A stretch of DNA of 64,000 nt, from NCBI GenBank assembly GCA_965372535.1, contig CBDVCR010000001.1, positions 11,290 through 75,289 on the forward strand, written 5' to 3'. This stretch comes from an uncultured bacterium (lineage in GTDB: Bacteria; Nitrospirota; Thermodesulfovibrionia; Thermodesulfovibrionales; JdFR-86). The notes beneath the pieces are model-generated. The model made no database searches. It was not told the origin of the DNA and saw nothing but the letters and a program-made list of their open reading frames with translations. Shown one piece after another: positions 1-64,000 of this stretch. Made by a program: the position numbers and the translations under genes. Numbering within the stretch: the stretch's first letter is position 1; each line of letters opens with the position of its first letter.

Positions 1-470
1 TCTCCGCTCTGCTCAGCTGGTATGCCGAGACCCCCTTGCCCAGCGCCGAAAGCAACCTTTATGCGGCAAACGGCGAGTTCCAGGCAATGCTCGACCAGAT
101 AGGAAAGACGATAAAGACCACGGCTGCCCTCCCCAACAGTGTGGCGGACGGCAACCTCTGCCATCTGTCCGTAACCCACTGGTGCAGGGCCTCCGGGATG
201 GCCAGCGGCTCCTCCGAGCGCTCCGAGCGCTGCGCCAGGCTGTCCGGGGACGTGGCCGCAAAGAGCGTTCAGCTTCTCAACGATCTTTTCGGCCAGAACG
301 GGATACCCGCATACACCGTGCCGGGCGACAAGTCGACTTGCCGCCAGTGCCACTACAAAGGTCCGGACTACGCCGCCGGCCAGTTCACCCGCGGCAAGAT
401 GGACTGCGAGATGTGTCACGTGGACATAAAAAAGGTATCGGCAAACCATCGCAAAGGAAAGCTGAAGTGA
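1..470 (+). CDS. c-type (multi)haem cytochrome, C-terminal part; the 5' end lies outside the window
   Basis: The frame is open from the window edge to the stop at 468-470. The tail carries two CxxCH haem-binding motifs (CRQCH, CEMCH). Confidence 0.6.
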   Translation, partial: SALLSWYAETPLPSAESNLYAANGEFQAMLDQIGKTIKTTAALPNSVADGNLCHLSVTHWCRASGMASGSSERSERCARLSGDVAAKSVQLLNDLFGQNGIPAYTVPGDKSTCRQCHYKGPDYAAGQFTRGKMDCEMCHVDIKKVSANHRKGKLK

Positions 471-528
471 CATTCCGTCCGGTCACGGCCGGACAATGAC
501 GGATGACCCCTCCAAGTGGCGGGAAAAA

Positions 529-561
529 CCGGGGGCCGCGGAACCCGCGCCCCCGGTTTTT
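529..561 (+). terminator. Rho-independent terminator after the cytochrome gene
   Basis: GC-rich hairpin ccgggggc...gcccccgg followed by ttttt; an A-run precedes it, so it could act in both directions. Confidence 0.6.
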
Positions 562-756
562 ACTACCTGGAGCATGAAATACTTCACATCCCAATGCCGG
601 GACTGCCATCTAAAATAAGCTTTTTTCAAGGGTTCAATGTGAATATAAAACTAACCGTGTTAGTATCTGGTACATGGCCCGGCAAGCCGATTTGAAAGGC
701 CGACCTCTCTCACCCCGGCCTGTTACGCTGCCAGACTGCGCTTGTTACCAGCTTTG

Positions 757-778
757 CCGGACTCGTGCAATATCCGGG
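757..778 (-). repeat. dispersed 22-nt repeat, copy 1
   Basis: The reverse complement cccggatattgcacgagtccgg matches 6448-6469 at 21/22 positions. Confidence 0.6.
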
Positions 779-930
779 ATAGCGTAGCAGGAAATCAGAA
801 GGTTACGCAGGCTGAGCGTACAGTTGCGTCAGGGGGTCCGAACCCTCGCCCGAACCAGGGGGGATACATAAGGGGAACCTGTCGCCCCTTATGATGAAAA
901 GGGAGGAACGCAAGCACCGCGAAGACCCTC

Positions 931-1917
931 CTACGGGCCAAACCCCATGGCCTCCCTGACCTCGGCCATGGTCTTGAGGCAGACCTCCCTTGCCTTGTCC
1001 GTGCCGTGGCTCACTATCTCCTCGAGGCGCGAAGGGTTGCTTATAAGCTCCTGGCGCTTATTCCAGATGGGCTCCATGACATTAAGGACGTTCTTTATGA
1101 GGACCTTCTTGCAGTCGATGCAGCCGATTCCCGCGGTGACGCAGCCTTTGGCCACCTCGTCCTGCTCCTCGGAGGTGGAAAATATTTTATGTAGATGAAA
1201 GACCGGGGACTTTTCGGGGTCGCCCCTGTCGGTGCGCTTGACGCGGGCGGGGTCGGTCATCATGGTGCGGAGCTTCTGCTCCACCGTCTTGGGGTCGTCG
1301 GACAGGTATATGGCGTTGTCATAAGATTTGGACATCTTCCTGCCGTCCACCCCGGGTACCTTGGGGAACCTCGTCAGCAAGGGCTGGGGCTCGGTGAAGA
1401 CCTCCTTCAGGTAGAGGTGGTTGAACCTGCGGGCGATTTCGCGGGTAATCTCAAGGTGCGGCACCTGGTCCTCGCCCACGGGGACGAAGTCCGCCTTGTA
1501 CATCAGGATGTCGGCGGACTGGAGCACAGGGTAGCCGAGGAAGCCGTACATGTTGAGGTCGCGGTCGGAGAGCTCTTCCTTCTTCTCCTTGTAGGAGGGT
1601 ACCCGCTCGAGCCACCCGATGGGGGTTATCATGCCGAGCATCAGGTGAAGCTCGGCGTGCTCAAGCAGCCGGGACTGGAGGAAGATGGTGCTGCGCTCCG
1701 GGTCGAGACCCGCAGCTATGTAGTTTGCGAGGATGTCTCCGGTGCTCTCCTTGATGTCCCGGGGGTTTGCGTACCCGGTGGTGAGGGCGTGCCAGTCGGC
1801 CACGAAATAGTAGCACTCGTATTCGTCCTGGAGCTTTACCCAGTTAGAGAGAGCGCCCACGTAGTTTCCGAGATGGAGCCTGCCGCTTGCCTGCATCCCG
1901 CTTAAGACCCTCCGCAC
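931..1917 (-). CDS. trpS: tryptophan--tRNA ligase
   Basis: 328 aa with a class I HIGH-type motif (GRLHLGNY) and KMSKS; the full-length layout is typical of TrpRS. Confidence 0.95.
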   Translation of the reverse strand: MRRVLSGMQASGRLHLGNYVGALSNWVKLQDEYECYYFVADWHALTTGYANPRDIKESTGDILANYIAAGLDPERSTIFLQSRLLEHAELHLMLGMITPIGWLERVPSYKEKKEELSDRDLNMYGFLGYPVLQSADILMYKADFVPVGEDQVPHLEITREIARRFNHLYLKEVFTEPQPLLTRFPKVPGVDGRKMSKSYDNAIYLSDDPKTVEQKLRTMMTDPARVKRTDRGDPEKSPVFHLHKIFSTSEEQDEVAKGCVTAGIGCIDCKKVLIKNVLNVMEPIWNKRQELISNPSRLEEIVSHGTDKAREVCLKTMAEVREAMGFGP

Positions 1918-1929
1918 CTGCGTCCTCCT

Positions 1930-2595
1930 CTAAAGCAGACCTGATAACAGGTTAAGAAAATATAACAGCAGGTTGACCACCGGGTTTACGAACACCCTGT
2001 AAAGGCCGGTCATGAGCAGTACTATGGCGATAATCATCCCGTAGGGCTCAAGCCTTGCGAAAGCCGCGGCCTGGGAGGGGGGGAGAAAGCCGGTCACGAT
2101 TCTTCCCCCGTCCAGGGGGGGCACTGGCATGAGGTTTATGGCCGCAAGGAACACGTTTATAAAGATGCCGGATTCGAGCATGAGGATGAGGGGGACCCAT
2201 ATTGACCGGGGGAGCACGCCGGAAAGGACGAGGACCATCTTAAGAAGCAGCAGGAACGCCACCGCAAGGGCCACATTCATCCCCGGCCCGGCGGCGGCCG
2301 ACAGCGCCATGTCCCGCCTTGGGTTTCGGAAGTTATAGGGGTTTATGGGGACGGGTTTTGCGTAGCCGAAGACGAACTGGCCGCCCGAAAGGGCCAGCAG
2401 GAGCAGGGGCATGAGCACCGTGCCCACCGGGTCGATGTGGGCCAGGGGGTTCAGCGTGAGCCGGCCCGATGCCTTGGCCGTGCCGTCGCCCATCCTGTAG
2501 GCCGCAAGGCCGTGGGCCACCTCGTGAAAGGTGATGGCTATAAGCAGCGGTACCGCCGATATGGCAAGCTGCCTCAGTATGGAGGCTATATCCAA
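1930..2595 (-). CDS. site-2 protease family (peptidase M50) membrane metalloprotease
   Basis: HEVAHG (HExxH) lies in a transmembrane segment, with the NLMPVPPLDGG motif and a polytopic hydrophobic profile. It sits immediately upstream of trpS on the same strand. Confidence 0.85.
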   Translation of the reverse strand: MDIASILRQLAISAVPLLIAITFHEVAHGLAAYRMGDGTAKASGRLTLNPLAHIDPVGTVLMPLLLLALSGGQFVFGYAKPVPINPYNFRNPRRDMALSAAAGPGMNVALAVAFLLLLKMVLVLSGVLPRSIWVPLILMLESGIFINVFLAAINLMPVPPLDGGRIVTGFLPPSQAAAFARLEPYGMIIAIVLLMTGLYRVFVNPVVNLLLYFLNLLSGLL

Positions 2596-2718
2596 TTTAC
2601 GAAACTCTCCTTAGGGGGCCGGCATGGGTTTAAATGTCTATTTTAGAACATTTGACCTGAAAACTTCACGCCGCGTCTTTTTGTTTCCATGTGGCAACGA
2701 AATTGCTAATTAATCTCC

Positions 2719-4080
2719 GTGCAACGGACGGGGAAGTCGGAAAACTTTACACAGGACACAGGCGATATGGAACTTGATATGGAACTTATAGAGAAGCTGA
2801 AAACGAGAAAAGCCCGGGTAGGGGTGATCGGACTGGGGTACGTGGGGCTTCCGCTGGTCATCCAGTTCTGCAAGGCGGGCTTCCGCGTGACCGGCTTTGA
2901 CATAGACCTTGAAAAGATTGCCATGCTTAAAGAGGGCAAGAGTTATATAAGGCATATCGAATCGTCTTTAATCGCCGGGTGCGGCCGGCTTTTTACCCCC
3001 ACTTCCGAGTATTCGGGGCTTTCCGGCATGGACTGCATAATCATCTGCGTGCCCACGCCGCTTAACAGATACCGGGAACCGGACATGTCGTTTGTCGTCG
3101 GCACTTCAAGGTCAGTCTCAAAGCACCTCCGGAGGGGCCAGCTCGTCGTCCTTGAGTCCACGACCTATCCCGGCACCACGGACGAGGACATGAGGGCGAT
3201 ACTTGAGGAGTCCGGCCTTCGGGCGGGGGCCGATTTCCATCTCGCCTACTCGCCCGAGCGCGAGGACCCGAACAATAAGGACTTCAATACCGGCAACATC
3301 CCGAAGGTCGTGGGCGGGTACACGGAAAATTGCCTCAAGGCGGCGGTGGCCCTCTACGGGCAGATTGTGGAGCGCACCGTCCCTGTTTCGTCCACTAAGG
3401 TCGCCGAGGCGGCGAAACTGCTCGAAAACATATACCGTGCGGTAAACATCGCCCTGGTAAACGAGCTGAAGGTCCTGTTTGCCAGGATGGACATCGACAT
3501 CTGCGAGGTAATAGACGCGGCCAGCACCAAGCCTTTTGGTTTTCAGGCGTTTTATCCCGGCCCGGGCCTCGGCGGGCACTGCATCCCCATCGACCCCTTC
3601 TACCTGACCTGGAAGGCGAGGGAGTACGATTTCCACACCAAGTTCATCGAACTCGCGGGCGAGATAAACGCCTCCATGCCCTACTACGTGGTCCACGAGA
3701 CCATGGAGGCCATTAATGGAAACGGAAGGAGCATTCGGGGCGCGAAAGTCCTCATCCTCGGCCTGGCGTACAAAAGAGGGGTGGACGACCCCCGCGAGTC
3801 GCCGTCGCTTAAGATTATCGAACTCCTGAAAGACCGCGGTGTCGAGGTCGACTACAACGACCCCTATATTCCGAGGCCCCCCAGGATGCGGAAATACGAC
3901 CTGGACATGGAGTCCGTGCCGTTGACCCCCGAAAACCTGAGAAAATACGACTGCGTTCTGGTGGTTACAGACCATCCCGAGTATGACCCTGATTTCATCG
4001 TCGAGCACTCAAACTTCGTCGTCGACACCAGGAACCTGATAAAGGACCGGAACGGAAACTCCAAAGTCAGGAGAGCCTGA
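2719..4080 (+). CDS. nucleotide-sugar 6-dehydrogenase (UDP-GlcNAc / UDP-ManNAc dehydrogenase, WbpA/WecC-like)
   Basis: N-terminal Rossmann motif VGVIGLGYVGLP and a catalytic-Cys region GLGGHCIP; the length fits the UDP-glucose/GDP-mannose dehydrogenase family. The true start may be the ATG at 2767. Confidence 0.85.
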   Translation: MQRTGKSENFTQDTGDMELDMELIEKLKTRKARVGVIGLGYVGLPLVIQFCKAGFRVTGFDIDLEKIAMLKEGKSYIRHIESSLIAGCGRLFTPTSEYSGLSGMDCIIICVPTPLNRYREPDMSFVVGTSRSVSKHLRRGQLVVLESTTYPGTTDEDMRAILEESGLRAGADFHLAYSPEREDPNNKDFNTGNIPKVVGGYTENCLKAAVALYGQIVERTVPVSSTKVAEAAKLLENIYRAVNIALVNELKVLFARMDIDICEVIDAASTKPFGFQAFYPGPGLGGHCIPIDPFYLTWKAREYDFHTKFIELAGEINASMPYYVVHETMEAINGNGRSIRGAKVLILGLAYKRGVDDPRESPSLKIIELLKDRGVEVDYNDPYIPRPPRMRKYDLDMESVPLTPENLRKYDCVLVVTDHPEYDPDFIVEHSNFVVDTRNLIKDRNGNSKVRRA

Positions 4081-4199
4081 AGTCTTTCCTCCCCTGCTTT
4101 TCGGCCTGCGAAACCGCTGCTGGTCATGTTTTCCGCCGCCGGCCCTGTTCTGCCCAGAGGTTTGTTTTTTAGGCAGCCCCTTGCAGTAAAAAGATATTT

Positions 4200-5261
4200 T
4201 TAGAGGGCGCCTTTAGTGAATATGGTGATTTCGCTTGAGATATCAAGTATAAAATCCACCGTCTGGGTAAAGACCATCACGGTTTTGCCCGAGTCCATGT
4301 AGCCTTCCACAGTACCGAACCCTTCGATGGTTACGGTTCCTTCCGGGGTAATGGACAGGGCCCTGTCTATTTCCCCGCTTTCACCGCTGCTGTTTTCGTA
4401 CGAGATGCCGGCCGTGCCGTCCGGGGCAATCATGGCCGTGCCCTTTCCGGCAACCGGGGAATAGGCGCCTGTTGACAGGGTGCTCATCTTCCATGTGCCT
4501 TCAAGGTCGGCCGTGGAATAGACGGCAGCCTGTCTGGTCAATACGGCAAGTTCCATGGTATCGTTATGCCATTTGTCGGTCCAGACTATGACCGTTTTAT
4601 CAGAATCCATGCGGCCTTCCAGAGAGGGATACTCATCGATAGTGATAATTCCTTTTGCCGTGATATTCATTATCCCGCCGTAGCTCAGGTAGCCGGGGTC
4701 GCCGAAAATATCCGTGGTCGTTGCGGTGAATTCCCCTGATGCATTTACCGTAAGCGCGCCCCTTTCCCACCAGGGCGAGCTGGGGCCGGAGACCAGGATG
4801 TTTACGCCCCAGGCGCCTTCGAGGTCGGCGAGGGAGTAGGAATCAGCCTGCTTAAGCGCGGTAAACAGGCCGGTCGGGTCGTTGTTATATGCGGTTATTC
4901 CATGTATAACCGTATCGTTGGAATCACAGTGGCCCGAAAAAGTGCCGTCGCTCCCAATCGTAACCGTCCCGTCATCCGATATGGTTAACGTGTCCGTGGT
5001 GTTGTCGCTCGTCCCGCTGCTGTCAACGGTCAGGACGGATGCCGAACCGTTTGAGGATACCTCCATTGTGCCTCTTTTCCACCAGTTATCCTCGGAGCCC
5101 GAGGCAAGGAGGTTTGTCCCCCACGTGGCCTCAAGTCCGGGTGTTGGGTTTTTATCCCGGGGTGCGGAGCCGCTTTCCCCTCCACCTCCGCAGGCGGCCA
5201 GGGATGCCGCCAACATGCCGCTCAACAGCAAAGCCGTAATGTTTCTCAGGTGCTTTTCCAT
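4200..5261 (-). CDS. lipoprotein with a three-fold internal repeat, function unknown
   Basis: The ATG at 5261 follows a GGAGGAG RBS. The lipobox is LAASLAAC-GGGG. Three similar modules are present (..DLEG[AT]W..W[WK]RG.. and ..G.MDS.KTV.V.T..). Confidence 0.6.
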   Translation of the reverse strand: MEKHLRNITALLLSGMLAASLAACGGGGESGSAPRDKNPTPGLEATWGTNLLASGSEDNWWKRGTMEVSSNGSASVLTVDSSGTSDNTTDTLTISDDGTVTIGSDGTFSGHCDSNDTVIHGITAYNNDPTGLFTALKQADSYSLADLEGAWGVNILVSGPSSPWWERGALTVNASGEFTATTTDIFGDPGYLSYGGIMNITAKGIITIDEYPSLEGRMDSDKTVIVWTDKWHNDTMELAVLTRQAAVYSTADLEGTWKMSTLSTGAYSPVAGKGTAMIAPDGTAGISYENSSGESGEIDRALSITPEGTVTIEGFGTVEGYMDSGKTVMVFTQTVDFILDISSEITIFTKGAL

Positions 5262-5353
5262 CTCTCCTCCTTTTAAAAAGAAATTATTCCCCTTCATGTC
5301 ATCTTCCCGAGAACTCCCTGTCTTGATAACGGTTTTTTTCGCAACAACGTTTT

Positions 5354-5369
5354 TGCAACATCGGCGCCA
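5354..5369 (-). promoter_or_regulatory. sigma-54 (-24/-12) promoter for the lipoprotein gene
   Basis: The minus strand reads TGGCGC-cgatg-TTGCA, one mismatch from the TGGCAC-N5-TTGCA consensus. It lies about 90 nt upstream of the ATG at 5261. Confidence 0.6.
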
Positions 5370-5391
5370 TCGGCCCGGGGGGAGAAAAGAT

Positions 5392-5408
5392 TGTAAAGAA
5401 TGCCGACA
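5392..5408 (-). promoter_or_regulatory. candidate enhancer-binding-protein site (TGT-N11-ACA)
   Basis: The minus strand reads TGTCGGCATTCTTTACA, the same motif as 5535-5551 in the opposite orientation. Confidence 0.3.
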
Positions 5409-5534
5409 GGGGAGCGGGAAGGTCTTTCAGCTCTCCGTTGGCCGGTTTTTCGCCTGGCGGCCGCAAGGCCCTTTTTTTCCCGGGCAATCTCTCCCGGAGG
5501 AGCGCCCGCCGCGGGGAGAGGACTTGCAGCCTTG

Positions 5535-5551
5535 TGTCGGAGAAGTTTACG
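5535..5551 (+). promoter_or_regulatory. candidate enhancer-binding-protein site (TGT-N11-ACG)
   Basis: TGTCGGAGAAGTTTACG, about 50 bp upstream of the plus-strand sigma-54 promoter. Confidence 0.3.
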
Positions 5552-5600
5552 GCAGGGAGGATGCTTCAAAAAATGCCAATAAAAACGGCGCATTGGATGC

Positions 5601-5616
5601 TGGCATTGGTGTTGCT
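5601..5616 (+). promoter_or_regulatory. sigma-54 (-24/-12) promoter for the PEP-CTERM protein gene
   Basis: TGGCAT-tggtg-TTGCT, about 57 nt upstream of the ATG at 5673. Confidence 0.65.
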
Positions 5617-5672
5617 ATGTCTTGTGCGGAATTCAAATTTGATTGATTAACAACTCAAGAAAGGAGGCTGTC

Positions 5673-6347
5673 ATGAAAAAGGAAAGGTTCTTAATCGGTT
5701 TGCTGGTCATGGCGCTGATGCTTGGCCTGGGCGCGGCTGCATATGCGGTGCCCTCCCTCGGCGTCGGCACGGGTGATTTCAACTGCACGGGGGCAACGGA
5801 ATACTGGGATTGCTTCAGCGGCAATCTCGGGGGCCACGGTTTTGCGCTTCCGGCTTCCGGCGTGACAGACGGCATCACGCCGTTTACAAACATTGGTGGA
5901 GCCAACATCTGGCTCCTTGCGGAGCCGGGCATTGACCCTGTTTCGTTTGCCGCCGGAGGTACGACGTATCTTTTCGATACCGTGTTTTCGCCCGGCGTCG
6001 CTTTCGGTTCCTACCAAACGCCATATGAAGGGGCAAACCTCGGGGAGGTGGACGGCGACTGGTCCGCACTTCCCTCCCCCTTTAATCCCGCGACCTTCTA
6101 TGGCCTGCCCGGGACCCTTGATTACAGTGGAGACGCCGCTGGCAAGTGGGTCTTCCTGGTCGCCGATGATAACGGCATAGGCGGGTTGCAGGGCAATGGC
6201 ATGCCGGGCAAGCACGACTCCTTCTCCCCGAAGACCACCGGCGCGGTCGGCGTGCCCGAGCCCTCGACGCTTTCGATGGCGGTTGTCGGCGGGATTATCC
6301 TCATCGTCGGGATAATCGCAAGGAGGCGGGCGTACGGGGCGGCGTAA
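5673..6347 (+). CDS. PEP-CTERM sorting-domain secreted protein (exosortase substrate)
   Basis: The ATG follows an AAGGAGG RBS and there is a signal peptide. The C-terminus VPEPSTLSMAVVGGIILIVGIIARRR has the PEP motif, a transmembrane helix and a basic tail. Confidence 0.85.
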   Translation: MKKERFLIGLLVMALMLGLGAAAYAVPSLGVGTGDFNCTGATEYWDCFSGNLGGHGFALPASGVTDGITPFTNIGGANIWLLAEPGIDPVSFAAGGTTYLFDTVFSPGVAFGSYQTPYEGANLGEVDGDWSALPSPFNPATFYGLPGTLDYSGDAAGKWVFLVADDNGIGGLQGNGMPGKHDSFSPKTTGAVGVPEPSTLSMAVVGGIILIVGIIARRRAYGAA

Positions 6348-6384
6348 GACGGGTAGTAAGACGGGTATTTTGTTCAAACCGAAA

Positions 6385-6417
6385 GGGCTGCCCCGGAAAG
6401 GGGCAGCCCTTTAATTT
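6385..6417 (+). terminator. Rho-independent terminator
   Basis: gggctgcccc-ggaaa-ggggcagccc hairpin followed by a T-rich tract. Confidence 0.7.
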
Positions 6418-6447
6418 CGGCCTTTTTCCATTCCCCTTTTGGCATAG

Positions 6448-6469
6448 CCCGGATATTGCACGAGTCTGG
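6448..6469 (+). repeat. dispersed 22-nt repeat, copy 2
   Basis: cccggatattgcacgagtctgg. Confidence 0.6.
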
Positions 6470-6594
6470 TTTGCCGCAGACGCAAGGCGCGCGGGGCGCG
6501 AAGGGGGACAGCGTCCCCCGGCTCTATCAATACCGCGAGTGGCCCGCAACGCCGCGGATGCGGTAATTCGCGGGGGTCCGTGACCCCCGGGCTC

Positions 6595-6622
6595 GCCCGA
6601 AGGGTGAGTGCTCCGGAAATTC
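6595..6622 (+). repeat. dispersed 28-nt repeat, copy 1
   Basis: gcccgaagggtgagtgctccggaaattc matches 11289-11316 at 25/28 positions. Confidence 0.6.
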
Positions 6623-6763
6623 CGTTAACTTTTTCAGGTGACAAAACGCATCTAAAACTAAAAATAGAATATTCCTATGGACATTTTGTATTTTCATGCC
6701 TTCTGTTCTATTTTTCATAATACTCATGAAATATCCGGGATAGGGGCGTGGGTGCGGCGCTCC

Positions 6764-8596
6764 CTACTCGACGGTTACGCTCTTTGCCAGGTTGCGCGGC
6801 TGGTCCACGTTGCAGCCCCTGAGCACGGCGACGTGGTATGCGAGCAGTTGAAGGGGTATGACGTTGACAAAGGCCGAAAGCGCGGGGTGGGTCGGCGGGA
6901 CCTCGATAAGGTCGTCCACCTTGTCCCGGAGGCAGGAGCGCTCGTCGGTTATAGCTATCACCCTTGCCCCTCGGGCCCTTACCTCCTCTATGTTTGAGAG
7001 GTTTTTATTGTAAACGTGGTCCACCGGGGCGATTATCACGACCGGAAGCCCGTCCTCTATGAGGGCGATGGGGCCGTGCTTTATCTCCCCCGCCGGATAG
7101 CCTTCCGCGTGGATATAGGATATCTCCTTGAGCTTCAGCGAGCCCTCAAGGGCGATGGGGTAGTTGATGCCCCTGCCGAGGAAGAGAAAACCGTTTGCGT
7201 GGATTAGTTTTGCGGCAAGCTCCTCTACCTCCCTGCCTTTTGTGAGCGTCTTTTCCATGAGCGCGGGCATCCTTTTGAGCTGTGCCTTCAGGGGGTTGGC
7301 CTCCTCCGAAAACAGCCTCCCCCTTTTTATCCCGAGCGCTATGGTGAGGAGGCAGAGGGCGGCCATCTGTGCGGCAAACGTCTTGGTGGAGGCCACCCCT
7401 ATTTCGGGGCCACCCCTGGTGTAGAGGACGGAGTCCGCCTCCCTGGCCGCGGTACTCCCCACCACGTTGCAGATTGTGAGCGTCCTTGCGCCCTTTCTCT
7501 TCGCCTCCCGCTGTGCGGCAAGGGTATCGGCCGTCTCGCCGGACTGGGTGATGGAGATGAAGAGGTTGGCGCCGTTTTCTATAATCGGCTCCTTGTAGCG
7601 GTACTCGGAGGCCGTATCGACGTCCACGTGGATATGGGCGATGTTCTCTATGATGTACTTGCCCACGAGCGCCGCGTGATAGGAGGTGCCGCAGGCCACT
7701 ATCTGCAGCCTCCTCAGCCCCATAATCATTTCCTTGCCGAGGCCGAGCTCTCCAAGGAGCCTCGGGGGGTCGTCTATCCACTCTCTTATTGTGTCGTTCA
7801 CCACGCGGGGCTGTTCGTAAATTTCCTTGAGCATGAAGTATTCATACCCCTCCTTTTCCGCCATGGAGGGCGTCCAGTCCACCTCGACGATTTTTTTCTC
7901 AAACGGTACGCGGCATTCGGAGTCAAGGTTTTCGAATTCCATCTCCTCGGGCCTCAGGGTGCATATCTGTCCGTCGTCGGGAAAGATGAACTTCCTTGTA
8001 TACGGGAGCAGGGCGGGCGTGTCGGAGGCGAAGAAATTTTCCCCTTCCCCGCAGCCTATCACGAGTGGGCTTCCCTTTTTCACCGCGTAAAGCGTTTCCG
8101 GCTCCGTCTCGCTTATCGCGCCGACGGCGAAAGAGCCGTGTAATTGAGAGGCCGTTTTCCTGAAGGCTTCCTTGAACGTGAGCCCTTCTTTCAGGTACCA
8201 TGCTATCAGCTGCGGGATGACCTCGGTGTCGGTGTCCGAAACAAACGTCGCGCCTTTTAAAAGAAGGTCTGATTTAAGCTCCCGGTAGTTCTCGATTATT
8301 CCGTTGTGGACCACGGCGACCCCCTCGGCGCCGTGGGGGTGGGCGTTGACCGATGAGGGCATTCCATGGGTTGCCCACCTCGTATGGCCCAGCCCCGCCC
8401 CTGCCGCGGGAGGAGACGGCGGCAGGATGTCCAGGAGGTCCTTTATCTTTCCCCTGCTCTTGTGTATCTCGATGCCGCCGCCGTTTTGGTAGGCAACGCC
8501 CGCCGAGTCGTATCCCCGGTATTCGAGCCTTTTCAGTCCGTCGATAAGGACGGGAAGAGAGTTTTTCCTTCCGACGTATCCCACAATCCCGCACAT
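6764..8596 (-). CDS. glmS: glutamine--fructose-6-phosphate aminotransferase
   Basis: The protein starts MCGIVGYVG (N-terminal Cys nucleophile) at the ATG at 8596, has two SIS domains and ends with the canonical ..AKSVTVE. The longer ORF reaching 8734 is an upstream extension. Confidence 0.95.
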   Translation of the reverse strand: MCGIVGYVGRKNSLPVLIDGLKRLEYRGYDSAGVAYQNGGGIEIHKSRGKIKDLLDILPPSPPAAGAGLGHTRWATHGMPSSVNAHPHGAEGVAVVHNGIIENYRELKSDLLLKGATFVSDTDTEVIPQLIAWYLKEGLTFKEAFRKTASQLHGSFAVGAISETEPETLYAVKKGSPLVIGCGEGENFFASDTPALLPYTRKFIFPDDGQICTLRPEEMEFENLDSECRVPFEKKIVEVDWTPSMAEKEGYEYFMLKEIYEQPRVVNDTIREWIDDPPRLLGELGLGKEMIMGLRRLQIVACGTSYHAALVGKYIIENIAHIHVDVDTASEYRYKEPIIENGANLFISITQSGETADTLAAQREAKRKGARTLTICNVVGSTAAREADSVLYTRGGPEIGVASTKTFAAQMAALCLLTIALGIKRGRLFSEEANPLKAQLKRMPALMEKTLTKGREVEELAAKLIHANGFLFLGRGINYPIALEGSLKLKEISYIHAEGYPAGEIKHGPIALIEDGLPVVIIAPVDHVYNKNLSNIEEVRARGARVIAITDERSCLRDKVDDLIEVPPTHPALSAFVNVIPLQLLAYHVAVLRGCNVDQPRNLAKSVTVE

Positions 8597-8762
8597 AACG
8601 GCTCCCTCTTTCCCCGGTATTTGCGCCTCCGCGTCTATGTTGTAGCAAGAAAAGTACCACCTTTCGAAATTAAAAATATCCTTGACAACGGCGTTAGGGA
8701 GGTCTAAGACTGTAATTATTAGGAAGCAAGGCATCCGAGGATGCGCTTAGCAGGAGGAGAGC

Positions 8763-9773
8763 TTGGTGGTTGTGGAGCAAATACATTGCTTTCGTACTGA
8801 CCATACGCTTTGCATAAACGAGTGGGACGAAAACATGGCAGAGCTTACCGGGAAACGTTCCCCGGCGGTTATCGGGAAAAAGTACCACGAAGTCCTCCCC
8901 ATGATATTGGCCGGGGAAGCGGACGCGGTAGGCGCGGGGATAAAGGAGGGAAAGCCCCGGACGCTAAAGGATTATGCGTTTAACTGTCTCGGCGGCCAGA
9001 CGAAAGCCGATATAACGATCAGCCCTCTAAAGGACGGGGACGGAAAAGTCGCCGGCGCAAAAGTATGTATTTCACCAACCTCCACATGTTCGGTATTCAG
9101 GAAGCTCCAGGACTCGCAGCGTCTGATAGACATCGGTAAAATGGCCTCGACCCTCGCCCACGGGGTCAGGAACCCCCTTAACGCCATAAAGGGCGCTGTC
9201 GTCTACCTCGGGGAAAAGTATTCCGACGAGCCCACCCTTGTCGAGTTCACAAGCCTGATGGGAAGCGAGATATCAAGGCTCGATAATTTTATTTCGAGGT
9301 TCCTGAGCGCGTCCCTGTCGGATGCGGCGCCCTCCAGGGTGGACGTCAACTCCCTGCTCGAAAAGATAGAGGTCTTCACTTCCCTCCAGATGCAGGCCGG
9401 CAACGTGAAGCCCGTATTCGAATACGGTGATGTCCCCGAGGTGCCGATAAACACTTTCCAGTTCGAGCAGGCAATCCTGAACGTCATAAACAACTCGCTG
9501 GAGGCGATGCCCGGCGGCGGGCGGCTTGCCGTAAGGAGCCGGGCGGAAGACCGCTTTGGCTCCCGTGTTGCCGTAATCGAGATTTCCGATACCGGCAGGG
9601 GGATGTCCGACGCTGACATCACCCCGCCTCCGAAGGACAATGGAAGGGGTTTCGGGTTGTTTATCACCCGTGAAATCCTTCAGTATTACGGTGGCCGCCT
9701 CGAAATAGAGACCACCCGGGGCGAAGGCTCCACCGTAAGGCTGTGTCTTCCGGTAAATAACCCGGAGGTATGA
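8763..9773 (+). CDS. sensor histidine kinase (PAS-like N-terminus, HisKA, HATPase_c)
   Basis: H-box LAHGVRNPLNAIKG, N-box NVINNSLEAM, G1 DTGRGM and G2 GRGFGLFI. The TTG start is uncertain. Confidence 0.85.
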   Translation: MVVVEQIHCFRTDHTLCINEWDENMAELTGKRSPAVIGKKYHEVLPMILAGEADAVGAGIKEGKPRTLKDYAFNCLGGQTKADITISPLKDGDGKVAGAKVCISPTSTCSVFRKLQDSQRLIDIGKMASTLAHGVRNPLNAIKGAVVYLGEKYSDEPTLVEFTSLMGSEISRLDNFISRFLSASLSDAAPSRVDVNSLLEKIEVFTSLQMQAGNVKPVFEYGDVPEVPINTFQFEQAILNVINNSLEAMPGGGRLAVRSRAEDRFGSRVAVIEISDTGRGMSDADITPPPKDNGRGFGLFITREILQYYGGRLEIETTRGEGSTVRLCLPVNNPEV

Positions 9774-9774
9774 G

Positions 9775-11154
9775 ATGGACGCAAAAGGCAGGGTCTTAAT
9801 CGTGGACGACGAGCCCAATGCCCTCAAGGTGCTTTCCGCGGTGCTCTCTGCCGGCGGCTACAAAGTCCTTGAGTCCACGAACGTTGACGAGGCCTCGGAC
9901 TTGATGCGGAAAGAGGACGTGGACGCGGTAATAACGGACTTGAAGATGCCGGACAAGGACGGCAACCATCTTTTCGAGTACATCAAGGAGAACCATTCGG
10001 ACATCCCGGTCATCTTCCTGACGGCGTTCGGGACCGTTGAGTCCGCCGTGCATGCGATAAAGGGCGGGGCTTTTGACTTTTACATAAAACCTCCCGATTG
10101 CACAAGGCTAAAGGAGAACCTCGCGCGGGCGGTCGAACTTCGCCGGTTGAAAAAGGAACTCGGAGACCTGAAAAGCAACTTTCCGTCCGACAACGGGCTG
10201 CACGTTATCGGGCACACCAGGACAATGCGCAAGATGGTGGAGACGATTAAGTCGGTCAGGGATTCCGAAAGCAGCGTGCTTGTCTGCGGGGAGACGGGCA
10301 CGGGCAAGGAACTGGCCGCAAGGGAGCTCCATTACAGCGGCAAGAGAAAGGACGGGCCATTCATAGCCGTAAACTGCGCCGCCATACCGAGGGAACTGCT
10401 GGAGTCCGAGCTTTTCGGTTATGAAAGGGGAGCGTTCACGGGCGCCGTCTCAAGCAGGACGGGCAAGTTCGAGGAGGCATCCGGGGGGACGTTTTTCCTT
10501 GACGAGGTCGGTGAGCTTGAGCTTTCGCTTCAGGCGAAACTCCTGAGGGTGCTGGAGACAAAGGAGGTCGAGCGGCTCGGCAGCAACAGGAGGACAAAGG
10601 TCGATTTTAGGCTCGTCTGTTCTACCAACCGGAACCTCGAAGAAGAGGTAAGGGCCAGGAAATTCAGGGAGGACCTTTTTTACAGAATAAATGTAATAAA
10701 AATATCGACGGCTCCTCTGAGGGAGAGGGTCGCGGATATTCCACCGCTGGTCTCCGCCTTTGTCGGCGAGTACTGCTCCAGGGAGGGTAAGGTCCTCACG
10801 GTGTCGGAGCAGGTGATGGAAATATTCCGGAATTACCACTGGCCGGGCAATATCAGGCAGTTGAGAAACGTTGTGGAAAGGGCGGTCGTCCTCGCCAGGG
10901 GCAGTACGATTAGTCTCAGGGAACTGCCGGAGGAACTTTCGTCCGCGGCGAAGGAAGCGGCGCCCGATACTTTTTCCAGGACCCTGAGGGAGATGGAAAT
11001 ACAGGCCGTCAGGGACGCGCTCCGCAACTGTATCGGCAATAAGTCCAAGGCCGCCAGGATGCTCGGCATATCCCGTAAGGCTTTTTACAAAAGACTTTAC
11101 GATATGGGGGGCTTCAACGACAATCCCCCCCGCTCCAATAATAAAGCCTTCTGA
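9775..11154 (+). CDS. sigma-54-dependent response regulator (NtrC/AtoC family)
   Basis: A REC domain is followed by an AAA+ domain with Walker A GETGTGKE and the GAFTGA motif, then a C-terminal Fis-type HTH. Confidence 0.9.
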
Positions 11155-11288
11155 GCCGTTCCGCCGCAGCCTTGTTTCCGATGGGGACGAAATTTTAGTC
11201 CCATGCCGACCTGTAACCTATGGACACAAAAAATTCCTTTAAAATCCGGTGCCTGTAATTCTGCTTCCATTGGGTACAGTTCCGGTCG

Positions 11289-11316
11289 GCCCGAAAGGTG
11301 AGCGCCCCGGAAATTC
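11289..11316 (+). repeat. dispersed 28-nt repeat, copy 2
   Basis: gcccgaaaggtgagcgccccggaaattc. Confidence 0.6.
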
Positions 11317-11369
11317 ATGGGCCTTTCCCGGTACAAACCGTTCACATGAATATGCATGGATGACCCTTG

Positions 11370-11385
11370 AATGCACCAGTGCATT
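11370..11385. promoter_or_regulatory. perfect inverted repeat AATGCAC-CA-GTGCATT (candidate regulator site)
   Basis: 7-bp arms with TGCAC/GTGCA cores as in NtrC-type sites, about 100 bp upstream of the first gene of the EPS block. Confidence 0.25.
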
Positions 11386-11486
11386 CCCCGTGGTCTTGCC
11401 GCGGGGTTGCCAACTCCTTGCCTTTTCGGGATACCCTGAGGTCTCTGCCGCCCTTCCGGCGCCGGATTTGCTTCTTCTCCGGTGAA

Positions 11487-11873
11487 ATGGCGCTCTGGTC
11501 AAAGAAAAAGATACTTTTAATCGACGAGGCCTGCTTTTCCCGCATCTGCTCCGCCATCCTTGTGTCCGAGGGTTATCATATCGAGACGGCGTCGGGTGCC
11601 GGGAGCCTGTCGCCGCTTCTGAACTCCAACGAGCTGGGCTTGATAATTACGAGCTATCCCTACGGAGCGTTCCTTTTCGAGAAGCTCAAGGCCGGGGGGA
11701 TTCCGGCCATAATCCTGTCCGACCAGATAAACCTCGAACTCATCAACATACTTGAGGGGTTCAATCGTTCCTACTGTTTGATAAAGCCCCTTGACTACCG
11801 GAAGTTCAGGACCCTGGTAAAACGCGTCATGAGCGGCGACATGGGCATCAGCGGAGGGTATAACATTGTTTAG
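11487..11873 (+). CDS. receiver-like (pseudo-receiver) single-domain protein
   Basis: REC-like pattern: ILLIDEA, then LGLIITS where the phospho-acceptor Asp is expected, then IILSD and LIKP. Confidence 0.55.
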   Translation: MALWSKKKILLIDEACFSRICSAILVSEGYHIETASGAGSLSPLLNSNELGLIITSYPYGAFLFEKLKAGGIPAIILSDQINLELINILEGFNRSYCLIKPLDYRKFRTLVKRVMSGDMGISGGYNIV

Positions 11874-14619
11874 GACGGTCTCGGCGGCCCTGGCGGTATT
11901 TTTTATGATGGCGGGGTGTGCCGAGAATACGAAAGAGGAGATGTTCGGGGAGGGGCTTGAGCTTCTGGAAAGCGGCAACCCGAGGGGGGCCATCGTGCTT
12001 TTACGCAGAGCCCTCGACAGGGACCAGAACTTTGTGGAGGCCAGGTTTCAACTCGCGAAAGCGTATTTCGTGATAGGGTCTGTCGATTCCGCGGAAAAAG
12101 AGCTCCTCAAGGTCCAAAGGCAGCGCCCTTCCTCAAGGGACGTCCGTATCGAGCTGGCAAGGGTTTACCTTCGAAAGGCCAGGCCCGACGAGGCGCTTGA
12201 GGAAATTGGCGGCCTTGCGGAAGGTCCGTCGGACGATGCCGAGGCCCTTGAACTCGCGGCATTGGCCCACGCCGCGAAAGGCGATTATCCGTTTTCCATA
12301 AAATTGCTCAAGCGGGCGTTTTCCTTTGAGAGAGGACGGAAAACGGCCGCCATCTCGCTTGCCAGGGTTTACATGATGGCCGGGGAGGAAGGAAAGGCCG
12401 AGGCTAAGGTTAAGGAGCTGCTGAGAAGGTATCCCTCAAACAGGGACGCCCTCGGCCTGCTTGCGGCTCTCCGGAAAAGCAGAAAAGACATTGACGGGGC
12501 GCTTGAGAGCTACGAGCTGCTCTTAAAGACCAATCCCGCGGATTTCGAGGCCCTTTACGGGAAGGGCGCTCTTTATGCGGGTTCCGGCAGGTACACGGAA
12601 GCCCTCGCGGTATTGGACGAAATAATCGAAAAACATCCACGGCGGCCCGAAGGATACGTGCTGAAGGGAAGGGTCCTCTTTTATAAAAAGGACTTCGAGG
12701 AAGCCATGAACTTTCTTCAGCAATCGCTCTCGCTCCGCCCCGGCGCCGCGGCGTATTATTTTCTCGGCCTCTGCCATTACAACAAGAACGAACTCGAACA
12801 GGCGCTGAGCCGGTTTTACAGGGCGCTTGATTATAACCCGTCGCTGCTTGAGGCAAGGACGCTCGTGTCGTTTATTCTCCTCAGACAGGGCAGGACCGAG
12901 GACGCCATTTCCGAGGCCGTGAAGGTCACCGGTATGGACGGGGAGAACGTATTTGCCCATTACATACTCGGCAGCGCCTACCTGAAAAAGGGCCTGTATG
13001 AAGAAGGGATGCGGGAACTTGGCAGAGCCGTTGAGATAGCCCCCGGGCCTTCGGACGCCCATATAGAGAAGGGCCTCTATCAGTTCGGCAGGGGTGATTT
13101 GAAAGACGCGGGGGAGGAATTCGAGGCCGCCGTGAGCGCGGCCCCCGGGGAGCTGAACTCAAGGGTCGTCCTCGCCTCATACCATATGGAGAAAGAGGAG
13201 TTCCGGCGGGCAATAGAGGTCTTGAAGGGCGGTGTGAGGGGCCTCGAAACCGACGCGGTGCTTTTTAACCTTATCGCCGAGGCGTTTGGGAGGCAGAACA
13301 GGGTAGACGAGGCCATCCGGTATTTAAAGAAGGCGATAGGCTCAAACCCCGGCTACCTTGCCTCGTATTTCAACCTCTCCTCGCTGTATATGCTCAAGGG
13401 CGAGCACGAAAAGGCGGTGGTGGAGCTCGATGCCGCCGTGGAAAATTCTCCCGGAAACGTAAAGGCGCTGCTCGGAATCGCACGCATATACGAAACCGCC
13501 GGCGGAGACGGGAAGGCGCTCGGATATTATGTCATGGCCGAGGAGACGGGAAAGGCCGAGGGGAGCATGGCGCTGGCGGAATACTACCTGAGAAAAGGCA
13601 AACATGGCGAGGCCCTTGGCGTGCTCGGAAAGGGCATCGGTAAAAACCCTTCGGAATCCGCCCTTCACGAAATGGAGGGGAAAATACTCCTTTCGATGGA
13701 AAGGCCGCGTGAAGCCGTCCGGAGCTTTGAAAGAATCGAGAAGTTAAGCCCCGGCCGCGGGCTGCCTCTCATCGTCAATGCCTATGTGTTCATTGGGAAA
13801 CACCGGGAAGCCCTGAGGAAAGTCCGCGAGGCCCTGAAGCGTGAGCCGGAAAGTCCCGGCCTTGCGGCGGAGCTTTCGAGAATATTATTGATTATGGGCA
13901 GGGAAAACGATGCAGTTGAAAACGCCGGAAAAATGATACTCGCAAAACCCGGCTCGCCGGTCGGTTACATGACGCTTGCGAGGCTCTACCGAAACATGAA
14001 TAAGCCCGGACGGGCGATAGATGTGCTTATGGGGGCGAACGTCGCGGGAAGCGACAGGGCCGCAATATACGCGATGCTCGGGGATATGCACGCCTTTAGG
14101 AAGGATTACGCCTCGGCCCTCGACTATTACGGCAAGGCCGAGGGTGTAAACGGGGCGTATGTTCCGGCCGTATTCGGGCGGGGGGCGGCGCTTCATGCAA
14201 TGGGCAGGAAAGAAGAGGCCGCCGCAAGCTACAAGAAAGTGCTGAGGCTTTCGAGAAACCACGTGCCGGCGCTGAACAGCCTCGCCTATCTTTACGCCCA
14301 GGGCGACACGGACCTTGAAACCGCTCTCTTATTGGCCACAAGGGCGTATATGACCGCACCCCGCGACGGCCCGGTACTGGACACCTTCGGTTTCGTCCTG
14401 CTCAAGAGCGGGAGGGCGGGGGAAGCGGCGGATGTCCTCAAGAGGGCCGTCGAGATTATGCCGGAGGACCCCTCGGTCCGATACCACCTCTCGCTGGCCT
14501 ATAAGGAGCTGGGCGATAAACGCCGGGCGGTGGAGCACCTTGAGCGGGCGCTGAGGTCCGGGGATTTTACGGAGTCTGAACAGGCAAGGTCGTTGCTTGT
14601 CCAGTTAAAAGAGGGATGA
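11866..14619 (+). CDS. prsT: PEP-CTERM system TPR-repeat lipoprotein (PrsT-like)
   Basis: 917 aa with lipobox FFMMAGC and TPR repeats throughout. The size and position at the head of an exosortase EPS locus fit PrsT. Confidence 0.8.
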   Translation: MFRTVSAALAVFFMMAGCAENTKEEMFGEGLELLESGNPRGAIVLLRRALDRDQNFVEARFQLAKAYFVIGSVDSAEKELLKVQRQRPSSRDVRIELARVYLRKARPDEALEEIGGLAEGPSDDAEALELAALAHAAKGDYPFSIKLLKRAFSFERGRKTAAISLARVYMMAGEEGKAEAKVKELLRRYPSNRDALGLLAALRKSRKDIDGALESYELLLKTNPADFEALYGKGALYAGSGRYTEALAVLDEIIEKHPRRPEGYVLKGRVLFYKKDFEEAMNFLQQSLSLRPGAAAYYFLGLCHYNKNELEQALSRFYRALDYNPSLLEARTLVSFILLRQGRTEDAISEAVKVTGMDGENVFAHYILGSAYLKKGLYEEGMRELGRAVEIAPGPSDAHIEKGLYQFGRGDLKDAGEEFEAAVSAAPGELNSRVVLASYHMEKEEFRRAIEVLKGGVRGLETDAVLFNLIAEAFGRQNRVDEAIRYLKKAIGSNPGYLASYFNLSSLYMLKGEHEKAVVELDAAVENSPGNVKALLGIARIYETAGGDGKALGYYVMAEETGKAEGSMALAEYYLRKGKHGEALGVLGKGIGKNPSESALHEMEGKILLSMERPREAVRSFERIEKLSPGRGLPLIVNAYVFIGKHREALRKVREALKREPESPGLAAELSRILLIMGRENDAVENAGKMILAKPGSPVGYMTLARLYRNMNKPGRAIDVLMGANVAGSDRAAIYAMLGDMHAFRKDYASALDYYGKAEGVNGAYVPAVFGRGAALHAMGRKEEAAASYKKVLRLSRNHVPALNSLAYLYAQGDTDLETALLLATRAYMTAPRDGPVLDTFGFVLLKSGRAGEAADVLKRAVEIMPEDPSVRYHLSLAYKELGDKRRAVEHLERALRSGDFTESEQARSLLVQLKEG

Positions 14620-14635
14620 GCATGGAGGAGGGCGC

Positions 14636-15436
14636 ATGAGGGTTTCGGCGTTTTTTCTTTTTATCGCCCTGCTTCTGCCGCAGTGGGTTTTCGCGGAGGA
14701 CTATATTATCGGCGAGGGCGATGTCCTGCGCGTTTCGGTCTGGGGCGAGGAGCAGTTGAGCCTGTCCGTTAAAGTCAGGCCGGACGGGAAGATTACCGTC
14801 CCCGCCCTGGGCGACGTGAGGGCGGCGGGGCTTACCACAAAAGCCCTGCAGAGGCTGCTCACGAAAAAATTGACCAGGCTTATCAAGAAACCCGTCGTCA
14901 CCGTGATAGTCGAGGAAATAACCAACAACAAGGTCTACGTCTTCGGCGGAGGGGTGAAATCCGGAATTTACAACCTCACGCGGAGGACCACCCTTTTGCA
15001 TCTCCTCTGCCAGATAGGCGAGTTGGACAACGCCGACCTCAAAAACGCCTATGTGCTGAGGAAAGGCGTGAAAGTAAAAGCTGATTTCCACAGGCTTTTC
15101 GTGGAGGGGGACATGACCGAGGAGGTGGCGATAAAGCCCAACGACGTGGTTTTCATCCCGGGCGTGGTCGATAAAAACGTATACGTGGTGGGCGCCGTTC
15201 AGAGGCCCAGGTTTATAGTGTACAGGGAGGGCCTGACCGTAATGGCCGCAATACTTGAGGCGGGCGGTTTCACGAAGTTCGCGAAGCTCAACAGCATCGT
15301 CGTTTTCCGGGAAAACGGGGGCGAAGAGCTTGCCATAGCCGTGAAGGCGAAAAAACTGATGCAGGACGGCGAGCTGGAGCAGAACGTAAAACTCAGGCCA
15401 GGGGATTATGTGGTCGTAAAGGAAGGGATGTTTTAG
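14636..15436 (+). CDS. polysaccharide export protein (Wza/EpsE-like, Poly_export + SLBB)
   Basis: Signal peptide; GDVLRVSVWGEE motif; PGDYVVV soluble-ligand-binding beta-grasp ending. Confidence 0.85.
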   Translation: MRVSAFFLFIALLLPQWVFAEDYIIGEGDVLRVSVWGEEQLSLSVKVRPDGKITVPALGDVRAAGLTTKALQRLLTKKLTRLIKKPVVTVIVEEITNNKVYVFGGGVKSGIYNLTRRTTLLHLLCQIGELDNADLKNAYVLRKGVKVKADFHRLFVEGDMTEEVAIKPNDVVFIPGVVDKNVYVVGAVQRPRFIVYREGLTVMAAILEAGGFTKFAKLNSIVVFRENGGEELAIAVKAKKLMQDGELEQNVKLRPGDYVVVKEGMF

Positions 15437-15446
15437 GAGCACGGCC

Positions 15447-16976
15447 ATGGAACCGTCCGGGCAGGATATAAAAGGATATTTTAAGCTCGTCCGCCAGCGA
15501 AAGGGGCTGTTCGCTCTCAGTGCGATATCGGTCGTTAGCCTTTCGCTGCTGGCCGGTTTTTTGCTTCCCAATGTCTACGAGGCAAGCTGTACCGTATTAA
15601 TCGAGGAAAACGTCATCAAGCGCCTCGTAAAGGACATTGCCGTAACCCCGTCCATGGAGGAAAGGTTCAGGGTCCTCGCTTACGCAATGGAGAGCAGAAG
15701 CCTCCTGATGGACGTGATGGAGGAAATCGGAATCGAAATGAGCGGGAAGTCGCCGGCGGAGTTGGAAAAACTCGTCAAGAAATTCCAGAGAAGGACTGAA
15801 ATCGAAAGCACCGAGGAAATGGACCTTTTCACCGTGTCCTACAGGGACGGCGACCCCGTGTTCGCCAGAGACTTCGTAAACGCGCTGGTGCGGAAATACA
15901 TCGAGATGAACGTATCCGAAAAGAGGGAAGAGGCATACGGCGCCAGCAGGTTCCTGGCCGAGCAGATGAGCTTTTTCAAGGAAAAGCTGGACGGCGTGGA
16001 GTCGGGGATGGTCGATTTCAGGAAGGAAAAGGGCATTTTCGTGGCCGTTGACGAGCGGAGGGTCGCGGAGGAGATAAAAGACGCCAGCGAGAAAATCGAG
16101 GAGTTGAAAATACTCAAGAGCGAGCTGAACGCGAAAAAGAAGATGATAAAAAAGCAGATGGAGGACGAGGACCCGTACACCGCGGCGGCGCTCGGCATGA
16201 AGCCCGAGGATACTTTGGGGGGCAGGCTCCTCATGCTCCAGGACAGGTTGAACATGCTTTTGACCAGGTATACCGAGACCCATCCAGAGGCGGAAAGGGC
16301 AAGGGCGGAGATAGAGTCCCTGAAAGCGCAGATAAGGGAGGGAAAGGCGAGGGGAACGGGCGGAGGGGGGGCGGGTTTTGAGATGGACCTTTCCGCTTTC
16401 ACCCCCCTGCACCAGCAGTTACGGGAGGAACTGGCCAAGGGGGAGGTCGAGCTTGCCGCCCTTAACGCCAGGGAGCAGCACCTGCTCAGGCTCATAGAAT
16501 CGAAGGAGGAATACCTGAGGGACATCCCGGCCGAGAAGAAGATACTTATCGACCTTGAGAGGGAGAGAAACACTTACGACAGCATCTACAAGGAACTCGT
16601 GATGAGCTTCGGCCAGTCCGAGGTCGCAAAGCAGATGGAGATACAGGACAAGGCCGCCACTTTCAGAATCGTGGACCCTGCCATCACCCCTGTGGAGCCG
16701 GTGAGCCCGAACAGGATGAAGCTTCTGTTTCTGGGCATATTCGCAGGGCTTGCGGGTGGTTTCGGGGCCGTTGTCCTCAAGGACAACCTCGACGACTCGG
16801 TAAAATCGGTAGAGGGCGTTAAATCTTTCGGCCTGCCGGTGCTCGCGGTAATTCCGACCATGAGCAACGAGGAGGAGCAGAGGAGAAAAAGGCTGAAGGA
16901 CGTCTTTCTGTTCGGATTTACAGGGTTATATCTGTTGTGCGTTTTCGTCGTGATTTTTTTCGAGGTCTTTGTCTGA
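15447..16976 (+). CDS. polysaccharide chain-length determinant (Wzz/EpsF-like)
   Basis: N- and C-terminal transmembrane helices flank a long coiled-coil periplasmic region. Confidence 0.8.
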   Translation: MEPSGQDIKGYFKLVRQRKGLFALSAISVVSLSLLAGFLLPNVYEASCTVLIEENVIKRLVKDIAVTPSMEERFRVLAYAMESRSLLMDVMEEIGIEMSGKSPAELEKLVKKFQRRTEIESTEEMDLFTVSYRDGDPVFARDFVNALVRKYIEMNVSEKREEAYGASRFLAEQMSFFKEKLDGVESGMVDFRKEKGIFVAVDERRVAEEIKDASEKIEELKILKSELNAKKKMIKKQMEDEDPYTAAALGMKPEDTLGGRLLMLQDRLNMLLTRYTETHPEAERARAEIESLKAQIREGKARGTGGGGAGFEMDLSAFTPLHQQLREELAKGEVELAALNAREQHLLRLIESKEEYLRDIPAEKKILIDLERERNTYDSIYKELVMSFGQSEVAKQMEIQDKAATFRIVDPAITPVEPVSPNRMKLLFLGIFAGLAGGFGAVVLKDNLDDSVKSVEGVKSFGLPVLAVIPTMSNEEEQRRKRLKDVFLFGFTGLYLLCVFVVIFFEVFV

Positions 16977-17003
16977 TGCGAAGGCGTATGGCGAGGAGAA
17001 AAT

Positions 17004-17816
17004 ATGAGCAGGATTGAAAAGGCGCTTGAGAAGGCAACGCGGCTGAGAGACAACAGAAGCAGCGCTTTTTCGCCCGCCGGGAAGCGTGCCGAAAAGGAAA
17101 GCGCCGTTACCGTTGAAAACATAAGCCCCTACGCCGCCACCTTGCATGAGCCGGATTCTCCGGTTTCGGAAGAGTACAGGAAACTGAAGTCCATGGTCGT
17201 CAGGCTCACCAAACAGGGCGGGTTCAAGAACACCCTGGCGGTAATGAGCGCCGTAGGCGGGGAGGGCAAGAGCATCACCGCCCTCAACCTGGCGGTCGCG
17301 TTGTCCCGGGAGTACGACCATACGGTCCTGCTGGTGGACGCCGACCTCAGGAACCCGGCCCTGCACGATTATTTCGGCACGGTCCCGGAAGCCGGACTCT
17401 CCGACTGCCTCGCCGACGGGCTCGATATGCGGGTCGCGCTGCTTGACGTCGGAAAGGGGGGCTTTGCGTTCCTTCCGTCGGGCAGGAAGGCGAAAAACCC
17501 CGCCGAGCTCCTCTCCTCGCTGAGAATGAAGGAACTCCTCGCCGAGATGAAGCACCGTTATTCCGACCGGTATGTCATCATCGATACCCCGCCGCTGCTG
17601 CCGTTTGCCGAGGCGTTTTCAATCGGCTCCATGGTGGACGGCGTTGTCTTTGTCGTCAGGGCGGGCGCGGCTTCGAGGGACAATGTCAGGGACGCGCTGG
17701 ATGTCCTTAAGGACTGTAACGTCCTCGGCGTCGTTTACAACGACGCCGGCGCGGAGAATCCATACGGGCGCTATGCGTGTTATAGCTCTAGATGCGGGAA
17801 GCCCGCGGAAGGATGA
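17004..17816 (+). CDS. chain-length-determinant tyrosine-kinase-type P-loop ATPase (EpsG/BY-kinase-like)
   Basis: Walker A SAVGGEGKS, A' VLLVDADLRNP, Walker B YVIIDTPP, and a Tyr-containing C-terminal tail. Confidence 0.8.
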   Translation: MSRIEKALEKATRLRDNRSSAFSPAGKRAEKESAVTVENISPYAATLHEPDSPVSEEYRKLKSMVVRLTKQGGFKNTLAVMSAVGGEGKSITALNLAVALSREYDHTVLLVDADLRNPALHDYFGTVPEAGLSDCLADGLDMRVALLDVGKGGFAFLPSGRKAKNPAELLSSLRMKELLAEMKHRYSDRYVIIDTPPLLPFAEAFSIGSMVDGVVFVVRAGAASRDNVRDALDVLKDCNVLGVVYNDAGAENPYGRYACYSSRCGKPAEG

Positions 17817-17818
17817 TA

Positions 17819-18862
17819 ATGGGCGCTTACGAGGAGTTTTTCGGCTTCAGGACAAAGCCCTTCGAGCTGGTGCCCAACCCGGACTTCATGTATCCGAGCG
17901 GCACGCATAAGAAGGCCATGACCTACCTCGAATACGGCATAAGGGAGAAGATAGGGTTTGTTCTCCTTACCGGCGAGGTGGGCTCCGGCAAGACGACCCT
18001 TATACAGGACCTGATAAAAAAACTCGACACGAGGGTGAACCTCTCCAAGGTTTTTAATACGAACGTAAACTGCGAACAGCTGCTTTCCATGGTCAACGAC
18101 GACTTCGGGCTCGACGTCAAGGGCAAGGACAAGGTCATGCTGTTGAAGGACCTGAACGATTATCTGATAGCGCAGTACGCCGAGGGAAACCATTCGGTCC
18201 TGATTATCGACGAGGCGCAGAACCTCGGCCCGGAGCTCCTTGAGGAAGTCAGGATGCTGTCGAACCTCGAAACCGACCGGACAAAACTGCTACAGATAAT
18301 CCTGGCCGGCCAGCCCGAACTCGGCAGGACCCTTGCCAGGGCCGAACTCAGGCAGCTCCGGCAGCGGATAAGCATAAGCTGCAACATCCTGCCGCTGACG
18401 AGCGAGGAAACCATAGAGTACATACTTCACAGGCTCGATGTAGCCGGCAACCGCCATGCCATAACGTTTCTTGATGGGACGGTCGATATCGTCCACAATT
18501 TCAGCAGGGGCATACCGAGGTTTATAAACATTATCTGTGATTTCCTCCTGCTCGCCGCGTTTGCCGAAGAGACGCGCCAGCTTTCCGTGGATATCGTCAA
18601 CGACGTAATCCAGTCGATTGACGCCGAAAACAGGTACTGGCAGGACGAGCCGCACGGGCAAGGGGAAGCCAACGGCGGACAACTTAAGGGCCTGATGGAG
18701 CGCCTGGACAATATCGAGAAAGAGGTCGTTCGCACCAATGAACTTTTTATCGATTTTATCAACAGAAACCCGATAAGTTTCATGAGAGCGGGAGATTCCA
18801 TTGCCTGCGAGGGAAGGCGGGCCATTATCAACGCGCTTAAAAGGTCAAAGCGGGTGCAATAG
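17819..18862 (+). CDS. ExeA-like AAA ATPase associated with PEP-CTERM EPS loci
   Basis: Walker A GEVGSGKTT and Walker B LIIDEAQNL. The start ATG at 17819 lies 3 nt downstream of the upstream gene's stop. Confidence 0.75.
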   Translation: MGAYEEFFGFRTKPFELVPNPDFMYPSGTHKKAMTYLEYGIREKIGFVLLTGEVGSGKTTLIQDLIKKLDTRVNLSKVFNTNVNCEQLLSMVNDDFGLDVKGKDKVMLLKDLNDYLIAQYAEGNHSVLIIDEAQNLGPELLEEVRMLSNLETDRTKLLQIILAGQPELGRTLARAELRQLRQRISISCNILPLTSEETIEYILHRLDVAGNRHAITFLDGTVDIVHNFSRGIPRFINIICDFLLLAAFAEETRQLSVDIVNDVIQSIDAENRYWQDEPHGQGEANGGQLKGLMERLDNIEKEVVRTNELFIDFINRNPISFMRAGDSIACEGRRAIINALKRSKRVQ

Positions 18863-18871
18863 GGGTATTCC

Positions 18872-19378
18872 ATGGGCGAGTCATATTCATGGTTTGTGCT
18901 TTACGTCAAATCAAGGCATGAGTTCGTAACCCGGAACGAACTGGCCGGAAAAGGCATAGAGACCTTGCTTCCGTCCGCCAAACGCTACAGGTTATGGAGC
19001 GACAGGAGGAAGCTGGTGGAGTTCCCTCTCTTTCCGGGGTATCTTTTTGTCCATATCCATCCCGACCCGGAATCATACGTAAGCGTCCTCAAGGCCAGGG
19101 GCGCGGTGACGTTTGTCGCCCTCGAATCGAGCAATCCCACGCCAGTGCCGTCCGGGGAGATACGGTCGCTGAAAGCAGTCGTCGAAAGCGGCAAGGAGAT
19201 GGACATCTACCCGGAACTGAGGGAAGGCGCCAGGGTCAGGGTCAGGCGAGGACCTCTTGCCGGGGCCGATGGGGTCCTGGAGCGCAAGGGTGACGGAAAC
19301 CGGTTTCTGGTAAATATACAGATTCTCGGCAGAAGCATCGGCGTAAGGATTTATGACGACGACATCGAGGCGGCCTGA
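18872..19378 (+). CDS. NusG-family transcription antiterminator paralog (RfaH/UpxY-like)
   Basis: NGN domain (WFVLYVKSRHE...FPGYLFV) plus a KOW-like segment (GARVRVRRGPLAGADGVL). Confidence 0.8.
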   Translation: MGESYSWFVLYVKSRHEFVTRNELAGKGIETLLPSAKRYRLWSDRRKLVEFPLFPGYLFVHIHPDPESYVSVLKARGAVTFVALESSNPTPVPSGEIRSLKAVVESGKEMDIYPELREGARVRVRRGPLAGADGVLERKGDGNRFLVNIQILGRSIGVRIYDDDIEAA

Positions 19379-19591
19379 GGCCGAAGGGGCCTGATACGCG
19401 GGGTTTCCGGCCCTAACCCGGCCGGGGCCGAGATGTCCGGTGGAGGCGAGACGAGCAGCTTTTCGGTTATCCCGTGTAACCGAGAAGGCGGAGCATTGCC
19501 GGAAGGGTTTTGTTCGAGGGGTTTCAAAGTCCGCCCTTTATTGGTCAGGTCGCACCCTGGCCCAGGAAGCCATGAGGTTTTATGGAGCAGG

Positions 19592-20815
19592 ATGTCTCTT
19601 AAGACCCTCGCCCCCGTCTCGATGGCAATGCTCGCGTTCGTCGGCACGGCAGAGGGCGCCACATTCAAGCTGCGGCCGTTTCTTGCCGTTGTCGAAGAGT
19701 ATAACGATAACATGCTGCTTACGAAGGAAAACAGGGTGGACGATTTCATAACGAGGGTCCAGCCCTCCATCCAGCTTGAATACGAGGCCCCCGCATGGGA
19801 ATGGGACATCGGTTACCAGTTTGACTACAGGTATTTTGCCGAGCGGACGAGGAGCGACGAGGCAACCCATACCCTCGGCGCCAAGGGGCGCATCAATGTG
19901 TTCAGGGACGTGTTTTTTATCGATATAAGAGACGACTTCGAGCGGGTGACGCTGGACGTGACGAGAGACTTTACCAGGGAAAGCCTGATTGTGAACCAGT
20001 CGGACAGGAATATTTTCGTTCTGAACCCGAACCTGATGCTGAGGCTCGCCCCCACCGTATATCTAACGCCGGGCTACATATACGGAAGTATCCGGTACGA
20101 AGACGAACGCGGCATCGACAAGACAAACAACGCGGCGTATGTGTCGATTGTCAAGGAGATGTCGGAGAAGACGACTTTCAGCCTGGGATACAGTTATACG
20201 CGGGAAGACACGGATTTCAGGGATTTTGAGAAAAACGACGTGTTTGCGGGGTCAAGGCATGAGTACGCGGAAAATTCGTATTTCTTCTTTACGGTGGGCA
20301 ATACCTGGCTCGACGTGGAAGGCGGGGACGCTTTCAGCCAGTTTTTCTGGGACACCGGACTAAGCCATGCCTTTGCCGCACTCAAAACCACCATTAAGAG
20401 CTCGCGCACGTATGATGAAAACCCCACGGGAAATTCTATACGGGTGAACAAATACGAGGCGTCCCTGGGCGAAGACCTCGAAAGGGCCTCTTTTAATGTT
20501 TCGGCTTCCTTTCGGGATTACAGGGACACGGTTACAGATGCGCTCCAGGCCAGAAGATACGGAGCGTGGGGCAGCGTCAAGTACGAGCTGAGCCCGCGAA
20601 CGGCCGGGAGCCTGAACGTTTACGGAGAAAAAATAGAGAGAAAGCAGTCGCGTTCCGACCCAAAACGCTACTCCGCCACGGTGCGGTTGGATTATATGCT
20701 TTTTAAGGATGTCCTGTTTGCCGTTTCATACCAGTATGCGAAATCCGGGTCAAAAGTCGACCTGGACGATTACGAGGTCAACAGGGTATCGGTGGAAGTG
20801 AAGAAAACGTTCTGA
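19592..20815 (+). CDS. outer-membrane beta-barrel protein of the EPS locus
   Basis: The ATG at 19592 follows GGAGCAGG. There is a signal peptide, an alternating beta-strand pattern and a C-terminal ..KKTF aromatic terminus. Confidence 0.6.
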   Translation: MSLKTLAPVSMAMLAFVGTAEGATFKLRPFLAVVEEYNDNMLLTKENRVDDFITRVQPSIQLEYEAPAWEWDIGYQFDYRYFAERTRSDEATHTLGAKGRINVFRDVFFIDIRDDFERVTLDVTRDFTRESLIVNQSDRNIFVLNPNLMLRLAPTVYLTPGYIYGSIRYEDERGIDKTNNAAYVSIVKEMSEKTTFSLGYSYTREDTDFRDFEKNDVFAGSRHEYAENSYFFFTVGNTWLDVEGGDAFSQFFWDTGLSHAFAALKTTIKSSRTYDENPTGNSIRVNKYEASLGEDLERASFNVSASFRDYRDTVTDALQARRYGAWGSVKYELSPRTAGSLNVYGEKIERKQSRSDPKRYSATVRLDYMLFKDVLFAVSYQYAKSGSKVDLDDYEVNRVSVEVKKTF

Positions 20816-20832
20816 GCGTTTTCCGAAAGGAT

Positions 20833-21981
20833 ATGAAAATGAAATCCTTCCTGAACGGCAAGGCCGCTTATCAGAAAAACAATGCGTGCTGCGAGCATTG
20901 TTCCGGACACTTGCTCGACCGGACGTTCGGACTATACGTCGAAGGACACTTCAGAGAGATACTGAACTGGGAAAGAAAGCGGACCGAGCGCTCACGGAAA
21001 CCTTTTATGCTCATGTTGCTGGGCATCGGAAAAATACCTCACGGCTTCGAAAGGGATACGGTAACAAGAAAGACGGCCAATGTGCTTTTTTCCGTTACCA
21101 GACAGACGGACCCGAAAGGCTGGTACCGGGACGGCTCCGTCATAGGCGTGATATTTACCGAGCCGCGTGAAATTGACGACACCACCGCCGACATAAAGAT
21201 ATATAAGGAGCTCTCCAGGGAATTAGGCCCGGAAGATGTGCGAAAAATCGAGATCAGCACCTTTGTTTATCCCGAAAAAAAAGGCAGGCAGGGGCAGTAC
21301 CGCCCGCCGGATTTGAACCTTTACCCCGACCTCTTGGACATGAATTTCTCGCGGAAGCTTTCCCTGTCGATAAAGAGGGCAATGGACGTCGCGGGCGCAG
21401 CCCTGGGAGCGCTTGTCTTTTCACCGTTTTTTGTAATTGTCCCGATTGCCATTATATTGTCGTCAAGGGGGCCGGTGCTTTTCAGGCAGGAAAGAGTCGG
21501 GCGGCAAGGGAGAAAGTTCATGTTCCTGAAGTTCAGGACCATGTTTGTCGGCAACGACGAGAGCGTCCACAGGGAATACGTAAAAACCCTTATACAAGCA
21601 CGGAACAATATCGATGAAGACGGAGTCTTCAAGATAAAGGACGACTCGCGTGTGACGAGAATCGGCGGATTTCTGAGGAAGAGCAGCCTCGACGAACTGC
21701 CCCAGTTTTTTAACGTGCTGAAGGGCGATATGTCCCTGGTGGGCCCACGGCCCCCCATTCCGTATGAACTCGATGACTATGACATATGGCACAGGAGGAG
21801 GGTGCTTGAGGCGAGGCCCGGCATCACGGGGCTCTGGCAGGTGGAGGGCAGGAGTTCCACTACCTTTGACGAGATGGTGAGGATGGACCTCAAGTACATC
21901 AGCGAGTGGTCGGTATGGCTTGACATCAAGATACTCCTTCAAACCCCCCGGGCCGTTCTGTCCTTCAAGGGCGCTTATTAG
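20833..21981 (+). CDS. polyprenyl-phosphate sugar phosphotransferase (bacterial sugar transferase family, priming enzyme)
   Basis: The C-terminal domain carries LDELPQFFNVLKGDMSLVGPRPP. Confidence 0.85.
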   Translation: MKMKSFLNGKAAYQKNNACCEHCSGHLLDRTFGLYVEGHFREILNWERKRTERSRKPFMLMLLGIGKIPHGFERDTVTRKTANVLFSVTRQTDPKGWYRDGSVIGVIFTEPREIDDTTADIKIYKELSRELGPEDVRKIEISTFVYPEKKGRQGQYRPPDLNLYPDLLDMNFSRKLSLSIKRAMDVAGAALGALVFSPFFVIVPIAIILSSRGPVLFRQERVGRQGRKFMFLKFRTMFVGNDESVHREYVKTLIQARNNIDEDGVFKIKDDSRVTRIGGFLRKSSLDELPQFFNVLKGDMSLVGPRPPIPYELDDYDIWHRRRVLEARPGITGLWQVEGRSSTTFDEMVRMDLKYISEWSVWLDIKILLQTPRAVLSFKGAY

Positions 21982-22031
21982 GCAAGAGGCATTGTGGAGA
22001 GCATGATAAAAAGGGCGGATAAAGCCGGAGG

Positions 22032-23039
22032 TTGAGTATGCTGAGGATAGGCGTCATAGGGTACGGCTACTGGGGTCCTAATATCGTGAGGAATTTCATG
22101 GGCAACGAGGGGTCCGAGGTCGTCACCGTGTGCGACTTGAACCGGAACGCGCTAAAACGGGCGCAAGGCTCCTATCCCAATATGAATGTCACCACGGACT
22201 GCCGTGAGATTATCGATTCCCCCCGCATCGACGCCGTTGCGATTGTCACGCAGGTCTCGACTCATTACGAGTTTGCCAGGAAGGCTCTTCTGAACGGTAA
22301 ACATGTCTTTGTGGAAAAACCTTTTACATCGAGCGTGGCCCAGGCGGAGGAGCTGATTGAGCTTGCGGAGAAGAAAAGCTTGAAGATAATGGTGGACCAC
22401 ACGTTTCTTTTTACCGGCGCCGTGAAAAAAATCAAGGAGCTGATAGACGCTGGCACACTGGGGGAGCTGTATTATTACGATTCCGTGAGGATAAACCTCG
22501 GTCTTTTCCAGCATGACGTAAACGTAATATGGGACCTCGCGCCGCACGATTTCTCAATCATGGACTACCTTGTCGGAGACAGAAGCACCGCGCTGGCGGC
22601 TTCCGGCCGGGCGCACGTCAACGGGAAAGAGGACGTGGCCTACGTAACGGTCTATTGCGAAAACGACATGATAGCCCACTTCAGCCTGAACTGGCTCTCG
22701 CCGGTCAAGGTAAGGTCGACGCTTATAGGCGGCGAGAAGAAGATGCTGGTCTGGAACGACGTCGAGCCCGACGAAAAGATCAAGGTTTACGACAGGGGCG
22801 TCGAGGTCAAGAGCACGGAAGGCATTTATGACCTGCTCGTAAGCTACCGCTCAGGCGACGTATGGGTGCCCAGGGTTGAGCAGACCGAGGCCCTCAAGCT
22901 TGAGGCCTCATATTTCATTGATTGCGTCATGAACGGTAAAACCCCGGTTAACGACGGACATGCCGGCCTCAGGGTGGTCCGGTTGCTTGAGGCGTGCAGC
23001 AAGTCGCTGGATAATAACGGGGAGGCTCAGCCCCTATGA
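22032..23039 (+). CDS. Gfo/Idh/MocA oxidoreductase (WbpB-like UDP-GlcNAcA 3-dehydrogenase candidate)
   Basis: N-terminal IGVIGYGYWGPN Rossmann motif and EKP motif; it sits next to the acetyltransferase and aminotransferase genes. Confidence 0.8.
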   Translation: MSMLRIGVIGYGYWGPNIVRNFMGNEGSEVVTVCDLNRNALKRAQGSYPNMNVTTDCREIIDSPRIDAVAIVTQVSTHYEFARKALLNGKHVFVEKPFTSSVAQAEELIELAEKKSLKIMVDHTFLFTGAVKKIKELIDAGTLGELYYYDSVRINLGLFQHDVNVIWDLAPHDFSIMDYLVGDRSTALAASGRAHVNGKEDVAYVTVYCENDMIAHFSLNWLSPVKVRSTLIGGEKKMLVWNDVEPDEKIKVYDRGVEVKSTEGIYDLLVSYRSGDVWVPRVEQTEALKLEASYFIDCVMNGKTPVNDGHAGLRVVRLLEACSKSLDNNGEAQPL

Positions 23040-23515
23040 GATACCTTTGCATAGCGGACGACGTCTGTCTGGGAAAAAACGTCAGGCTCTCGAAGTTCAT
23101 CAACCTGTATGGGTGCTCGGTGGGCGACGATACGAAGGTCGGAGCCTTCGTGGAAATACAGAGAAACGCCAGGGTCGGCAACAGGTGCAAGATATCAAGC
23201 CATACGTTCATCTGTGAGGGGGTTACCATCGAGGATAAAGTCTTTGTGGGGCATGGCGTTACGTTCATAAACGACGGCTACCCGCGCGCGGCGACTCCGG
23301 AAGGAAAACTGAAAACCGACGATGACTGGCGTGTGGAGCCGACCGTGGTCAGAAGCGGTGTCTCCATAGGGTCCGGAGCCACGATACTTTCAAACGTGAC
23401 CATCGGCGAGAACTCCCTCGTGGGCGCCGGGAGCGTGGTGACCAGGGACGTGCCGCCCGGGTCCGTGGTTGCCGGGAACCCGGCCAGGGTAGTAAGGAGA
23501 ATTAAGGATGAATAA
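23036..23515 (+). CDS. left-handed beta-helix N-acetyltransferase (WbpD-like)
   Basis: Hexapeptide repeats throughout; 4-nt overlap with the upstream gene. Confidence 0.85.
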   Translation: MRYLCIADDVCLGKNVRLSKFINLYGCSVGDDTKVGAFVEIQRNARVGNRCKISSHTFICEGVTIEDKVFVGHGVTFINDGYPRAATPEGKLKTDDDWRVEPTVVRSGVSIGSGATILSNVTIGENSLVGAGSVVTRDVPPGSVVAGNPARVVRRIKDE

Positions 23516-24701
23516 CAGGGTGCCGTTTCTGGACCTTGTGGCTCCCCATCTGGAGCTCAGGGAGGAGTTGGTAGCGGTTTTCAATGAAGCCCTCGATAAG
23601 GGCGGGTTTGTCGGCGGGCCAATGGTGGAGAACTTCGAAAGGGATTTCGCGCAATACTGCGGCACCAAGTATTGCGCAGGGGTGGGAAGCGGCACCGACG
23701 CCTTGAGGTTCGCCCTTATCGCGGCGGGCGTTAAGGATGGCGACGCGGTCGTCACCGTGCCGAACTCCTTTATCGCCACCTCGGAGGCGATTTCCCAGGC
23801 CGGCGCCTCGCCCGCGTTTGTGGACATCGATAGGCGCACTTACAACATGGACCCGGAGAAACTCCGTGAGTACCTGGAAACGCAATGCAATCTGGACGAG
23901 ACCTCGGGGAGGCCGGTTGACAGGAAAACGGGCAGGAGAGTCTCTGCCCTGATCCCCGTGCACCTTTACGGGCAGACGGCCGAGATGGACGCCATCCTGG
24001 GGCTTGCGGAGAAATACGGGTTATACGTAATCGAGGACGCGTGCCAGGCCCACGGGGCCGAATATTATTCCATAAAACAAAACCGATGGCTGAAGGCCGG
24101 CTCCATGGGCCTGGCCGCTGCCTTCAGTTTTTATCCCGGAAAAAACCTTGGGGCCTGCGGAGAGGGCGGGGCGGTCACGACGAACGACGAGGGTTTTGCG
24201 GCGAAGGTCAGGATGCTCCGGGACCACGGGCAGACCAGAAAGTACCGCCACGAGATGGAGGGCTACAACGGCAGGCTCGATGCCATACAGGCGGGCTTTT
24301 TGAGGGTAAAGCTCAGGCGCCTGACCGGATGGAACGAAAGCAGAAGGAGGAACGCCCGTTACTATGACGAACTCCTCGGAAAGGTGGGCGGTGTTGTGAC
24401 TCCACATGAGCCTTCCTGGTCGAGGGGGGTTTACCATCTCTACGTAATACGGAGTCCGGAAAGGGAAGGGATTGAGAAGCATCTTACGGAAAACCATGTT
24501 TTCACCGGGCTGCATTACCCGTGTCCGCTTCATCTGTTGAAGCCGTACGCTGGCAATGGCCACGGAGAGGGCGACTTCCCGGTTTCGGAAAACGTTTCGA
24601 GGGAAATCCTCTCTTTGCCCATGTACCCCGGGCTCAGGGACGTGCAGCAGGAGTGGGTAGCCGAGAAAATCACCGAGTACCTGGCATGCGAGTCGAAGTA
24701 A
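23508..24701 (+). CDS. DegT/DnrJ/EryC1-family PLP aminotransferase (WbpE-like)
   Basis: Full-length aminotransferase pattern, including the FYPGKNLGA region that carries the PLP lysine. Confidence 0.9.
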   Translation: MNNRVPFLDLVAPHLELREELVAVFNEALDKGGFVGGPMVENFERDFAQYCGTKYCAGVGSGTDALRFALIAAGVKDGDAVVTVPNSFIATSEAISQAGASPAFVDIDRRTYNMDPEKLREYLETQCNLDETSGRPVDRKTGRRVSALIPVHLYGQTAEMDAILGLAEKYGLYVIEDACQAHGAEYYSIKQNRWLKAGSMGLAAAFSFYPGKNLGACGEGGAVTTNDEGFAAKVRMLRDHGQTRKYRHEMEGYNGRLDAIQAGFLRVKLRRLTGWNESRRRNARYYDELLGKVGGVVTPHEPSWSRGVYHLYVIRSPEREGIEKHLTENHVFTGLHYPCPLHLLKPYAGNGHGEGDFPVSENVSREILSLPMYPGLRDVQQEWVAEKITEYLACESK

Positions 24702-25723
24702 GGATTATAAACCCGGTTGATTGTTCCGGGTGGGACGACATGCTGTTGTCCGCGCGGGGCCATTCGTTTTTTCATACCGCGGAATGGGCGCGGGTGCTCA
24801 GCGGGGCATACAGCTATACCCCCTTGTATTTCAGCGTGCTCGATAACGGCAGGCTGCTGGCCCTGATTCCGGTAATGGAAATAAACAGTGTTTTTACGGC
24901 AAAGCGCGGAATATCGCTTCCTTTTTCCGATTATTGCGAACCCATAATTGCCGAAAGAGGCCTGTTTTCCGTCGTATTCAACCGGATGATAAGATACGGG
25001 AAGAAGGCCGGGTGGAAGGTCGTCGAGCTGAGGGGCGGCAGGGGGATGCTGCAAGGCGTTGCCTCGTCGTATTTTTTCTCTCACACGCTGGACCTCACGC
25101 GGGACGAGGAGGGAATCTTTTCTAAATTCCGCAGCAATACGAAGCGGAATATCAAAAAGGCCATGAAAGAAGGGGTGTGCGTCGAGATATGTAACTCGCC
25201 CGAGTCGATAAAACAATTTTACCGCCTTAACTGTCTGACGAGGAAGGAGCACGGTCTTCCTCCACAGCCGTATTCGTTCTTCAGGAAGCTGCATGAAGAA
25301 GTCATTTCCAGGGACATGGGGTTCGTGGCTTTGGCGTCATATAAAGGGCAAAAGATAGCCGGCGCGGTATATTTCAGGTTCGGAGACACGGCGATGTACA
25401 AATACGGGGCATCTGACAGGAGGTTCCAGCACCTCAGGGCAAACAACATGGTCATGTGGGAATCGATAAAATGGCACGCGGAGAAAGGCTACAGGCGTTT
25501 TTGCTTTGGAAGAACGGAGCCTGAAAACAAGGGGTTGAGAGTTTTCAAGTCCGGGTGGGGAGGAGAGGAGAAAGTCATTTGCTATTACAAGTATGACCTG
25601 AGGAAAGAAGATTTCGTGTGCAATGGCGCAAGAGCGGGCGGTCTGCGGCGCCGGATTTTAAAAAGGATGCCCGTCCCCCTGCTGCAGGCCGCGGGAACGG
25701 TGTTGTACAAACATATGGGATAG
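24686..25723 (+). CDS. FemAB-like / GNAT-fold acyl(aminoacyl)transferase associated with PEP-CTERM loci
   Basis: The start MRVEVRIINP overlaps the upstream stop. The two-lobed FemAB-like layout includes YKYGASD..ANNMVMWE. Confidence 0.65.
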   Translation: MRVEVRIINPVDCSGWDDMLLSARGHSFFHTAEWARVLSGAYSYTPLYFSVLDNGRLLALIPVMEINSVFTAKRGISLPFSDYCEPIIAERGLFSVVFNRMIRYGKKAGWKVVELRGGRGMLQGVASSYFFSHTLDLTRDEEGIFSKFRSNTKRNIKKAMKEGVCVEICNSPESIKQFYRLNCLTRKEHGLPPQPYSFFRKLHEEVISRDMGFVALASYKGQKIAGAVYFRFGDTAMYKYGASDRRFQHLRANNMVMWESIKWHAEKGYRRFCFGRTEPENKGLRVFKSGWGGEEKVICYYKYDLRKEDFVCNGARAGGLRRRILKRMPVPLLQAAGTVLYKHMG

Positions 25724-25766
25724 GCGACGTAAAGGGCGTTCGTCTTCAAGCGCAATAATTTTTGAA

Positions 25767-26696
25767 ATGGTCACCAAAATTTACTACCATCTCAAACCGG
25801 CGATTCCGAGGGCCCTGCAGATTCATGTGCGGAGAAAATATGTCGCCCGAAAGCGTCCGAAGTGCGCCGGCATATGGCCGATTGACGAATCAGCGGGCAC
25901 TCCCCCGGCCTGGTGGAAGGGATGGCCGGAGAAAAAACAGTTTGCCCTTGTCCTTACGCACGACGTTGATACGGCAAAGGGCCAAAAAAAGTGCGGTGAT
26001 TTAATCAAGCTTGAAAAGGAAGCCGGTTTCCGTTCTTCCTTTAATTTTGTCCCCGAGCGCTATAAGGTTTCCTCTGAACTTCGTGATTATCTCATGCGAA
26101 ACGGGTTTGAAGTCGGGGTGCACGATTTGTACCATGACGGCAGGCTTTATAGCTCGAAAAAAGAGTTCGCGAAGCGGGCAGAGAAGATCAACAGGTATCT
26201 GAAGGAGTGGGATTCCGTTGGGTTCAGGTCCGGCTCGATGATGTGTAATTTACGATGGATACGCTCCCTGGACATAGAATACGATGCCTCGACTTTTGAT
26301 ACGGATCCTTTTGAGCCGCAACCTTATGGAACAGGGACCATTTTTCCATTCAGGGTGGTGGGCAACCATGGCCGAAAAGGATATATTGAACTCCCATATA
26401 CTCTCCCGCAGGATTTCACCCTTTTTGTCCTTATGCGGGAAAAGAGTATTGACATCTGGAAGAAAAAACTTGACTGGATAGTCGAATGCGGCGGCATGGC
26501 CCTCTTAAACACACACCCGGATTATATGTGCTTCGGCTCGACGGGGGCAGGCAACGAAGAGTACCAGTATAAGTATTATGAGGAGTTTCTCATGTATATG
26601 AAAACGGAATACAAGGGACAATGCTGGCACGTTTTACCAAGGGAACTGGCTGGTTTCTTTCAGGAATCGATGCCTGCGGAGACGAAGAACCAGTGA
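25767..26696 (+). CDS. polysaccharide deacetylase-family protein
   Basis: NodB-like LVLTHDVDT motif and later His-containing motifs. Confidence 0.65.
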   Translation: MVTKIYYHLKPAIPRALQIHVRRKYVARKRPKCAGIWPIDESAGTPPAWWKGWPEKKQFALVLTHDVDTAKGQKKCGDLIKLEKEAGFRSSFNFVPERYKVSSELRDYLMRNGFEVGVHDLYHDGRLYSSKKEFAKRAEKINRYLKEWDSVGFRSGSMMCNLRWIRSLDIEYDASTFDTDPFEPQPYGTGTIFPFRVVGNHGRKGYIELPYTLPQDFTLFVLMREKSIDIWKKKLDWIVECGGMALLNTHPDYMCFGSTGAGNEEYQYKYYEEFLMYMKTEYKGQCWHVLPRELAGFFQESMPAETKNQ

Positions 26697-26707
26697 GGGA
26701 CTATCAC

Positions 26708-27928
26708 ATGAGAATCTACATCGAGCGTGATGGCTGCAAGAGGAGGGGAGCCGAGGTATCGAAGCTCGGCAGGTACTTCGTTTTAAACGGCTACGAAATC
26801 GTTGACAAGCCCGAAAAAGCGGATTATATCTTATTGGCTACATGTGCGTTTAAGAGGACGGAAGAGGAGAACTCATTAAGCAGGGTCGAGGCCCTTCAGG
26901 GCTACAACGCTAAAATGATAGTCTTCGGCTGTCTTCCGGATATCGCCCCTTCCAGATTTCGGCAATTCTCGGAAATAAACCATGTTTCACCCAAAAACAT
27001 TAATAATATCGATTCATATTTCGATAACATCAGCATTAAATTCTCTGAAATCGAAGAGCAGGATGAAAGCATTAATGAGATAGAACCTACACCTTTAAAA
27101 ACCGCTTTTGCCAAGCTTCTGAGAGAATTTGAATTTTCCGGAGAAACTTTCAACAAAACAGTACGGTATGGGAAAAAGAGGGTCAAGGATGTTTTCAAAA
27201 ATAAGAAGAGTTATTACCTAATTACAAGCAGGGGATGCCTTGGAGAATGCAGTTACTGTGCAATTAAATATGCTATCGGCCCAATCAATAGCAGGCCCCT
27301 TGAAGTTGTGACGAAGGAATACAGGAAGTGTGTTGAGGCCGGATATCGTAATTTTATCGTTGCCGGCGATGATGTGGGCGCGTATGGAATTGACAGGAAC
27401 AGCAGCTTTCCGGAACTTGTGGAATGTCTTTTGGGGGAGACGTCCGATAATGGCGGGATAGGTTTCCATATAGACGAAATTCATCCAAGGTGGTTGATAC
27501 GGTACCATGACAGGTTTATTGAACTCCTTGCATCAAAGAGGATAAAGAGCGTCATGTGCCCCGTCCAATCGGGGAATAACAGGATTCTTGGACTGATGAA
27601 GAGGAATCATACCGCGGAGGAGCTTCTTCAAGTCATTGGAGGCATACAGCGGACCGACCCGGCAATAAGGCTCTCCACACAGATAATGGTCGGTTTTCCT
27701 TCCGAGACTGATGGGGAGTTTGCCGATACCCTCGAGTTCATGAAAAAAGCGCGCTTCAGCTCCGTAATAATATTTCCATATCACGAGAAGGAAAAAACCC
27801 CGGCCTCGAAGTTGCCGGACAAGATGCCGGAACATGTGATTCAGCGGCGAATTAAGGAAGCCCAGGAATATCTCAAACAGGAGAATATCCAGTATTTCTT
27901 TAACTGTGCGCATGTCGAAACAATCTGA
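26708..27928 (+). CDS. radical SAM enzyme with a methylthiotransferase-type N-terminal domain and no TRAM domain
   Basis: Three N-terminal Cys are present (DGCKRR, LATCAF, VFGCLPD). The radical-SAM motif is CLGECSYC. Confidence 0.75.
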   Translation: MRIYIERDGCKRRGAEVSKLGRYFVLNGYEIVDKPEKADYILLATCAFKRTEEENSLSRVEALQGYNAKMIVFGCLPDIAPSRFRQFSEINHVSPKNINNIDSYFDNISIKFSEIEEQDESINEIEPTPLKTAFAKLLREFEFSGETFNKTVRYGKKRVKDVFKNKKSYYLITSRGCLGECSYCAIKYAIGPINSRPLEVVTKEYRKCVEAGYRNFIVAGDDVGAYGIDRNSSFPELVECLLGETSDNGGIGFHIDEIHPRWLIRYHDRFIELLASKRIKSVMCPVQSGNNRILGLMKRNHTAEELLQVIGGIQRTDPAIRLSTQIMVGFPSETDGEFADTLEFMKKARFSSVIIFPYHEKEKTPASKLPDKMPEHVIQRRIKEAQEYLKQENIQYFFNCAHVETI

Positions 27929-29195
27929 GCCGCCTGCCGTTGCCCCCGAAGCTCTTTTAGATAACGCAAATATGTTTGGACGAGACAGAAATTCAATGCC
28001 GGCCGTTGTCCTTTCGAGCCATACCAGCGGCATGGGGGTAATATCCGCTCTCGGGTTAATGGGCGTGCCTGTGGTGGCCGTCTATTACGAGAAAAAGGAT
28101 ATGGGGTATGTTTCAAAATATGTAAAAGAGAGGATATGCGCTCCACATCCGGAAAAGCATGAAAGCGAGTTCATAAGCCTGCTTTTGGAAAAAGCCTCAC
28201 GCTACCCGGGTTGCCTGCTTATCCCGGCTGATGACGAAACACTCGGGGTGGTTTCGAGGCATAAGGCCCTGCTTGGGCGATACTACATTGTGGCATGTAC
28301 GGGCTGGGAAGTCGTGGAAAGGTTGATCGACAAAAAGTACATATATGCCCTGGCGGATGCAATCGGCATAGCGACCCCGAAAACGCTGGTTCCCGGGTCA
28401 GCCGACGACGTGGAGAGCTATGGCAGGAGCATTGAATACCCTTGCGTTGTAAAGCCATGCCAAAGTCACAGGTATTTTGAAGTTTTCAGGGTAAAGATGG
28501 TTTGCGTCGAAAACCTTGACCATATGTTGTCTGTTTACAAACAAGCCGCGGCCGTGGGTATCGAGGTTATGCTGCAGGAATACATTCCCGGCGATGATAG
28601 CCGGGGCGTGAATTATAATTCGTATTTCTGGGATGGGGAACCCTTGGTGGAGTTTACCGCGCAGAAGGTAAGGCTGTCGCCCCCCGGGTTTGGCGTCCCC
28701 CGGGTGGTGCGGAGCAAGGATATCCCGGAAATAATCGAACCGGGACGCAAGATTCTCAAGGCCCTGGGGTATTACGGGTATTCCTGCACCGAGTTTAAAA
28801 AAGACCCGCGAGACGGCGGCTATAAGTTCATGGAAGTAAACGGCCGCCACAACCGGTCCACGCTTCTTTCCGTGCGGTGCGGCATAAATTTCCCCTGGCT
28901 CGAATACAGGCACCTGATGCGTGACGAACTTCCGGCGGCGACAGGCTACAGAACCGGCGTCTACTGGATTGATGAATTCAGGGATATGTTCAGCAGCGCA
29001 AGGTACAGGAAAGAAGAACGGTATCCTTTAGGTCACTATATCCGTCCATATGTCAGCCCGCACGTATTCTCGGTGTTGCACTGGAAGGACCCCATGCCCT
29101 TTGTCAAAAGATGTGTCGACTCCATCAAGATGGTTTCCCGACATGTCCTTTCTTTTTTGAAAAACGATTTTCCGAGGAAAGAGGTGCAAAAATAA
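27906..29195 (+). CDS. ATP-grasp carboxylate-amine ligase-like enzyme
   Basis: ATP-grasp pattern (..YPCVVKP.., ..MLQEYIPG.., ..EVNGR..). The likely ATG is at 27912. Confidence 0.7.
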   Translation: MRMSKQSEPPAVAPEALLDNANMFGRDRNSMPAVVLSSHTSGMGVISALGLMGVPVVAVYYEKKDMGYVSKYVKERICAPHPEKHESEFISLLLEKASRYPGCLLIPADDETLGVVSRHKALLGRYYIVACTGWEVVERLIDKKYIYALADAIGIATPKTLVPGSADDVESYGRSIEYPCVVKPCQSHRYFEVFRVKMVCVENLDHMLSVYKQAAAVGIEVMLQEYIPGDDSRGVNYNSYFWDGEPLVEFTAQKVRLSPPGFGVPRVVRSKDIPEIIEPGRKILKALGYYGYSCTEFKKDPRDGGYKFMEVNGRHNRSTLLSVRCGINFPWLEYRHLMRDELPAATGYRTGVYWIDEFRDMFSSARYRKEERYPLGHYIRPYVSPHVFSVLHWKDPMPFVKRCVDSIKMVSRHVLSFLKNDFPRKEVQK

Positions 29196-29989
29196 TGCGT
29201 AAAGACGCTATCCGGCTCGAAGAGGAACGGCTGAGGGGTATTAACGATATCCGGGAATATCCGAGCTTGCATGAGAGGCACAGGATATTTCCCGGTATTC
29301 TTGAACTGCGGAGCCACGGTAGAATACTCGACATAGCCGCGGGAGTGGGCGTGGTGGGGAAGAGAATTCAGGAACATTACCACGGTGAGCTGTTATGTAA
29401 CGATATCTGCCCGACATGTGTGAGGACCATGCAAAAAAGCGGTCTTCAAACGGTGTCTTTTGACATCGACGACAGTGAAAAGCCATATCCGTTCCCTGAC
29501 GGTCATTTCAACGCGATTATCGCACTCGCTTCCATTGAGCACTTAATCCACGTGGACCATTTTTTGAAAGAGATTTACCGCCTGCTGGACGATGGCGGAT
29601 GCCTGTACCTTTCCGCTCCCAACTATTCGGGTCTGTCATACCTGATGCCTTTTTTGCTGACGGGCAAGACGTTTCATGACCCCTTTGGCGAGTCTTCGCG
29701 TTACGAGTTTTACGCTCATGTCAGGTATTTCACATATCGGACGCTCCTTGAGTTTGTGAGTTCGTTTGGATTCGCTGCGGACACCGTCTATCTTGCCGTG
29801 CCGGAAGGCAGTTCGCGTTTCAAGAAATTGAAATCGAACTCAAAGACGAAGGCATTAACTTTTAAGTATGTCATGAAATATATTTATAAGTTCTTTTCTC
29901 CCCGATGGGCGGCTGAGCCGGTAGTCTGTTTCAGGAAATCCGGCGATAGCCGGAAAGTAAATTTCAAACCAAAGAAAATTGTCCTTTAA
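29195..29989 (+). CDS. class I SAM-dependent methyltransferase
   Basis: Motif I ILDIAAGVGVVG; the ATG overlaps the upstream stop. Confidence 0.75.
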   Translation: MRKDAIRLEEERLRGINDIREYPSLHERHRIFPGILELRSHGRILDIAAGVGVVGKRIQEHYHGELLCNDICPTCVRTMQKSGLQTVSFDIDDSEKPYPFPDGHFNAIIALASIEHLIHVDHFLKEIYRLLDDGGCLYLSAPNYSGLSYLMPFLLTGKTFHDPFGESSRYEFYAHVRYFTYRTLLEFVSSFGFAADTVYLAVPEGSSRFKKLKSNSKTKALTFKYVMKYIYKFFSPRWAAEPVVCFRKSGDSRKVNFKPKKIVL

Positions 29990-29997
29990 GTTCTTTA

Positions 29998-31059
29998 ATG
30001 TCGAGGAGAGTCCCGGTGCAAAAAAAAATCTGGATTGACCTTGATAACTCGCCGCATGTGCCGTTTTTCAAGCCGATCATTGATGAATTGGACAGAAGGG
30101 GTTTCACGATTATTCTGACTGCTCGTGACTGTTTCCAGGTGTGCGGTCTTGCAAATTATTATAAGCTGCGCTACAAACGAATAGGGCGACACTATGGAAA
30201 AAACAAGTTTCTCAAGGTGTTTGGCCTGCTGTTAAGGACTGTGCAGCTTACGCCTGCTGTCTGGAGTGAAAAACCGGACCTGGCGGTGTCTCATGGGTCA
30301 AGAGCCCAGTTGACCCTCGCAAAATTACTGAAAATACCTTCGATAGTGATAACCGATTATGAACACGCCAAGGCGCTTATTAAATTCATTTCCCCGTCGT
30401 GGGTAATAATGCCCGAGGTGATTCGAGATGATGAATTCAATCTCGACAAGGCAAGGGTTCTCAAATATCCAGGCATCAAGGAAGATGTCTATGTCCCCGG
30501 CTTCAGACCGTCTTATAACATACTGGATGAACTGGGGATCAAAGAGAGCGACATAGTGGTCACCATCCGCCCGCCGGCGGCAGAGGCACATTACCGCAGT
30601 CCCCAGAGCGAAGAGCTGTTCAGGGCGGTAATGGAGTTTTTATGCGAAAAGGAATGCGTCCGGCTTGTCATCTTGCCGAGAAACGAAAAACAGGCCGCTC
30701 GATTAAAGAAAATTTGGCCGTCTCTGTTTGCTGAAAGGAAAATCATTATACCGAATCATGTGGTCGACGGGCTCAATTTAATATGGCATTCGGACCTTGT
30801 CATCAGCGGAGGCGGCACCATGAACAGGGAGGCCGCGGCATTGGGCGTTCCGGTATACAGCATCTTCAGGGGAAAAATCGGAGCTGTTGACCGGCATCTG
30901 GCTGACATTGGACGTCTTACGCTTCTGGAAAACGTGGAGGACGTCAGGGCGCAAATAAAATTGTTAAAGCATCATCGACCGAACAAGCTCAATGTTTGTG
31001 GCGTCACGCTAAAAAGCATCGTAGATAGTATTGATGAAGTGATGGCATTCAGGTCATAA
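29998..31059 (+). CDS. DUF354-family protein (GT-B / epimerase-like fold)
   Basis: N-terminus KIWIDLDNSPHVPFFKPIIDELDRRGFTIILTARD is typical of DUF354. Confidence 0.6.
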   Translation: MSRRVPVQKKIWIDLDNSPHVPFFKPIIDELDRRGFTIILTARDCFQVCGLANYYKLRYKRIGRHYGKNKFLKVFGLLLRTVQLTPAVWSEKPDLAVSHGSRAQLTLAKLLKIPSIVITDYEHAKALIKFISPSWVIMPEVIRDDEFNLDKARVLKYPGIKEDVYVPGFRPSYNILDELGIKESDIVVTIRPPAAEAHYRSPQSEELFRAVMEFLCEKECVRLVILPRNEKQAARLKKIWPSLFAERKIIIPNHVVDGLNLIWHSDLVISGGGTMNREAAALGVPVYSIFRGKIGAVDRHLADIGRLTLLENVEDVRAQIKLLKHHRPNKLNVCGVTLKSIVDSIDEVMAFRS

Positions 31060-31257
31060 GTGGCGGAATATACTTGTAAAGGCATAATTGGCCCAATGAA
31101 ATGGGATGTTCATATAATTCAGGAAAGTTTTTTTCGATGTAAAAATATGGACTTTACCGGACAGCATGCCAGGGGAAAAGCTAACTTATTGAAAATAAAG
31201 AGATTATTTCTCTCACCACTGAGCGGATTAAAAAATTGAAAACTTAACCGGACAGTA

Positions 31258-32568
31258 ATGAGATTACAAATGGATCCTAAACGGAAAGCGAATATCTCTT
31301 TTGCTCTTTGGGTGCCTTTTATCTGGTACGCGTTTGCTGTATCGCAAAGTCCCAGCCATTGGTTAAATCAATTTGGCGATAGTATAAGGGCGAGTTACCT
31401 GGGAGGTAACCCTGTCGAGAGAACTGTATATAGTATTTTTATAGCTATAGGAATATTAATACTTTTAAGAAGAAAAGTAGACTGGTCCCATCTGCTAAGA
31501 AATAATACATGGATTTTTGTATTGTTCCTTTATATGGCAATCAGTATACTCTGGTCCGATTTTAGAGGGGTATCCTTCAAAAGATGGATAAAAACAGCCG
31601 GTGCTCTTGTGATGGTTCTGATAGTCCTTTCAGAGTCCAAACCTTTCGAGGCAATGACAACACTGTTAAGGAGGTGCTTCTATCTTTACCTTCCGCTGTC
31701 GATCATATCTATCAAATATTTTCCAGCTATTGGTGTAACTAAAGATGGGCTGTCTGAAATGTGGAAAGGGTTGACATTACATAAAAACACTCTTGGTCAA
31801 GTGGTTATGGTCAGTGGGATCTACTTCCTATGGAATATTATGAGGGCCGGGAAAAGAAAAAAAATATACATTGACCTTTCTTATTTATTAATGGCACTGT
31901 GGTTGCTAACCGGCTCTCGTAGCGTTACATCAATATTCGGGTTTTTGTTCGGTGTCTGCATATTATTCATGCTTCACTTTATGAAATCAAATCCGAAATA
32001 CATGGGGAGGCACATTATAATAGGTATTTTTTTCATTGCTTTTTCCTTCTTGATTTTTGAACTTGCGGTAGAATCATTTGCCCAGGAAACATTACTAACA
32101 CTCGCTCTTGAGAGGTCAGGACGTGATATGACATTTACCGGAAGAATACGCCTTTGGAATGACATTATAGACATTGCATCCCTTCATTCAATATTGGGAA
32201 CCGGATATGGTAGTTTCTGGATCGGAGACCTGACACATGATTTATGGGAAAGACACCGCTGGAGGCCGGGACAGGGACATAATGGCTATATAGATGTCTA
32301 TGTTGAACTTGGTTTTGTAGGCGTATTTTTACTTATAGCTGTAATATTGTCTGCATATAGAAGTACAATGAGAAATTTTGCGGTTAATTTTGAATATGGG
32401 AGATTTCGCATGGTACTTCTCTCAATAATCTTATTGTGCAATATCACCGAATCAAACTTTCTAAACGGAACAAATAATTTGTGTTTTCTTTTTCTTCTTG
32501 CCGCAGTGAATATCTCAGATATTTCTCACTCTCATCATAAAAACATAGAAGATAAGCATAAGACTTAA
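31258..32568 (+). CDS. O-antigen ligase/polymerase-family polytopic membrane protein (Wzy-like)
   Basis: About 10-12 transmembrane helices with a large loop containing ..GHNGYIDVYVELG.. Confidence 0.7.
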   Translation: MRLQMDPKRKANISFALWVPFIWYAFAVSQSPSHWLNQFGDSIRASYLGGNPVERTVYSIFIAIGILILLRRKVDWSHLLRNNTWIFVLFLYMAISILWSDFRGVSFKRWIKTAGALVMVLIVLSESKPFEAMTTLLRRCFYLYLPLSIISIKYFPAIGVTKDGLSEMWKGLTLHKNTLGQVVMVSGIYFLWNIMRAGKRKKIYIDLSYLLMALWLLTGSRSVTSIFGFLFGVCILFMLHFMKSNPKYMGRHIIIGIFFIAFSFLIFELAVESFAQETLLTLALERSGRDMTFTGRIRLWNDIIDIASLHSILGTGYGSFWIGDLTHDLWERHRWRPGQGHNGYIDVYVELGFVGVFLLIAVILSAYRSTMRNFAVNFEYGRFRMVLLSIILLCNITESNFLNGTNNLCFLFLLAAVNISDISHSHHKNIEDKHKT

Positions 32569-32629
32569 TAAGAAATAATCAACAGATTATCTGCATTTGA
32601 AAGAAATTCTATCAAATAGGGAAAAGCAT

Positions 32630-33538
32630 ATGGGAAACTGTCATATTTGTGTATGCATTTGTACATATAAGAGACAGCAGTATTTAGAGTTTTTATTAAA
32701 AAGGCTCCAAGATCAAAGGACTGATAGGTTATTTACCTACTCCATAATCGTAGTTGACAATGACCATGAGATGTCCGCAAAAAGTATTGTTAACGATATG
32801 AAGAAAAAATCCTCAATTGCCATAGATTATTACGTAGAGCCTGAAAAGAATATCGCCCTCGCAAGGAATAAGGCTATCCAGAATGCAAATAGTGATTTTG
32901 TGGCTTTTATTGATGATGATGAGTTTCCTGTTGATGAATGGCTCTTGTATCTATACAAAACATATAATTTTTACAAGGCCGATGGTGTTCTTGGACCAGT
33001 AATGCCACATTTTGAGGAAAGACCTCCTGAATGGATACAAAAGGGCAAATTCTGTGAAAGGCCAGCTTATGAAACAGGAACGGTAATGCATTGGAGAAAT
33101 ACTCGTACAGGTAATGTTCTGCTCAGCAAGAATATTTTTAAAGATGGAGACAATGTATTTAATCCTGCGTTCAAAGTCGGGGGTGAAGATGTCTATTTTT
33201 TCAAGGAAATGATTGATAAAGGATATGTTTTTATTTGGTGCAATGATGCCAATGTATATGAAATGGTCCCGCCTACTCGTTGTAAAAAAAGCTATTTTTT
33301 GCGAAGGGCATTCCTCTCGGGAAACGTATCATTAAATTATTTTAAAAAGAATTTACAAAATAAAGCCTATATTCTGATAAAGTCTGTAACCGCATTTAGC
33401 ATATATACTCTCATTTTACCTTTCACATATTTTTTCGGAATTCATATTTTTTTAAAGTATTTAATTAAAGACATAAATCATATTAGCCGTCTTTTGGCTT
33501 TATTTGGAATAGTACGTGTTAAAAAGAGAAATCTTTAG
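32630..33538 (+). CDS. family 2 glycosyltransferase
   Basis: ICVCICTYKR..IIVVDND..FIDDDE (DxD motif). Confidence 0.85.
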   Translation: MGNCHICVCICTYKRQQYLEFLLKRLQDQRTDRLFTYSIIVVDNDHEMSAKSIVNDMKKKSSIAIDYYVEPEKNIALARNKAIQNANSDFVAFIDDDEFPVDEWLLYLYKTYNFYKADGVLGPVMPHFEERPPEWIQKGKFCERPAYETGTVMHWRNTRTGNVLLSKNIFKDGDNVFNPAFKVGGEDVYFFKEMIDKGYVFIWCNDANVYEMVPPTRCKKSYFLRRAFLSGNVSLNYFKKNLQNKAYILIKSVTAFSIYTLILPFTYFFGIHIFLKYLIKDINHISRLLALFGIVRVKKRNL

Positions 33539-33599
33539 ATAATATTCTTACCTTGAAAAAGAATATATTGTTTGAATAAATTGATCTGAAAGGAGCATT

Positions 33600-34727
33600 T
33601 TGCCTGTGAATAAGTTATTGATCATATCCAATCGGGTAATGCATTATAGGGTTTCTGTTTACAATTATATTTCTCGGAGGTTTAAACAACATGGCTGGGA
33701 ATTCATTGTTAGAAGCAACGAACTTCAAAAGCAAAACCCCCACCCCTTGGAATTCGATTTCAAGGAAATTGAATTCAAATTTAATAGATATAAAAGGGAA
33801 ATCGAAGAGATCAAGCCGGATGTTGTAATAATTTACTTGCGTCTTAAGGACTTTATTGTCTGGCCATTAGTTCATTGGCTGAAGTTGAAAAAGATACCCA
33901 TTGTTTATTGGACTATAGGTATTAATCTTTACGACTCGGATAATAAGTTTAGACATCTATTTTTCAATCATATTCACAGCATATGTGACGGCATAATTCT
34001 GTATTCAAAACATGAAATTAAATATATCAAGGGGAAAAATAGAAACAAAATATCAATTGCAAATAATACTTTAAATTTTGAAGACTTTCCTGAAATAAAT
34101 ATATCTAAAGAACAGATAAAGGAAGAGCTTGGCATTCCTTTTGAGAAAGTTGTTCTCTCTGTGGGCAGGATGGGTGTCGAAAATCAGAGAAAAAAGGTTC
34201 ATCATTTAATCGAGATATTTAATGGTATAACAATGAAGGGAACTGGCCTTGTTATAGTTGGATCTGGAGTAAACAATGATCTGTTGAAGAAAATGAATAA
34301 AGATAATACAATTTATCTTGGAGAAATACACGATCATCATCTAATAAGCAAAATATTTAAAATGGCTGATATATATTCGATACCTGGCAATGTTGGCTTG
34401 AGTTTAAACCAGGCATTTTATTGGGGGTTGCCGGTAATTACCGCGAATGGATTCCAAGGTCCGGAATTTTATTACCTGATCAATGGATACAATGGATTCG
34501 TTGTTCCGAATAATGATCTATCAGAACTCAAGAAAAAGATACTGCATTTATTGAAAAATGATGATATCAGACTGGAATTCTCTAAAAACGCAAGAGATTA
34601 TATCCTGGAAAACGCATCTGTTAGTAATATGTTCATGGGTTTCAAGAACTGTGTAGATTCTTTATTTGCTCATCGCGTTAAGGAAAAAAGAATCTTCAAT
34701 CGAGGAAAGTTATCAATTAAGAGTTAA
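33600..34727 (+). CDS. family 4 (GT-B) glycosyltransferase
   Basis: The C-terminal half matches the Glycos_transf_1 pattern (..GRMGVENQRKKVHHLI.., ..E..G L.LNQAF..GLPVI). Confidence 0.8.
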   Translation: MPVNKLLIISNRVMHYRVSVYNYISRRFKQHGWEFIVRSNELQKQNPHPLEFDFKEIEFKFNRYKREIEEIKPDVVIIYLRLKDFIVWPLVHWLKLKKIPIVYWTIGINLYDSDNKFRHLFFNHIHSICDGIILYSKHEIKYIKGKNRNKISIANNTLNFEDFPEINISKEQIKEELGIPFEKVVLSVGRMGVENQRKKVHHLIEIFNGITMKGTGLVIVGSGVNNDLLKKMNKDNTIYLGEIHDHHLISKIFKMADIYSIPGNVGLSLNQAFYWGLPVITANGFQGPEFYYLINGYNGFVVPNNDLSELKKKILHLLKNDDIRLEFSKNARDYILENASVSNMFMGFKNCVDSLFAHRVKEKRIFNRGKLSIKS

Positions 34728-34830
34728 ATGATGAGTGTGATTTGTATCACGTTTTTTTTTATGGTTTTCCTTTAATTTATTAATATAGCAGATTTAATCT
34801 GCTCTGAATGCAAAGTGCAGAGGAGAAGAT

Positions 34831-35973
34831 ATGAAACACCTGACATTTCTTTTAGTGATAATATGCTTATTTATCGGAGGTGGGAAAACCTATGCAGGTG
34901 TTATCCAGGCTGCAAGTACATCCCGGGCAGACATCCAGGCGGCTATAAACTCTGCAAGTGACGGTGACATTGTAGTAGTTCCGGCAGGTATTTCTACATG
35001 GACCAGCAGGGTTACCATATCCGCTCAAATTACTCTACAGGGTGCGGGGCAGAGGAAAACTGTTATTACAAAGACGGGTGGGGATTACGCATTATATGCA
35101 AACGGAGTTGATAACTTGAGGATTACGGGATTCACGATAAGGGGTGGCAACTATTCGTCAAATGGCATCAATCTTGCTGGAAACCCAAAAGGCTTCCGCA
35201 TTGATAATAATAAGTTTACTCAATGTACCGGAAGCGCAGTTCAGATACGGGGCTATGCGAAGGGAGTAATTGACCACAACAATTTTATTGATAATCAAAA
35301 ATATGATGTTGTTATATATGGTGATAATGATGCGGGATGGCAGAGGCCGATAAATTTAGGAACAGACGAAGCTGTTTATGTCGAGGACAACTATTTTGAA
35401 CATACTAATACCCCAAGCAATGCACATTCCATAGCATCTAACCACGGTTCACGTTATGTCTTCAGGTACAATACAATTAATGACAACGGCAGTCTTAACA
35501 CGGTTCCAATCGACGCTCATGGAAATTGCTACTATGGGCGGGGAAGTGTTAGTTATGAGATTTATAATAACACTATAAATTCAGAGCATAGTTATAATGG
35601 AATGGGCATCAGGGGGGGGACAGGCGTCATATTTGGCAATACCTACATTGGCGACTTCACTAATCCGATTTATTTGACTAATTATCGGTCATGGAAAACT
35701 AATTGTTCTACGGGCGGTATAGTCTCTGCATACCCTGCTCCTGACCAAATTAATAACCTCTATATTTGGGGTAATATATACAATGAACAACCGCTAACAT
35801 CAGTTACCATAGCTTCAAGCGGTTACGCTTTTGACCATATTCAGGAAGATAGGGATTATTATTCTGAAAGACCTAGTTATACGCCATATGTATATCCACA
35901 TCCACTTACCGGTGGTGCTGATACTACTAGTCCATCTCCACCATCAAACCTGAGGATTGTGCAGTTGCAGTAG
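34831..35973 (+). CDS. secreted right-handed parallel beta-helix protein (pectate-lyase-fold; possible EPS lyase/modifier)
   Basis: Signal peptide and repeated ..I.GN.F.. beta-helix rungs. Confidence 0.6.
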   Translation: MKHLTFLLVIICLFIGGGKTYAGVIQAASTSRADIQAAINSASDGDIVVVPAGISTWTSRVTISAQITLQGAGQRKTVITKTGGDYALYANGVDNLRITGFTIRGGNYSSNGINLAGNPKGFRIDNNKFTQCTGSAVQIRGYAKGVIDHNNFIDNQKYDVVIYGDNDAGWQRPINLGTDEAVYVEDNYFEHTNTPSNAHSIASNHGSRYVFRYNTINDNGSLNTVPIDAHGNCYYGRGSVSYEIYNNTINSEHSYNGMGIRGGTGVIFGNTYIGDFTNPIYLTNYRSWKTNCSTGGIVSAYPAPDQINNLYIWGNIYNEQPLTSVTIASSGYAFDHIQEDRDYYSERPSYTPYVYPHPLTGGADTTSPSPPSNLRIVQLQ

Positions 35974-36130
35974 GCATAAGGTTTTCTCACTTGTCCTTCG
36001 GAGAAACCCGCAATAGATGCGTGCTTTTAAAAAAAGCAATATGGCTTGACGCGCCGTGCAAGCCCTCCTGAAAGCTATCAGACGATTGATCCCTTGAAAA
36101 TTCCCGCAGCCAGGCCTCGGCGTCCTGATA

Positions 36131-37606
36131 ATGGATACAACTTTTCAAGCTCAAAGCCTTTCCCGGAGAGTGATCATAAGCGGTTTCTGGGTGTTGGCGA
36201 TCAGGATGACCCACCAGGCTTTCAAGTTGGTCAGGCTGTTGATCCTTGCCCGCATCCTTGCCCCTAACGATTTCGGACTGCTCGGGATTGCCTTGTTGAC
36301 ATTAGGCGCAGTGGAAACATTCTCCAAGACGGGATTCGAAGCCGCCTTAATCCAGAGAAAAGATGATATAAGAAGCTATCTTGACAGCGCGTGGACTATC
36401 CTGGTTTTAAGGGGGGTTATCCTATTCGTGATCCTCTACTTGATTGCTCCTCATGTGGCTGTCTTCTTCGATACCCCGGAGGCAAAGCCTATCATTCGGG
36501 TTATAGGGTATTCAATCCTCTTTAAAGGTTTTACCAATATAGGGATAATATATTTTCAGAAGGACCTAGAGTTCAATAAGCAGTTCATCTATCGATTCAG
36601 TGGCACATTGGCAGATTTTATCGTCGCCGTTTCCGCAGCATTGATATTAAGAAACGCCTGGGCTCTCGTTGTCGGCCTGCTTGCGGGCAATCTAGTGGAA
36701 TTTCTTATGAGCTACATAATCCATCCTTACAGGCCCCGCCTGAGTTCTGATTTCAAAAAGGCAAAGGATCTGTGGGGCTTCGGGAGATGGGTATTAGGGT
36801 CGAGCATGCTGATATTCCTGGTCAACCAGGGCAACGATATCATGGTCGGAAAGGTACTGGGTGCGACCGCGCTTGGTTTTTATTTAATGGCGTACAGGAT
36901 TTCAACCATGCCTTCCGCGGAGATAAGCCATATGATTTCGCAGGTGATATTTCCGGCATACTCCAAGCTGCAAAACGACATGCCGAGGTTAAGAGAGGCA
37001 TTCCTGAAAGTAACTCAACTTACGGCATTTTTGTCTTTTCCCATAGCAGGTCTGATAGTTGTTCTGGCACCGGACTTTGCCAGGATATTTTTAGGAGAAA
37101 AGTGGTTGGCAATAGTGCCAGCGATGCAGGTATTGGCATGCGCCGGGCCGATGCGATCAATAGCCGCCACATTCGGTTACATGTTTTACGCCATAGGGAG
37201 GCCAAAAACGGACACCGCCATGCAGATACTCCGCCTGTCGATATTGTCCGCCTTGATTTTGCCCTTTACCTTGAAGTGGAACATCCTGGGAACTTCAATA
37301 GTGGTTCTCTTGAACATATCCATCCCGGTTATCGTGTTTAGCCTGATAAGCATTAACATCACTAAATGCGGGATCAAAAAATATGCTAACAATTTCCTGC
37401 TGCCGTTGATAAACATGATCATAGTGGTGCTGCTCGTGCAGGGACTGAAAACCTTTGTCACTGTCGGGGCAGGAGAGTTTGTGGCGTTGGCGTGCACAGG
37501 CATTTTCTCTTACCTCTTGCTGACTTACTATCTGGACAGTTTTTTTAAATTCGGAATAAGCCCCTTGATAAGGGAACGCGTGTTCGCCAGTATAGTCAAG
37601 AGATGA
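36131..37606 (+). CDS. polysaccharide flippase (Wzx, MOP superfamily)
   Basis: About 12-14 transmembrane helices with the typical N-terminal R/K-rich helix. Confidence 0.8.
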   Translation: MDTTFQAQSLSRRVIISGFWVLAIRMTHQAFKLVRLLILARILAPNDFGLLGIALLTLGAVETFSKTGFEAALIQRKDDIRSYLDSAWTILVLRGVILFVILYLIAPHVAVFFDTPEAKPIIRVIGYSILFKGFTNIGIIYFQKDLEFNKQFIYRFSGTLADFIVAVSAALILRNAWALVVGLLAGNLVEFLMSYIIHPYRPRLSSDFKKAKDLWGFGRWVLGSSMLIFLVNQGNDIMVGKVLGATALGFYLMAYRISTMPSAEISHMISQVIFPAYSKLQNDMPRLREAFLKVTQLTAFLSFPIAGLIVVLAPDFARIFLGEKWLAIVPAMQVLACAGPMRSIAATFGYMFYAIGRPKTDTAMQILRLSILSALILPFTLKWNILGTSIVVLLNISIPVIVFSLISINITKCGIKKYANNFLLPLINMIIVVLLVQGLKTFVTVGAGEFVALACTGIFSYLLLTYYLDSFFKFGISPLIRERVFASIVKR

Positions 37607-37727
37607 AGAAAGAGCTGCCGGTCCAAAACAGTCAGTTAATCAAAATATCCTTAACCCTATAAAGGTCACTTCATGAAAAAGTCTTTTTTGGCATGTGCAA
37701 TGCCGGATAAACAAAGAGGTGACGAAC

Positions 37728-37913
37728 ATGAAAAACAACGATCTCTGCATAAAGATCCGTGACAAGAAAGCCTGAATCGGCGTTATTGGCTTGGGATACG
37801 TCGAACGTCTGCTTGTTATCCATTTCTGCAAGGCGGGGGTTCTGGGTAATAGGCTTCGACAATGACGAAGATAAGGCTTCTCGGGAAGGTAAAAGCTATA
37901 TCAAAACCCATTG
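37728..37913 (+). pseudogene. decayed N-terminal fragment of a second WbpA/WecC-like nucleotide-sugar dehydrogenase
   Basis: It reads MKNNDLCIKIRDKKA*IGVIGLGYVERLLVIHFCKAG, then a +1 shift in a G-run, then FWVIGFDNDEDKASREGKSYIKTH*. This parallels KARVGVIGLGYVGLPLVIQFCKAGFRVTGFDIDLEKIAMLKEGKSYIRHI of the intact gene at 2719. Confidence 0.7.
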
Positions 37914-37958
37914 ACAGTGCCCATGTTGCACAATGCGGCAAGACCGCATGAGGCCACT

Positions 37959-39131
37959 ATGAAAAAAATCTGCATTGTCGCCGGGGCGAGGCCCAATTTC
38001 ATGAAGGTCGCCCCCTTGATAAGGGAGCTGTCCCGGGTGCGGGAAATCGAGACGCTGATTGTCCATACCGGGCAGCACTACGACAGGGACATGTCGGAAA
38101 GTTTTTTCGATGACCTGGAAATTCCCAGGCCCCATTTGTTCCTTGGCGTTGGTTCCGGTTCACACGCTGAACAAACGGCCAAAATAATGATTTCTTTCGA
38201 GGAGGTTCTGCTTCAGAAAAAGCCGGAACTTGTCATTGTTGTCGGGGATGTCAACTCTACGTTGGCCTGCGCATTGGTAGCTGTAAAACATGGCATAAAA
38301 ATTGCGCATATTGAGGCGGGCTTAAGGAGTTTTGATAAATCCATGCCGGAGGAAATCAACAGGATTGTAACTGATGCGATTTCAGACTTTTTGTTTGTAA
38401 CGGAGGAAAGTGCGATATTGAACCTTAGTAGAGAAGGGGTTTCGAAAGGAAAAATCTTTTTTGTCGGAAACGTAATGATTGATACTTTATTGCAATATAG
38501 GGAAAAAGCGAGACACTCGGATATTTTAAATAAAATTGGATTAAACAGCGCCTCCAATAGTGTTTTGGATTATGCGGTTCTCACTTTGCACCGCCCGTCA
38601 AATGTGGACGACAGGGGGAAGTTTATGGAAATCATTGATGCGGTGAGAGAAATTTCCGAGGTGGTGCCAGTCGTTTTTCCTGCTCACCCAAGGACGATGA
38701 AACACATAAAGGACTTCGGATATGAGGAATATTTCAAAATCTCAGAAGATAGCCTGAGTTATAAAGTCGCCAAGAGGGGAATTTACTGTATCGGTCCTCT
38801 TGGATACCTGGACTTCCTCCATTTGACCTCTCTGGCAAAACTGGTCTTGACCGATTCAGGCGGAGTCCAGGAGGAAACGACCATTCTCGGTGTTCCATGT
38901 GTCACCATTAGGGAAAATACCGAAAGACCAATAACCGTTACACATGGGACAAACAGAATTGCAGGGACGGAAAAGCTGTCAATTATTAATGAGTGTTTTG
39001 ATGCGTTGCGTAACAGGAATGCTAAAACCGCTATCCCACCGCTATGGGACGGAAATGCGGCAAAGAGGGTGGTTGCCATTCTATTGGAGATATTTAATCA
39101 TTCTGATGGGAATATCCGTGAGATGGCTTAA
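37959..39131 (+). CDS. non-hydrolysing UDP-N-acetylglucosamine (or UDP-GlcNAc3NAcA) 2-epimerase (WecB/WbpI-like)
   Basis: The protein starts MKKICIVAGARPNFMKVAPL; the HTGQHYD and ..LTDSGGVQEE.. motifs are present. Confidence 0.9.
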   Translation: MKKICIVAGARPNFMKVAPLIRELSRVREIETLIVHTGQHYDRDMSESFFDDLEIPRPHLFLGVGSGSHAEQTAKIMISFEEVLLQKKPELVIVVGDVNSTLACALVAVKHGIKIAHIEAGLRSFDKSMPEEINRIVTDAISDFLFVTEESAILNLSREGVSKGKIFFVGNVMIDTLLQYREKARHSDILNKIGLNSASNSVLDYAVLTLHRPSNVDDRGKFMEIIDAVREISEVVPVVFPAHPRTMKHIKDFGYEEYFKISEDSLSYKVAKRGIYCIGPLGYLDFLHLTSLAKLVLTDSGGVQEETTILGVPCVTIRENTERPITVTHGTNRIAGTEKLSIINECFDALRNRNAKTAIPPLWDGNAAKRVVAILLEIFNHSDGNIREMA

Positions 39132-39323
39132 AAAGTCTATAAGGGGCCGGTTATCAAATTTGTTATTCGGATTACATCGAAACATGGTACTGTTTGAAAA
39201 AAAATCTTTTAAGACAAGCCGTTTTTGTTGAATGTACGGATCTTCAAGAAGCCCCCTCGGGACACCTGAAAAAGGCAAGTTCATCGTGTTGCTTTTAAAT
39301 CTTTTAGAGAAAGGAAAAAACAA

Positions 39324-39734
39324 ATGACCGGACTGATAGATGAGTTAAAAAGAGAAAATTCTCTTATTTTCGAAACCCTCAAGGACATCAAGAAACTTGG
39401 CGTCAGAACAAAAGAGGGGCAGGCTAAACTGCTGTCAGCCAGAGCAGGGTTGCTTGCGCACCTGAAAAGGGAGGACGAAGAGGTTTACCCCGCCCTCAAA
39501 ATGTCCGCCGAGAAGGACGAGAGCCTGAAACGCATCATGAACCTTTTCGAGGACGACATGAAAGAGGTCTCAAGCCTCGCGAACAGTTTTTTTGAGAAAT
39601 ACCCGCAGGGCGGGGCCGGAATTGAGTTCATTACCGATTTTGGACAGCTTTTCATGGCGCTCAAGGTGAGGATAGCTCTGGAGGAAAATGTAATCTTTAC
39701 CGAGTATGTAAACGGGCAGACAAGCTGTTGTTGA
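39324..39734 (+). CDS. hemerythrin-like (HHE cation-binding) domain protein
   Basis: LLAHLKREDEEVYPAL resembles the H..EE..L.P motif, but only weakly. Confidence 0.4.
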   Translation: MTGLIDELKRENSLIFETLKDIKKLGVRTKEGQAKLLSARAGLLAHLKREDEEVYPALKMSAEKDESLKRIMNLFEDDMKEVSSLANSFFEKYPQGGAGIEFITDFGQLFMALKVRIALEENVIFTEYVNGQTSCC

Positions 39735-39773
39735 AAATATTGTGAGCCGCGCCGCCTTTACGCGACAAGCCAT

Positions 39774-40694
39774 ATGAAAACCCTTAATGCTGAAGGAATT
39801 CATCTTGAGCCGCAGTCGCGAGTTACCCCAAGGAATATTTCCTTCCTGCTGTTTAATATTATTGCCCTTATGATGTTTTATCGACCAATTCACGAGTTGT
39901 TTTCAATGTCGTTGCATAATAATCTTTACTCTCACGTGGTTCTGGTGCCGCTTGTAAGCGGGTATCTGATTTATTCGAGAAGGAAGATTATATTTGAGGA
40001 CGTGAGGTATTCATTTCCAGCGGTCGCCGTTATTTTTGCCGGAATCTGTCTGTATCTTATTTGGAAAAAATCCCCTGGAAGCGTAAATCAAAACGACGCT
40101 TATTCACTCATTTCGCTTTCTTTTGTTATATTCTGGATAGGCGGATTCATATTCCTTTACGGGATTCGAGCATTCCGGCGTGCACTGTTTCCCCTTCTAT
40201 TTCTTTTCTTTATGGCGCCGATTCCTACCCTGATGGCGGATAAAATAATCTGGGTCCTGGAGAGCGGTTCAACGGAGGTCTCTTACTGGCTGTTCGAGCT
40301 TTCGGGGATTCCTTTTGCAAGAGAAGGGTTTGTGTTTCATCTCCCCGGGCTGAGCATCGAAGTGGCCGAGCAGTGCAGCGGCATCCGTTCGAGCCTTGTG
40401 CTTTTAATGTTCGGCATTTTACTGGGCAACCTCTTCTTGAAAAGCCGGTCCGGAAGATTACTCCTGATTTTAGCGGTTTTTCCCGTAACCGTGCTGAAAA
40501 ACGCCTTGCGGATTGTGATGCTTTCAGTCCTCGGGGCGTACGTCGATATAAGGATACTAGACGGCATCCTTCACCGGCGGGGGGGAGTGCCCTTTTTCGT
40601 CATAGCGCTTTCAATGCTGGTAATATTCCTTTGGGCTTTAAGGCTATCCGAAAAAAGCTTTAACGCCAGAGGTGAGACAAAATGTTTGAAATAA
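39774..40694 (+). CDS. exosortase (XrtA/EpsH-type)
   Basis: Polytopic membrane protein with the catalytic-Cys motif AEQCSGIRS. Conserved Arg (NALRIV) and His (GILHRRGG) are also present. It lies next to prsK and prsR. Confidence 0.85.
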   Translation: MKTLNAEGIHLEPQSRVTPRNISFLLFNIIALMMFYRPIHELFSMSLHNNLYSHVVLVPLVSGYLIYSRRKIIFEDVRYSFPAVAVIFAGICLYLIWKKSPGSVNQNDAYSLISLSFVIFWIGGFIFLYGIRAFRRALFPLLFLFFMAPIPTLMADKIIWVLESGSTEVSYWLFELSGIPFAREGFVFHLPGLSIEVAEQCSGIRSSLVLLMFGILLGNLFLKSRSGRLLLILAVFPVTVLKNALRIVMLSVLGAYVDIRILDGILHRRGGVPFFVIALSMLVIFLWALRLSEKSFNARGETKCLK

Positions 40695-42751
40695 CCCTGT
40701 CGGCCATATCCTCTTTTTTTCTCCTCGCCCTTTCCTTGTTCGTGATATTGAAGAAGAGGTCGGCCCCGAACGCGTCCCTTGGCGCCGTCCTGCTTTTACT
40801 TTTGGCAATCGAGCTTATGGACAGGTTTGCCCTTGTTCTTCCGGGAGAGCCCCTTGCGTTTAAAGGGGCCGCTCTTTTTTTCGAGTCGCTACTCCCTGCT
40901 GCTTTCCTGGCCTTCAGTCTCACCTATGCGCGGCAAAGGTCGGGGAACTTCCCCTCTTTTATCTGGGTTTTTCTCATGGCGTTGGCTGTCGCCTTCCCCT
41001 TGGGCGCGCTGTTTATTCCGCTCGATGATTTCTTCTATTCCCCCGACATCCGGTCGGAAAAAACGCTGTTTCTCGGTCAAGCCGGATATTGGTTTTATAC
41101 TGGGCTAATGGTCTACTGCGTCGCATCTTTAGTAAATATAGAGGCCACTTTCGCGGCCTCCTCGGGCGAGGACAGATGGAGGATGAAATTCGAAGTCGTG
41201 GGGATAAGCGCCGTTCTGGCGGTGCTTGTATTCTATTTCAGCCAGGGACTTCTGTACAGGACCATAAACATGGACCTTTTGCCGGCAAGGTCGGGGGTAA
41301 TGATACTGGCCTTCCTTCTTATAGGATATTCGAGGGCTTTCAGGGGCAATGACGTCCGGGTCGAAGTGTCAAGATACGTTGTCCATCGGTCGTTGGCGCT
41401 TCTCGTAATAGGGATATATTTTCTCGCTCTCGGGGTAATAGGCGAGGGCATGAGGTATTTGGATGTCTCTTTTGGACGCGACCTGACTATTTTCATCGCA
41501 TTTGCCGGCGCCGCCGCAGTGCTGCTCGTTCTTTTTTCCGAAAAGCTCAGGAGAAAGGCCAGGGTGATTATCAACAAGAATTTTTATGCCCAAAAGCATG
41601 ATTACAGAAACGAGTGGCTCAGGTTCACCGGCAGGCTCTCGTCCTGTAAGACGGCCGCTGACGTACAGGGCGTTATACTTGCCACATGCAGGGAGGCCCT
41701 GGACCTCAGGGGCGCTTCCCTGTACCTTGCGGCAGGAGAAAATAAATTTCTTCTCGGGGCGAACCAGGGGATGCCGGAAGAACCGCGAGAGTTTCGGGCT
41801 TCCGATGGAATGCTCGCGTATTTTATGGACCGGGGCAGGGCTTTCAGCCCCTTTGACGGAGAGTATGTCCCTGACGAAGAGGAAGCCTCTTTTGTCCGGC
41901 GCACCGGGGCGGCGTTGACAGTGCCCTTGATTGGCAACGATAAGGTCGAAGGCCTTCTGGTGTTCGGCGAACGGTTGAGCCGGGAGGAGTTTATCTATGA
42001 GGACTATGACCTCATGAAGACGCTTGCAAGGCAAGCTGCTCTTTCAATAAAGAAATTTTCGCTTTCGGAGGAGCTTGCCGAGGCAAGGGAGATGGCGGCG
42101 GTGGCGAGGATTTCCTCGTTCGTCATCCATGACCTTAAAAACCTCGCTTCCTCGCTTTCCGTGCTTTTAGACAATGCGCAGGATTACATGGATGAGCCGG
42201 ATTTTCAGAAAGACACGCTCAAGACCATCGGAAACACGGTTGCGAGGATGAAGAGCATAATGCAGAGGCTGAAGACCATACCGCAAAAGCATTCCCTGCG
42301 CCCGCAACCAGTGGACCTGGCCCTTCTCTCAAGAGAGGCGGTGGGTGAGGTCGCAAGGGTAAAACCGGGGGCGAAGTTGGTATGCCGGGGCACGAAGGCG
42401 GCGTCATCTGTTGATGTCGAGGAGATAAGAAAAGTCGTCATGAACCTGTTGCTCAATGCGGTTGAAGCGTGCAATGGAGACGGCGTCGTAAGGGTAGGCA
42501 CCGGCCGCAGCGACGGCATGGCATATGTCCGCGTGGAGGACAGCGGGTGCGGGATTGACGATGAGTTTATGAAAAACCATTTGTTCAAGCCCTTCAGGAC
42601 GACAAAGCAAAAAGGGCTTGGCATAGGGCTCTACCAGTGCAAACAGATAGCGGAGGCGCATGGCGGCAGACTGGAGGTGGAAAGCGAGGTCGGCAGGGGT
42701 TCTGTCTTTACGGTGTATCTGCCGGCCCCGGCCTCGAGGTGCACAGTGTAA
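40682..42751 (+). CDS. prsK: PEP-CTERM system histidine kinase (PrsK-like)
   Basis: 689 aa: a multi-transmembrane N-terminal half, a GAF-like region, H-box FVIHDLKN, NLLLNAVEA, DSGCGI and GLGIGLYQ. Confidence 0.85.
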   Translation: MFEITLSAISSFFLLALSLFVILKKRSAPNASLGAVLLLLLAIELMDRFALVLPGEPLAFKGAALFFESLLPAAFLAFSLTYARQRSGNFPSFIWVFLMALAVAFPLGALFIPLDDFFYSPDIRSEKTLFLGQAGYWFYTGLMVYCVASLVNIEATFAASSGEDRWRMKFEVVGISAVLAVLVFYFSQGLLYRTINMDLLPARSGVMILAFLLIGYSRAFRGNDVRVEVSRYVVHRSLALLVIGIYFLALGVIGEGMRYLDVSFGRDLTIFIAFAGAAAVLLVLFSEKLRRKARVIINKNFYAQKHDYRNEWLRFTGRLSSCKTAADVQGVILATCREALDLRGASLYLAAGENKFLLGANQGMPEEPREFRASDGMLAYFMDRGRAFSPFDGEYVPDEEEASFVRRTGAALTVPLIGNDKVEGLLVFGERLSREEFIYEDYDLMKTLARQAALSIKKFSLSEELAEAREMAAVARISSFVIHDLKNLASSLSVLLDNAQDYMDEPDFQKDTLKTIGNTVARMKSIMQRLKTIPQKHSLRPQPVDLALLSREAVGEVARVKPGAKLVCRGTKAASSVDVEEIRKVVMNLLLNAVEACNGDGVVRVGTGRSDGMAYVRVEDSGCGIDDEFMKNHLFKPFRTTKQKGLGIGLYQCKQIAEAHGGRLEVESEVGRGSVFTVYLPAPASRCTV

Positions 42752-42818
42752 TGGCGCGGACGTTTTTATGCCGCTTCGCGGCCTGCGCCTTTGCGGGAGG
42801 CCACAGGGAGACGCCGGG

Positions 42819-44282
42819 ATGGAAAAGCTCTTAATCATCGACGACAACGAAGATATCAGAAGGCAACTCAAGTGGGGCTTTGCGAAAGAGTACGAAACGC
42901 TTATGGCGAAAGACGCCGAAGAGGCGCTCGCCCTTTTCGGGAGGCACGGCCCGAAAGTCGTGACCCTCGACCTGGGGCTGCCGCCGCATGCGGATACGGT
43001 GGTCGAGGGGCTGCGGTGCCTTGAAAGAATTCTGGCCGAGCGGCCTTCGACGAAGATTGTCGTGATAACGGGCAACGAGGAGGGGGAAAACGCGCTCAGG
43101 GCCGTGCGGATGGGAGCATATGATTATTACCGGAAACCGATAGACCTCAAGGAGCTGAGGGTTATCGTCAAGAGGGCTTTCCACCTGCATGAGATCGAGC
43201 GGGAGAATCTCAGGCTTCACACGGCCATTGCCGAAGGGAAGCCCGCCGGGTTGGAAGGCATGCTGGGGCAATGCCCGGAGATGGAGGCTGTTTTCTCGAT
43301 TATCGGGAAGGTCGCCTCCTCCGCCGTCAACGTGCTGGTAGTCGGCGAAAGCGGTACGGGCAAGGAACTGGCGGCCAAGGCGATTCATGCCGGCAGCTTG
43401 AGGAACAGGGGTCCCTTCATGCCGATAAACTGCGGCGCCATCCCCGAGAACCTCCTTGAGTCCGAACTCTTCGGGCACGAAAGAGGCGCTTTCACCGGCG
43501 CGCACGCCAGGCTGCAGGGGAAGTTCGAGTACGCGCACGGAGGCACGCTCTTTTTTGACGAGATAGGCGAGCTGCCGGCGAACCTGCAGGTGAAGCTGCT
43601 CCGCTTTCTCCAGGAGAAGACCATCCAGCGGGTGGGGGGGAGGGAGGACATAGCCGTTGACGCGAGGATTATCGCCGCAACGAATATCGATATATCAAGA
43701 GCCATGAAGGAAGGCGCCTTCAGGGAGGACCTCTACTACAGGCTGGGCGTGATTACGATAAAACTTCCGCCGCTGAGGGAGAGGAAGGGAGATATCATGC
43801 TCCTTTCGAGCTTCTTTCTGCAGAGGGCCAACGCGGAGTTCAAAAAGAGGGTGAGGGGGTTCAGCCCCTCGTCGGTAGAGCTTCTTGAGTCTTGTCATTG
43901 GCCCGGCAACGTGAGGGAGCTTGAGAACAGGATTCAGAGGGCGGTCATTATGTCGGAGGCGACGGTCATTCAGCCCCAGGGCCTCGGGTTCATGGATACC
44001 CCCGCAAGGCAGGAGTCCGGGATCGCCGAGACGATGACCCTCCGGGAAGGGAGGGACAGGGTGGAGAAGGAAATGATAATCGCCGCCACCGAAAAATGCG
44101 AGGGCAACATAGCAAGGACAGCCGAAAGGCTCGGCGTAAGCAGGCCGACACTTTATGACCTAATGAAGAAACACGGTCTTTTCAGTATGCCGGTGCAGGG
44201 CCGGGACGGAGGGGGCCAGAGAAACGGGCCTGTCTCCGATGCGCCGCCCGGCGCGCGGAGCGGTTTACATCCCCTCCCTTAA
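42819..44282 (+). CDS. prsR: PEP-CTERM-box sigma-54-dependent response regulator (PrsR-like)
   Basis: The protein starts MEKLLIIDDNEDIRR. It has REC, AAA+ (GESGTGKE, GAFTGA) and Fis-type HTH domains. Confidence 0.9.
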   Translation: MEKLLIIDDNEDIRRQLKWGFAKEYETLMAKDAEEALALFGRHGPKVVTLDLGLPPHADTVVEGLRCLERILAERPSTKIVVITGNEEGENALRAVRMGAYDYYRKPIDLKELRVIVKRAFHLHEIERENLRLHTAIAEGKPAGLEGMLGQCPEMEAVFSIIGKVASSAVNVLVVGESGTGKELAAKAIHAGSLRNRGPFMPINCGAIPENLLESELFGHERGAFTGAHARLQGKFEYAHGGTLFFDEIGELPANLQVKLLRFLQEKTIQRVGGREDIAVDARIIAATNIDISRAMKEGAFREDLYYRLGVITIKLPPLRERKGDIMLLSSFFLQRANAEFKKRVRGFSPSSVELLESCHWPGNVRELENRIQRAVIMSEATVIQPQGLGFMDTPARQESGIAETMTLREGRDRVEKEMIIAATEKCEGNIARTAERLGVSRPTLYDLMKKHGLFSMPVQGRDGGGQRNGPVSDAPPGARSGLHPLP

Positions 44283-45017
44283 ATCCCTTTGCATGAAGTC
44301 CGGGCTCAGGCGTATGTGCCGGTTTTTCAGGACGGTGATTTCCTTGTCTCTCTGGAGCTTGTCGATTACCCTTGTCGCGGTCTCTCTCGTAAGGCCCGCC
44401 ATGTTCGCTATGTCCCTGTGGGTGAGCTTGAGGTCCAGCGTGACGCCCTCTCCCGTTTCCTTGCCGTACTCCTCAGCGAGCAGGCAAAACAGCATCTTCA
44501 ACCTCTGGGACGCGTTTTTGAAGTTCAGTATCTGTATCATGTCCCAGGAGTTGCGGAGACGGGCGCACAGTATCTGAAGCAGCCGATCGAGTATCTTGCT
44601 CTGGGAATGTATCAGGGAATAAAAATCGTTTTTGGAAATGACGGCGGTCAGGGTGTCTTCTATCGCAAGCACGGTGGCGGGGACCGTTTTGCCGTCAATC
44701 AAGGACATCTCGCCGAAGAATTCCCCTGTCCGGTGTATGGCCAGGATGGTCTCCTTCCCGTCCTCGCTTATCTGGATAACTTTCACCTTCCCGGACAGGA
44801 TAATATACATGTATTCGTTGGTGTCTTCCTCATAAAGTATCGTCTTGTTCTTACTGTACTGTTTAATCTTCAGTTTCGCGCTGATATGGAGCAGGTCCTG
44901 ATCCGTAAGCGAAGCGAAAATCTGTACTGGTTTCAGTCTGTCTATAACGTTTTTTTCTTCCACGTCTGTCCCTCTGGCAAGTCGGTTTTTACACGGTTTC
45001 CCATGTATTTTTTGCAA
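44265..45017 (-). CDS. Crp/Fnr-family transcription regulator
   Basis: cNMP-binding domain (FGEMSLIDG) plus a C-terminal HTH (RDIANMAGLTRETATRVIDKL). The start could be an internal GTG. Confidence 0.9.
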   Translation of the reverse strand: MQKIHGKPCKNRLARGTDVEEKNVIDRLKPVQIFASLTDQDLLHISAKLKIKQYSKNKTILYEEDTNEYMYIILSGKVKVIQISEDGKETILAIHRTGEFFGEMSLIDGKTVPATVLAIEDTLTAVISKNDFYSLIHSQSKILDRLLQILCARLRNSWDMIQILNFKNASQRLKMLFCLLAEEYGKETGEGVTLDLKLTHRDIANMAGLTRETATRVIDKLQRDKEITVLKNRHIRLSPDFMQRDLREGM

Positions 45018-45220
45018 GACCCGTGCCCAACGGCGAATTACCTTTAATCAGCCTGTTATACATGTTTTACGGGCCGTGGCATGTAAAGTAATTCGACACC
45101 TGTCGTTTAACGTTACACTCTCAATTAATCGAGTATTTCCCGCATCGCCCGTCTTTTGAGGCATCGTCCCTTCCCGGCTTTTCTCCGTTCGGCATCGCAT
45201 TCAGTCAATTCCCTGTAACT

Positions 45221-45345
45221 AAAAGAGCCGCCGGAGAAATCCTCTCTGGCGGCCCGGCGGACATAGGATAGCGTTTGCTGACATCCTTTAGTCCCGTCGC
45301 TCTGCGTCCCCGGGTTTCCCCAGGTTTGCTCTGAGCAGAGAACCT
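45221..45345 (-). promoter_or_regulatory. GEMM-I (cyclic-dinucleotide) riboswitch-like leader with intrinsic terminator, upstream of the crp-like gene
   Basis: The RNA reads ..CAGAGCAAACC-UGGG-GAAA-CCCG-GGGACGCAGAGC..GGAC-UAAA-GGAU..AUCC-UAU-GUCC.., then GCCGCCAGAGA..UCUCCGGCGGC-UCUUUU. This matches the Vc2 core GGCAAACC..GAAA..GGGACGCAAAGC. Confidence 0.75.
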
Positions 45346-45388
45346 ATGCATTAATTATTAAATAATAATAAGAACAGACAGAAAAAAA

Positions 45389-45404
45389 TGTGATTCAAAT
45401 CACA
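45389..45404 (-). promoter_or_regulatory. CRP/FNR-type box TGTGATTCAAATCACA (perfect palindrome)
   Basis: TGTGA-N6-TCACA centred about 41 bp upstream of the predicted start of the riboswitch leader, with an AT-rich -10 region between them. Confidence 0.7.
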
Positions 45405-45467
45405 TTGCGGCAGAGGGTTAAGGGCATGCAAAAACCGCGGGCTTTTTGTTGTTTGCGGAAACGGGAA

Positions 45468-46583
45468 TCAGCGGGAAAGGTAGGTGCTTATTTCGGTCGA
45501 GTAGGCGCTTTCGTTGCCCTGTGTATCGTATGCCGTTACGGCGAAATAATAGTATAAGCCGGTCGGGAGGTTCCCGACGGTGTATTGCGTTACATTTGCC
45601 ACGTCAAACGATTCGGTATAGTTGCCGGTGGAAGTTCCGTAATAGAGCCTGTAGCCCGCGAGGTCATCAAGTGGAGCGCCCTCTTCGTTGGTCGTGGGCG
45701 CATCCCAGAGAAGGGTTACCGGGCGGTGGGTTTGCAAAGGACTCGTTGCGGTACAAGCCTGGATGCCTGCGGTTGATTCGTTGCCTTCCGTATCATATGA
45801 GGTAACGGTATAGCAGTATGCTGTTGCGGGGAACAACCCCGTATCGCTGTAGACGGTGGAAGTAGAGGTTCCTGTTTCAACGCCGTCTCTGTAAACCCTG
45901 TAGCCGGCGACTCCGGAACCGTCTCCGTCCGTGGAAGGATTCCACGAGAGGTCAATCCGGCTTGAGGAAACAACTTTTGTTATCAGTCCCGTTACGGCCT
46001 CCGGAGGGGTGATGTCCAACCCGGAGCCTATTGGTTCGGTGGCAACGGGGTCTGGTTCGGAGATAACGGGGGCCGGCTCGGAGCCTATTGGTTCGGTGGG
46101 AACGGGGTCTGGTTCGGCGGGAACGGGGTCTGGCTCGGCGGGAACGGGGTCTGGCTCGGCGGGAACGGGGGTCATCATTATATTAATTATGGATTCGGTT
46201 TTTTTCTCCACGTCCACGATACCGGCATAAGGCTCATATCCGTCACCGGTTGCGGTAATGGTTATGCCTTTCCCTTTTACTATATTCTTGATAGTGTATT
46301 CTCCGTTGCCGGCCGTAATGTCCATTGCTTCGCCTATCCGGACCATGACCGCTGAAAGAGCCGTCCCGTCAACATCGGTTACAATGCCGGTGACGCTGCC
46401 GAGGACCCCATAGGCATTTCCTGTCCCATTATATAGCGAACCCTCCGCGAGTCCTCCAGGGGCGTCCTTCGCAATATTTTCGGCAAAGCCGTTTCCCGCG
46501 GCATATCCGGTTATGGACAAAACGGCCACGAAAAAGACAAGAAGATGTGGGGCGCCGTGTTTCACTGAAAATGTTTTCATCAA
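45468..46583 (-). CDS. secreted surface protein: carboxypeptidase-regulatory-like domain, Pro-rich repeat linker, two FN3 domains
   Basis: Signal peptide; GIVTDVDGTALSAVMVRIG.. domain; PVPAEPD x3 linker; two FN3-like modules (..LSWNPSTD.., ..LLWDAPTTNEEG..). Confidence 0.75.
   Translation of the reverse strand: MMKTFSVKHGAPHLLVFFVAVLSITGYAAGNGFAENIAKDAPGGLAEGSLYNGTGNAYGVLGSVTGIVTDVDGTALSAVMVRIGEAMDITAGNGEYTIKNIVKGKGITITATGDGYEPYAGIVDVEKKTESIINIMMTPVPAEPDPVPAEPDPVPAEPDPVPTEPIGSEPAPVISEPDPVATEPIGSGLDITPPEAVTGLITKVVSSSRIDLSWNPSTDGDGSGVAGYRVYRDGVETGTSTSTVYSDTGLFPATAYCYTVTSYDTEGNESTAGIQACTATSPLQTHRPVTLLWDAPTTNEEGAPLDDLAGYRLYYGTSTGNYTESFDVANVTQYTVGNLPTGLYYYFAVTAYDTQGNESAYSTEISTYLSR
46024..46173. 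repeat. in-frame tandem 21-bp repeats (about 4 copies plus diverged copies)
   Basis: Units ggytcggygggaacggggtct lie at 46090, 46111, 46132 and 46153. They encode PVPAEPD on the minus strand. Confidence 0.85.
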
Positions 46584-46668
46584 ACCTTCATGATTCCATC
46601 GAAAGGCGCGGCTTTCGGCAAAGCATAAGCGGAATGTTTTATTATTTTCCGAAACAACGGTAAAAAGA

Positions 46669-46684
46669 TGTGATTTGAATCACG
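46669..46684 (-). promoter_or_regulatory. CRP/FNR-type box TGTGATTTGAATCACG
   Basis: One mismatch from the palindrome; centred about 93 bp upstream of the ATG at 46583. Confidence 0.6.
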
Positions 46685-46826
46685 CCTCTTTCTAACGGGA
46701 CCGTTGGCAGGCCGACATATGAATGCCCCGGAATCCCTGCTCACGGGGCCTTGGAAGGATTCAACGCCGGATGAGAACCTGACCGGTTGATAATAAATCT
46801 GTACTTCAAAGGGTGTTATGTGAATC

Positions 46827-46852
46827 GGGCGGACCCCTTCCGGGGTCCGCCC
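46827..46852 (-). terminator. strong GC hairpin downstream of the FN3/PKD gene
   Basis: gggcggacccc-ttcc-ggggtccgccc. No clear U-tract follows. Confidence 0.4.
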
Positions 46853-46876
46853 GTTGCGTGACCGGCCAAGAAGATA

Positions 46877-48745
46877 TTACCCGCGTGCCTTCTCGTGTCT
46901 GTTCCTTTTCCGGTGCGCTATCAGGAACATGACGATGCCCGCAAGGACAATAATGCCGCCTAAGGAGGCCCTGGGAAACTTTATTCCATAGACAATCGGC
47001 GCAAGCGCCCGCCTAGTGGCGACCCTCAGCGCTTCGTGTCTTGAGATAAAGTCCGCCGCCTGCGGAGACAGCCTGTAGTAGGCGGCCACGAACGCCCTGC
47101 CCGGAAGGCTGCCAAGCAGGTATTCGTCCCTGAATTTCCTGAGCACCACTACATCGGGAGCCAGGGAGCTTCCGTAAGCGGCGGTTGCTATGAAGCATGC
47201 ATACGGGGAGGGGATTGTCGAATCCATGGAACCGGGTGGAGTCACGTCGGTGCCTGTGCCTCCCTGGTCTTGTCCCGGGTCCGCTGAAACGGTAATAACC
47301 GTCTCGCCGCTTGCCGATGCTCCGCCGTCGTCCGTAAACCGGACTTTTGCCGTGAAGGTGCCGGGGGTCTGATAGGTATGAGAGACGGGGCTTGCGGCGG
47401 TCTGGGCGTCGAAAACTCCGTTTCCGTCAAAGTCCCACTCGTACAGGACTATCTTTCCGTCGGGGTCCGAGACCACGGTGGAAAAAACCACCGTTAACGG
47501 CGCTGTTCCCGCATTGGGCGAGGTTTTGACCGAGGAGACGACCGGAGGTTCGTTCAGCGCGGAGGTTGCCGTTATCGTCACCGGAGGCGATATGGTCGAG
47601 GCCCCGCCGTTGTCCGTGATTTTCAGGCGCACGTTGCAGGCGCCTTCGTTTGAATATATATGGGACGCGCTCGATACCGCGCCCGTGTTCTCATCGAATG
47701 TGCCGTCGCCGTCAAAGTCCCACTCGAAGGCGACGACGGCGCCGTCGGGGTCCGATGCCTGTGCCGTAAAGTCCACGAGGAGGGGGACGGTCCCGGTCGC
47801 GGGGGCTGCTGAAAAAGCGGTTATCACGGGGGAGAGGTTCGATGTCGTGAAAGAGTGTTCCGCCGACATGGCCTCGTTGCCCGCTGCGTCGGCGGACCTG
47901 ACCCTGAAGACGTAGGTGGTAAAGCTCGAAAGCCCCGTAATCTCCACGGAATGCATGGTGACCGGGTCGGAAACAAGTGGGGTGATGCTCCCGTAAGCTG
48001 AGGCAAGGCCGTGTTCGACCCTGGAGGACGAGGGCTCGTCGGTCGTCCAGGAGATAATCGCCGAAGAGTCTGTAATGCTTGCGGTCTGTACCGCGGTTAT
48101 TACCGGAGGCGTCGTATCCAGCGGGTCGGACGTGGTGAAGGTATGGGTTTCCGAGACTGCCGCGTTGCCTGCGGCGTCGGCGCTCAGTACCCGGTAGTAG
48201 TACTGTGTTGAAGGCGAAAGGCCGCTTACGCCCTGGGAGTGGGTGGTGACAGGCGAAGGGTCGAGGGCGGTGGAGCTTCCGAGGGCGAGGGTTGCGCCGT
48301 ATTCCACACGGGTGTCGGAAGCCTCGTCAGTGGTCCAGTTTATGGTCGCGCTCTCGACGGTAACGTCCCCGGCGTAGACCCCGGAAATCACCGGGGCGGA
48401 GGTATCCGCGGTTGCCGGGGTCATACTGGCCTCGTTTGAGTACGCGCTTTCATTGCCCGCCGAGTCGTAAGCACTGGTCGCGAAATAGTAGGTGAGGCCG
48501 TTTGTGAGGCCGGTGACCCGGTAGGTTGTCACTTTTCCAACGTCTATGCTCGACGAATAACCGCCGCTTGCGGCGCCGTAGTACACCCTGAAGCCCGCAA
48601 GGTCGCCCAGCGCCGTGCCGTCCTCGTTAGTTGTGGGCGCGTCCCAGGCAAGGGTGGCCTCGCCAGCGAACGCGGAGGCGACTAAAACAAAGGTCAAAAA
48701 GACAATCAAACAAACTGTTGCTGTACTTTTTCCGTTTCTTTTCAA
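46877..48745 (-). CDS. large secreted FN3/PKD-repeat surface protein with a C-terminal CFIATAAYGS-type sorting-like domain
   Basis: The TTG start at 48745 follows a GGGGAGGA RBS. A signal peptide is followed by FN3 modules and two PKD-like modules (..FDGDG[TV]FD..). The tail is ACFIATAAYGS..LRKFRDEYL.. plus a transmembrane helix and HRKRNRHEKARG. Confidence 0.8.
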   Translation of the reverse strand: MKRNGKSTATVCLIVFLTFVLVASAFAGEATLAWDAPTTNEDGTALGDLAGFRVYYGAASGGYSSSIDVGKVTTYRVTGLTNGLTYYFATSAYDSAGNESAYSNEASMTPATADTSAPVISGVYAGDVTVESATINWTTDEASDTRVEYGATLALGSSTALDPSPVTTHSQGVSGLSPSTQYYYRVLSADAAGNAAVSETHTFTTSDPLDTTPPVITAVQTASITDSSAIISWTTDEPSSSRVEHGLASAYGSITPLVSDPVTMHSVEITGLSSFTTYVFRVRSADAAGNEAMSAEHSFTTSNLSPVITAFSAAPATGTVPLLVDFTAQASDPDGAVVAFEWDFDGDGTFDENTGAVSSASHIYSNEGACNVRLKITDNGGASTISPPVTITATSALNEPPVVSSVKTSPNAGTAPLTVVFSTVVSDPDGKIVLYEWDFDGNGVFDAQTAASPVSHTYQTPGTFTAKVRFTDDGGASASGETVITVSADPGQDQGGTGTDVTPPGSMDSTIPSPYACFIATAAYGSSLAPDVVVLRKFRDEYLLGSLPGRAFVAAYYRLSPQAADFISRHEALRVATRRALAPIVYGIKFPRASLGGIIVLAGIVMFLIAHRKRNRHEKARG

Positions 48746-48764
48746 GATATCCTCCCCTTTCAAC

Positions 48765-48893
48765 AAAAAAAGCCGCCAGAGAAATATCTCTGGCGGCACG
48801 GCGGGCATGGGACAGCTTATCTCCGGGCCGTCCTTTAGCCCCGTTGCTCTGCGTCCCCGGGTTTCCCCGGGTTTGCTCTGAGCAGAGAAGAAC
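48765..48893 (-). promoter_or_regulatory. GEMM-I (cyclic-dinucleotide) riboswitch-like leader with intrinsic terminator, upstream of the FN3/PKD gene
   Basis: It has the same architecture as 45221-45345, with compensatory base-pair changes. The terminator GCCGCCAGAGA..UCUCUGGCGGC-U7 ends about 20 nt before the RBS. Confidence 0.8.
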
Positions 48894-48941
48894 CGTTGTT
48901 TTCCGTTCTGTGTTAATTTAAACGAACCGGATGGAAAAAAC

Positions 48942-48957
48942 TGTAATTCAAATCACA
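48942..48957 (-). promoter_or_regulatory. CRP/FNR-type box TGTAATTCAAATCACA
   Basis: One mismatch; centred about 41 bp upstream of the predicted leader start. Confidence 0.65.
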
Positions 48958-49038
48958 ATTTTATCTTGAGTCTAATAGAAGGGGAGTGGTATCGAGAACC
49001 ACGCGCAAGGAAGTGAAAGCGGGAAAAGGGGCGTTTCT

Positions 49039-51318
49039 TCAGGGAGGGGGCTGCCGGGATTTCAGGGCTTTTTCGAGGGCCTTGACGACCGAAGGGTCGT
49101 AGATTGTGCACGAGCCCTTTTTTATTTCCTGCAGTGCTTCTTTCTTTGTGAATTTTTTCCCGTACGGCCTTTCCCTCGTCATTGCCGAGAATGCGTCGAT
49201 AACGGAGATGGCCCGTGAAATGAGGGGTATTTCCTCCCCCCTCAGACCGTCCGGATAGCCCGAGCCGTCGTACCTTTCATGGTGGTGGAGTATGGCGTCC
49301 CTGGCTTTTTCGGAAAACTCAAAGTCGTCCAGCAGGGTTACGGTCGTGTACGGATGGACCCTTAGGGTGCGGGCCTCGGCGGGAGAGAGTTTGGTGCTCT
49401 TCTCAAGAATGCTTTGGTCGATAAACATAAGCCCGAGGTCGTATATCATGGAGACGTAAACCGCGAGGGCCTTTTCCCCCTCCTCGACTCCGAGGTCGTC
49501 CATGACGTCCGAGATAAGGTCAGGGAACAACTTCTTCTTTTTATGGTATCTCTTTTCGGCGTCAAGGAGGCCCTGGAAGGACGTGATGAACTGTTTGAAA
49601 TCATATTCCACGGGGCCGTCCATGGAGAACTTTTCGAAAAAATGCGAAACCCTTTCGACCACCTCGAGGGCGATATAAAGGTCGCGGACCGTGAAGGGGG
49701 ATGAGGTCCTCTTGTTGTTGAGGTTGAGCACCCCTATTGCCTTGTCCCGCAGCTTTATAGGCACTGAAATAAGGGATTTCGTGTTGTACCGCGGATTGTT
49801 CTTCCTTCCGAAACGCGGGTCGCTCTCTATGTCTTCTATGAGCAGTGGTCTGCCCTCGATGGCAACCCACCCGGAAATCCTGTCGCTGAACCGTATTCTC
49901 GTCCGCTTTATGACGTCTTCGGAAAGCCCCATGGCCCCCTTAATCGTAAGTTCCCCCGACAGGTCGTCGCTGAGCATGATGGAACAGACGTTGACGTCGA
50001 GCAGGTCCGAGATGAACTCGATGAACAGTTCCATGGCGGTGTTGACGACGGCCTCCCTTTTTTCCCTTTTTCCTTTTGGGATTGTCAGGGTGACGTGGAA
50101 TTTGTCGTTAATGTTTTGCGCTGTCATTTCCCACCTGTGAAACTCCGCCACCTTCCGGGCAAGGTAGAAGTTCAGGCCCTCCCGGGGATGGTCCGACTGG
50201 AAGATGTATCCTGTTGTGGCGAGGTAGGGCAGTATCGCCTCGGGCATCTTTCTGGGGACGACCAAATCCACGTCTATGAAATTGTTCTCGTGGATGCTCA
50301 GGTCAATTGCGTCTCCGGTCTCAAGGTGGTGGCTGAGGCCCTCCATGAGGTTCAGAAAGAACTGGGCGAGCCTGGTCTTGTCGGCAGCGATGTACGATAT
50401 GTCCTTTTTGATGTCCGTTTCGAGCCTCAGGTCCTTTTTCGCGAGCAAGGAGTTCAGCATCCTGGAGTTTACGAGCTCCTCTATGAGGTCGGCGAGGTTC
50501 ACAACCGTCTTTCTTACCGCCCTCGTTTCGTCGTCAAGCCTGAGGAAATCAAGCAGGTTTTCGACGATGGAGACAAGCTTCGTTGTCTCGTCGCCGATGA
50601 TGTCGCGATATTCCCTCTGGTCGCTCGGGGGCATGTCCCCGGTCTGCTGCAAATAGTATATGGCCCCGCTGATTGAATTGAGCGGCGTCCGGAGCTCATG
50701 AGAGACATGGGTTACGAATTCGGTTTTTACGACGTCGCTCTCGATGAGTTTCTTATTCATCTCCTCAAGCTCCGCGGCCTTCGCCTTGAGCTGTTTCATC
50801 AAAAACGCGTTTTCCAGGGCGATGGCCGCCTGGTTCGCTATGATCTTAACCAGGTCGAATTCGTCTTCCGTAAAAGCTTTCTCGTCCTTCTTGTCGTTGA
50901 TGTTGATGACGCCGAGCAGCCTGCTCTTGCTTATCAGCGGGCATGAGATGAACGATTTTGTCCTGAAACGCTCTCTTGTTTCCCCCGGGAACAGGTCGCT
51001 TTCCTCGATGTTTTCGACAAGGACGGGAACGCGGTTTTTCGCCACCATGCCGGCAATCCCCTTGCCTATCTCTGTTCTGCTGCTTCTGATTTGCGGGCCG
51101 CTAACGCCTCTTGAGACAAAGACGTACAGTTCGTCCCGCTCGCTGAGAAGCATCAGGGAGCCTTTTTCGGCGTTGGCGTAGTTCAGGGCGGACTCCAGCA
51201 TGAGGTTGGCGATGGCGCTTACGTTGTCCGTGGCGACTATGGCGCTCGTGGTTTCCTGAAGTATGCAGAACTTCTTCTCGAAAAGCTCCGGATTTTGCAT
51301 AAGGCAATTATAATTCAT
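49039..51318 (-). CDS. GAF - HisKA - degenerate HATPase - GAF - HD-GYP multidomain signalling protein (cyclic-dinucleotide phosphodiesterase candidate)
   Basis: H-box FVTHVSHELRTPLNSISG is present. The kinase ATP-lid region lacks the DxGxG and GxGxG boxes. The C-terminus has HHHERYDGSGYPDGL (HD-GYP). Confidence 0.8.
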   Translation of the reverse strand: MNYNCLMQNPELFEKKFCILQETTSAIVATDNVSAIANLMLESALNYANAEKGSLMLLSERDELYVFVSRGVSGPQIRSSRTEIGKGIAGMVAKNRVPVLVENIEESDLFPGETRERFRTKSFISCPLISKSRLLGVININDKKDEKAFTEDEFDLVKIIANQAAIALENAFLMKQLKAKAAELEEMNKKLIESDVVKTEFVTHVSHELRTPLNSISGAIYYLQQTGDMPPSDQREYRDIIGDETTKLVSIVENLLDFLRLDDETRAVRKTVVNLADLIEELVNSRMLNSLLAKKDLRLETDIKKDISYIAADKTRLAQFFLNLMEGLSHHLETGDAIDLSIHENNFIDVDLVVPRKMPEAILPYLATTGYIFQSDHPREGLNFYLARKVAEFHRWEMTAQNINDKFHVTLTIPKGKREKREAVVNTAMELFIEFISDLLDVNVCSIMLSDDLSGELTIKGAMGLSEDVIKRTRIRFSDRISGWVAIEGRPLLIEDIESDPRFGRKNNPRYNTKSLISVPIKLRDKAIGVLNLNNKRTSSPFTVRDLYIALEVVERVSHFFEKFSMDGPVEYDFKQFITSFQGLLDAEKRYHKKKKLFPDLISDVMDDLGVEEGEKALAVYVSMIYDLGLMFIDQSILEKSTKLSPAEARTLRVHPYTTVTLLDDFEFSEKARDAILHHHERYDGSGYPDGLRGEEIPLISRAISVIDAFSAMTRERPYGKKFTKKEALQEIKKGSCTIYDPSVVKALEKALKSRQPPP

Positions 51319-51809
51319 TTCGTACCACGATTTTTATATATTTATTGGGATCCAAGTAATAATTAAGCAATAATTATGCCTTTTGCGTACAACCTGTAAA
51401 AAAGAATTTTCTTTTTTTTCAAGCAGGTATGGACGGCAAGGAGGAGAGGGACGCGGCCCGCCTAATAAGTGTTAACCAGGCCGACTTTCAGTGTCGCATG
51501 TGTTTACAGCCTGGGTTCCGGAAGAGCCGGAAACATTTCGAAGGGGAGCCTTTCGAACGGACGCGTTCCAGGCTAACAACAACCCTCATGGTCTGACAGA
51601 CTCTTCATAACTGTATGCTTCTTTTTCCCTTTCAACCGGGTATGGGCATGAAACGGCACTTATAGGACAAGGGCGCGTCCCTCGATGCGGGCGCGTTGTG
51701 CGTACCGCTTCGAGTAAGTCTTCCCTTGTCGTTTAACGTCCCGTTTTATCGCGTGGACGCATTTCGGCGTGCTTGGAAAACCCCGCCTTTCGGGCCGGCA
51801 TGAGCGTTT

Positions 51810-51837
51810 GCTTTACCCCCATGCGAGGGGGTAAAGC
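51810..51837. repeat. perfect 11-bp-stem hairpin next to the IS110 remnant
   Basis: gctttaccccc-atgcga-gggggtaaagc. Confidence 0.6.
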
Positions 51838-51851
51838 AACTGTGATGGATG

Positions 51852-52790
<939 letters not shown>

Positions 52791-52851
52791 TTGTTCCGTA
52801 GGGGCTAAAGAGGCGCCTTGACCGGGGGGGCGATAAAATTTTATCCTTAGC

Positions 52852-54231
52852 GTGATGAAAAAACCGTGGGCAGGAAGGTTCAGCGAGGCGACGGCAAAGG
52901 CTGTTGAGTCGTTTACGGAGTCCGTCTCGTTTGACCGCAGGCTCTGGAAGTACGATATCGAGGGCAGCATCGCCCACGCCCGCATGTTGGGCAGACAGGG
53001 AATAGTCTCAAAAAGCGAGTCCGAAAAGATTGTGAGGGGCCTTGGGGAAATCGCCTCCTCCATGGAAAAGGGGGAGTTCGCCTTCAGCGAGGAACTCGAG
53101 GACGTACACATGAACATAGAGGCCGCTTTGGTGGAAAAAATCGGCCCCGCGGGCGGCAAGCTCCACACTGCGCGTAGCCGCAACGACCAGGTGGCCCTGG
53201 ACCTCAGGCTCTATTTAAGGGCAGAGACCGACGAAATACTCGGCCTTATCGGAAGCTTGCAGGCCGCCATGCTTTCGCTTGCGGAGAGGAACATCGGCCT
53301 GATAATGCCCGGCTACACCCATATGCAGAGGGCCCAGCCCGTGCTCCTGGCCCACCACCTCCTTGCATACGTGGAGATGCTCGAAAGGGACCGGGAGAGG
53401 CTTACGGACTGCCAAAAGAGGATAAACGTTCTTCCCCTGGGGGCCGGGGCGCTTGCGGGCACGAGCCTCCCCATCGACAGGAAATACGTGGCCGAGCTTC
53501 TGGGTTTCAGGGCCGTGGCGGCAAACAGCATCGACGCGGTCTCGGACAGGGACTTCGCCCTTGAGTTCGTCTTCGCGGCAAGCATGGTCATGGCGCATTT
53601 AAGCAGGCTTTCCGAGGAACTGGTACTCTGGGCCTCTGAGGAGTTTTCGTTCGTCGAACTCCCCGACGCCTTTGCCACCGGATCGAGCATCATGCCCCAG
53701 AAGAAAAACCCCGACGTGCCGGAGCTTGTGCGGGGCAAGGCCGGGAGGGTGTACGGCGACCTCGTGGCCCTTCTGACGATAATAAAGGGGCTTCCCCTGG
53801 CCTATAACCGGGACCTCCAGGAGGACAAGCCCGCGGTGTTCGATACCGTGGACACGGTGAAGGGGTGCCTCGCGGTGCTTGCCGGGATGCTGCCCCGGCT
53901 CGGGTTCAACGAAAAGAGGATGTATGAGGCGGCCTCCAGGGCCTACTCCACTGCCACGGACGTGGCGGAATACCTGGTGGGAAAGGGCATGCCCTTCAGA
54001 GAGGCCCACGAGATGACGGGCAGGATAGTGGCTTACTGCATCGAGAAGGGCAAGGGCCTCGAGGAGCTGAAAACCGGGGAGTTCAGGAAGTTCTCCGGCC
54101 TGTTTGAAAGCGACATCTCCTCCCGTCTGAGCGCCGAGGCCTCGGTGAAATCCAGGAGTTCCGAGGGCGGCACCTCGCCCAAAGAGGTGAAGCGCCGCCT
54201 CAGAAGGCTGGCTTCCCGGATACGTAAATGA
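52852..54231 (+). CDS. argH: argininosuccinate lyase
   Basis: 459 aa with the signature [12 protein letters not shown]. Confidence 0.95.
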
Positions 54232-55151
54232 AGCCCGGGCCGAGGCTCCTCTGTTTAGTTGTTCTTTCATCACTCGTTGTCTCATGCGGAAAGAAAGCCC
54301 CGCCGAGGTGGATAGAGCCTGTGCCGCCCCCCGCGCCTTCCGCCCTGCGTGCCGTGGTCAGGGAGGACGCCGTCGTACTCAGGTGGGATTACCCTGAAGG
54401 AAGGGTAAAAGAGGGTTTCTTGGTTATGAGGGCCGCTCCGGGTGCGGAATTCGAGGAAATAGCCGTTGTGAAGGAGCAGGCGTATATGGACAGGGATTTC
54501 CTTGCGGGCGTTGCCTATGCATACAGTGTGGCGGCCCTGGGGAGGAGGGGGATGAAAAGCGGAAGCTCCAACCGGGTTGAGGCATCCCCCCCTTCGGGTG
54601 TTGCGCCTCCCTCCGGCCTTTCCTTCTCGATTCACGAAAACGTACTGGACCTCTCCTGGGAGCGCCCCTCGGGGGACGGCATGTTTAACATATACAAGAG
54701 TGCCGGGCAGGATGCCTATCCCATTGAGCCTGTAAATTCCGAACCTCTTGCCGGGGCTTCTTTCAGAGACATCCTGTCCCCGGAAGCCGCTGTCTACTAT
54801 GCTGTAAGGGCGGTCGAGCACGGCGCGTCCGAGGGAGTGACGAAGGAAAGCGCCCCAGCAGAGCTCCGGGTAGGGCCGGAGGACTATATCCCCTCCGCCC
54901 CCGGCGGCCTTGGGGCCGCGGTCGCGGACGGCAAGGTGGTGCTTTACTGGGACGAAAGCCCCGAGACGTGGGTGAGGGGCTACAGGGTCTACCGGGCGGC
55001 GGACGGCGGGGAGTTTGTGGATATTGGGGAATCGCGGACCCCGGCGTTCAAGGACCGGGAGCCCTTCAAGGGGAAAATGCGTTACCGGGTAAGCGCACTC
55101 GGGCCTGTCGGCGAAAGCGCCCTTTCCGGGGCAATAACGGTGTCCCCATAA
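54228..55151 (+). CDS. lipoprotein with FN3-like repeats
   Basis: Lipobox LVVSC; three ..LRWDYP../..LSWERP../..LYWDESP.. modules. Confidence 0.6.
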
Positions 55152-55308
55152 ATCCCTTTTCCCTTAACCGGCCGCCTGTATGAAGCATTGCTTTATATGA
55201 CAATTATGCGCTTCCTGAAGTGGGAGCATCTGTTGCTTGTAATGCCGGCGCATCTAACGCACAATGCGGATACAGGCTCCCGGCGATGTGATATAATCTG
55301 GTCACTGA

Positions 55309-56991
<1,683 letters not shown>

Positions 56992-57073
56992 GCCGCGTCA
57001 TCCCTTTGCCTGTGTGTTGAGTTCGCCCCCGTTTTTTTAGTCCGCCGGAAACGGCCTGTTTATAGGGCCGGGG

Positions 57074-57101
57074 TGGACATTTCCTTCCGCTTGTCTATAA
57101 T
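57074..57101 (+). promoter_or_regulatory. sigma-70-type promoter
   Basis: TGGACA, a 16-bp spacer, then TATAAT, about 30 bp upstream of the next CDS. Confidence 0.5.
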
Positions 57102-57131
57102 TAAAACTATGGCGCGCGTCTCAGGAGGGCC

Positions 57132-58193
57132 TTGGCCGTGAGAATCGCGGAACTTATCCTGCGGAGAGGAAGAGGCCCTTTCGCTTTGTCTCTGCTGCTT
57201 TCGCTCCCCATTGTCTGCCTTTTTACCCTTCTCCTTGCCGTCCTCCATATCTGGGAGGACGGCACGAGGCGGCGCAACTTCGAGATGCAGCTCAGGGAGT
57301 CGGCGAGGGCCCATTTCGAGCAGGTGGTGCTTACCGGGCTGTGGAACGCGCAGCACGGGGGCGTGTATGTAATGCTTGCCGAAGCAGGTTCACGCTCAAG
57401 CATGAGGGTCTCCCCGGAGGACACGGTAAATATCGGCGGCAAGCTGTACACAAAGCTCAACCCGGCGTATATCACCAGGCAGTTGTCCGAGATGGCAGCG
57501 GATAAAGGGTCTTTTATCAGGTTCCGTATATCGAGCCTTAACCCCGCTAACCCTTCCAACAGGCCCGGCAAGTGGGAGGCCCGGATGCTTCGCGCATTCG
57601 AAAACGGCGAGACGGAGGGGTACGGGATAATCGAGCAGGAGGGGTTGGAGTATTTCAGGTATATGTCCAGGCTGGTGGCAACCGAGGGATGCCTTGGCTG
57701 CCACTCGGAGCAGGGCCTGAAAGCCGGGGACATCATCGGCGGCGTAAGCGTAATCATCCCCGCGGGCCTGAACAGGGCGCTTCAGAGCGACATGAGAAGA
57801 CGGAGCATAATTGTCTTCAGCGTTATATGGGGCGCTACCGCCCTGTTAATCCTGGGCATTACATGGGTCTTGGCAAGGAGGCTCAGCCGGGGGGTCAAGA
57901 GCGAGGTGGAAGGCGAAAAACTCAAGAGCGCCGTAAGCATGGCAGGTGCGGCGGCCCACGAGCTCAGGCAGCCGCTGTCCATCATAATGGGGTTTTCCGA
58001 GCTTCTTAAGGACAAGGCGACAAACGGGGAGAACACCGACAGGGAGACCGAAATCATCATAAGCCAGTGCCGACGCATGAACGAAATCATCTCAAGGATG
58101 CTCAACGTCACCTCTTACAGGACTAAGTCCTACGGCGGCTATACCGAGATATTCGACTTCGGCCTGGAACCTGAAGAATCCTCCCGGAAATAA
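57132..58193 (+). CDS. DUF3365 (haem-binding, CxxCH) sensor domain fused to a HisKA-type dimerisation/phosphoacceptor segment, with no ATPase domain
   Basis: It has ..NPANPSNRPGKWE.., ..EGCLGCHSEQG..GGVSVIIP, a transmembrane helix and H-box AAHELRQPLSII. The protein ends about 70 aa after the H-box. The start is TTG 57132 or GTG 57138. Confidence 0.7.
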   Translation: MAVRIAELILRRGRGPFALSLLLSLPIVCLFTLLLAVLHIWEDGTRRRNFEMQLRESARAHFEQVVLTGLWNAQHGGVYVMLAEAGSRSSMRVSPEDTVNIGGKLYTKLNPAYITRQLSEMAADKGSFIRFRISSLNPANPSNRPGKWEARMLRAFENGETEGYGIIEQEGLEYFRYMSRLVATEGCLGCHSEQGLKAGDIIGGVSVIIPAGLNRALQSDMRRRSIIVFSVIWGATALLILGITWVLARRLSRGVKSEVEGEKLKSAVSMAGAAAHELRQPLSIIMGFSELLKDKATNGENTDRETEIIISQCRRMNEIISRMLNVTSYRTKSYGGYTEIFDFGLEPEESSRK

Positions 58194-58758
58194 CCCGCTG
58201 TAGTCGGTCACACAGTTTGGAATTATTGGCCATTTGATCTGAGATTTATTAAGAAAATAAGCGGGATTTGCCGGGAATAGTAAAGAATCGGCGGGATTTT
58301 CAAAAGTTATTTGACCAGTTAGGCATTCCGGTTATCGGGGAATATTTCTTATGGCAAAATCCTCCTTCTCTGAGCCTTGAACACCTGACAAAAAAATCGC
58401 GCTTTTGAGACTTTTTCGAGGAAAGCTCACCCTTTCCCGCTGATTCCGCAAAGACCGGCACGGGATAGGGCTGAACCTGGCCGAAAACCTCAGGGTCGAG
58501 TTCCGCTCCTGAATTGAAGGAGTAGTCCTTGCGGGTAAGCTGAAGAAGAGCATCGTCCATTAGTACGGTATGCCACATTGTCCGATTTTTGTGTGAAATG
58601 GCGCACCTCAATTACTTCGGGTATGCGATATCACACTAAATCAGCCTGATTTTCCGGTTGTCCCTTGCCGGGGAATCTCAATAAAAAAAATCATTTCCCG
58701 CTCAAACCCGCATGGATACTATTTTAGATAGTTTTGCATATTTAATTTGCCACCAAAC

Positions 58759-58774
58759 TGGCACGCAACTTGTA
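58759..58774 (+). promoter_or_regulatory. possible sigma-54 promoter (TGGCAC-gcaac-TTGT)
   Basis: The -24 element is perfect, but -12 is TGT rather than TGC. It ends about 12 nt before the riboswitch-like leader. Confidence 0.35.
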
Positions 58775-58786
58775 TGGAAGAGAGAG

Positions 58787-58918
58787 CCACCGAAAAGAGC
58801 AAAGCCGGGGTAACCGGGCGGCGCAAAGCCACCTGCCCTGAGTTAATCGAAGGGTAGAGGGGGTTGCCGAAGTGGAAAGAGCAGCATCTTCGGCCCGTCT
58901 TTTCGGAGGCGGGTTTTT
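58787..58918 (+). promoter_or_regulatory. GEMM-I (cyclic-dinucleotide) riboswitch-like leader with terminator, upstream of the transglutaminase-core gene
   Basis: The RNA reads CCACCGAAAAGAGCAAAGCCGGG-GUAA-CCGGGC-GGCGCAAAGCCACCUGCCCU..AGGGUAGAGGGGGUUGCCGAAGUGG. It aligns along its length with Vc2 (..GGGACGCAAAGCC..GGUAGCGGGGUUACCGAUGG). The hairpin CCCGUCU..GGAGGCGGG-U5 follows. Confidence 0.8.
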
Positions 58919-58945
58919 ATGTTTACAACATTCGGGGGAGGTACG

Positions 58946-61930
58946 ATGGACTTCAGGCATACGCTTATCGCGAGGGCCGTATCATTTATAGTCCTGCTCC
59001 TGTTTTCGTGGACGTTCGCGGGCGTTTACGACGTGGCCTATGCTGTCAAGAACAGCGGCGAGTTATTCAACAAAGACAACCGTGTTCGCACCATAAGGGG
59101 AAAGACCGCCGCCGGGAAGTTCGAGGAGGCCGTCGAGCGCATGGAGGAGGCCCTTGCCGACCCCTCGCTTGAGATGAAGGACAAGAAGGGCCGGCTGGCG
59201 AAGGTCAGGTCAGAGATGGAGAGGCTTGCGGAAAAACTCAGGGAGGAGTTCGGGGCCACGGAAAAAAAGCTCAGGGAAGACGGGCTTCCCCCGGAGATAC
59301 TTGACAGGCATCATGATTTTGTAAAGCGCTTCGAGGAGAACCTGGACACGGTGCTCGAGCACATCGAGTCCATTGACCGGGCGGCAACGCATTCTGATTT
59401 CGACAAGCGGGTGGGAAAAGCTCTTGAGCATGTCAAAAAGGCAAAGCCGCCGAAGAAGCACGTTCCCCTCGACCCCGACAACCTCCCCCACCGTGCCGCC
59501 GAGCCCACCAGGAAGGAGCCCAGGCTCAAGAAAGAGGAGTTCATAAACGGCATGAGGGCACAGGCCGAGCCCATCCTTGTTGCCTCCACGGGTTCCCTTG
59601 CCGGGCTTCTGGATGAGAACTCACAATATATGCAGCTTGCCCTGGCCGTCGGGCTGCCCGGGCAGGCCGACCTTGCCGAGACAGTGGAGATAAAATTCAC
59701 TCCCGCCATACAGACCAGGGCCGAGGAGCTTGGCGGCAGGCCCCTTGCCATCTACGAGTGGGTGAGGAATAACGTGGAGTTCGTGCCCACCTGGGGCTCC
59801 ATACAGGGTGCGGACTACTGCCTTCAGACCATGCAGTGCAATGCCTTCGACACGGCAAGCCTGCTTATCGCCCTTCTCAGGGCCTCGGGCATCCCGGCCC
59901 GGTACGCCATGGGCACGGTGGAGATGCCCATGGAAAAAGTCATGAACTGGGCCGGAGGGTTTACTGATGCCAACGCGGCCCTTAACTTCATGGCCTCGGG
60001 CGGCATACCCGCAGGGGGGCTCGTCGAGGGCGGGCGGATAAAGGTCGTCCAGATGGAGCACGTCTGGGTGGAGGCATGGATTGATTACATCCCCTCGCGC
60101 GGGGCGCGGCACAGGCAGGGCGGAGGCGATACTTGGATACCCCTGGACGCGAGCTTCAAGCAGTATGCCTATACGGACGGCATGGACGTTAGCTCGGCGG
60201 TTCCATTTGACGCCGAGGGGTTTGCCGACGCCCTCATATCCTCTGCAATCATAAACGAGACGGACGGCTACGTCACCGGGGTGGACTCTGCCTACATCCA
60301 GCAGGCGATGAGCGAATATCAGGCTCAGGTCAGCGATTATATCACTACTAATCATCCTGACGCCACGGTGGGCGACGTTCTTGGAAAGAATGAAATCATT
60401 GTCCAGAAATTTCCGTATCTTCTGGGTACGCTTCCTTACAGGCTCAGGGTAACGGGGGCGCGGTACAGCAGTATGCCCGACAGCTACCGGCATAAGATCG
60501 AGTTCTACCTCGCCGCCGAGAGCATAATTTCCGGGTCAATGCCCATAAGCATCACCAGGAGCCTGCCCGAGCTTGCGGGGAGGAAGATAACGCTCAGCTA
60601 CTCTCCGGCCACTCCAGAGGATGAGGCGGTTATCAACTCCTATCTGCCAGAGCCCCATCCTGACGGCACGCCCATAGACCCCTCTGAGTTTCCGTCCTCG
60701 CTTCCGGCGTATCTGATAAACTTAAAGCCGGAACTGAGAATGGACGGCGAGGTGGCAGCCACGGGCGGGGCGATAGGCATGGGCCATATACAGAAACTCG
60801 ACATGACGTTTACATCTCCGAGCCATGGAAGCGGCGTGGTGGCAAACAAGGTCAATGCGGGCGAGTACTTCGGCATCGCGCTGGATTTGGCCGGGATATC
60901 CGGGCCGCAGATGGAGGCCGTCAAGGCGAAACTTGAGAGCACCAAGGCGAAGCTCGAGTCGGGCAACTACGAGGGGCTTACCAAGGACGACGTCTTGGGC
61001 GACCTGCTCTATGCCACGGCGCTTTCTTACTTCGCGGAGCTCGACGCAATGGACCACGTGCAGGCAAGGACAATGGGGGTGGTTGACATAAGGCTCCCGT
61101 CCGAGAATATTTTCAAGACGGCGCTGGAAGTGGAGCATTCCTTCGGCGTTCCCGTATCCGTTAGCGCGGGCGGGCTTGCGATGGACGCAGACAGGATGTT
61201 GAGCCTTTCGAAGGCCAGGGACGGAGACTATGAGAAGAAGAGGCAGTTCATGCTGGCCTCCGGGATGAACTCATCGGCCCTGGAGCACAGCGTGCCGGAG
61301 CAGTTGTTCTCGACGCCCGAAAACCCGGTCGAGGGGATAAGCGCGGTCAAGGCCCTCCAGATAGCCAACGGGCAGGGCATACCGATATATACGGTCACCA
61401 GGGACAACATCGCCGCGGTGTTTCCGCAGCTACAACTTGACCCCCGGGTGATTAATGATATTTTAAACGCCGTGAATGCGGGCATGGAGGTTACGGTCTC
61501 GAAGACGGACATAACCTACAACGGCTGGATCGGCTGCGGCTACCTCGTCATAAACCCCCTGACGGGTTCCGGCGGGTATATGATTAGCGGGGGTGCGAGC
61601 GGGGCAGTTTTGCTGGTGCTTACCCTTATTTTTAGTTTATTAGCGATAGTGACCGCCGCACCTACTGGCGGAATAGGAGCAGTTTTCTTTGGAATGCATG
61701 CTATTGCAACATTGGAAGGCGCAATCGCTGCATTGTATGGGAAGGATAAATTAAATGAATTTATGAATTGTTTAGTTAAAAGCGTTGCCAAGATTATTGT
61801 TAAAGATAAGACTGCTCACTATTTAAAACCGTATTTAATACCTGCAGTAGCTGTACTGTTACCTTACATCCTATCATTTACTGCTGGTTGGTCCATAGGT
61901 AAATGTATCAGTGACACATTTTACAATTAA
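58946..61930 (+). CDS. large secreted/membrane protein with a transglutaminase-like Cys-His-Asp core, a conserved pre-C-terminal block and a variable hydrophobic C-terminal cassette
   Basis: The ATG at 58946 follows a GGGGGAGG RBS, and there is a signal/anchor sequence. The core is QCNAFDTASLLIALLRASGIPARY, EHVWVEAW and WIPLDAS. The last ~105 aa are AT-rich at DNA level and transmembrane-like. Confidence 0.8.
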   Translation: MDFRHTLIARAVSFIVLLLFSWTFAGVYDVAYAVKNSGELFNKDNRVRTIRGKTAAGKFEEAVERMEEALADPSLEMKDKKGRLAKVRSEMERLAEKLREEFGATEKKLREDGLPPEILDRHHDFVKRFEENLDTVLEHIESIDRAATHSDFDKRVGKALEHVKKAKPPKKHVPLDPDNLPHRAAEPTRKEPRLKKEEFINGMRAQAEPILVASTGSLAGLLDENSQYMQLALAVGLPGQADLAETVEIKFTPAIQTRAEELGGRPLAIYEWVRNNVEFVPTWGSIQGADYCLQTMQCNAFDTASLLIALLRASGIPARYAMGTVEMPMEKVMNWAGGFTDANAALNFMASGGIPAGGLVEGGRIKVVQMEHVWVEAWIDYIPSRGARHRQGGGDTWIPLDASFKQYAYTDGMDVSSAVPFDAEGFADALISSAIINETDGYVTGVDSAYIQQAMSEYQAQVSDYITTNHPDATVGDVLGKNEIIVQKFPYLLGTLPYRLRVTGARYSSMPDSYRHKIEFYLAAESIISGSMPISITRSLPELAGRKITLSYSPATPEDEAVINSYLPEPHPDGTPIDPSEFPSSLPAYLINLKPELRMDGEVAATGGAIGMGHIQKLDMTFTSPSHGSGVVANKVNAGEYFGIALDLAGISGPQMEAVKAKLESTKAKLESGNYEGLTKDDVLGDLLYATALSYFAELDAMDHVQARTMGVVDIRLPSENIFKTALEVEHSFGVPVSVSAGGLAMDADRMLSLSKARDGDYEKKRQFMLASGMNSSALEHSVPEQLFSTPENPVEGISAVKALQIANGQGIPIYTVTRDNIAAVFPQLQLDPRVINDILNAVNAGMEVTVSKTDITYNGWIGCGYLVINPLTGSGGYMISGGASGAVLLVLTLIFSLLAIVTAAPTGGIGAVFFGMHAIATLEGAIAALYGKDKLNEFMNCLVKSVAKIIVKDKTAHYLKPYLIPAVAVLLPYILSFTAGWSIGKCISDTFYN
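61181..61611 (+). repeat. conserved ~430-bp block, copy 1 (inside the large gene)
   Basis: It aligns colinearly (constant offset 1186 bp, no indels seen) with 62367-62797 at high identity. It encodes MDADRMLSLSKARDGDYEKKRQFML...GSGGYMISGGASGAV. Confidence 0.85.
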
Positions 61931-61945
61931 CCGAGGAAGATAATT

Positions 61946-62275
61946 ATGCTGAACTTAATAAGAGAAAATCCCAATCTAATTTTAGGATTAATAATATTAA
62001 CTGCTCTGATTATTGCACTGCTTATTTCGATAAAGAGAGGTGACTATCATCACTCCTACAAGAAATCACTTATTATTTTTGGAGTTGGAATAATTGATTT
62101 AATTGTAGGTATTATCTTTAACTCGATTGAAGTCGGTCGATGGGATAAGGAAACAATTACATCATACTTATTCTTAAAAACCGATAATCTTATTTTAGTG
62201 ATTTTTGGTTATGTCTTTCTTGTAACTGGAGTCTTCCAATTCTTGGTTACAATTGTTAATCGCTTTAGGGCTTAA
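61946..62275 (+). CDS. small 3-TM membrane protein (candidate cognate/immunity partner of C-terminal cassette 1)
   Basis: 109 aa, GAGGAAG RBS, AT-rich, three hydrophobic helices. Confidence 0.55.
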   Translation: MLNLIRENPNLILGLIILTALIIALLISIKRGDYHHSYKKSLIIFGVGIIDLIVGIIFNSIEVGRWDKETITSYLFLKTDNLILVIFGYVFLVTGVFQFLVTIVNRFRA

Positions 62276-62313
62276 AGCTTAAGCAGCACGTTCTTTGACA
62301 ACATGGGAGGCAA

Positions 62314-62348
62314 GGCGGGCACGAAGGCTCAGAGTGTTCGTGCCCGCC
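62314..62348 (+). other. perfect 12-bp GC-rich hairpin at the junction before the orphan module
   Basis: ggcgggcacgaa-ggctcagagtg-ttcgtgcccgcc. No U-tract follows. Confidence 0.6.
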
Positions 62349-62366
62349 TTCAAAAGGAAGCGAAGA

Positions 62367-62797
62367 ATGGACATAGACCACGACATGGTGATGGTGAAGG
62401 CGCGTGACGGAGACGACGAGAAGAAGAGGCAATTCATGCTGGCCTCCGGGATGAACGGCTCGGCCCTGGAGCACTCGGTGCCGGAGCAGTTGTTCAGGAC
62501 ACCCGAAAACCCGGTCGAGGGCATATCGGCGGTCAAGGCGCTCCAGATAGCCAACGAGCAGGGCATACCGATATATACTATCGACCGGTCAAATATAAGC
62601 ACGGTCCTTCCTCAGCTTCAGGTTGATGCCCAGGTAATAAATGACATAAGGAATGCCGTGAATGCGGGGAAAGAAGTGACTGTCTCGAAGACGGACATCA
62701 GCTACAACGGCTGGACAGGCTGCGGCTACATAGTCATAAACCCCGTCACCGGCTCCGGCGGGTATATGATTAGCGGGGGAATGGCGGGGGCGGTTGT
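62367..62797 (+). repeat. conserved ~430-bp block, copy 2
   Basis: See 61181-61611. Confidence 0.85.
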
Positions 62798-63170
62798 TGA
62801 TATAGACGATATTAAGGTTATATGGTTTGGTATTGCCACAAACTTAATATTGTGGGGACCTATCATTATGGGTGTAGGAATGGCTGTCCCTATTGCTGGG
62901 CTTGCTTTGACTGGTGCAATAATCACAGGGCTTGGAGCAGGTATGGTGCTGAGCCAGATTCTGCCTGAAGAAGTTAAAGACTTCATTTTGGAAGCACTAT
63001 CAGATACCAGCGTCATGATTGGAATTCTAACTACCATGTCAATCTTGGGAATATCAACATGTTTATTTGCTGTTGTTGCTCTTCTTCTGCTTTACAATCT
63101 ATATGTACAAACACAAGCCAGTATAAATTATAGATTTCCATATTATTCGACAAAAAATACGTATGCATAA
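62367..63170 (+). CDS. orphan C-terminal module: a copy of the conserved block fused to a second, unrelated hydrophobic glycine-zipper-rich cassette
   Basis: MDIDHDMVMVKARDGDDEKKRQFML...GSGGYMISGGMAGAV is followed by a divergent ~125 aa (..GVGMAVPIAGLALTGAIITGLGAG..). An AAGGAAG lies 6 nt before the ATG. Confidence 0.65.
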   Translation: MDIDHDMVMVKARDGDDEKKRQFMLASGMNGSALEHSVPEQLFRTPENPVEGISAVKALQIANEQGIPIYTIDRSNISTVLPQLQVDAQVINDIRNAVNAGKEVTVSKTDISYNGWTGCGYIVINPVTGSGGYMISGGMAGAVVDIDDIKVIWFGIATNLILWGPIIMGVGMAVPIAGLALTGAIITGLGAGMVLSQILPEEVKDFILEALSDTSVMIGILTTMSILGISTCLFAVVALLLLYNLYVQTQASINYRFPYYSTKNTYA

Positions 63171-63186
63171 TAATTATGGATGAGAA

Positions 63187-63591
63187 ATGATAGAAAAAGT
63201 TATTTCATTAATTGTTATACCTGCAGCCTTGATTTATATAGCAGTTATTGCTAGGCAAAGATTGTATGCTTACATAGGAATAGTTTTTCTATTTCTGATG
63301 ATTTTGATGGCTTTTCCTGATACTGCTGTATTTTTCTCTCTCCATGAAAATTACTTTCCATGGGTGACAGAAAAAATGATATTTAATGCGATAACTACCA
63401 TAACTATAATTGTAGGGCTTATTTTAGCAATTCATTGTTATAAAGCAGAAGCAAAAGCTAAAAAAGAAGGCAATCCAATAATCTTAAAGAGCGATTTCAG
63501 GAAAATACTGGCTCCATCAAAAGGGAATATTACATTTTGGATTATTATCATTATTTATTACATCAGCACCAAGATATTTCTTGGCAATTAA
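63187..63591 (+). CDS. small 4-TM membrane protein (candidate cognate/immunity partner of C-terminal cassette 2)
   Basis: 134 aa, AT-rich, four hydrophobic helices. Confidence 0.5.
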   Translation: MIEKVISLIVIPAALIYIAVIARQRLYAYIGIVFLFLMILMAFPDTAVFFSLHENYFPWVTEKMIFNAITTITIIVGLILAIHCYKAEAKAKKEGNPIILKSDFRKILAPSKGNITFWIIIIIYYISTKIFLGN

Positions 63592-63632
63592 GGCTAAACA
63601 TATAAAGCAAAGGTTTTTACATATATAACAAA

Positions 63633-63751
63633 CCACCGAAAGGGCAAGGCCGGGGCGACCCGGCGGCGCAAAGCCACCTGTCCCATTAAGGATAGAGGGG
63701 CCGTCGAAGTGGGAAGAAACTTTGCCCACCCTTTCGGAGGTGGGCTTTTTT
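63633..63751 (+). promoter_or_regulatory. GEMM-I (cyclic-di-GMP type) riboswitch-like leader with terminator
   Basis: The RNA reads CCACCGAAAGGGCAAGGCCGGG-GCGA-CCCGGC-GGCGCAAAGCCACCUGUCC..GGAUAGAGGGGCCGUCGAAGUGG. The hairpin GCCCACCC-UUUC-GGAGGUGGGC-U6 follows. Confidence 0.8.
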
Positions 63752-63800
63752 AATGGAGATGGAGAATAAAAGTAAAAAAACAATAGGAATGGAGGCAGCC

Positions 63801-64000
63801 ATGAAACAGGGGGGCATATTCATAACAGCGGTCATTACCTTAATCTTGATTTGCACGCCTGGCCCGGGCCATGCCCGGACGCCCGAGATAGAAAGCGGGC
63901 TCAATTACCTGGCCTCCACGCAGAACGCCGACGGCTCATGGGGCGCCGCCGCCTCCGCAACCGATTCCATGACCGCCACGGCCGAGGCGATAGGCGCTCA
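63801..64000 (+). CDS. secreted protein, N-terminal part (prenyltransferase/squalene-oxidase-type repeat beginning); the 3' end lies outside the window
   Basis: The ATG follows GGAGG, and there is a signal peptide. LNYLASTQNADGSWG resembles the terpenoid-cyclase/prenyltransferase repeat. Confidence 0.5.
   Translation, partial: MKQGGIFITAVITLILICTPGPGHARTPEIESGLNYLASTQNADGSWGAAASATDSMTATAEAIGA

Follow-up and report, generated by a model that had tools for sequence, protein, structure and literature searches.

Two PEP-CTERM-box/sigma-54 units, very probably under PrsR control, placed back to back between a lipoprotein gene and a PEP-CTERM gene

In proteobacteria, most PEP-CTERM genes form operons of one gene, each preceded by a long upstream region (Haft et al. 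2006, PMC1569441). Two 17-nt motifs were described there: motif 1, which has TTTACA as its 3' end and is sometimes repeated, and motif 2, which fits the sigma-54 -24/-12 consensus and is separated from motif 1 by 62.8 +/- 10.6 nt, with a range of 32-92 (PMC1569441). Of 167 proteobacterial PEP-CTERM genes, 99 have the pair upstream; now and then it also precedes other genes, and it was the phylogenetic profile of the motif that led to the discovery of PrsK, PrsR, and PrsT (PMC1569441). At NCBI, the family TIGR02915 now bears the name “PEP-CTERM-box response regulator.”

Later work has added experiments. In Zoogloea resiniphila, as summarised in PMC9012009, transcription of a PEP-CTERM gene requires RpoN and PrsK/PrsR. 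For pepA of Aquincola tertiaricarbonis, mapping of the transcription start revealed a -24/-12 promoter, upstream of which lies an enhancer predicted in earlier work, and transcription of the PEP-CTERM gene depends on RpoN1 (PMC9850573). The literature that we searched contained neither an EMSA nor a footprint with PrsR on DNA.

A further point of reference is offered by NifA and its relatives. The upstream activator sequence of NifA is TGT-N10-ACA, in which the Fis-type helix-turn-helix dimer of a sigma-54 activator reads TGT...ACA, and TGT/ACA-type half-sites are common among sites of the NtrC family. Sites of the NifA/NtrC family are found some 60-150 bp upstream of the -24/-12 promoter, and a bend or an IHF site frequently lies between the two; divergent nif promoters with intervening activator sites are known.

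Here, we examine a stretch of DNA of 64 kb (“the window,” meaning the whole stretch that was analysed), and in particular its intergenic region at 5262-5672, which very probably consists of two canonical PEP-CTERM-box/sigma-54 units arranged back to back and controlled by PrsR. A sequence-only reading of the same DNA had placed outward-facing sigma-54 promoters and mirrored boxes in this region, and for all four elements both the strings and the coordinates turned out to be exact. These and the other features discussed below are collected in Table 1.

Table 1. Coordinates of the promoter elements, boxes, and genes discussed in the text (positions in the window)
Feature	Position	Strand	Details
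Sigma-54-like site of the atypical unit, upstream of the nucleotide-sugar dehydrogenase gene (start codon ATG 2767)	2692-2707	plus	TGGCAACGAAATTGCT
Box of the atypical unit	2735-2751	plus	21.1 bits; downstream of the sigma-54-like site and close ahead of the start codon, centre ~+25
Lipoprotein gene	4200-5261	minus	353 aa; start MEKHLRN; GGAGGAG ribosome-binding site; lipobox LAAC
Sigma-54 -24/-12 site, lipoprotein gene	5354-5369	minus	TGGCGCCGATGTTGCA
Box, lipoprotein side	5392-5408	minus	TGTCGGCATTCTTTACA; TTTACA end towards the lipoprotein promoter
GC-rich segment between the boxes	5409-5534		126 bp, 67% GC
Box, PEP-CTERM side	5535-5551	plus	TGTCGGAGAAGTTTACG; faces the PEP-CTERM gene promoter
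A/T tract	5579-5587	plus	AATAAAAAC; between the PEP-side box and the -24 element
Sigma-54 -24/-12 site, PEP-CTERM gene	5601-5616	plus	TGGCATTGGTGTTGCT
PEP-CTERM protein gene	5673-6347	plus	224 aa; tail VPEPSTLSMAVVGGIILIVGIIARRR (VPEP-TM-RRR)
Kinase gene paired with the NtrC-like regulator	8763-9773		
NtrC/AtoC-like response regulator	9775-11154		371 on the PrsR family model (cut-off 502.6)
prsT, TPR lipoprotein	11866-14619	plus	TIGR02917, 544 bits (cut-off 312)
XrtA-type EPS genes	14.6-25.7 kb		downstream of prsT
Exosortase gene	39774-40694		above curated cut-off
prsK, sensor kinase	40682-42751	plus	TIGR02916, 532 bits (cut-off 300)
prsR, sigma-54 activator	~42819-44282	plus	TIGR02915, 646 bits (cut-off 502.6)
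Promoter of the second unit, before the Crp-like regulator gene (44265-44963)	45013-45028	minus	GGGCACGGGTCTTGCA
Box of the second unit	45082-45098	minus	24.7 bits
Box of the second unit	45101-45117	plus	14.4 bits
Promoter of the third unit, before the GAF-HisKA-HD-GYP gene (49039-51318)	51366-51381	minus	AGGCATAATTATTGCT
Weak forward box of the third unit	51470-51486		
Flipped box of the third unit	51492-51508		15.4 bits

Both promoters of the divergent region carry GG-N10-GC and agree with TGGCAC-N5-TTGCW at 10 of 11 positions each, and in both units motif 2 (-24 GG / -12 GC) lies downstream of the box on the same strand. The boxes share the 17-nt form TGTCGG-N5-TTTAC(A/G). The one on the lipoprotein side (TGTCGGCATTCTTTACA) is an exact fit to 17 nt with a 3' TTTACA, and the one on the PEP-CTERM side ends in TTTACG, a single mismatch that puts G where A is otherwise invariant. 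In length, orientation, 3' hexamer, spacing to a sigma-54 site, and general setting, the 17-mer appears to fit motif 1 of Haft et al. In every box of the window, and in all 25 sites used to train our PWM, the gap between the TGT and ACA half-sites is 11 nt. From box to promoter the spacer measures 21 nt on the lipoprotein side and 48 nt on the PEP-CTERM side. Transcription is predicted from the promoter positions to start at about 5343 for the lipoprotein gene (leader of about 82 nt) and at about 5627 for the PEP-CTERM gene (leader of about 46 nt); relative to these predicted starts, the box centres fall at about -57 and -84, respectively.

The box and sigma-54 elements are not chance occurrences. 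With one mismatch or fewer allowed, the sigma-54 consensus is found eight times in the window (1.61 expected) and TGTCG-N6-TTTACA six times (0.76 expected); none of 100 shuffles reached either count. All six matches to the latter pattern lie in non-coding DNA and adjoin sigma-54-like sites. Scoring with the box PWM, which was trained solely on sites from other genomes, gave 22.7 bits for the lipoprotein-side box and 14.5 bits for the PEP-side box, and at a threshold of 14 bits these two and four further sites in the window were recovered, against an expectation of 0.1.

The genes that the two promoters face are as the sequence-only reading had described them, a lipoprotein gene and a PEP-CTERM protein gene. 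The lipoprotein consists of a signal peptide with the LAAC motif followed by three all-beta repeats, and it is not itself a PEP-CTERM protein. Its family is rare, with 10 homologs, and a query of the lipoprotein against the genome contigs returned no relatives. An AF2 model (pLDDT 84) is all-beta, and its best PDB matches are lipoprotein barrels of the TbpB type. These matches are weak (TM about 0.3); we therefore assign no function to the protein. On the opposite side, 5673-6347 is the sole ORF with a PEP-CTERM tail within the 64-kb window. PF07589 aligns over its full length to residues 194-219 of 224 with 17.4 bits, against a gathering threshold of 20.7, and an NCBIfam search with this product gave no match at E <= 0.001. 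The product is 58.6% identical to its ortholog in the homologous locus L002, where the tail is canonical PEP-CTERM.

Homologous loci allow the elements to be followed beyond the window. In L001, where the protein is 98% identical and the intergenic DNA 96% identical, no substitution touches either box (the lipoprotein-side box is identical) or the PEP-side promoter. The one promoter change is in the lipoprotein site, TGGCGC to TGGCAC, and brings it closer to consensus; the few differences, including a 2-bp indel, sit in the 126-bp segment between the boxes. L003 and L004 are more distant (46-48% identity for the lipoprotein), and they have the same divergent lipoprotein/PEP-CTERM pair with one box per side. 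An alignment shows that conservation is essentially confined to the promoters, the PEP-side box, and the A/T tract, and around the tract the block GTTTTTATT is kept in the window, L003, and L004. The lipoprotein promoter core GATGGC(A/G)CCGATGTTGC is kept in L001, L003, and L004. On the L002 and P0004 contigs, the lipoprotein and PEP-CTERM genes stand in tandem, and the PEP-CTERM ortholog of L002 is preceded by a box, 48 nt, and a sigma-54 site, a spacer equal to that of the window. The lipoprotein gene is thus a conserved genomic partner of the PEP-CTERM gene. PEP-side spacers are stable (48 nt in the window, 48 in L002, 50 in L003, and 40 in L004), whereas those on the lipoprotein side vary between loci (21, 39, and 92 nt).

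A metagenome scan for the lipoprotein promoter core GATGGCACCGATGTTGC gave at least 120 stretches. Among the matches listed, no stretch encodes a homolog of the lipoprotein or of the PEP-CTERM protein, and we therefore regard them as chance.

Consensus matches by themselves are no proof of function, and the elements could in principle be fortuitous or vestigial, with transcription of the genes coming from promoters of a different kind that escaped recognition. We find this reading barely credible. Against it stand the shuffles, none of which reproduced the sigma-54 or box counts, and the sigma-54 sites of L003 and L004, which agree with the consensus at 11 of 11 positions on both sides and occupy equivalent positions even at a protein identity of about 50%. 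A search of 5150-5750 found no sigma-70-like promoter and no terminator, the former weighing further against other promoters, and no Rfam family reached its gathering threshold in the intergenic region.

Between the boxes lies a GC-rich segment of 126 bp that is lineage-specific: it is absent in L003 and L004, in which 37 and 28 bp, respectively, separate the boxes. We sought a second copy across the 64-kb window and found none, and an origin as a repeat or mobile element was rejected, this being the only copy in the window. Coding potential was likewise rejected because the 2-bp indel that distinguishes the window from L001 interrupts every ORF spanning the region; the 68-aa gene annotated at this place in L001 is probably spurious. 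The A/T tract may be a bend or an IHF-type site.

The sequence-only reading had proposed, as a check, to look for enrichment of the motif upstream of other PEP-CTERM genes, and such enrichment is seen in 80 independent, related prsR loci from other species (PrsR identity 48-70%, about 655 kb in total). Counting as a pair any box followed on the same strand by a sigma-54 site 10-120 nt away, we found 28 pairs against 0.35 in shuffles, and a control with the box placed downstream gave one. At PWM scores of 14 bits or more we counted 25 forward boxes, whose spacers have a median of 61 nt (mode 60-61), a value that, with the definition of spacer used, is comparable with that of Haft et al. 2006 (PMC1569441); every credible spacer in the set was at least 45 nt. 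A downstream ORF could be recognised for 24 units and has a PEP-CTERM tail in 14 of them, or in 15 if an AEP variant is admitted, and these include MAGs labelled Nitrospirae.

The same loci qualify one part of the earlier description. That each box is mirrored towards its promoter is correct here and is the common case elsewhere, yet some boxes are flipped and form a conserved class of their own, so the mirrored orientation is not obligatory. There are 15 flipped boxes, at 69-72 nt from the sigma-54 sites, which is one helical turn past the forward mode. All but one of them (14 of 15) precede orthologs of the GAF-HisKA-HD-GYP gene of the window, each in a different prsR locus.

Enhancer-binding proteins are generally independent of position and orientation, and it is worthwhile asking whether the two boxes form one shared bidirectional enhancer, with the lipoprotein promoter driven mainly from the distal box, centred near -200, or by one PrsR hexamer that both boxes nucleate. 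The 21-nt spacer falls outside both the published 32-92 and the range of the 80 loci, the lipoprotein-side spacing is unconserved beside a conserved spacing on the PEP side, and flipped boxes are in use at the HD-GYP gene. Moreover, the closely set boxes of L003 and L004 resemble the inward-facing box pairs that are found at the crp-like and GAF-kinase promoters of the window and in three to five cases elsewhere. We nevertheless consider a shared enhancer possible rather than likely: each promoter has its own correctly oriented box, the 126 bp between the boxes of the window is a long distance for a single hexamer to nucleate on both, and strong boxes in the related loci are single in 52 of 58 cases (no second site within 60 nt). 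That last count also led us to demote the view that an insertion has split a canonical inward-facing pair of boxes in the divergent region, a view that we keep only as a minor form of the shared-enhancer alternative.

Two separate units under PrsR remain the preferred reading, and the window supplies the rest of the system. It holds a complete XrtA-type PEP-CTERM/EPS locus: prsK, prsR, prsT, an exosortase gene, and EPS genes for an export protein, a chain-length determinant, a tyrosine kinase, an ATPase, an outer-membrane protein, and a sugar transferase. The nearest relatives of its PrsR are in MAGs labelled Nitrospirae/Nitrospirota (67-70% identity), with Geobacteraceae at 62-65%. The helix-turn-helix of the window's PrsR, GVSRPTLYDLMKKHG, is the predominant form in the 80 prsR loci, in which the recognition helix SRPTLYDLMKKHG is near-invariant; the window copy is identical. 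This near-invariance matches that of the box.

Two sigma-54 activators had been noted in the window, and both identifications hold, one being PrsR at 646 bits and the other an NtrC/AtoC-like product. It must be considered that the latter binds the boxes and that PrsR does not control this promoter pair. Its gene is nearer, at about 4 kb, its domain architecture is the same as that of PrsR, and TGT/ACA half-sites, being shared by many sites of the NtrC family, would be compatible with it. However, its recognition helix differs from the near-invariant one of PrsR, it scores below the PrsR cut-off, and the box is found also in the 80-locus prsR set and before PEP-CTERM genes. The regulator and its kinase are, in addition, divergent from glmS, a gene that lacks a box and is served by a separate, conserved sigma-54-like promoter, and the phylogenetic profile of Haft et al. 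picks out PrsR (PMC1569441). We judge control by the NtrC-like protein to be highly improbable. The proposal that this is a PrsR-responsive divergent promoter pair with a candidate PrsR site is thus supported by the fit to the published motif, the enrichment, the conservation, and the recognition helix, all of which point to PrsR.

A mechanism can be proposed on this basis, in which we infer both PrsR as the protein on the box and the looping of DNA. The membrane kinase PrsK would phosphorylate PrsR, dimers of which would bind the pseudo-palindromic TGTCGG-N5-TTTACA (core TGT-N11-ACA) through a Fis-type helix-turn-helix. Bound PrsR would assemble into an ATPase ring, and bending of the DNA across the A/T-rich spacer would let the ring touch the closed sigma-54 holoenzyme on the -24/-12 element and remodel it to the open complex. 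The lipoprotein and PEP-CTERM genes would in this way be turned on jointly, as part of the response that also activates the exosortase/EPS programme. On the lipoprotein side, a centre at about -57 is very close for looping, so it may be the distal box (about -200) or a shared PrsR oligomer that activates there.

Boxes elsewhere in the window suggest what else PrsR may control. Besides the second unit, before the Crp-like regulator gene, and the third, before the GAF-HisKA-HD-GYP gene, there is an atypical unit before the nucleotide-sugar dehydrogenase gene; in L001 both elements of the latter are intact, although 14 bp have been inserted between the two and 7 bp are deleted beyond the box. The GAF-kinase-HD-GYP arrangement is conserved beside prsKR in 14 loci of Geobacteraceae and Nitrospirota. 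Its product is a putative c-di-GMP phosphodiesterase, and this HD-GYP signalling gene is a probable member of the regulon. Rfam finds four c-di-GMP-I riboswitches in the 64-kb window: one is directly upstream of the boxes of the Crp-like gene, and of the three others at least two directly precede genes for large surface or repeat proteins. We would tentatively suggest, as something that may be so but on balance probably is not, that the PrsR regulon of this lineage extends beyond sorting substrates and is wired to c-di-GMP, and that PrsR acts also from boxes at -57 and +25.

It is important to remember that the idea of a PrsR-box/sigma-54 promoter is already published (Haft et al. 2006, PMC1569441). 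The design of box plus promoter dates from 2006, and the locus thus adds one more case, with slightly unusual features, to a switch that is already known. Its value is mainly confirmatory, in that the architecture described in 2006 holds in an uncultured lineage near MAGs labelled Nitrospirota. Beyond this, the locus is a compact natural test bed for PrsR, with two promoters, two boxes, and spacings of 21 and 48 nt, and it reveals a conserved lipoprotein partner for one family of PEP-CTERM proteins. It also hints at a coordination of exosortase substrates, EPS production, and c-di-GMP control in the formation of biofilms or flocs.

How, then, does the locus compare with the systems described to date? 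The boxes have N11 between their half-sites and the NifA upstream activator sequence has N10, so that the spacing of 10 nt is not that seen here; unlike the NifA sequence, the box is also markedly asymmetric (TGTCGG vs TGTAAA) with an A/T-rich centre, and the activator has a receiver domain where NifA has a GAF domain. The PEP-CTERM genes of Zoogloea and Aquincola (pepA) belong to Betaproteobacteria and have experimental support, with no divergent partner gene described. The closest likeness is to the unit of Haft et al. 2006, with which the locus shares a box and a sigma-54 site on the same strand, both within an extended non-coding stretch ahead of a PEP-CTERM operon of one gene, and, as in the genomes of that study, PrsK, PrsR, and PrsT are all encoded. 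It differs in that the 2006 motif was seen only in Proteobacteria, whereas the nearest PrsR relatives here are MAGs labelled Nitrospirae/Nitrospirota; in that the lipoprotein-side spacer is shorter than the published minimum of 32 nt, the PEP-side spacer lying within the published range; and in that two units stand back to back, one of them serving a lipoprotein gene.

The GAF-HisKA-HD-GYP signalling gene carries upstream both a sigma-54 site and a flipped copy of the PEP-CTERM box (the 17-mer TGTCGG-N5-TTTACA, our candidate PrsR site). The distance from flipped box to sigma-54 site is a constant 69-72 nt in 14 Geobacteraceae and Nitrospirota loci (L007, L008, L009, L011, L013, L015, L020, L021, L023, L026, L029, L037, L060, and L081, all from our collection of prsR loci of other species) and is 109 nt in the window. 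Judging from this arrangement, the gene looks like a conserved regulon member of a non-PEP-CTERM kind, and it is a possible tie between the regulon and c-di-GMP turnover.

The window holds four c-di-GMP-I riboswitches (RF01051), which score 51-64 bits where the family's gathering score is 35. One lies upstream of a gene for a CFI-box-CTERM/PKD/fn3 protein (643 aa), another upstream of a gene for a transglutaminase-like protein (1003 aa), and another at the window end; the remaining one sits in the intergenic DNA 5' of the Crp-like regulator gene, ahead of that gene's boxes and sigma-54 promoter. The start of this Crp/Fnr-family gene is probably the GTG at 44963. The gene has a sigma-54-like promoter and an inward-facing box pair and is convergent with prsR, an arrangement that turned up in none of the other prsR loci examined. 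The coordinates of these and the following features are collected in the table.

Features of the window and of homologous loci (positions without a locus handle are those of the window)
Feature	Position	Strand	Remark
Sigma-54-like site before nucleotide-sugar dehydrogenase gene	2692-2707	+	TGGCAACGAAATTGCT
Strong box	2735-2751	+	21.1 bits; downstream of the preceding site
Sigma-54-like promoter upstream of glmS	8644-8659	-	
Same, homologous loci	L003 1869-1884; L004 1778-1793		
UpxY/RfaH-like transcription antiterminator gene	18872-19378	+	within XrtA-type EPS gene cluster
Sigma-54-like site	31892-31907	+	TGGCACTGTGGTTGCT; perfect 11/11 consensus; inside EPS-cluster ORF
Sigma-54-like site	35163-35178	+	TGGCATCAATCTTGCT; 10/11; inside EPS-cluster ORF
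Crp/Fnr-family regulator gene and upstream unit	44265-45117	-	convergent with prsR
Its sigma-54-like promoter	45013-45028		
Its inward-facing box pair	45082-45098 and 45101-45117		
c-di-GMP-I riboswitch	45245-45340	-	RF01051
c-di-GMP-I riboswitch	48789-48887	-	RF01051
GAF-HisKA-HD-GYP signalling gene and upstream unit	49039-51508	-	a few kb from prsR
c-di-GMP-I riboswitch	58788-58871	+	RF01051
c-di-GMP-I riboswitch	63633-63708	+	RF01051
Second box	L002 1099-1115		very strong, 23.3 bits; just 3' of lipoprotein stop codon

The box before the nucleotide-sugar dehydrogenase gene ends 15 nt short of the start codon (2767). Both it and its sigma-54-like site are preserved in the homologous locus L001 (about 6480-6700), in spite of a 14-bp insertion between site and box and a 7-bp deletion past the box. 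At about +25, such a box could serve in repression, in activation from a downstream position, or in some other role. The two EPS-cluster sites have no box in their vicinity, and the ORFs that contain them matched no NCBIfam family. Possible readings of each are an intragenic sigma-54 site or an internal promoter.

The sigma-54-like promoter of glmS is kept in the window, L003, and L004 (TGGTACTTTTCTTGCT, GGGTATAACTCTTGCT, and GGGTATGACTTTTGCT). Upstream of it, L003 and L004 share the palindrome CTGTATCC-N3-GGA(T/C)ACAG, and GCATCC-N2-GGATGC occurs in the window. In the window, the NtrC-like kinase/activator pair (8763-11154) is divergent from glmS, which may be under direct sigma-54 control by this two-component system.

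In L002, where the lipoprotein and PEP-CTERM genes stand in tandem, the sigma-54 promoter of the PEP-CTERM gene is preceded by the second box at a distance of about 260 nt. The gene caller's start at 1235 for this PEP-CTERM gene is probably wrong; a TTG at 1442, behind a GAAGGAGG ribosome-binding site, is the better fit.

Members of the family of the lipoprotein gene (4200-5261, minus strand) adjoin a PEP-CTERM gene in all contexts open to examination. The mRNA leader of the lipoprotein gene has a partly conserved block (window about 5280-5320, minus strand; L003 about 495-515; L004 about 420-440), which reads GATTTCATG-GAATGAT-TCA in L003 and L004 and GAGTTCTCGGGAAGATGACA in the window. Just 10 homologs of the protein are detectable. 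The predicted model of the window's protein is confident and all-beta (pLDDT 84, pTM 0.84), with three repeats that each start with a DLEG(A/T)W...W(W)ERG-type motif; in the PDB its closest matches, at a TM of only about 0.3, are the barrels of TbpB-type surface lipoproteins.

What the first reader, a model, noticed from the sequence alone, without database searches (positions are those of the whole stretch)
24686..31059. An unusual tailoring block inside the EPS locus
The block encodes FemAB-like, deacetylase, MTTase-like radical SAM, ATP-grasp, methyltransferase and DUF354 proteins. The radical SAM protein keeps the three N-terminal cysteines of methylthiotransferases (DGC, ATC, FGC) and the CxxxCxxC cluster. 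It lacks the C-terminal TRAM RNA-binding domain, so its substrate is unlikely to be tRNA or a ribosomal protein. It sits between a deacetylase and an ATP-grasp ligase, with a FemAB-like transferase and a SAM methyltransferase adjacent. Together these predict amino-acid or other amide decoration, and possibly a radical-mediated (thio)methylation, of the sugar repeat unit. I do not know of such chemistry being described for exosortase-associated polysaccharides.
Basis: inference. Interest (0 to 1): 0.55.

Follow-up and report, generated by a model that had tools for sequence, protein, structure and literature searches.

The report
TRAM-less methylthiotransferase-like enzyme in sugar-tailoring cassette
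Inside an exosortase-type exopolysaccharide locus sits a modular set of amino-sugar tailoring genes that includes an uncharacterised radical SAM enzyme built like a tRNA/protein methylthiotransferase but without its RNA/protein-binding domain, so it may put sulfur on a sugar side chain, a reaction I found no report of.

Summary
Six tightly packed, co-directional genes at 24686-31059 encode a FemX-like transferase, a CE4-fold deacetylase-like protein with no Pfam hit, a radical SAM protein, an ATP-grasp ligase, a class I methyltransferase and a DUF354 protein. The radical SAM protein has the UPF0004 and radical SAM domains and all six MTTase cysteines, but no TRAM domain.

The radical SAM protein belongs to no named family; it scores below every MTTase cut-off. 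It falls in a clade of 400-415 aa TRAM-less proteins. In several bacterial phyla and one MAG binned as archaeal, this clade lies next to the same genes.

The six genes are not one fixed unit. They are modules: GFO/hexapeptide/DegT (upstream, 22032-24701), FemAB plus CE4-like, ATP-grasp plus methyltransferase, and DUF354. These modules occur far more widely without the radical SAM gene, which is a rare add-on. A few close homologues stand alone.

Best reading: an aminoacyl or peptidyl decoration of a 2,3-diamino sugar, possibly a uronic acid, with radical sulfur insertion or methylthiolation as an optional extra step. The chemistry is inferred, not shown. Geobacter sp. DSM 9736 carries a minimal version and is a good test organism.

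The parts
2719..4080 (+). Context: nucleotide-sugar 6-dehydrogenase, closest to UDP-ManNAc dehydrogenase and TviB (UDP-GlcNAc C6 dehydrogenase). A possible source of a hexosaminuronic acid.
   Evidence: TIGR03026 at 417 bits, above its cut-off. UDP-ManNAc dehydrogenase and TviB models are the next best hits.
20833..21981 (+). Context: polyprenyl-phosphate sugar-phosphate transferase (Bac_transf). It starts the tightly packed run of genes and precedes the same genes in related loci.
   Evidence: TIGR03025 at 285 bits. Conserved position in L001, L004, L008, L011, L013, L014, L017 and L018.
22032..23039 (+). GFO/IDH/MocA oxidoreductase, resembling UDP-GlcNAc(A) 3-dehydrogenases (WbpB-like). First step to a 3-amino sugar.
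   Evidence: NF040723 at 172 bits, below its cut-off. Co-occurs with the block in most related loci.
23036..23515 (+). Hexapeptide-repeat N-acetyltransferase (WbpD-like).
   Evidence: NeuD/PglB/VioB family hit. Syntenic in related loci.
23508..24701 (+). DegT/DnrJ/EryC1 PLP aminotransferase (WbpE-like).
   Evidence: PF01041 at 351.9 bits. Syntenic in related loci.
24686..25723 (+). FemX/FemAB-like GNAT-fold transferase. Predicted aminoacyl-tRNA-dependent N-aminoacyl transferase.
   Evidence: PF13480 and PF02388 above their cut-offs. TIGR03019 at 118.8 bits, below its cut-off of 260. FemX structures at E=4.5e-8.
25767..26696 (+). CE4-fold metal-dependent de-N-acylase-like protein. It belongs to a very large family with no Pfam model.
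   Evidence: No Pfam or NCBIfam hit. At least 7999 homologues, the top 120 at 60-68% identity. The AF2 model matches CE4 structures by Foldseek. Residues I read as the CE4 motifs are conserved.
26708..27928 (+). TRAM-less MTTase-like radical SAM enzyme. Auxiliary-cluster cysteines C10, C46, C75; radical SAM cysteines C177, C181, C184; clade-specific C400.
27912..29195 (+). ATP-grasp carboxylate-amine ligase. JGI names relatives 'D-aspartate ligase' or 'ATP-grasp carboligase'. It is a frequent partner of the radical SAM gene.
   Evidence: PF02786 at 22.1 bits against a cut-off of 19.8. PDB 2pn1 at 3e-5. Source names for homologues. Co-occurrence.
29195..29989 (+). Class I SAM methyltransferase. 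It forms a tight pair with the ATP-grasp gene, also in loci that lack the radical SAM gene.
   Evidence: Methyltransf_23, _25 and _11 hits. ATP-grasp followed by a 264-aa MTase in L091 and L092.
29998..31059 (+). DUF354 protein with weak similarity to UDP-GlcNAc 2-epimerase. Predicted epimerase, or glycosyltransferase for the modified sugar.
   Evidence: PF04007 at 161.9 bits. Epimerase_2 at 22.5 bits over residues 186-289. PDB 9cm8 at E=0.01. Found next to Epimerase_2 genes in L007/L011 and L092.
37911..39131 (+). Context: non-hydrolysing UDP-GlcNAc 2-epimerase (WecB/WbpI-like).
   Evidence: TIGR00236 at 342 bits, above its cut-off.

Best explanation
The finding is the variable tailoring part of one long run of tightly packed genes (Bac_transf through DUF354, 20833-31059) that builds a decorated amino sugar for the exosortase-associated EPS.

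Proposed pathway:
1. The GFO oxidoreductase, DegT aminotransferase and hexapeptide acetyltransferase convert UDP-GlcNAc to a 2,3-diamino/diacetamido sugar. If the upstream UDP-HexNAc 6-dehydrogenase takes part, the starting sugar is the uronic acid.
2. The CE4-like enzyme removes an N-acyl group and exposes an amine.
3. The FemX-like transferase (from aminoacyl-tRNA) and the ATP-grasp ligase (from an acyl-phosphate) attach one or more amino acids by amide bonds. These are the two enzyme types that build peptidoglycan side chains on nucleotide precursors.
4. The class I methyltransferase methylates the product.
5. DUF354 epimerises the modified sugar or transfers it.
6. The TRAM-less MTTase-like radical SAM enzyme is an optional extra. 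It would use its radical SAM cluster to abstract a hydrogen from an unactivated C-H of the sugar-borne side chain, or of its free precursor. Its three-cysteine auxiliary cluster would then deliver sulfur as -SCH3 or -SH, as RimO does at the beta-carbon of Asp88.

Shown: gene content, domain architecture, fold assignments, conservation of the cysteines, and recurrent co-localisation. Inferred: every substrate, the order of steps, and the sulfur chemistry.
For: - Tightly packed genes: overlaps or gaps of 50 nt or less from 20833 to 31059, and no strong intrinsic terminator inside the block.
- MTTase architecture: the UPF0004 and radical SAM domains are present and six cysteines are invariant in 36 of 36 relatives. 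The best solved-structure matches by sequence are RimO at 2.6e-34 and MiaB at 7e-33. The AF2 model (pLDDT 87.7) matches MtaB, MiaB and RimO with TMq 0.72-0.74.
- TRAM, the macromolecule-binding domain, is absent.
- Close orthologues (38-50% identity) lie beside GFO/Hexa/DegT, FemAB, CE4-like, ATP-grasp, MTase and/or DUF354 genes. This holds in Negativicutes, Nitrospirota, Ignavibacteriales, Pseudomonadota, Chlorobiaceae, Thermodesulfobacteriota and Geobacteraceae MAGs, in Geobacter sp. DSM 9736, and in one MAG binned as Nanobdellati.
- Stand-alone copies nest inside this clade in an NJ tree.
- The FemAB-like protein matches FemX, which acts on a UDP-linked precursor.
- Fem enzymes and ATP-grasp ligases are the two established ways of adding side-chain amino acids to nucleotide precursors (PMC2655667).
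- CE4 fold with conserved residues I read as the CE4 motifs. The structural neighbours include ArnD, and WbmS, which its PDB title describes as involved in O-antigen biosynthesis.
- Precedent: the C. difficile type B flagellin locus combines a FemAB-like protein, an ATP-grasp protein and a sugar aminotransferase, and makes a peptidylamido-sugar (PMC5207246).
Against: - No biochemical or structural datum exists for any member of the clade.
- I know of no methylthio- or thiol-bearing polysaccharide substituent (own knowledge).
- The radical SAM gene is dispensable for the cassette: L088-L092 lack it.
- Some close homologues (L009, L010, L016, L033) have no glycan genes within about 10 kb.
- In many loci a second class I methyltransferase, MT2, sits directly next to the radical SAM gene. 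It is absent from this window. This could mean the radical SAM enzyme does not do its own methyl transfer.
- A clade-specific seventh cysteine, C400, could act as an H-atom donor, which would point to a different reaction.
- The ATP-grasp could instead amidate a uronic acid carboxyl.
- 'D-aspartate ligase' is only a database label.
Confidence: 0.4

Rival explanations
1. Same glycan-tailoring context, but the radical SAM enzyme is not a methylthiotransferase. It could catalyse thiolation only, with a separate methyltransferase finishing the job. It could also catalyse a radical epimerisation, C-methylation, dehydration or cyclisation, with the auxiliary cluster serving to bind the substrate or relay electrons.
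For: - It scores below every MTTase cut-off.
- A dedicated class I MTase (MT2) lies immediately next to the radical SAM gene in 11 distinct loci.
- The clade-specific C400, six residues from the C-terminus, is present in 30 of 30 members. It could act as an H-atom donor, as in radical SAM epimerases (own knowledge).
- Distant family members sit among other radical SAM tailoring enzymes (19 of 80 immediate neighbours), which suggests varied chemistry.
Against: - The UPF0004 three-cysteine auxiliary-cluster domain is invariant.
- Every characterised protein with this domain plus this core is a methylthiotransferase (PMC2952846).
- The best structural matches are MiaB, RimO and MtaB.
- This window has no MT2, so the enzyme here would have to act without it.
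Confidence: 0.3
2. The radical SAM enzyme modifies a substrate unrelated to the polysaccharide, such as a tRNA, a protein or a small metabolite. Its position in the EPS locus would then reflect co-regulation or chance.
For: Close homologues in two Geobacteraceae MAGs (L009, L010), a Lentisphaerae MAG (L016) and a Latescibacterota MAG (L033) show no block genes in the 7-21 kb of contig examined. L009's neighbours are FUSC, MBL-fold, OYE and MFS genes. Anton et al. found that substrate discrimination in MTTases lies outside TRAM (PMC2952846).
Against: - The macromolecule-binding TRAM domain is missing across the whole clade.
- The gene is embedded with 11-nt and -17-nt junctions between tailoring genes.
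- The same neighbours recur across several phyla in shuffled orders, which argues for selection rather than shared ancestry of one arrangement.
- The stand-alone copies nest inside the block-associated clade.
Confidence: 0.08
3. The cassette installs non-amino-acid acyl or amide groups, and the radical SAM enzyme acts on the sugar ring itself. The FemAB-like protein would use an acyl-CoA, as other Acetyltransf_6 GNATs do. The ATP-grasp would amidate the C6 carboxyl of a uronic acid with a small amine.
For: The best Pfam hit of the FemAB-like protein is the generic Acetyltransf_6. A UDP-HexNAc 6-dehydrogenase is present at 2719-4080. ATP-grasp amidoligases acting on glucuronate are known in Campylobacter capsule synthesis (own knowledge). 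Related cassettes carry formyltransferase and PS-decarboxylase-like genes.
Against: The protein has significant sequence similarity to the tRNA-dependent enzymes FemX, FmhB and an aminoacyl-tRNA-dependent peptide synthase, and to the FemAB Pfam model above its cut-off.
Confidence: 0.15

Closest known systems
Radical SAM methylthiotransferases MiaB, RimO, MtaB and e-MtaB/CDKAL1
   Same: N-terminal UPF0004 domain with three cysteines for an auxiliary [4Fe-4S] cluster. Radical SAM core with CxxxCxxC. These are the best sequence and fold matches.
   Different: No TRAM domain. Scores fall below the TIGR00089 subfamily cut-off and below all four subgroup cut-offs. There is an extra clade-specific C-terminal cysteine. 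The genomic context is glycan tailoring, not translation.
Clostridioides difficile type B flagellin glycan locus (CDR20291_0244-0247), which makes a sulfonated peptidylamido-sugar
   Same: A FemAB-like transferase, an ATP-grasp ligase and a sugar aminotransferase are grouped next to glycosyltransferases. The product carries a peptide amide-linked to an amino sugar (PMC5207246).
   Different: That locus has no radical SAM enzyme, CE4-like protein or DUF354. It modifies a protein O-glycan, not an EPS. Homology between the two sets of genes was not tested here.
Peptidoglycan side-chain enzymes: FemX (aminoacyl-tRNA dependent) and D-aspartate ligase Aslfm (ATP-grasp)
   Same: The same two enzyme superfamilies, both acylating an amine on a UDP-linked precursor (PMC2655667). 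The FemAB-like protein matches FemX structures at E=4.5e-8. JGI labels relatives of the ATP-grasp 'D-aspartate ligase'.
   Different: The acceptor here is presumably an amino sugar, not a lysine side chain. The similarity of the ATP-grasp to Aslfm was not tested directly.
WbpA/B/E/D/I pathway of Pseudomonas aeruginosa, and its Methanococcus maripaludis counterpart, to UDP-2,3-diacetamido-2,3-dideoxy-hexuronic acids (own knowledge)
   Same: A GFO-type 3-dehydrogenase, DegT aminotransferase, hexapeptide acetyltransferase, WecB-type 2-epimerase and UDP-HexNAc 6-dehydrogenase are all present in the window.
   Different: All hits are below the equivalog cut-offs. The dehydrogenase lies 18 kb away. 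No downstream FemAB, CE4, ATP-grasp or radical SAM tailoring is known for those pathways.
Canonical XrtA/PEP-CTERM locus pair: TIGR03019 (FemAB family) and TIGR03006 (polysaccharide deacetylase)
   Same: The same kind of adjacent pair in the same kind of locus.
   Different: The window's FemAB-like protein scores 118.8 against a cut-off of 260. The CE4-like protein does not hit TIGR03006 at all. As far as I know, the function of the canonical pair is also unknown.
ArnD and WbmS, CE4-type de-N-acylases of lipid- or nucleotide-linked amino sugars
   Same: Among the nearest structural neighbours of the CE4-like protein: 8t0j at 7.8e-9 and 3hft at 4.3e-7.
   Different: Only 14-20% identity. No formyltransferase partner is present in this window.

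Membership tests
Radical SAM methylthiotransferases (MTTases) | N-terminal UPF0004 domain with three conserved cysteines (auxiliary [4Fe-4S] cluster) | tested here: met
   PF00919 at 49.5 bits against a cut-off of 27. C10, C46 and C75 are invariant in 36 of 36 relatives.
Radical SAM methylthiotransferases (MTTases) | Radical SAM core with a CxxxCxxC motif | tested here: met
   PF04055 at 68 bits. C177, C181 and C184 are invariant.
Radical SAM methylthiotransferases (MTTases) | C-terminal TRAM domain (PF01938), the third of the three defining domains (PMC2952846) | tested here: not met
   No TRAM hit at E up to 10. The TIGR00089 alignment stops at profile position 363 of 429. None of the 120 listed homologues carries PF01938.
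Radical SAM methylthiotransferases (MTTases) | Score above the curated cut-off of the family or of one of its four subgroups | tested here: not met
   TIGR00089 236.1 against 251. e-MtaB 194.6 against 314.7. MtaB 186.8 against 357. RimO 179.5 against 357. MiaB 172 against 355.
Radical SAM methylthiotransferases (MTTases) | Catalyses insertion of -SCH3 using two SAM molecules | not testable with these tools
   Needs enzymology.
Fem-type aminoacyl-tRNA transferases / TIGR03019 PEP-CTERM FemAB | FemAB or Acetyltransf_6 GNAT domains above the Pfam cut-offs, and similarity to solved Fem enzymes | tested here: met
   PF02388 at 56.4 bits against 24. PF13480 at 66.8 bits against 22. FemX at 4.5e-8 and FmhB at 2.4e-8.
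Fem-type aminoacyl-tRNA transferases / TIGR03019 PEP-CTERM FemAB | TIGR03019 equivalog cut-off | tested here: not met
   118.8 bits against a cut-off of 260.35.
Fem-type aminoacyl-tRNA transferases / TIGR03019 PEP-CTERM FemAB | Use of aminoacyl-tRNA as donor | not testable with these tools
   Needs biochemistry.
CE4 polysaccharide deacetylases (NodB fold) | Match to PF01522 or to TIGR03006 | tested here: not met
   No hit even at E=10.
CE4 polysaccharide deacetylases (NodB fold) | NodB-type fold | tested here: met
   AF2 model with pLDDT 88.2. By Foldseek against the PDB, 38 hits at E of 1e-3 or better, almost all CE4 enzymes; the top hit is 3rxz at 6e-12 with TM 0.64-0.68.
CE4 polysaccharide deacetylases (NodB fold) | Catalytic and metal-binding motifs (Asp, His-x3-His, Arg, Leu-x-His) | tested here: inconclusive
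   H65-D66, H119/H123 and H250-P-D are invariant, and R154 is at least 90% conserved, in 37 sequences. Assigning these to the CE4 motifs rests on my reading of the sequence and on the weak 3rxz alignment, not on a structural superposition.
ATP-grasp carboxylate-amine ligases | ATP-grasp nucleotide-binding domain | tested here: met
   PF02786 at 22.1 bits against 19.8, which is marginal. PDB 2pn1 at 3e-5 and Ddl at 4e-4. Several PRK12767 models match but below their cut-offs.
ATP-grasp carboxylate-amine ligases | Orthology to D-aspartate ligase Aslfm | not tested
   Rests only on JGI source names for homologues. No Aslfm sequence was available for comparison.
DUF354 (PF04007) | Full-length match above the cut-off | tested here: met
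   161.9 bits against 22, covering residues 10-335 of 353.
XrtA/PEP-CTERM exopolysaccharide locus | PrsT, PrsK, PrsR, exporter, chain-length determinant, tyrosine kinase, ATPase and outer-membrane protein models above their cut-offs | tested here: met
   TIGR02917, TIGR02916, TIGR02915, TIGR03027, TIGR03007, TIGR03018, TIGR03015 and TIGR03016 all score above their cut-offs.
XrtA/PEP-CTERM exopolysaccharide locus | Exosortase of the XrtA subtype | tested here: not met
   The generic exosortase model TIGR02602 passes (139.7 against 105.6). XrtA scores 144.5 against 208, and XrtC 170 against 300, so the subtype is undefined.

The most novel reading that the evidence does not exclude
The clade is a fifth functional class of methylthiotransferase-type radical SAM enzymes. 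Its substrate would be a carbohydrate-borne side chain rather than tRNA or ribosomal protein S12, for example an aspartyl or other aminoacyl group amide-linked to a 2,3-diamino sugar. The product would be a thioether- or thiol-decorated polysaccharide, found in both bacteria and archaea. The clade-specific C-terminal cysteine would take over a role in sulfur relay or substrate handling in place of TRAM.
Probability: 0.3. Interest if true: 0.8.

Novelty: new variant of a known kind. Interest (0 to 1): 0.58.

Why it matters
Only three substrates are known for MTTases: i6A and t6A in tRNA, and Asp88 of S12. A TRAM-less class acting on glycan precursors would widen radical sulfur insertion to carbohydrates. 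It would also predict a surface-polysaccharide modification (a thioether) that I have not seen described.

The work also delimits a very widespread modular cassette whose product is unknown. Its parts are GFO/DegT/hexapeptide, FemX-like plus a CE4-like family with at least 8000 homologues and no Pfam model, ATP-grasp plus methyltransferase, and DUF354. The FemAB/deacetylase pair has long been a signature of exosortase loci without a known function, so solving this cassette would help explain it.

A cultured organism with a minimal version, Geobacter sp. DSM 9736, makes the question directly testable.

Tried and rejected
- **Source contig.** A look-up of the window's own contig through P0001 found nothing on record. 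The source genome is not among the GTDB representatives; the best hit there is 50% identical.
- **Literature.** Searches for TRAM-less MTTases in polysaccharide loci, for MTTase plus ATP-grasp plus FemAB, for an MTTase sequence similarity network, and for AglU/MMP1084 found nothing relevant. A prefix search for DUF354 returned only DUF354x families, and the whole-word search gave four uninformative papers.
- **Apparent MT2-rSAM fusion in L020.** A 676-aa ORF appeared. It was an artefact of taking the first in-frame start codon. The two genes are in different frames and merely adjacent.
- **Is the wider TRAM-less family always glycan-linked?** No. A Bacteroidales clade sits in a GT/flippase/pyruvyl-transferase/SPASM locus. 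Thermoplasmata members sit next to thiolase, SDR and HGD-D genes. The immediate neighbours of distant members are mostly other radical SAM enzymes and methyltransferases.
- **Representative-library search.** It shows at least 150 clusters of TRAM-less length at E of 1e-103 or better. Its coarse thresholds do not separate the clade from canonical MTTases.
- **Rejected: the CE4-like protein is not a deacetylase relative because Pfam finds nothing.** The fold search contradicts this.
- **Rejected: the stand-alone homologues are a separate functional clade.** They nest within the block-associated clade.

Full report
**1. What is in the sequence**

The interval 24686-31059 holds six + strand genes. 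Their junctions measure +43, +11, -17, -1 and +8 nt. They continue a run of equally tight genes that begins at the priming transferase (20833). No strong intrinsic terminator lies inside the block.

- FemAB-like, 24686-25723: PF13480 at 66.8 bits, PF02388 at 56.4 bits, and TIGR03019 at 118.8 bits, which is below its cut-off of 260.
- Radical SAM, 26708-27928: UPF0004 plus Radical_SAM.
- ATP-grasp, 27912-29195: weak, with PF02786 at 22.1 bits against a cut-off of 19.8.
- Class I methyltransferase, 29195-29989.
- DUF354, 29998-31059: 161.9 bits.

The 'deacetylase' (25767-26696) has no Pfam or NCBIfam hit, even at E=10. Its AlphaFold model (pLDDT 88.2) nevertheless matches CE4/NodB-fold enzymes: 3rxz at 6e-12, followed by HP0310, ArnD, PuuE and WbmS. 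The residues I read as the CE4 motifs are conserved in 37 homologues: H65-D66, H119xxxH123 and H250-P-D are invariant, and R154 is at least 90% conserved.

The surrounding 8.7-44 kb is a genuine XrtA/PEP-CTERM-type EPS locus. Its exosortase does not reach the XrtA-specific cut-off.

**2. The radical SAM protein**

The motifs DGC, ATC, FGC and CLGECSYC are visible in the translation. All six cysteines are invariant in 36 aligned relatives.

There is no TRAM domain. The TIGR00089 match ends at profile position 363 of 429, and PF01938 is not found at any threshold.

The closest solved proteins by sequence are RimO (2.6e-34) and MiaB (7e-33). The AF2 model (pLDDT 87.7) is most like MtaB, MiaB and RimO, with TMq 0.72-0.74. 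B12-dependent radical SAM enzymes come well behind.

The protein scores below the cut-off of the MTTase subfamily model and of all four subgroup models. MTTases are defined by three domains, four subgroups and six cysteines (PMC2952846). This protein meets two domain criteria and fails the third. It works like an MTTase on paper but is not a member of any described subgroup.

About 284 homologues were found. The near-full-length ones are mostly 385-435 aa, and none has a TRAM annotation. A profile search of 1.84 billion representatives listed at least 150 clusters at 50% identity with E of 1e-103 or better, and nearly all are of that length.

A seventh cysteine, C400, lies six residues from the C-terminus. 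It is present in all 30 members with at least 37% identity and absent from the six distant ones. Its role is unexplained.

**3. Is the block conserved?**

I took neighbourhoods from the look-up of encoding contigs and from a scan of one genome per GTDB species. I then compared the window's proteins against the ORFs of every locus with phmmer.

Among orthologues with 38-50% identity, the same companions recur in shuffled order. They appear in:
- a Negativicutes MAG;
- two Nitrospirota MAGs;
- Ignavibacteriales, Pseudomonadota, Chlorobiaceae, Thermodesulfobacteriota and Geobacteraceae MAGs;
- one MAG binned as Nanobdellati (DPANN), where mis-binning cannot be excluded.

*(a) The conserved set includes the three upstream genes.* GFO oxidoreductase, hexapeptide acetyltransferase and DegT aminotransferase (22032-24701) recur with the block. 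This is the gene logic of the WbpB/E/D route to 2,3-diacetamido sugars (own knowledge). A UDP-HexNAc 6-dehydrogenase-like gene at 2719-4080 and a WecB gene at 37911-39131 are also in the window.

*(b) The six genes are separable modules.* The cultured Geobacter sp. DSM 9736 has only FemAB-CE4-rSAM after the three sugar genes. The FemAB+CE4 pair occurs without the radical SAM gene in L088-L090. The pair of ATP-grasp plus 264-aa methyltransferase does so in L091 and L092. L092 carries essentially the whole cassette except the radical SAM gene.

The CE4-like family has at least 7999 database homologues, the top 120 at 60-68% identity, and no Pfam model. The ATP-grasp family has at least 907. The radical SAM gene is therefore a rare optional add-on.

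*(c) Some close homologues stand alone.* L009, L010 and L033 have no block genes within reach, and L016 has only a methyltransferase next to the radical SAM gene. In an NJ tree L009, L010 and L016 nest inside the block-associated clade, so they look like relocations rather than a different family; L033 branches just outside it.

A second methyltransferase, MT2 (about 290-330 aa), lies directly beside the radical SAM gene in 11 distinct loci. It is absent from this window.

More distant TRAM-less relatives (about 30-35% identity) are in other contexts. One is a Bacteroidales polysaccharide locus with a pyruvyl transferase and a SPASM enzyme. Others lie among further radical SAM enzymes, and some are unrelated to glycans.

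GC3 falls in steps. It is about 0.72 in the sugar genes, 0.53-0.66 in the block, and 0.31-0.37 in the Wzy and glycosyltransferase genes. This fits a mosaic, exchangeable centre of the locus.

**4. Most likely mechanism**

*Shown:* the architecture, the folds and the recurrent linkage.

*Inferred:* UDP-GlcNAc, or its uronic acid, is converted to a 3-amino/3-acetamido derivative. The CE4-like enzyme frees an amine. The FemX-like enzyme (aminoacyl-tRNA donor) and the ATP-grasp ligase (acyl-phosphate donor) then add amino acid(s) by amide bonds.

These are exactly the two enzyme types that build peptidoglycan side chains on UDP-linked precursors (PMC2655667). The FemAB-like protein matches FemX structures. 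JGI labels relatives of the ATP-grasp as D-aspartate ligase, but that is a lead, not a test.

A genetic precedent for a FemAB-like, ATP-grasp and aminotransferase set making a peptidylamido-sugar exists in C. difficile type B flagellin (PMC5207246).

The radical SAM enzyme keeps the auxiliary cluster that in MiaB and RimO carries the sulfur to be inserted. It would thiolate or methylthiolate an unactivated C-H of the appended residue, or of its free precursor, in the manner of RimO on the beta-carbon of Asp. I give this full scheme about 0.4. The narrower sulfur-insertion claim gets about 0.3.

**5. Rivals**

- *A different radical reaction on the same glycan substrate (0.3).* Options are thiolation only with MT2 doing the methylation, epimerisation with C400 as H-donor, or C-methylation. 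The frequent MT2 partner, the extra cysteine and the sub-threshold MTTase scores favour this. The invariant auxiliary-cluster domain argues against it.
- *A substrate unrelated to the glycan (0.08).* The stand-alone copies favour this. The loss of TRAM, the gene's embedding between tailoring genes, and its linkage across phyla argue against it.
- *Acyl rather than aminoacyl decoration, or amidation of a uronic acid (0.15).* This cannot be excluded.

**6. Comparison with what is known, and novelty**

Individually the genes belong to known superfamilies, and the general idea of amino-acid-decorated amino sugars has precedent. The following appear to be undescribed in the papers I could search:
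- a TRAM-less clade of MTTase-type enzymes with an extra conserved cysteine;
- its recurrent placement in an amino-sugar tailoring cassette in bacteria and possibly archaea;
- the size of the CE4-like family that has no Pfam model.

The absence of papers in the searched library is not proof of novelty. I rate this a new variant of a known kind, with interest 0.58. The chemistry is untested, but the hypothesis is specific and a cultured minimal system exists.

Noticed in passing
window 48789-48887 (-), 45245-45340 (-), 58788-58871 (+), 63633-63708 (+): Four c-di-GMP-I (GEMM-I, RF01051) riboswitch aptamers score above the gathering threshold (50.8-63.7 bits). One overlaps the annotated start of a PKD/fn3 surface-protein gene (46877-48808, -). 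Another lies upstream of a 1003-aa transglutaminase-like protein gene (58919-61930). This suggests cyclic-dinucleotide control of surface proteins next to the EPS locus.
   Followed up: no
window 25767-26696, and homologues P0121-P0240: The CE4-fold protein belongs to a very large family. All but one of the 8000 scored candidates had E of 1e-5 or better, and the top 120 are 60-68% identical. The family has no Pfam or NCBIfam model. In the six contexts I examined it lies next to or near a FemAB-like gene in five, in both bacteria and Asgard/DPANN-binned contigs.
   Followed up: partly
window 26708-27928, residue C400 (about nt 27905-27907): A seventh cysteine lies six residues from the C-terminus. 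It is conserved in 30 of 30 members of the block-associated clade and absent from distant TRAM-less relatives. Its role is unknown.
   Followed up: partly
L001 9248-10126; L008 11204-12142; L012 11246-12118; L016 8988-9971; L018 9108-10001, and others: A second class I methyltransferase, MT2 (about 290-330 aa), lies immediately beside the TRAM-less radical SAM gene in 11 distinct loci. In L001 a Trm112-like gene follows it. It is missing from this window.
   Followed up: partly
window 31258-35973: The Wzy-like polymerase, GT2, GT4 and a right-handed beta-helix protein have GC3 of only 0.31-0.37, against about 0.7 in the conserved export genes. This is a sharply foreign, probably horizontally exchanged core of the EPS locus.
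   Followed up: partly
window 39774-40694: The exosortase passes the generic exosortase model but neither the XrtA cut-off (144.5 against 208) nor the XrtC cut-off (170 against 300). Meanwhile PrsT, PrsK and PrsR are clear XrtA-system members. A second histidine kinase and sigma-54 regulator pair lies at 8763-11154.
   Followed up: no
L039 7557-13378, with similar arrangements in L035, L041, L043, L046, L048, L062 and L064: Bacteroidales MAGs share a conserved arrangement: GT-like gene, flippase, TRAM-less MTTase-like radical SAM gene, polysaccharide pyruvyl transferase, SPASM-domain protein. This is a second, different polysaccharide context for the wider family.
   Followed up: partly
L090 3204-8930; L089 1930-7825: Cassettes that lack the radical SAM gene carry other tailoring enzymes in the same cassette, next to or near the FemAB-like and CE4-like genes. 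These include a B12-radical SAM enzyme, a formyltransferase, a PS-decarboxylase-like protein, DUF362, a Pro_dh-like protein, and extra DegT and Acetyltransf_6 genes. This looks like a hypervariable side-chain tailoring slot.
   Followed up: no

What the first reader, a model, noticed from the sequence alone, without database searches (positions are those of the whole stretch)
44265..48957. A compact Crp-like regulon: three near-perfect TGTGA-N6-TCACA boxes next to the regulator gene, two stacked with riboswitches
The boxes are 45389-45404 (TGTGATTCAAATCACA, perfect), 46669-46684 (TGTGATTTGAATCACG) and 48942-48957 (TGTAATTCAAATCACA). All share the TTCAAA/TTTGAA spacer and an upstream A-run. Each sits upstream of one of three consecutive minus-strand units: the crp-like gene itself, the FN3 protein gene and the FN3/PKD protein gene. 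For the two riboswitch-containing units the box centre is about 41 bp upstream of where the leader must begin, which is a class II activator position. Transcription initiation would then depend on the Crp-like protein (with autoregulation) and elongation on a cyclic dinucleotide, forming a two-input AND gate for surface-protein expression. Some Crp-family proteins bind c-di-GMP themselves, so both layers could read related signals.
Basis: partly seen in the sequence, partly recalled or inferred. Interest (0 to 1): 0.7.

Follow-up and report, generated by a model that had tools for sequence, protein, structure and literature searches.

The report
Crp-type operator boxes stacked with riboswitches
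A local Crp-family regulator in an uncultured Nitrospirota bacterium appears to switch on secreted surface-protein genes from conserved binding boxes, and at two of them (including its own gene) a cyclic-dinucleotide riboswitch adds a second checkpoint. Relatives keep the same box-plus-riboswitch design, but each part is of a known kind.

Summary
The three boxes sit at the stated coordinates.

Comparison with 80 genomic loci and about 19 metagenomic contigs gives these results:
- The conserved core is GTGATT-N2-AATCAC.
- Sites are almost all intergenic.
- A TAnnnT -10-like hexamer lies 21-22 nt downstream of the box in 35 of 36 intergenic sites, and no -35 element is present. This is class II geometry, centred near -41.5.
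- The box precedes 22 of 26 GEMM-I aptamers (19 separate units) at a fixed distance.

The neighbouring regulator keeps the CRP recognition helix (R-E-x-x-x-R). It lacks the cAMP-contacting Arg/Ser, so its effector is unknown.

Both boxed riboswitches in the window carry A at the G20-equivalent position, as cGAMP-type GEMM-Ib riboswitches do. Their terminator shares a strand with P1, which predicts an ON switch. The AND-gate reading is therefore supported for the FN3/PKD gene and for the regulator gene. The box-riboswitch-crp order recurs in a relative whose Crp is 67% identical, and the riboswitch-crp part in one at 94%.

Binding, transcription starts and ligands are inferred, not shown. Each component is of a known kind, and V. 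cholerae gbpA is a precedent. Most relatives use an OFF-type variant aptamer (RF03167).

The parts
45389..45404 (-). Box 1, TGTGATTTGAATCACA (perfect palindrome). Predicted operator of the Crp-like regulator.
   Evidence: 22.8 bits
45362..45367 (-). -10-like hexamer TATTAT, 21 nt downstream of box 1. Predicted start near 45355.
45245..45340 (-). c-di-GMP-I (GEMM-I) aptamer with A at the G20-equivalent position
   Evidence: 60.9 bits, gathering score 35
45217..45254 (-). Expression platform: terminator-like hairpin GGCCGCCAGAGAGG..CTCCGGCGGC followed by TCTTTTAGTT. Its 5' arm includes the aptamer's 3' P1 strand.
   Evidence: inference
45013..45028 (-). Candidate sigma-54 -24/-12 element GGGCACGGGTCTTGCA, 49 nt upstream of the crp start codon
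   Evidence: kept in L085. Weak evidence.
44265..44963 (-). Crp/Fnr-family regulator gene, 232 aa. GTG start preceded by AGAGGGA.
46669..46684 (-). Box 2, CGTGATTCAAATCACA in the direction of transcription
   Evidence: 22.6 bits
46641..46646 (-). -10-like hexamer AATAAT, 22 nt downstream of box 2
   Evidence: read from the sequence
45468..46580 (-). Secreted FN3-domain protein gene with no riboswitch
48942..48957 (-). Box 3, TGTGATTTGAATTACA in the direction of transcription
   Evidence: 18.4 bits
48915..48920 (-). -10-like hexamer TAAATT, 21 nt downstream of box 3. Predicted start near 48908.
48789..48887 (-). c-di-GMP-I (GEMM-I) aptamer with A at the G20-equivalent position
   Evidence: 63.7 bits
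48762..48797 (-). Intrinsic terminator GCCGCCAGAGA-TATT-TCTCTGGCGGC plus T7 (-23.7 kcal/mol). Its 5' arm contains the P1 3' strand CAGAGA, which predicts an ON switch.
46877..48745 (-). Secreted FN3/PKD protein gene with a CFI-box-CTERM sorting domain. Likely TTG start at 48745 after GGAGGA.
34736..34751 (+).
   Evidence: 19.5 bits
34773..34778 (+). -10-like hexamer TAATTT, 21 nt downstream of box 4
34831..35973 (+). Secreted right-handed beta-helix protein gene inside the EPS cluster

Best explanation
The 16-bp boxes, with conserved core GTGATT-N2-AATCAC, are the DNA operators of the adjacent Crp/Fnr-family regulator (44265-44963, minus strand).

**Promoter mechanism.** Each box sits 21-22 bp upstream of a -10-like hexamer at a promoter with no -35 element. 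That places its centre near -41.5/-42.5, which is the class II arrangement. A dimer of the regulator, once it has bound its still unknown effector, would recruit sigma-70 RNA polymerase.

**Targets in the window.** There are four promoters:
- a beta-helix protein gene in the EPS cluster (box 4);
- an FN3 protein gene (box 2);
- an FN3/PKD/CFI-box-CTERM protein gene (box 3);
- a leader that runs into the regulator gene itself (box 1).

**Riboswitch layer.** At boxes 1 and 3 the transcript starts about 15-20 nt before a GEMM-I aptamer. The P1 3' strand of that aptamer is also the 5' arm of an intrinsic terminator. Without ligand, transcription stops. With a bound cyclic dinucleotide it reads through. 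The ligand could be c-di-GMP or, given the A at the G20-equivalent position, 3',3'-cGAMP.

**Predicted logic.** The FN3/PKD gene needs both the active regulator and the dinucleotide. The regulator gene sits in a positive feedback loop gated by the dinucleotide.

**Shown:** the motif, its enrichment, its conservation, its fixed geometry, the aptamers, and the regulator's domains and recognition helix.

**Inferred:** binding, activation, transcription starts, ON logic, ligand identity, and read-through into crp.
For: **Motif is real.**
- 5 hits against 0.7 expected in the window.
- 28 against about 3 expected for hits with at most 1 mismatch around orthologues.
- 44 against 5 expected at 14 bits or more, and 31 against 1.3 expected at 16 bits or more.
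- 36 of 44 sites are intergenic in sequence that is 86% coding.

**Selection acts on the box itself.** Box columns carry 1.6-1.7 bits each and the flanks carry 0.1-0.2 bits.

**Geometry.**
- TAnnnT lies at 21 nt in 22 sites and at 22 nt in 13 sites after the box, against a background of about 2 per offset.
- 33 of 35 promoters match TTGACA at 3 of 6 positions or fewer.

**Riboswitch stacking.**
- 22 of 26 aptamers have the box upstream. The distance from box to aptamer is 59-67 nt in 12 units, 90-101 nt in 6 units, and 117 nt in one.
- A separate metagenome scan, which required box and A20-type aptamer together, returned about 19 further units.

**Regulator.**
- It has cNMP_binding and HTH_Crp_2/Crp domains.
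- T-R-E-T-x-T-R is invariant in 25 homologues and in homologues only 46% identical.
- The helix aligns to E. coli CRP S-R-E-T-V-G-R.
- It is the only Crp-family gene in the window.
- Boxes cluster near the gene: 11 of 40 lie within 500 nt, while only 6.7% of the flanking sequence does.

**Link to crp.**
- L087 (Crp 67% identical) has a perfect box, then 22 nt, then TATCCT, then an A20 aptamer, then crp.
- L085 (94% identical) has the same riboswitch-spacer-crp order. The contig ends before the position where the box would be.

**ON platform.** The terminator arm overlaps P1.

**Targets are coherent.** They are secreted proteins, mostly FN3 proteins starting ATLSWDxPTTNADGTPL.
Against: - No binding, transcript or ligand data exist for any of these organisms.
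- Only 33 of 79 orthologous loci show a strong box within the sequence held.
- Only 3 of about 14 metagenomic units with at least 1 kb of upstream flank have the regulator nearby. The regulator-operator link therefore rests on proximity and the recognition helix, not on strict co-occurrence.
- The recognition helix never varies, so no covariation test between helix and motif was possible.
- About 250 nt separate the box 1 riboswitch terminator from crp. That stretch holds a sigma-54-like element, so crp may be transcribed mainly from its own promoter.
- A box overlapping the -35 region would also fit repression.
- The closest relative with a long contig (L081, Crp 75% identical) has no box or recognisable aptamer upstream of crp.
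Confidence: 0.7

Rival explanations
1. The regulator binds the boxes but acts as a repressor or operator-blocker. The site overlaps the -35 region, so binding would occlude RNA polymerase. This could apply especially at its own gene as negative autoregulation.
For: The box covers -49 to -34 relative to the predicted start. Autoregulated Crp/Fnr-family genes are often repressed by their own product (general knowledge).
Against: 33 of 35 promoters have no usable -35 hexamer. Without an activator they should be weak. The spacing is fixed at exactly the class II distance; simple occlusion would not obviously require such precise spacing.
Confidence: 0.12
2. The boxes are real operators, but a different Crp/Fnr paralogue encoded elsewhere in the genome binds them. 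The neighbouring gene is only a target.
For: Many box-riboswitch units in metagenomic contigs have no Crp homologue within several kb. 46 of 79 orthologous loci have no strong box in the flanks held.
Against: Boxes are about four-fold enriched within 500 nt of this gene. The protein family keeps an invariant CRP-type R-E-x-x-x-R helix that matches a GTGA half-site. The pairing persists down to 46% protein identity. The window holds no other Crp-family gene.
Confidence: 0.12
3. The boxes are weak intrinsic terminators or RNA hairpins at the ends of the upstream genes: an A/U-rich palindrome followed by a U-run.
For: In the window every box is followed by T5-T9 in the direction of transcription and lies downstream of a co-oriented gene.
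Against: As RNA the hairpins are worth only -5.1 to -6.6 kcal/mol, against -23.7 for the riboswitch terminator. The terminator scan did not list them. The arms are conserved in sequence (GTGAT/ATCAC), not merely in pairing. The T-run is absent in relatives. The fixed 21-22 nt distance to a -10-like hexamer has no meaning for a terminator.
Confidence: 0.03
4. The boxes look alike only because the promoter-riboswitch cassettes are recent duplicates. No selection acts on the palindrome.
For: [quoted passage not shown]
Against: Boxes 2 and 4 have no riboswitch. Sequence between the box and the -10, and upstream of the box, is not conserved even within the window. The same core recurs in dozens of distant genomes with unrelated flanks.
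Confidence: 0.02

Closest known systems
E. coli CRP (CAP) and FNR class II promoters, with the site centred at -41.5
   Same: A homodimeric Crp/Fnr-family protein. A 16-bp palindrome with GTGA-N6-TCAC half-sites. The R-E-x-x-x-R recognition helix. The site overlaps a missing -35, 21-22 bp upstream of the -10.
   Different: The effector domain lacks the cAMP-contacting Arg82/Ser83, which are V94/P95 here (one search gives the same replacement against 7pza). There is no FNR-type N-terminal Cys cluster. The protein scores 89 bits against a cut-off of 266 for the CRP equivalog. The motif adds conserved inner T/A positions (GTGATT..AATCAC), and the outer T/A of TGTGA...TCACA is not conserved. The regulator appears to have few, locally clustered targets in the sequence examined. 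It is not obviously a global one.
Vibrio cholerae gbpA: a cAMP-CRP-dependent promoter with the Vc1 c-di-GMP-I riboswitch in the leader (Kariisa et al. 2015, PMC4545359)
   Same: A CRP-family activator acts at the promoter. A GEMM-I aptamer sits in the 5' leader of a gene for a secreted surface or colonisation factor. Two nucleotide signals converge on one gene.
   Different: In gbpA the activator is the global cAMP-CRP and this is a single case. In that study the c-di-GMP effect on transcription was independent of Vc1. Here the pairing is a conserved module across a lineage, involves a regulator whose targets cluster locally, and includes the regulator's own gene.
Geobacter GEMM-Ib (3',3'-cGAMP) riboswitches (Kellenberger 2015 and Nelson 2015, as summarised in PMC6140456 and PMC8835794)
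   Same: A replaces G at the G20-equivalent position. The expression platform is terminator-based, and here the sequence predicts an ON switch. In the window the downstream genes encode surface or extracellular proteins.
   Different: The ligand is untested. Some natural A20 aptamers bind both ligands (PMC6140456). The phylum differs (Nitrospirota). No cGAMP synthase was identified in the window.
Rfam RF03167, the c-di-GMP-I-GGC variant aptamer
   Same: The aptamers behind the same box in most related loci score above this family's gathering score.
   Different: The window's own boxed aptamers are RF01051 with A20, not this variant. The variant units carry a conserved anti-terminator, which predicts OFF logic. 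As far as I recall, the variant's ligand has not been established; the source paper could not be read.
Crp-like regulators that respond to c-di-GMP, such as Xanthomonas Clp and Burkholderia Bcam1349 (from my own knowledge)
   Same: A Crp-family fold, no cAMP dependence, and control of exopolysaccharide or biofilm genes.
   Different: Nothing here tests c-di-GMP binding. No specific sequence relationship to those proteins was examined.

Membership tests
Crp/Fnr transcription factor family | N-terminal cNMP-binding-type beta-roll domain | tested here: met
   PF00027, E = 8.3e-25, 87 bits against a cut-off of 27.5
Crp/Fnr transcription factor family | C-terminal Crp-type helix-turn-helix | tested here: met
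   PF13545 at 47.7 bits and PF00325 at 36.5 bits. The protein aligns over 186 residues to E. coli CRP.
CRP proper (cAMP receptor protein) | Recognition helix R180-E181-x-x-x-R185, which reads GTGA | tested here: met
   T-R-E-T-A-T-R aligns with S-R-E-T-V-G-R. It is invariant in 25 homologues.
CRP proper (cAMP receptor protein) | Arg82/Ser83 of the phosphate-binding cassette, which contact cAMP | tested here: not met
   They align to V94/P95. The same replacement is seen against 7pza. The family consensus is K-T-x-P-A-T-V.
CRP proper (cAMP receptor protein) | NCBIfam equivalog score | tested here: not met
   NF008732 scores 89.4 bits against a cut-off of 266
FNR | N-terminal cysteine cluster for the [4Fe-4S] centre | tested here: not met
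   The alignment has no N-terminal Cys motif. The only invariant Cys is C133 in the central helix. NF008365 scores 68.8 bits against a cut-off of 228.
Class II Crp/Fnr-dependent promoter | Operator centred near -41.5 relative to the transcription start | tested here: inconclusive
   No start site is mapped. The proxy is met: a -10-like TAnnnT lies 21-22 nt after the box at 35 of 36 intergenic sites.
Class II Crp/Fnr-dependent promoter | Weak or absent -35 hexamer | tested here: met
   33 of 35 oriented promoters match TTGACA at 3 of 6 positions or fewer
Class II Crp/Fnr-dependent promoter | Regulator binds the site and activates transcription | not testable with these tools
   Needs EMSA or footprinting and reporter or in vitro transcription assays
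c-di-GMP-I riboswitch (RF01051) | Covariance-model score above the gathering threshold | tested here: met
   63.7 and 60.9 bits against 35
c-di-GMP-I riboswitch (RF01051) | Expression platform coupled to the aptamer | tested here: met
   A terminator follows directly after each aptamer, and its 5' arm contains the P1 3' strand
GEMM-Ib (cGAMP) riboswitch | Adenine at the position equivalent to Vc2 G20 | tested here: met
   Model position 11 is A in both boxed aptamers. The criterion comes from PMC6140456.
GEMM-Ib (cGAMP) riboswitch | Selective binding of 3',3'-cGAMP over c-di-GMP | not testable with these tools
   Some natural A20 aptamers bind both ligands (PMC6140456). In-line probing or ITC is needed.
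Intrinsic terminator (rival reading of the boxes) | Stable G+C-rich stem followed by a U-run | tested here: not met
   The hairpins are worth -5.1 to -6.6 kcal/mol. The terminator scan did not report them.

The most novel reading that the evidence does not exclude
The Crp-like protein, which lacks the cAMP-contacting residues, might itself sense a cyclic dinucleotide or a related signal. Its own gene sits behind its own operator and an A20-type ON riboswitch. Together these would form a dinucleotide-gated positive-feedback (bistable) switch that commits the cell to producing matrix proteins. The A20 aptamers would then point to 3',3'-cGAMP signalling in Nitrospirota, outside the Geobacter lineage where it was described. 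The conserved box would also give a handle on the ligand of the orphan c-di-GMP-I-GGC variant.
Probability: 0.15. Interest if true: 0.75.

Novelty: new member of a known kind. Interest (0 to 1): 0.5.

Why it matters
- **A first regulon prediction for a large protein family.** The search returned 945 homologues at E <= 0.001. Of the 120 best, all at least 60% identical, those that carry an organism name are Nitrospirota. The prediction covers operator, promoter geometry and target class for uncultured sulfate-reducing or groundwater Thermodesulfovibrionia, where no genetics exists.
- **A recurrent design, not a one-off.** A protein activator at the promoter and a cyclic-dinucleotide riboswitch in the leader are wired in series across this lineage. 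Evolution has flipped the riboswitch sign, giving ON in this subclade and OFF in most relatives, while keeping the operator.
- **Experimental leads.** It gives concrete promoters and leaders for testing A20 and GGC-variant aptamer specificity. It also links a Crp-type regulator to the exosortase/EPS matrix locus alongside PrsK/PrsR.

Tried and rejected
1. **Terminator reading of the boxes.** Rejected because the hairpins are weak, the arms are conserved in sequence rather than only in pairing, and the T-run is not conserved in relatives.
2. **Box as the PrsR enhancer site of a sigma-54 promoter.** Rejected. I saw no GG-N10-GC element between box 3 and its aptamer on reading the sequence. The box occurs in loci without PrsR. 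The described PrsR-regulated promoters are a motif 1 plus a -24/-12 element (PMC1569441).
3. **A conserved sigma-54 promoter upstream of crp in all orthologues.** Not found. Only the window, L085 and perhaps L084 have one. In the window as a whole the pattern is not enriched, at 20 hits against 14 expected.
4. **A conserved small ORF in the 190-250 nt spacer between the riboswitch terminator and crp.** The window and L087 spacers encode unrelated peptides when read by eye.
5. **Regex search for aptamers.** It missed the GGTAAAC/GGCAC variants. A covariance model replaced it.
6. **Covariation between recognition helix and motif.** Impossible, because the helix is invariant down to 46% identity.
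7. **Closest long relative.** L081-L083 (Crp 75% identical) have no box upstream of crp.
8. **Source paper for the RF03167 variant.** Weinberg et al. 2017 could not be fetched. No paper links Thermodesulfovibrio with c-di-GMP riboswitches.
9. **L022.** Its 13 pattern hits lie at closely spaced intervals between 3316 and 6115. I took them to be a repetitive coding region, without checking, and excluded the locus from the statistics.


Full report
**Observation**

TGTGA-N6-TCACA with at most one mismatch occurs 5 times in the 64-kb window against 0.70 expected, and none of 100 shuffles reached 5. One of the two extra hits, 34736-34751 (TGTGATTTGTATCACG), has the same layout as the reported three. 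In the direction of the downstream gene it is followed by a T-run and an A/T-rich stretch. The shared TTCAAA/TTTGAA centre and the A-run (a T-run on the transcribed strand) are real.

**Context**

The window is an exopolysaccharide/exosortase locus of a Nitrospirota (Thermodesulfovibrionia) bacterium. The genes are as follows:

| Coordinates | Product |
|---|---|
| 31258 | Wzy |
| 32597 and 33600 | glycosyltransferases |
| 34831-35973 | beta-helix protein |
| 36131 | flippase |
| 37911 | epimerase |
| 39774 | exosortase |
| 40682-42751 | PrsK |
| 42660-44282 | PrsR |
| 44265-44963(-) | Crp-family gene |
| 45468-46580(-) | FN3 protein |
| 46877-48745(-) | FN3/PKD protein with CFI-box-CTERM domain |
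| 49039-51318(-) | GAF-HisKA-HD(GYP-type) protein |

- Rfam finds four c-di-GMP-I aptamers. Two lie directly downstream of boxes 1 and 3, at 45245-45340(-) and 48789-48887(-).
- The other two aptamers, at 58788 and 63633, have no box. The box is therefore not simply part of every riboswitch.

**The regulator**

- Its likely start is the GTG at 44963, preceded by AGAGGGA.
- The search returned 945 homologues at E <= 0.001. The 120 listed are at least 60% identical, and every one that carries an organism name is annotated as Nitrospirota.
- In an alignment of 25 homologues the helix-turn-helix T-R-E-T-x-T-R is invariant.
- BLASTP against E. coli CRP aligns this helix to S-R-E-T-V-G-R. That is the R180/E181/R185 triad which reads GTGA (the role of the triad is textbook knowledge).
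- The same alignment puts V94/P95 opposite the cAMP-contacting R82/S83. One search gives the same replacement against 7pza. The family consensus is K-T-x-P-A-T-V. cAMP is therefore an unlikely effector.
- There is no FNR-type cysteine cluster. All NCBIfam equivalogs score far below their cut-offs.

**Comparative test of the boxes**

I fetched 80 loci from one-genome-per-species contigs that encode an orthologue. All but a few records are labelled Nitrospirota or Thermodesulfovibrionia.

- TGTGAT-N4-ATCACA with at most 1 mismatch occurs 28 times against about 3 in block shuffles of 1.2 Mb.
- A symmetrised weight matrix from 19 sites shows the true core is GTGATT-N2-AATCAC. Core positions carry 1.6-1.7 bits each.
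- The outer T and A of the classical TGTGA...TCACA and all flanking columns carry about 0.1-0.2 bits. Selection therefore acts on the palindrome itself and not on a duplicated cassette.
- With the matrix, 44 sites score at least 14 bits against 5 expected, and 31 score at least 16 bits against 1.3 expected.
- 36 of the 44 sites are intergenic although 86% of the sequence is coding by a crude ORF call.
- 11 of 40 sites lie within 500 nt of the regulator gene, while only 6.7% of the flanking sequence does.

**Promoter geometry**

Counting TAnnnT hexamers at every offset after the 16-bp box gives a sharp peak: 22 sites at 21 nt and 13 at 22 nt, against a background of about 2 per offset.

The four window boxes fit (sequence read):

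| Box | -10-like hexamer | Offset (nt) |
|---|---|---|
| 1 | TATTAT | 21 |
| 2 | AATAAT | 22 |
| 3 | TAAATT | 21 |
| 4 | TAATTT | 21 |

With a start about 7 nt after the hexamer, the box centre falls at -41.5/-42.5. The position where a -35 would lie matches TTGACA at 3 of 6 or fewer in 33 of 35 oriented promoters. This is the signature of activator-dependent class II promoters.

**Stacking with riboswitches**

I built a covariance model from 12 aptamers. It found 26 aptamers in the window plus the 80 loci.

- 22 aptamers, forming 19 independent units once tandems are merged, have a GTGAT-N4-ATCAC box upstream at a fixed distance. Box start to aptamer start is 59-67 nt in 12 units. It is 90-101 nt in 6 units that carry an extra 5' hairpin, and 117 nt in one.
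- A separate scan of metagenome contigs for box, N50-80, then CAGAGCAAACC returned 27 contigs. About 19 are genuine box-plus-aptamer units with the same -10 spacing.
- Three of those have a homologue 46% identical immediately upstream, with the same T-R-E-T-V-T-R helix.
- Downstream genes are overwhelmingly secreted proteins. Most are FN3 proteins that begin, after the signal peptide, with ATLSWDxPTTNADGTPLxDLAGY, as do the window's FN3/PKD protein and others.
- The remaining targets are beta-helix proteins, one GH18-like protein (judged from its sequence only), and, divergent from crp in five loci, an RpoD-like sigma factor.

**Riboswitch logic**

Both boxed aptamers in the window have A at model position 11, the base just 5' of the G-C pair that precedes AAAC. 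This is the Vc2 G20-equivalent. The G-to-A change marks the cGAMP-sensing GEMM-Ib class, and some natural A20 aptamers bind both ligands (PMC6140456; PMC8835794).

At 48762-48797 a strong terminator (GCCGCCAGAGA/TCTCTGGCGGC plus T7, -23.7 kcal/mol) uses as its 5' arm the CAGAGA that pairs with the 5' UCUCUG to close P1. A similar but weaker arrangement follows the 45245-45340 aptamer. A ligand-stabilised P1 should therefore prevent termination, giving an ON switch. This is inferred from the sequence.

Most relatives are wired differently:
- Rfam classifies their aptamers as the variant RF03167, c-di-GMP-I-GGC.
- Their 3' tail GAAACAG-N-GCUU is complementary to the terminator's 5' arm AAGCCUGUUUC.
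- This gives a predicted anti-terminator of -11.6 to -19.1 kcal/mol in all 15 cases folded. That is the layout of an OFF switch.
- L040, L054 and L071 carry this variant in tandem with a canonical c-di-GMP-I aptamer (Rfam checked for L054 and L071).

The operator is therefore conserved while the sign, and perhaps the ligand, of the RNA layer differs between subclades.

**Is crp part of the box 1 unit?**

About 250 nt separate the box 1 terminator from the GTG of crp, and no further terminator was found there.

- L085 (Crp 94% identical) has the same riboswitch-spacer-crp order, but the contig ends before the box position.
- L087 (67% identical) has a perfect box TGTGATTAGAATCACA, then 22 nt, then TATCCT, then an A20 aptamer with an ON-type terminator, then about 190 nt, then crp.

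This supports riboswitch-gated positive autoregulation in this subclade. Two cautions apply:
- The spacer holds a near-consensus sigma-54 element, GGGCACGGGTCTTGCA (45013-45028), 49 nt before the start codon. It is retained in L085. PrsR, a sigma-54 activator, is encoded convergently next door, and PrsR-regulated promoters are of the -24/-12 type (PMC1569441).
- L081-L083 (75% identical) have neither box nor clear aptamer upstream of crp.

**Rivals**

- The terminator reading fails on hairpin stability (-5.1 to -6.6 kcal/mol). It also fails on sequence rather than structural conservation, on the absence of the T-run in relatives, and on the fixed -10 spacing.
- Repression rather than activation cannot be excluded, but the missing -35 makes it less likely.
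- A different paralogue as the binder cannot be excluded, because full genomes were not available. Proximity, the matching recognition helix and persistence of the pairing to 46% identity favour the neighbouring gene.

**Comparison with known systems and novelty**

- Mechanistically this is a class II Crp/Fnr-type regulon combined with GEMM-I riboswitches. Both are well known.
- The combination has a precedent at V. cholerae gbpA (PMC4545359).
- I found no description of this regulator subfamily, its operator, or its systematic pairing with cyclic-dinucleotide riboswitches. A search for Thermodesulfovibrio with c-di-GMP and riboswitch found no paper.
- I rate it a new member of a known kind and of moderate interest. 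The most notable points are the conserved series wiring of a protein activator and an RNA switch, the riboswitch in front of the regulator's own gene, and the flip between ON and OFF platforms behind one operator.

Noticed in passing
window 34736-34751 (+), gene 34831-35973: A fourth strong box with T9 and a TAATTT hexamer 21 nt downstream. It lies upstream of a secreted beta-helix protein gene inside the EPS gene cluster.
   Followed up: yes
window 45013-45028 (-): A near-consensus sigma-54 -24/-12 element, GGGCACGGGTCTTGCA, sits 49 nt upstream of the crp start codon. It lies between the riboswitch terminator and crp and is retained in L085. The PrsK/PrsR genes (a sigma-54 activator system) are adjacent. 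This suggests a PrsR to Crp-like to FN3 cascade.
   Followed up: partly
window 45245-45340, 48789-48887, 58788-58871: Three of the four GEMM-I aptamers in the window have A at the G20-equivalent position (cGAMP-type GEMM-Ib signature). The fourth (63633-63708) has G. No cGAMP synthase was looked for.
   Followed up: partly
L011, L019, L024, L028, L030, L031, L039, L040, L044, L050, L052, L054, L055, L057, L071 (aptamer coordinates): Behind the same box, most relatives carry GGTAAAC-type aptamers. Rfam places the four tested (L030, L031, L054, L071) in the variant RF03167, c-di-GMP-I-GGC. These units have a conserved anti-terminator, GAAACAG.GCUU pairing with AAGCCUGUUUC, which predicts OFF logic. 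As far as I know the variant's ligand is not established.
   Followed up: partly
L040 16576-16835; L054 3470-3723; L071 4583-4837: Tandem arrangement: a GGC-type variant aptamer with its own terminator, followed by a canonical c-di-GMP-I aptamer with what looks like a translational platform. All lie behind one Crp-type box.
   Followed up: no
window 34790-34802; L001 ~14971-14983; L044 ~14871-14881; L057 ~10456-10466; L040 ~16529-16549; L054 ~3428-3444: A short hairpin lies right after the predicted transcription start (CAGATTTAATCTG in the window). In L040 and L054 the sequence differs but the pairing is kept, which suggests a 5'-terminal RNA stem-loop. In the riboswitch leaders it is followed by a conserved GATCTTTGAA.
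   Followed up: no
window 49039-51318 (-); L081 7374-9617; L082 5002-7245: A GAF-HisKA-GAF-HD(GYP-type) protein is syntenic with the Crp-like gene and lies directly upstream of it in the relatives that are 75% identical. It could be a phosphodiesterase for the riboswitch ligand.
   Followed up: no
window 58748-58774 (+): A sigma-54-like TGGCACGCAACTTGTA (the -12 GC is replaced by GT) sits immediately upstream of the unboxed riboswitch at 58788. That riboswitch precedes a 1003-aa transglutaminase-like protein gene.
   Followed up: no
window 51908-52552 (-), and 51300-52850 generally: An IS110-family transposase fragment (Transposase_20 plus a partial DEDD_Tnp_IS110) lies in a stretch of about 1.5 kb with no other called gene. 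It sits between the GAF-HK-HD gene and an argininosuccinate lyase gene. It is probably a decayed insertion sequence.
   Followed up: no
L020 9552; L059 6209; L065 4718; L067 1411; L074 9899: In five loci the box next to crp is oriented, judging by its -10-like hexamer TAATCT or TAATGT, toward a divergent RpoD-like sigma-70 gene and not toward crp.
   Followed up: partly
window 46826-46856 (-): A strong G+C-rich hairpin, GGGCGGACCCC-GGAA-GGGGTCCGCCC, lies just after the stop codon of the FN3/PKD gene with no U-run. It may be a transcript-stabilising or Rho-related element that separates the two FN3 units.
   Followed up: no
Crp-like protein, alignment A1: Invariant residues of unknown role lie in the sensor domain: E45, D47 and T48 within the conserved E-E-D-T stretch, M52, Y53, H77, T93, P95, A96, and a single invariant Cys (C133) in the central helix. 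They may define the pocket for the unknown effector.
   Followed up: no
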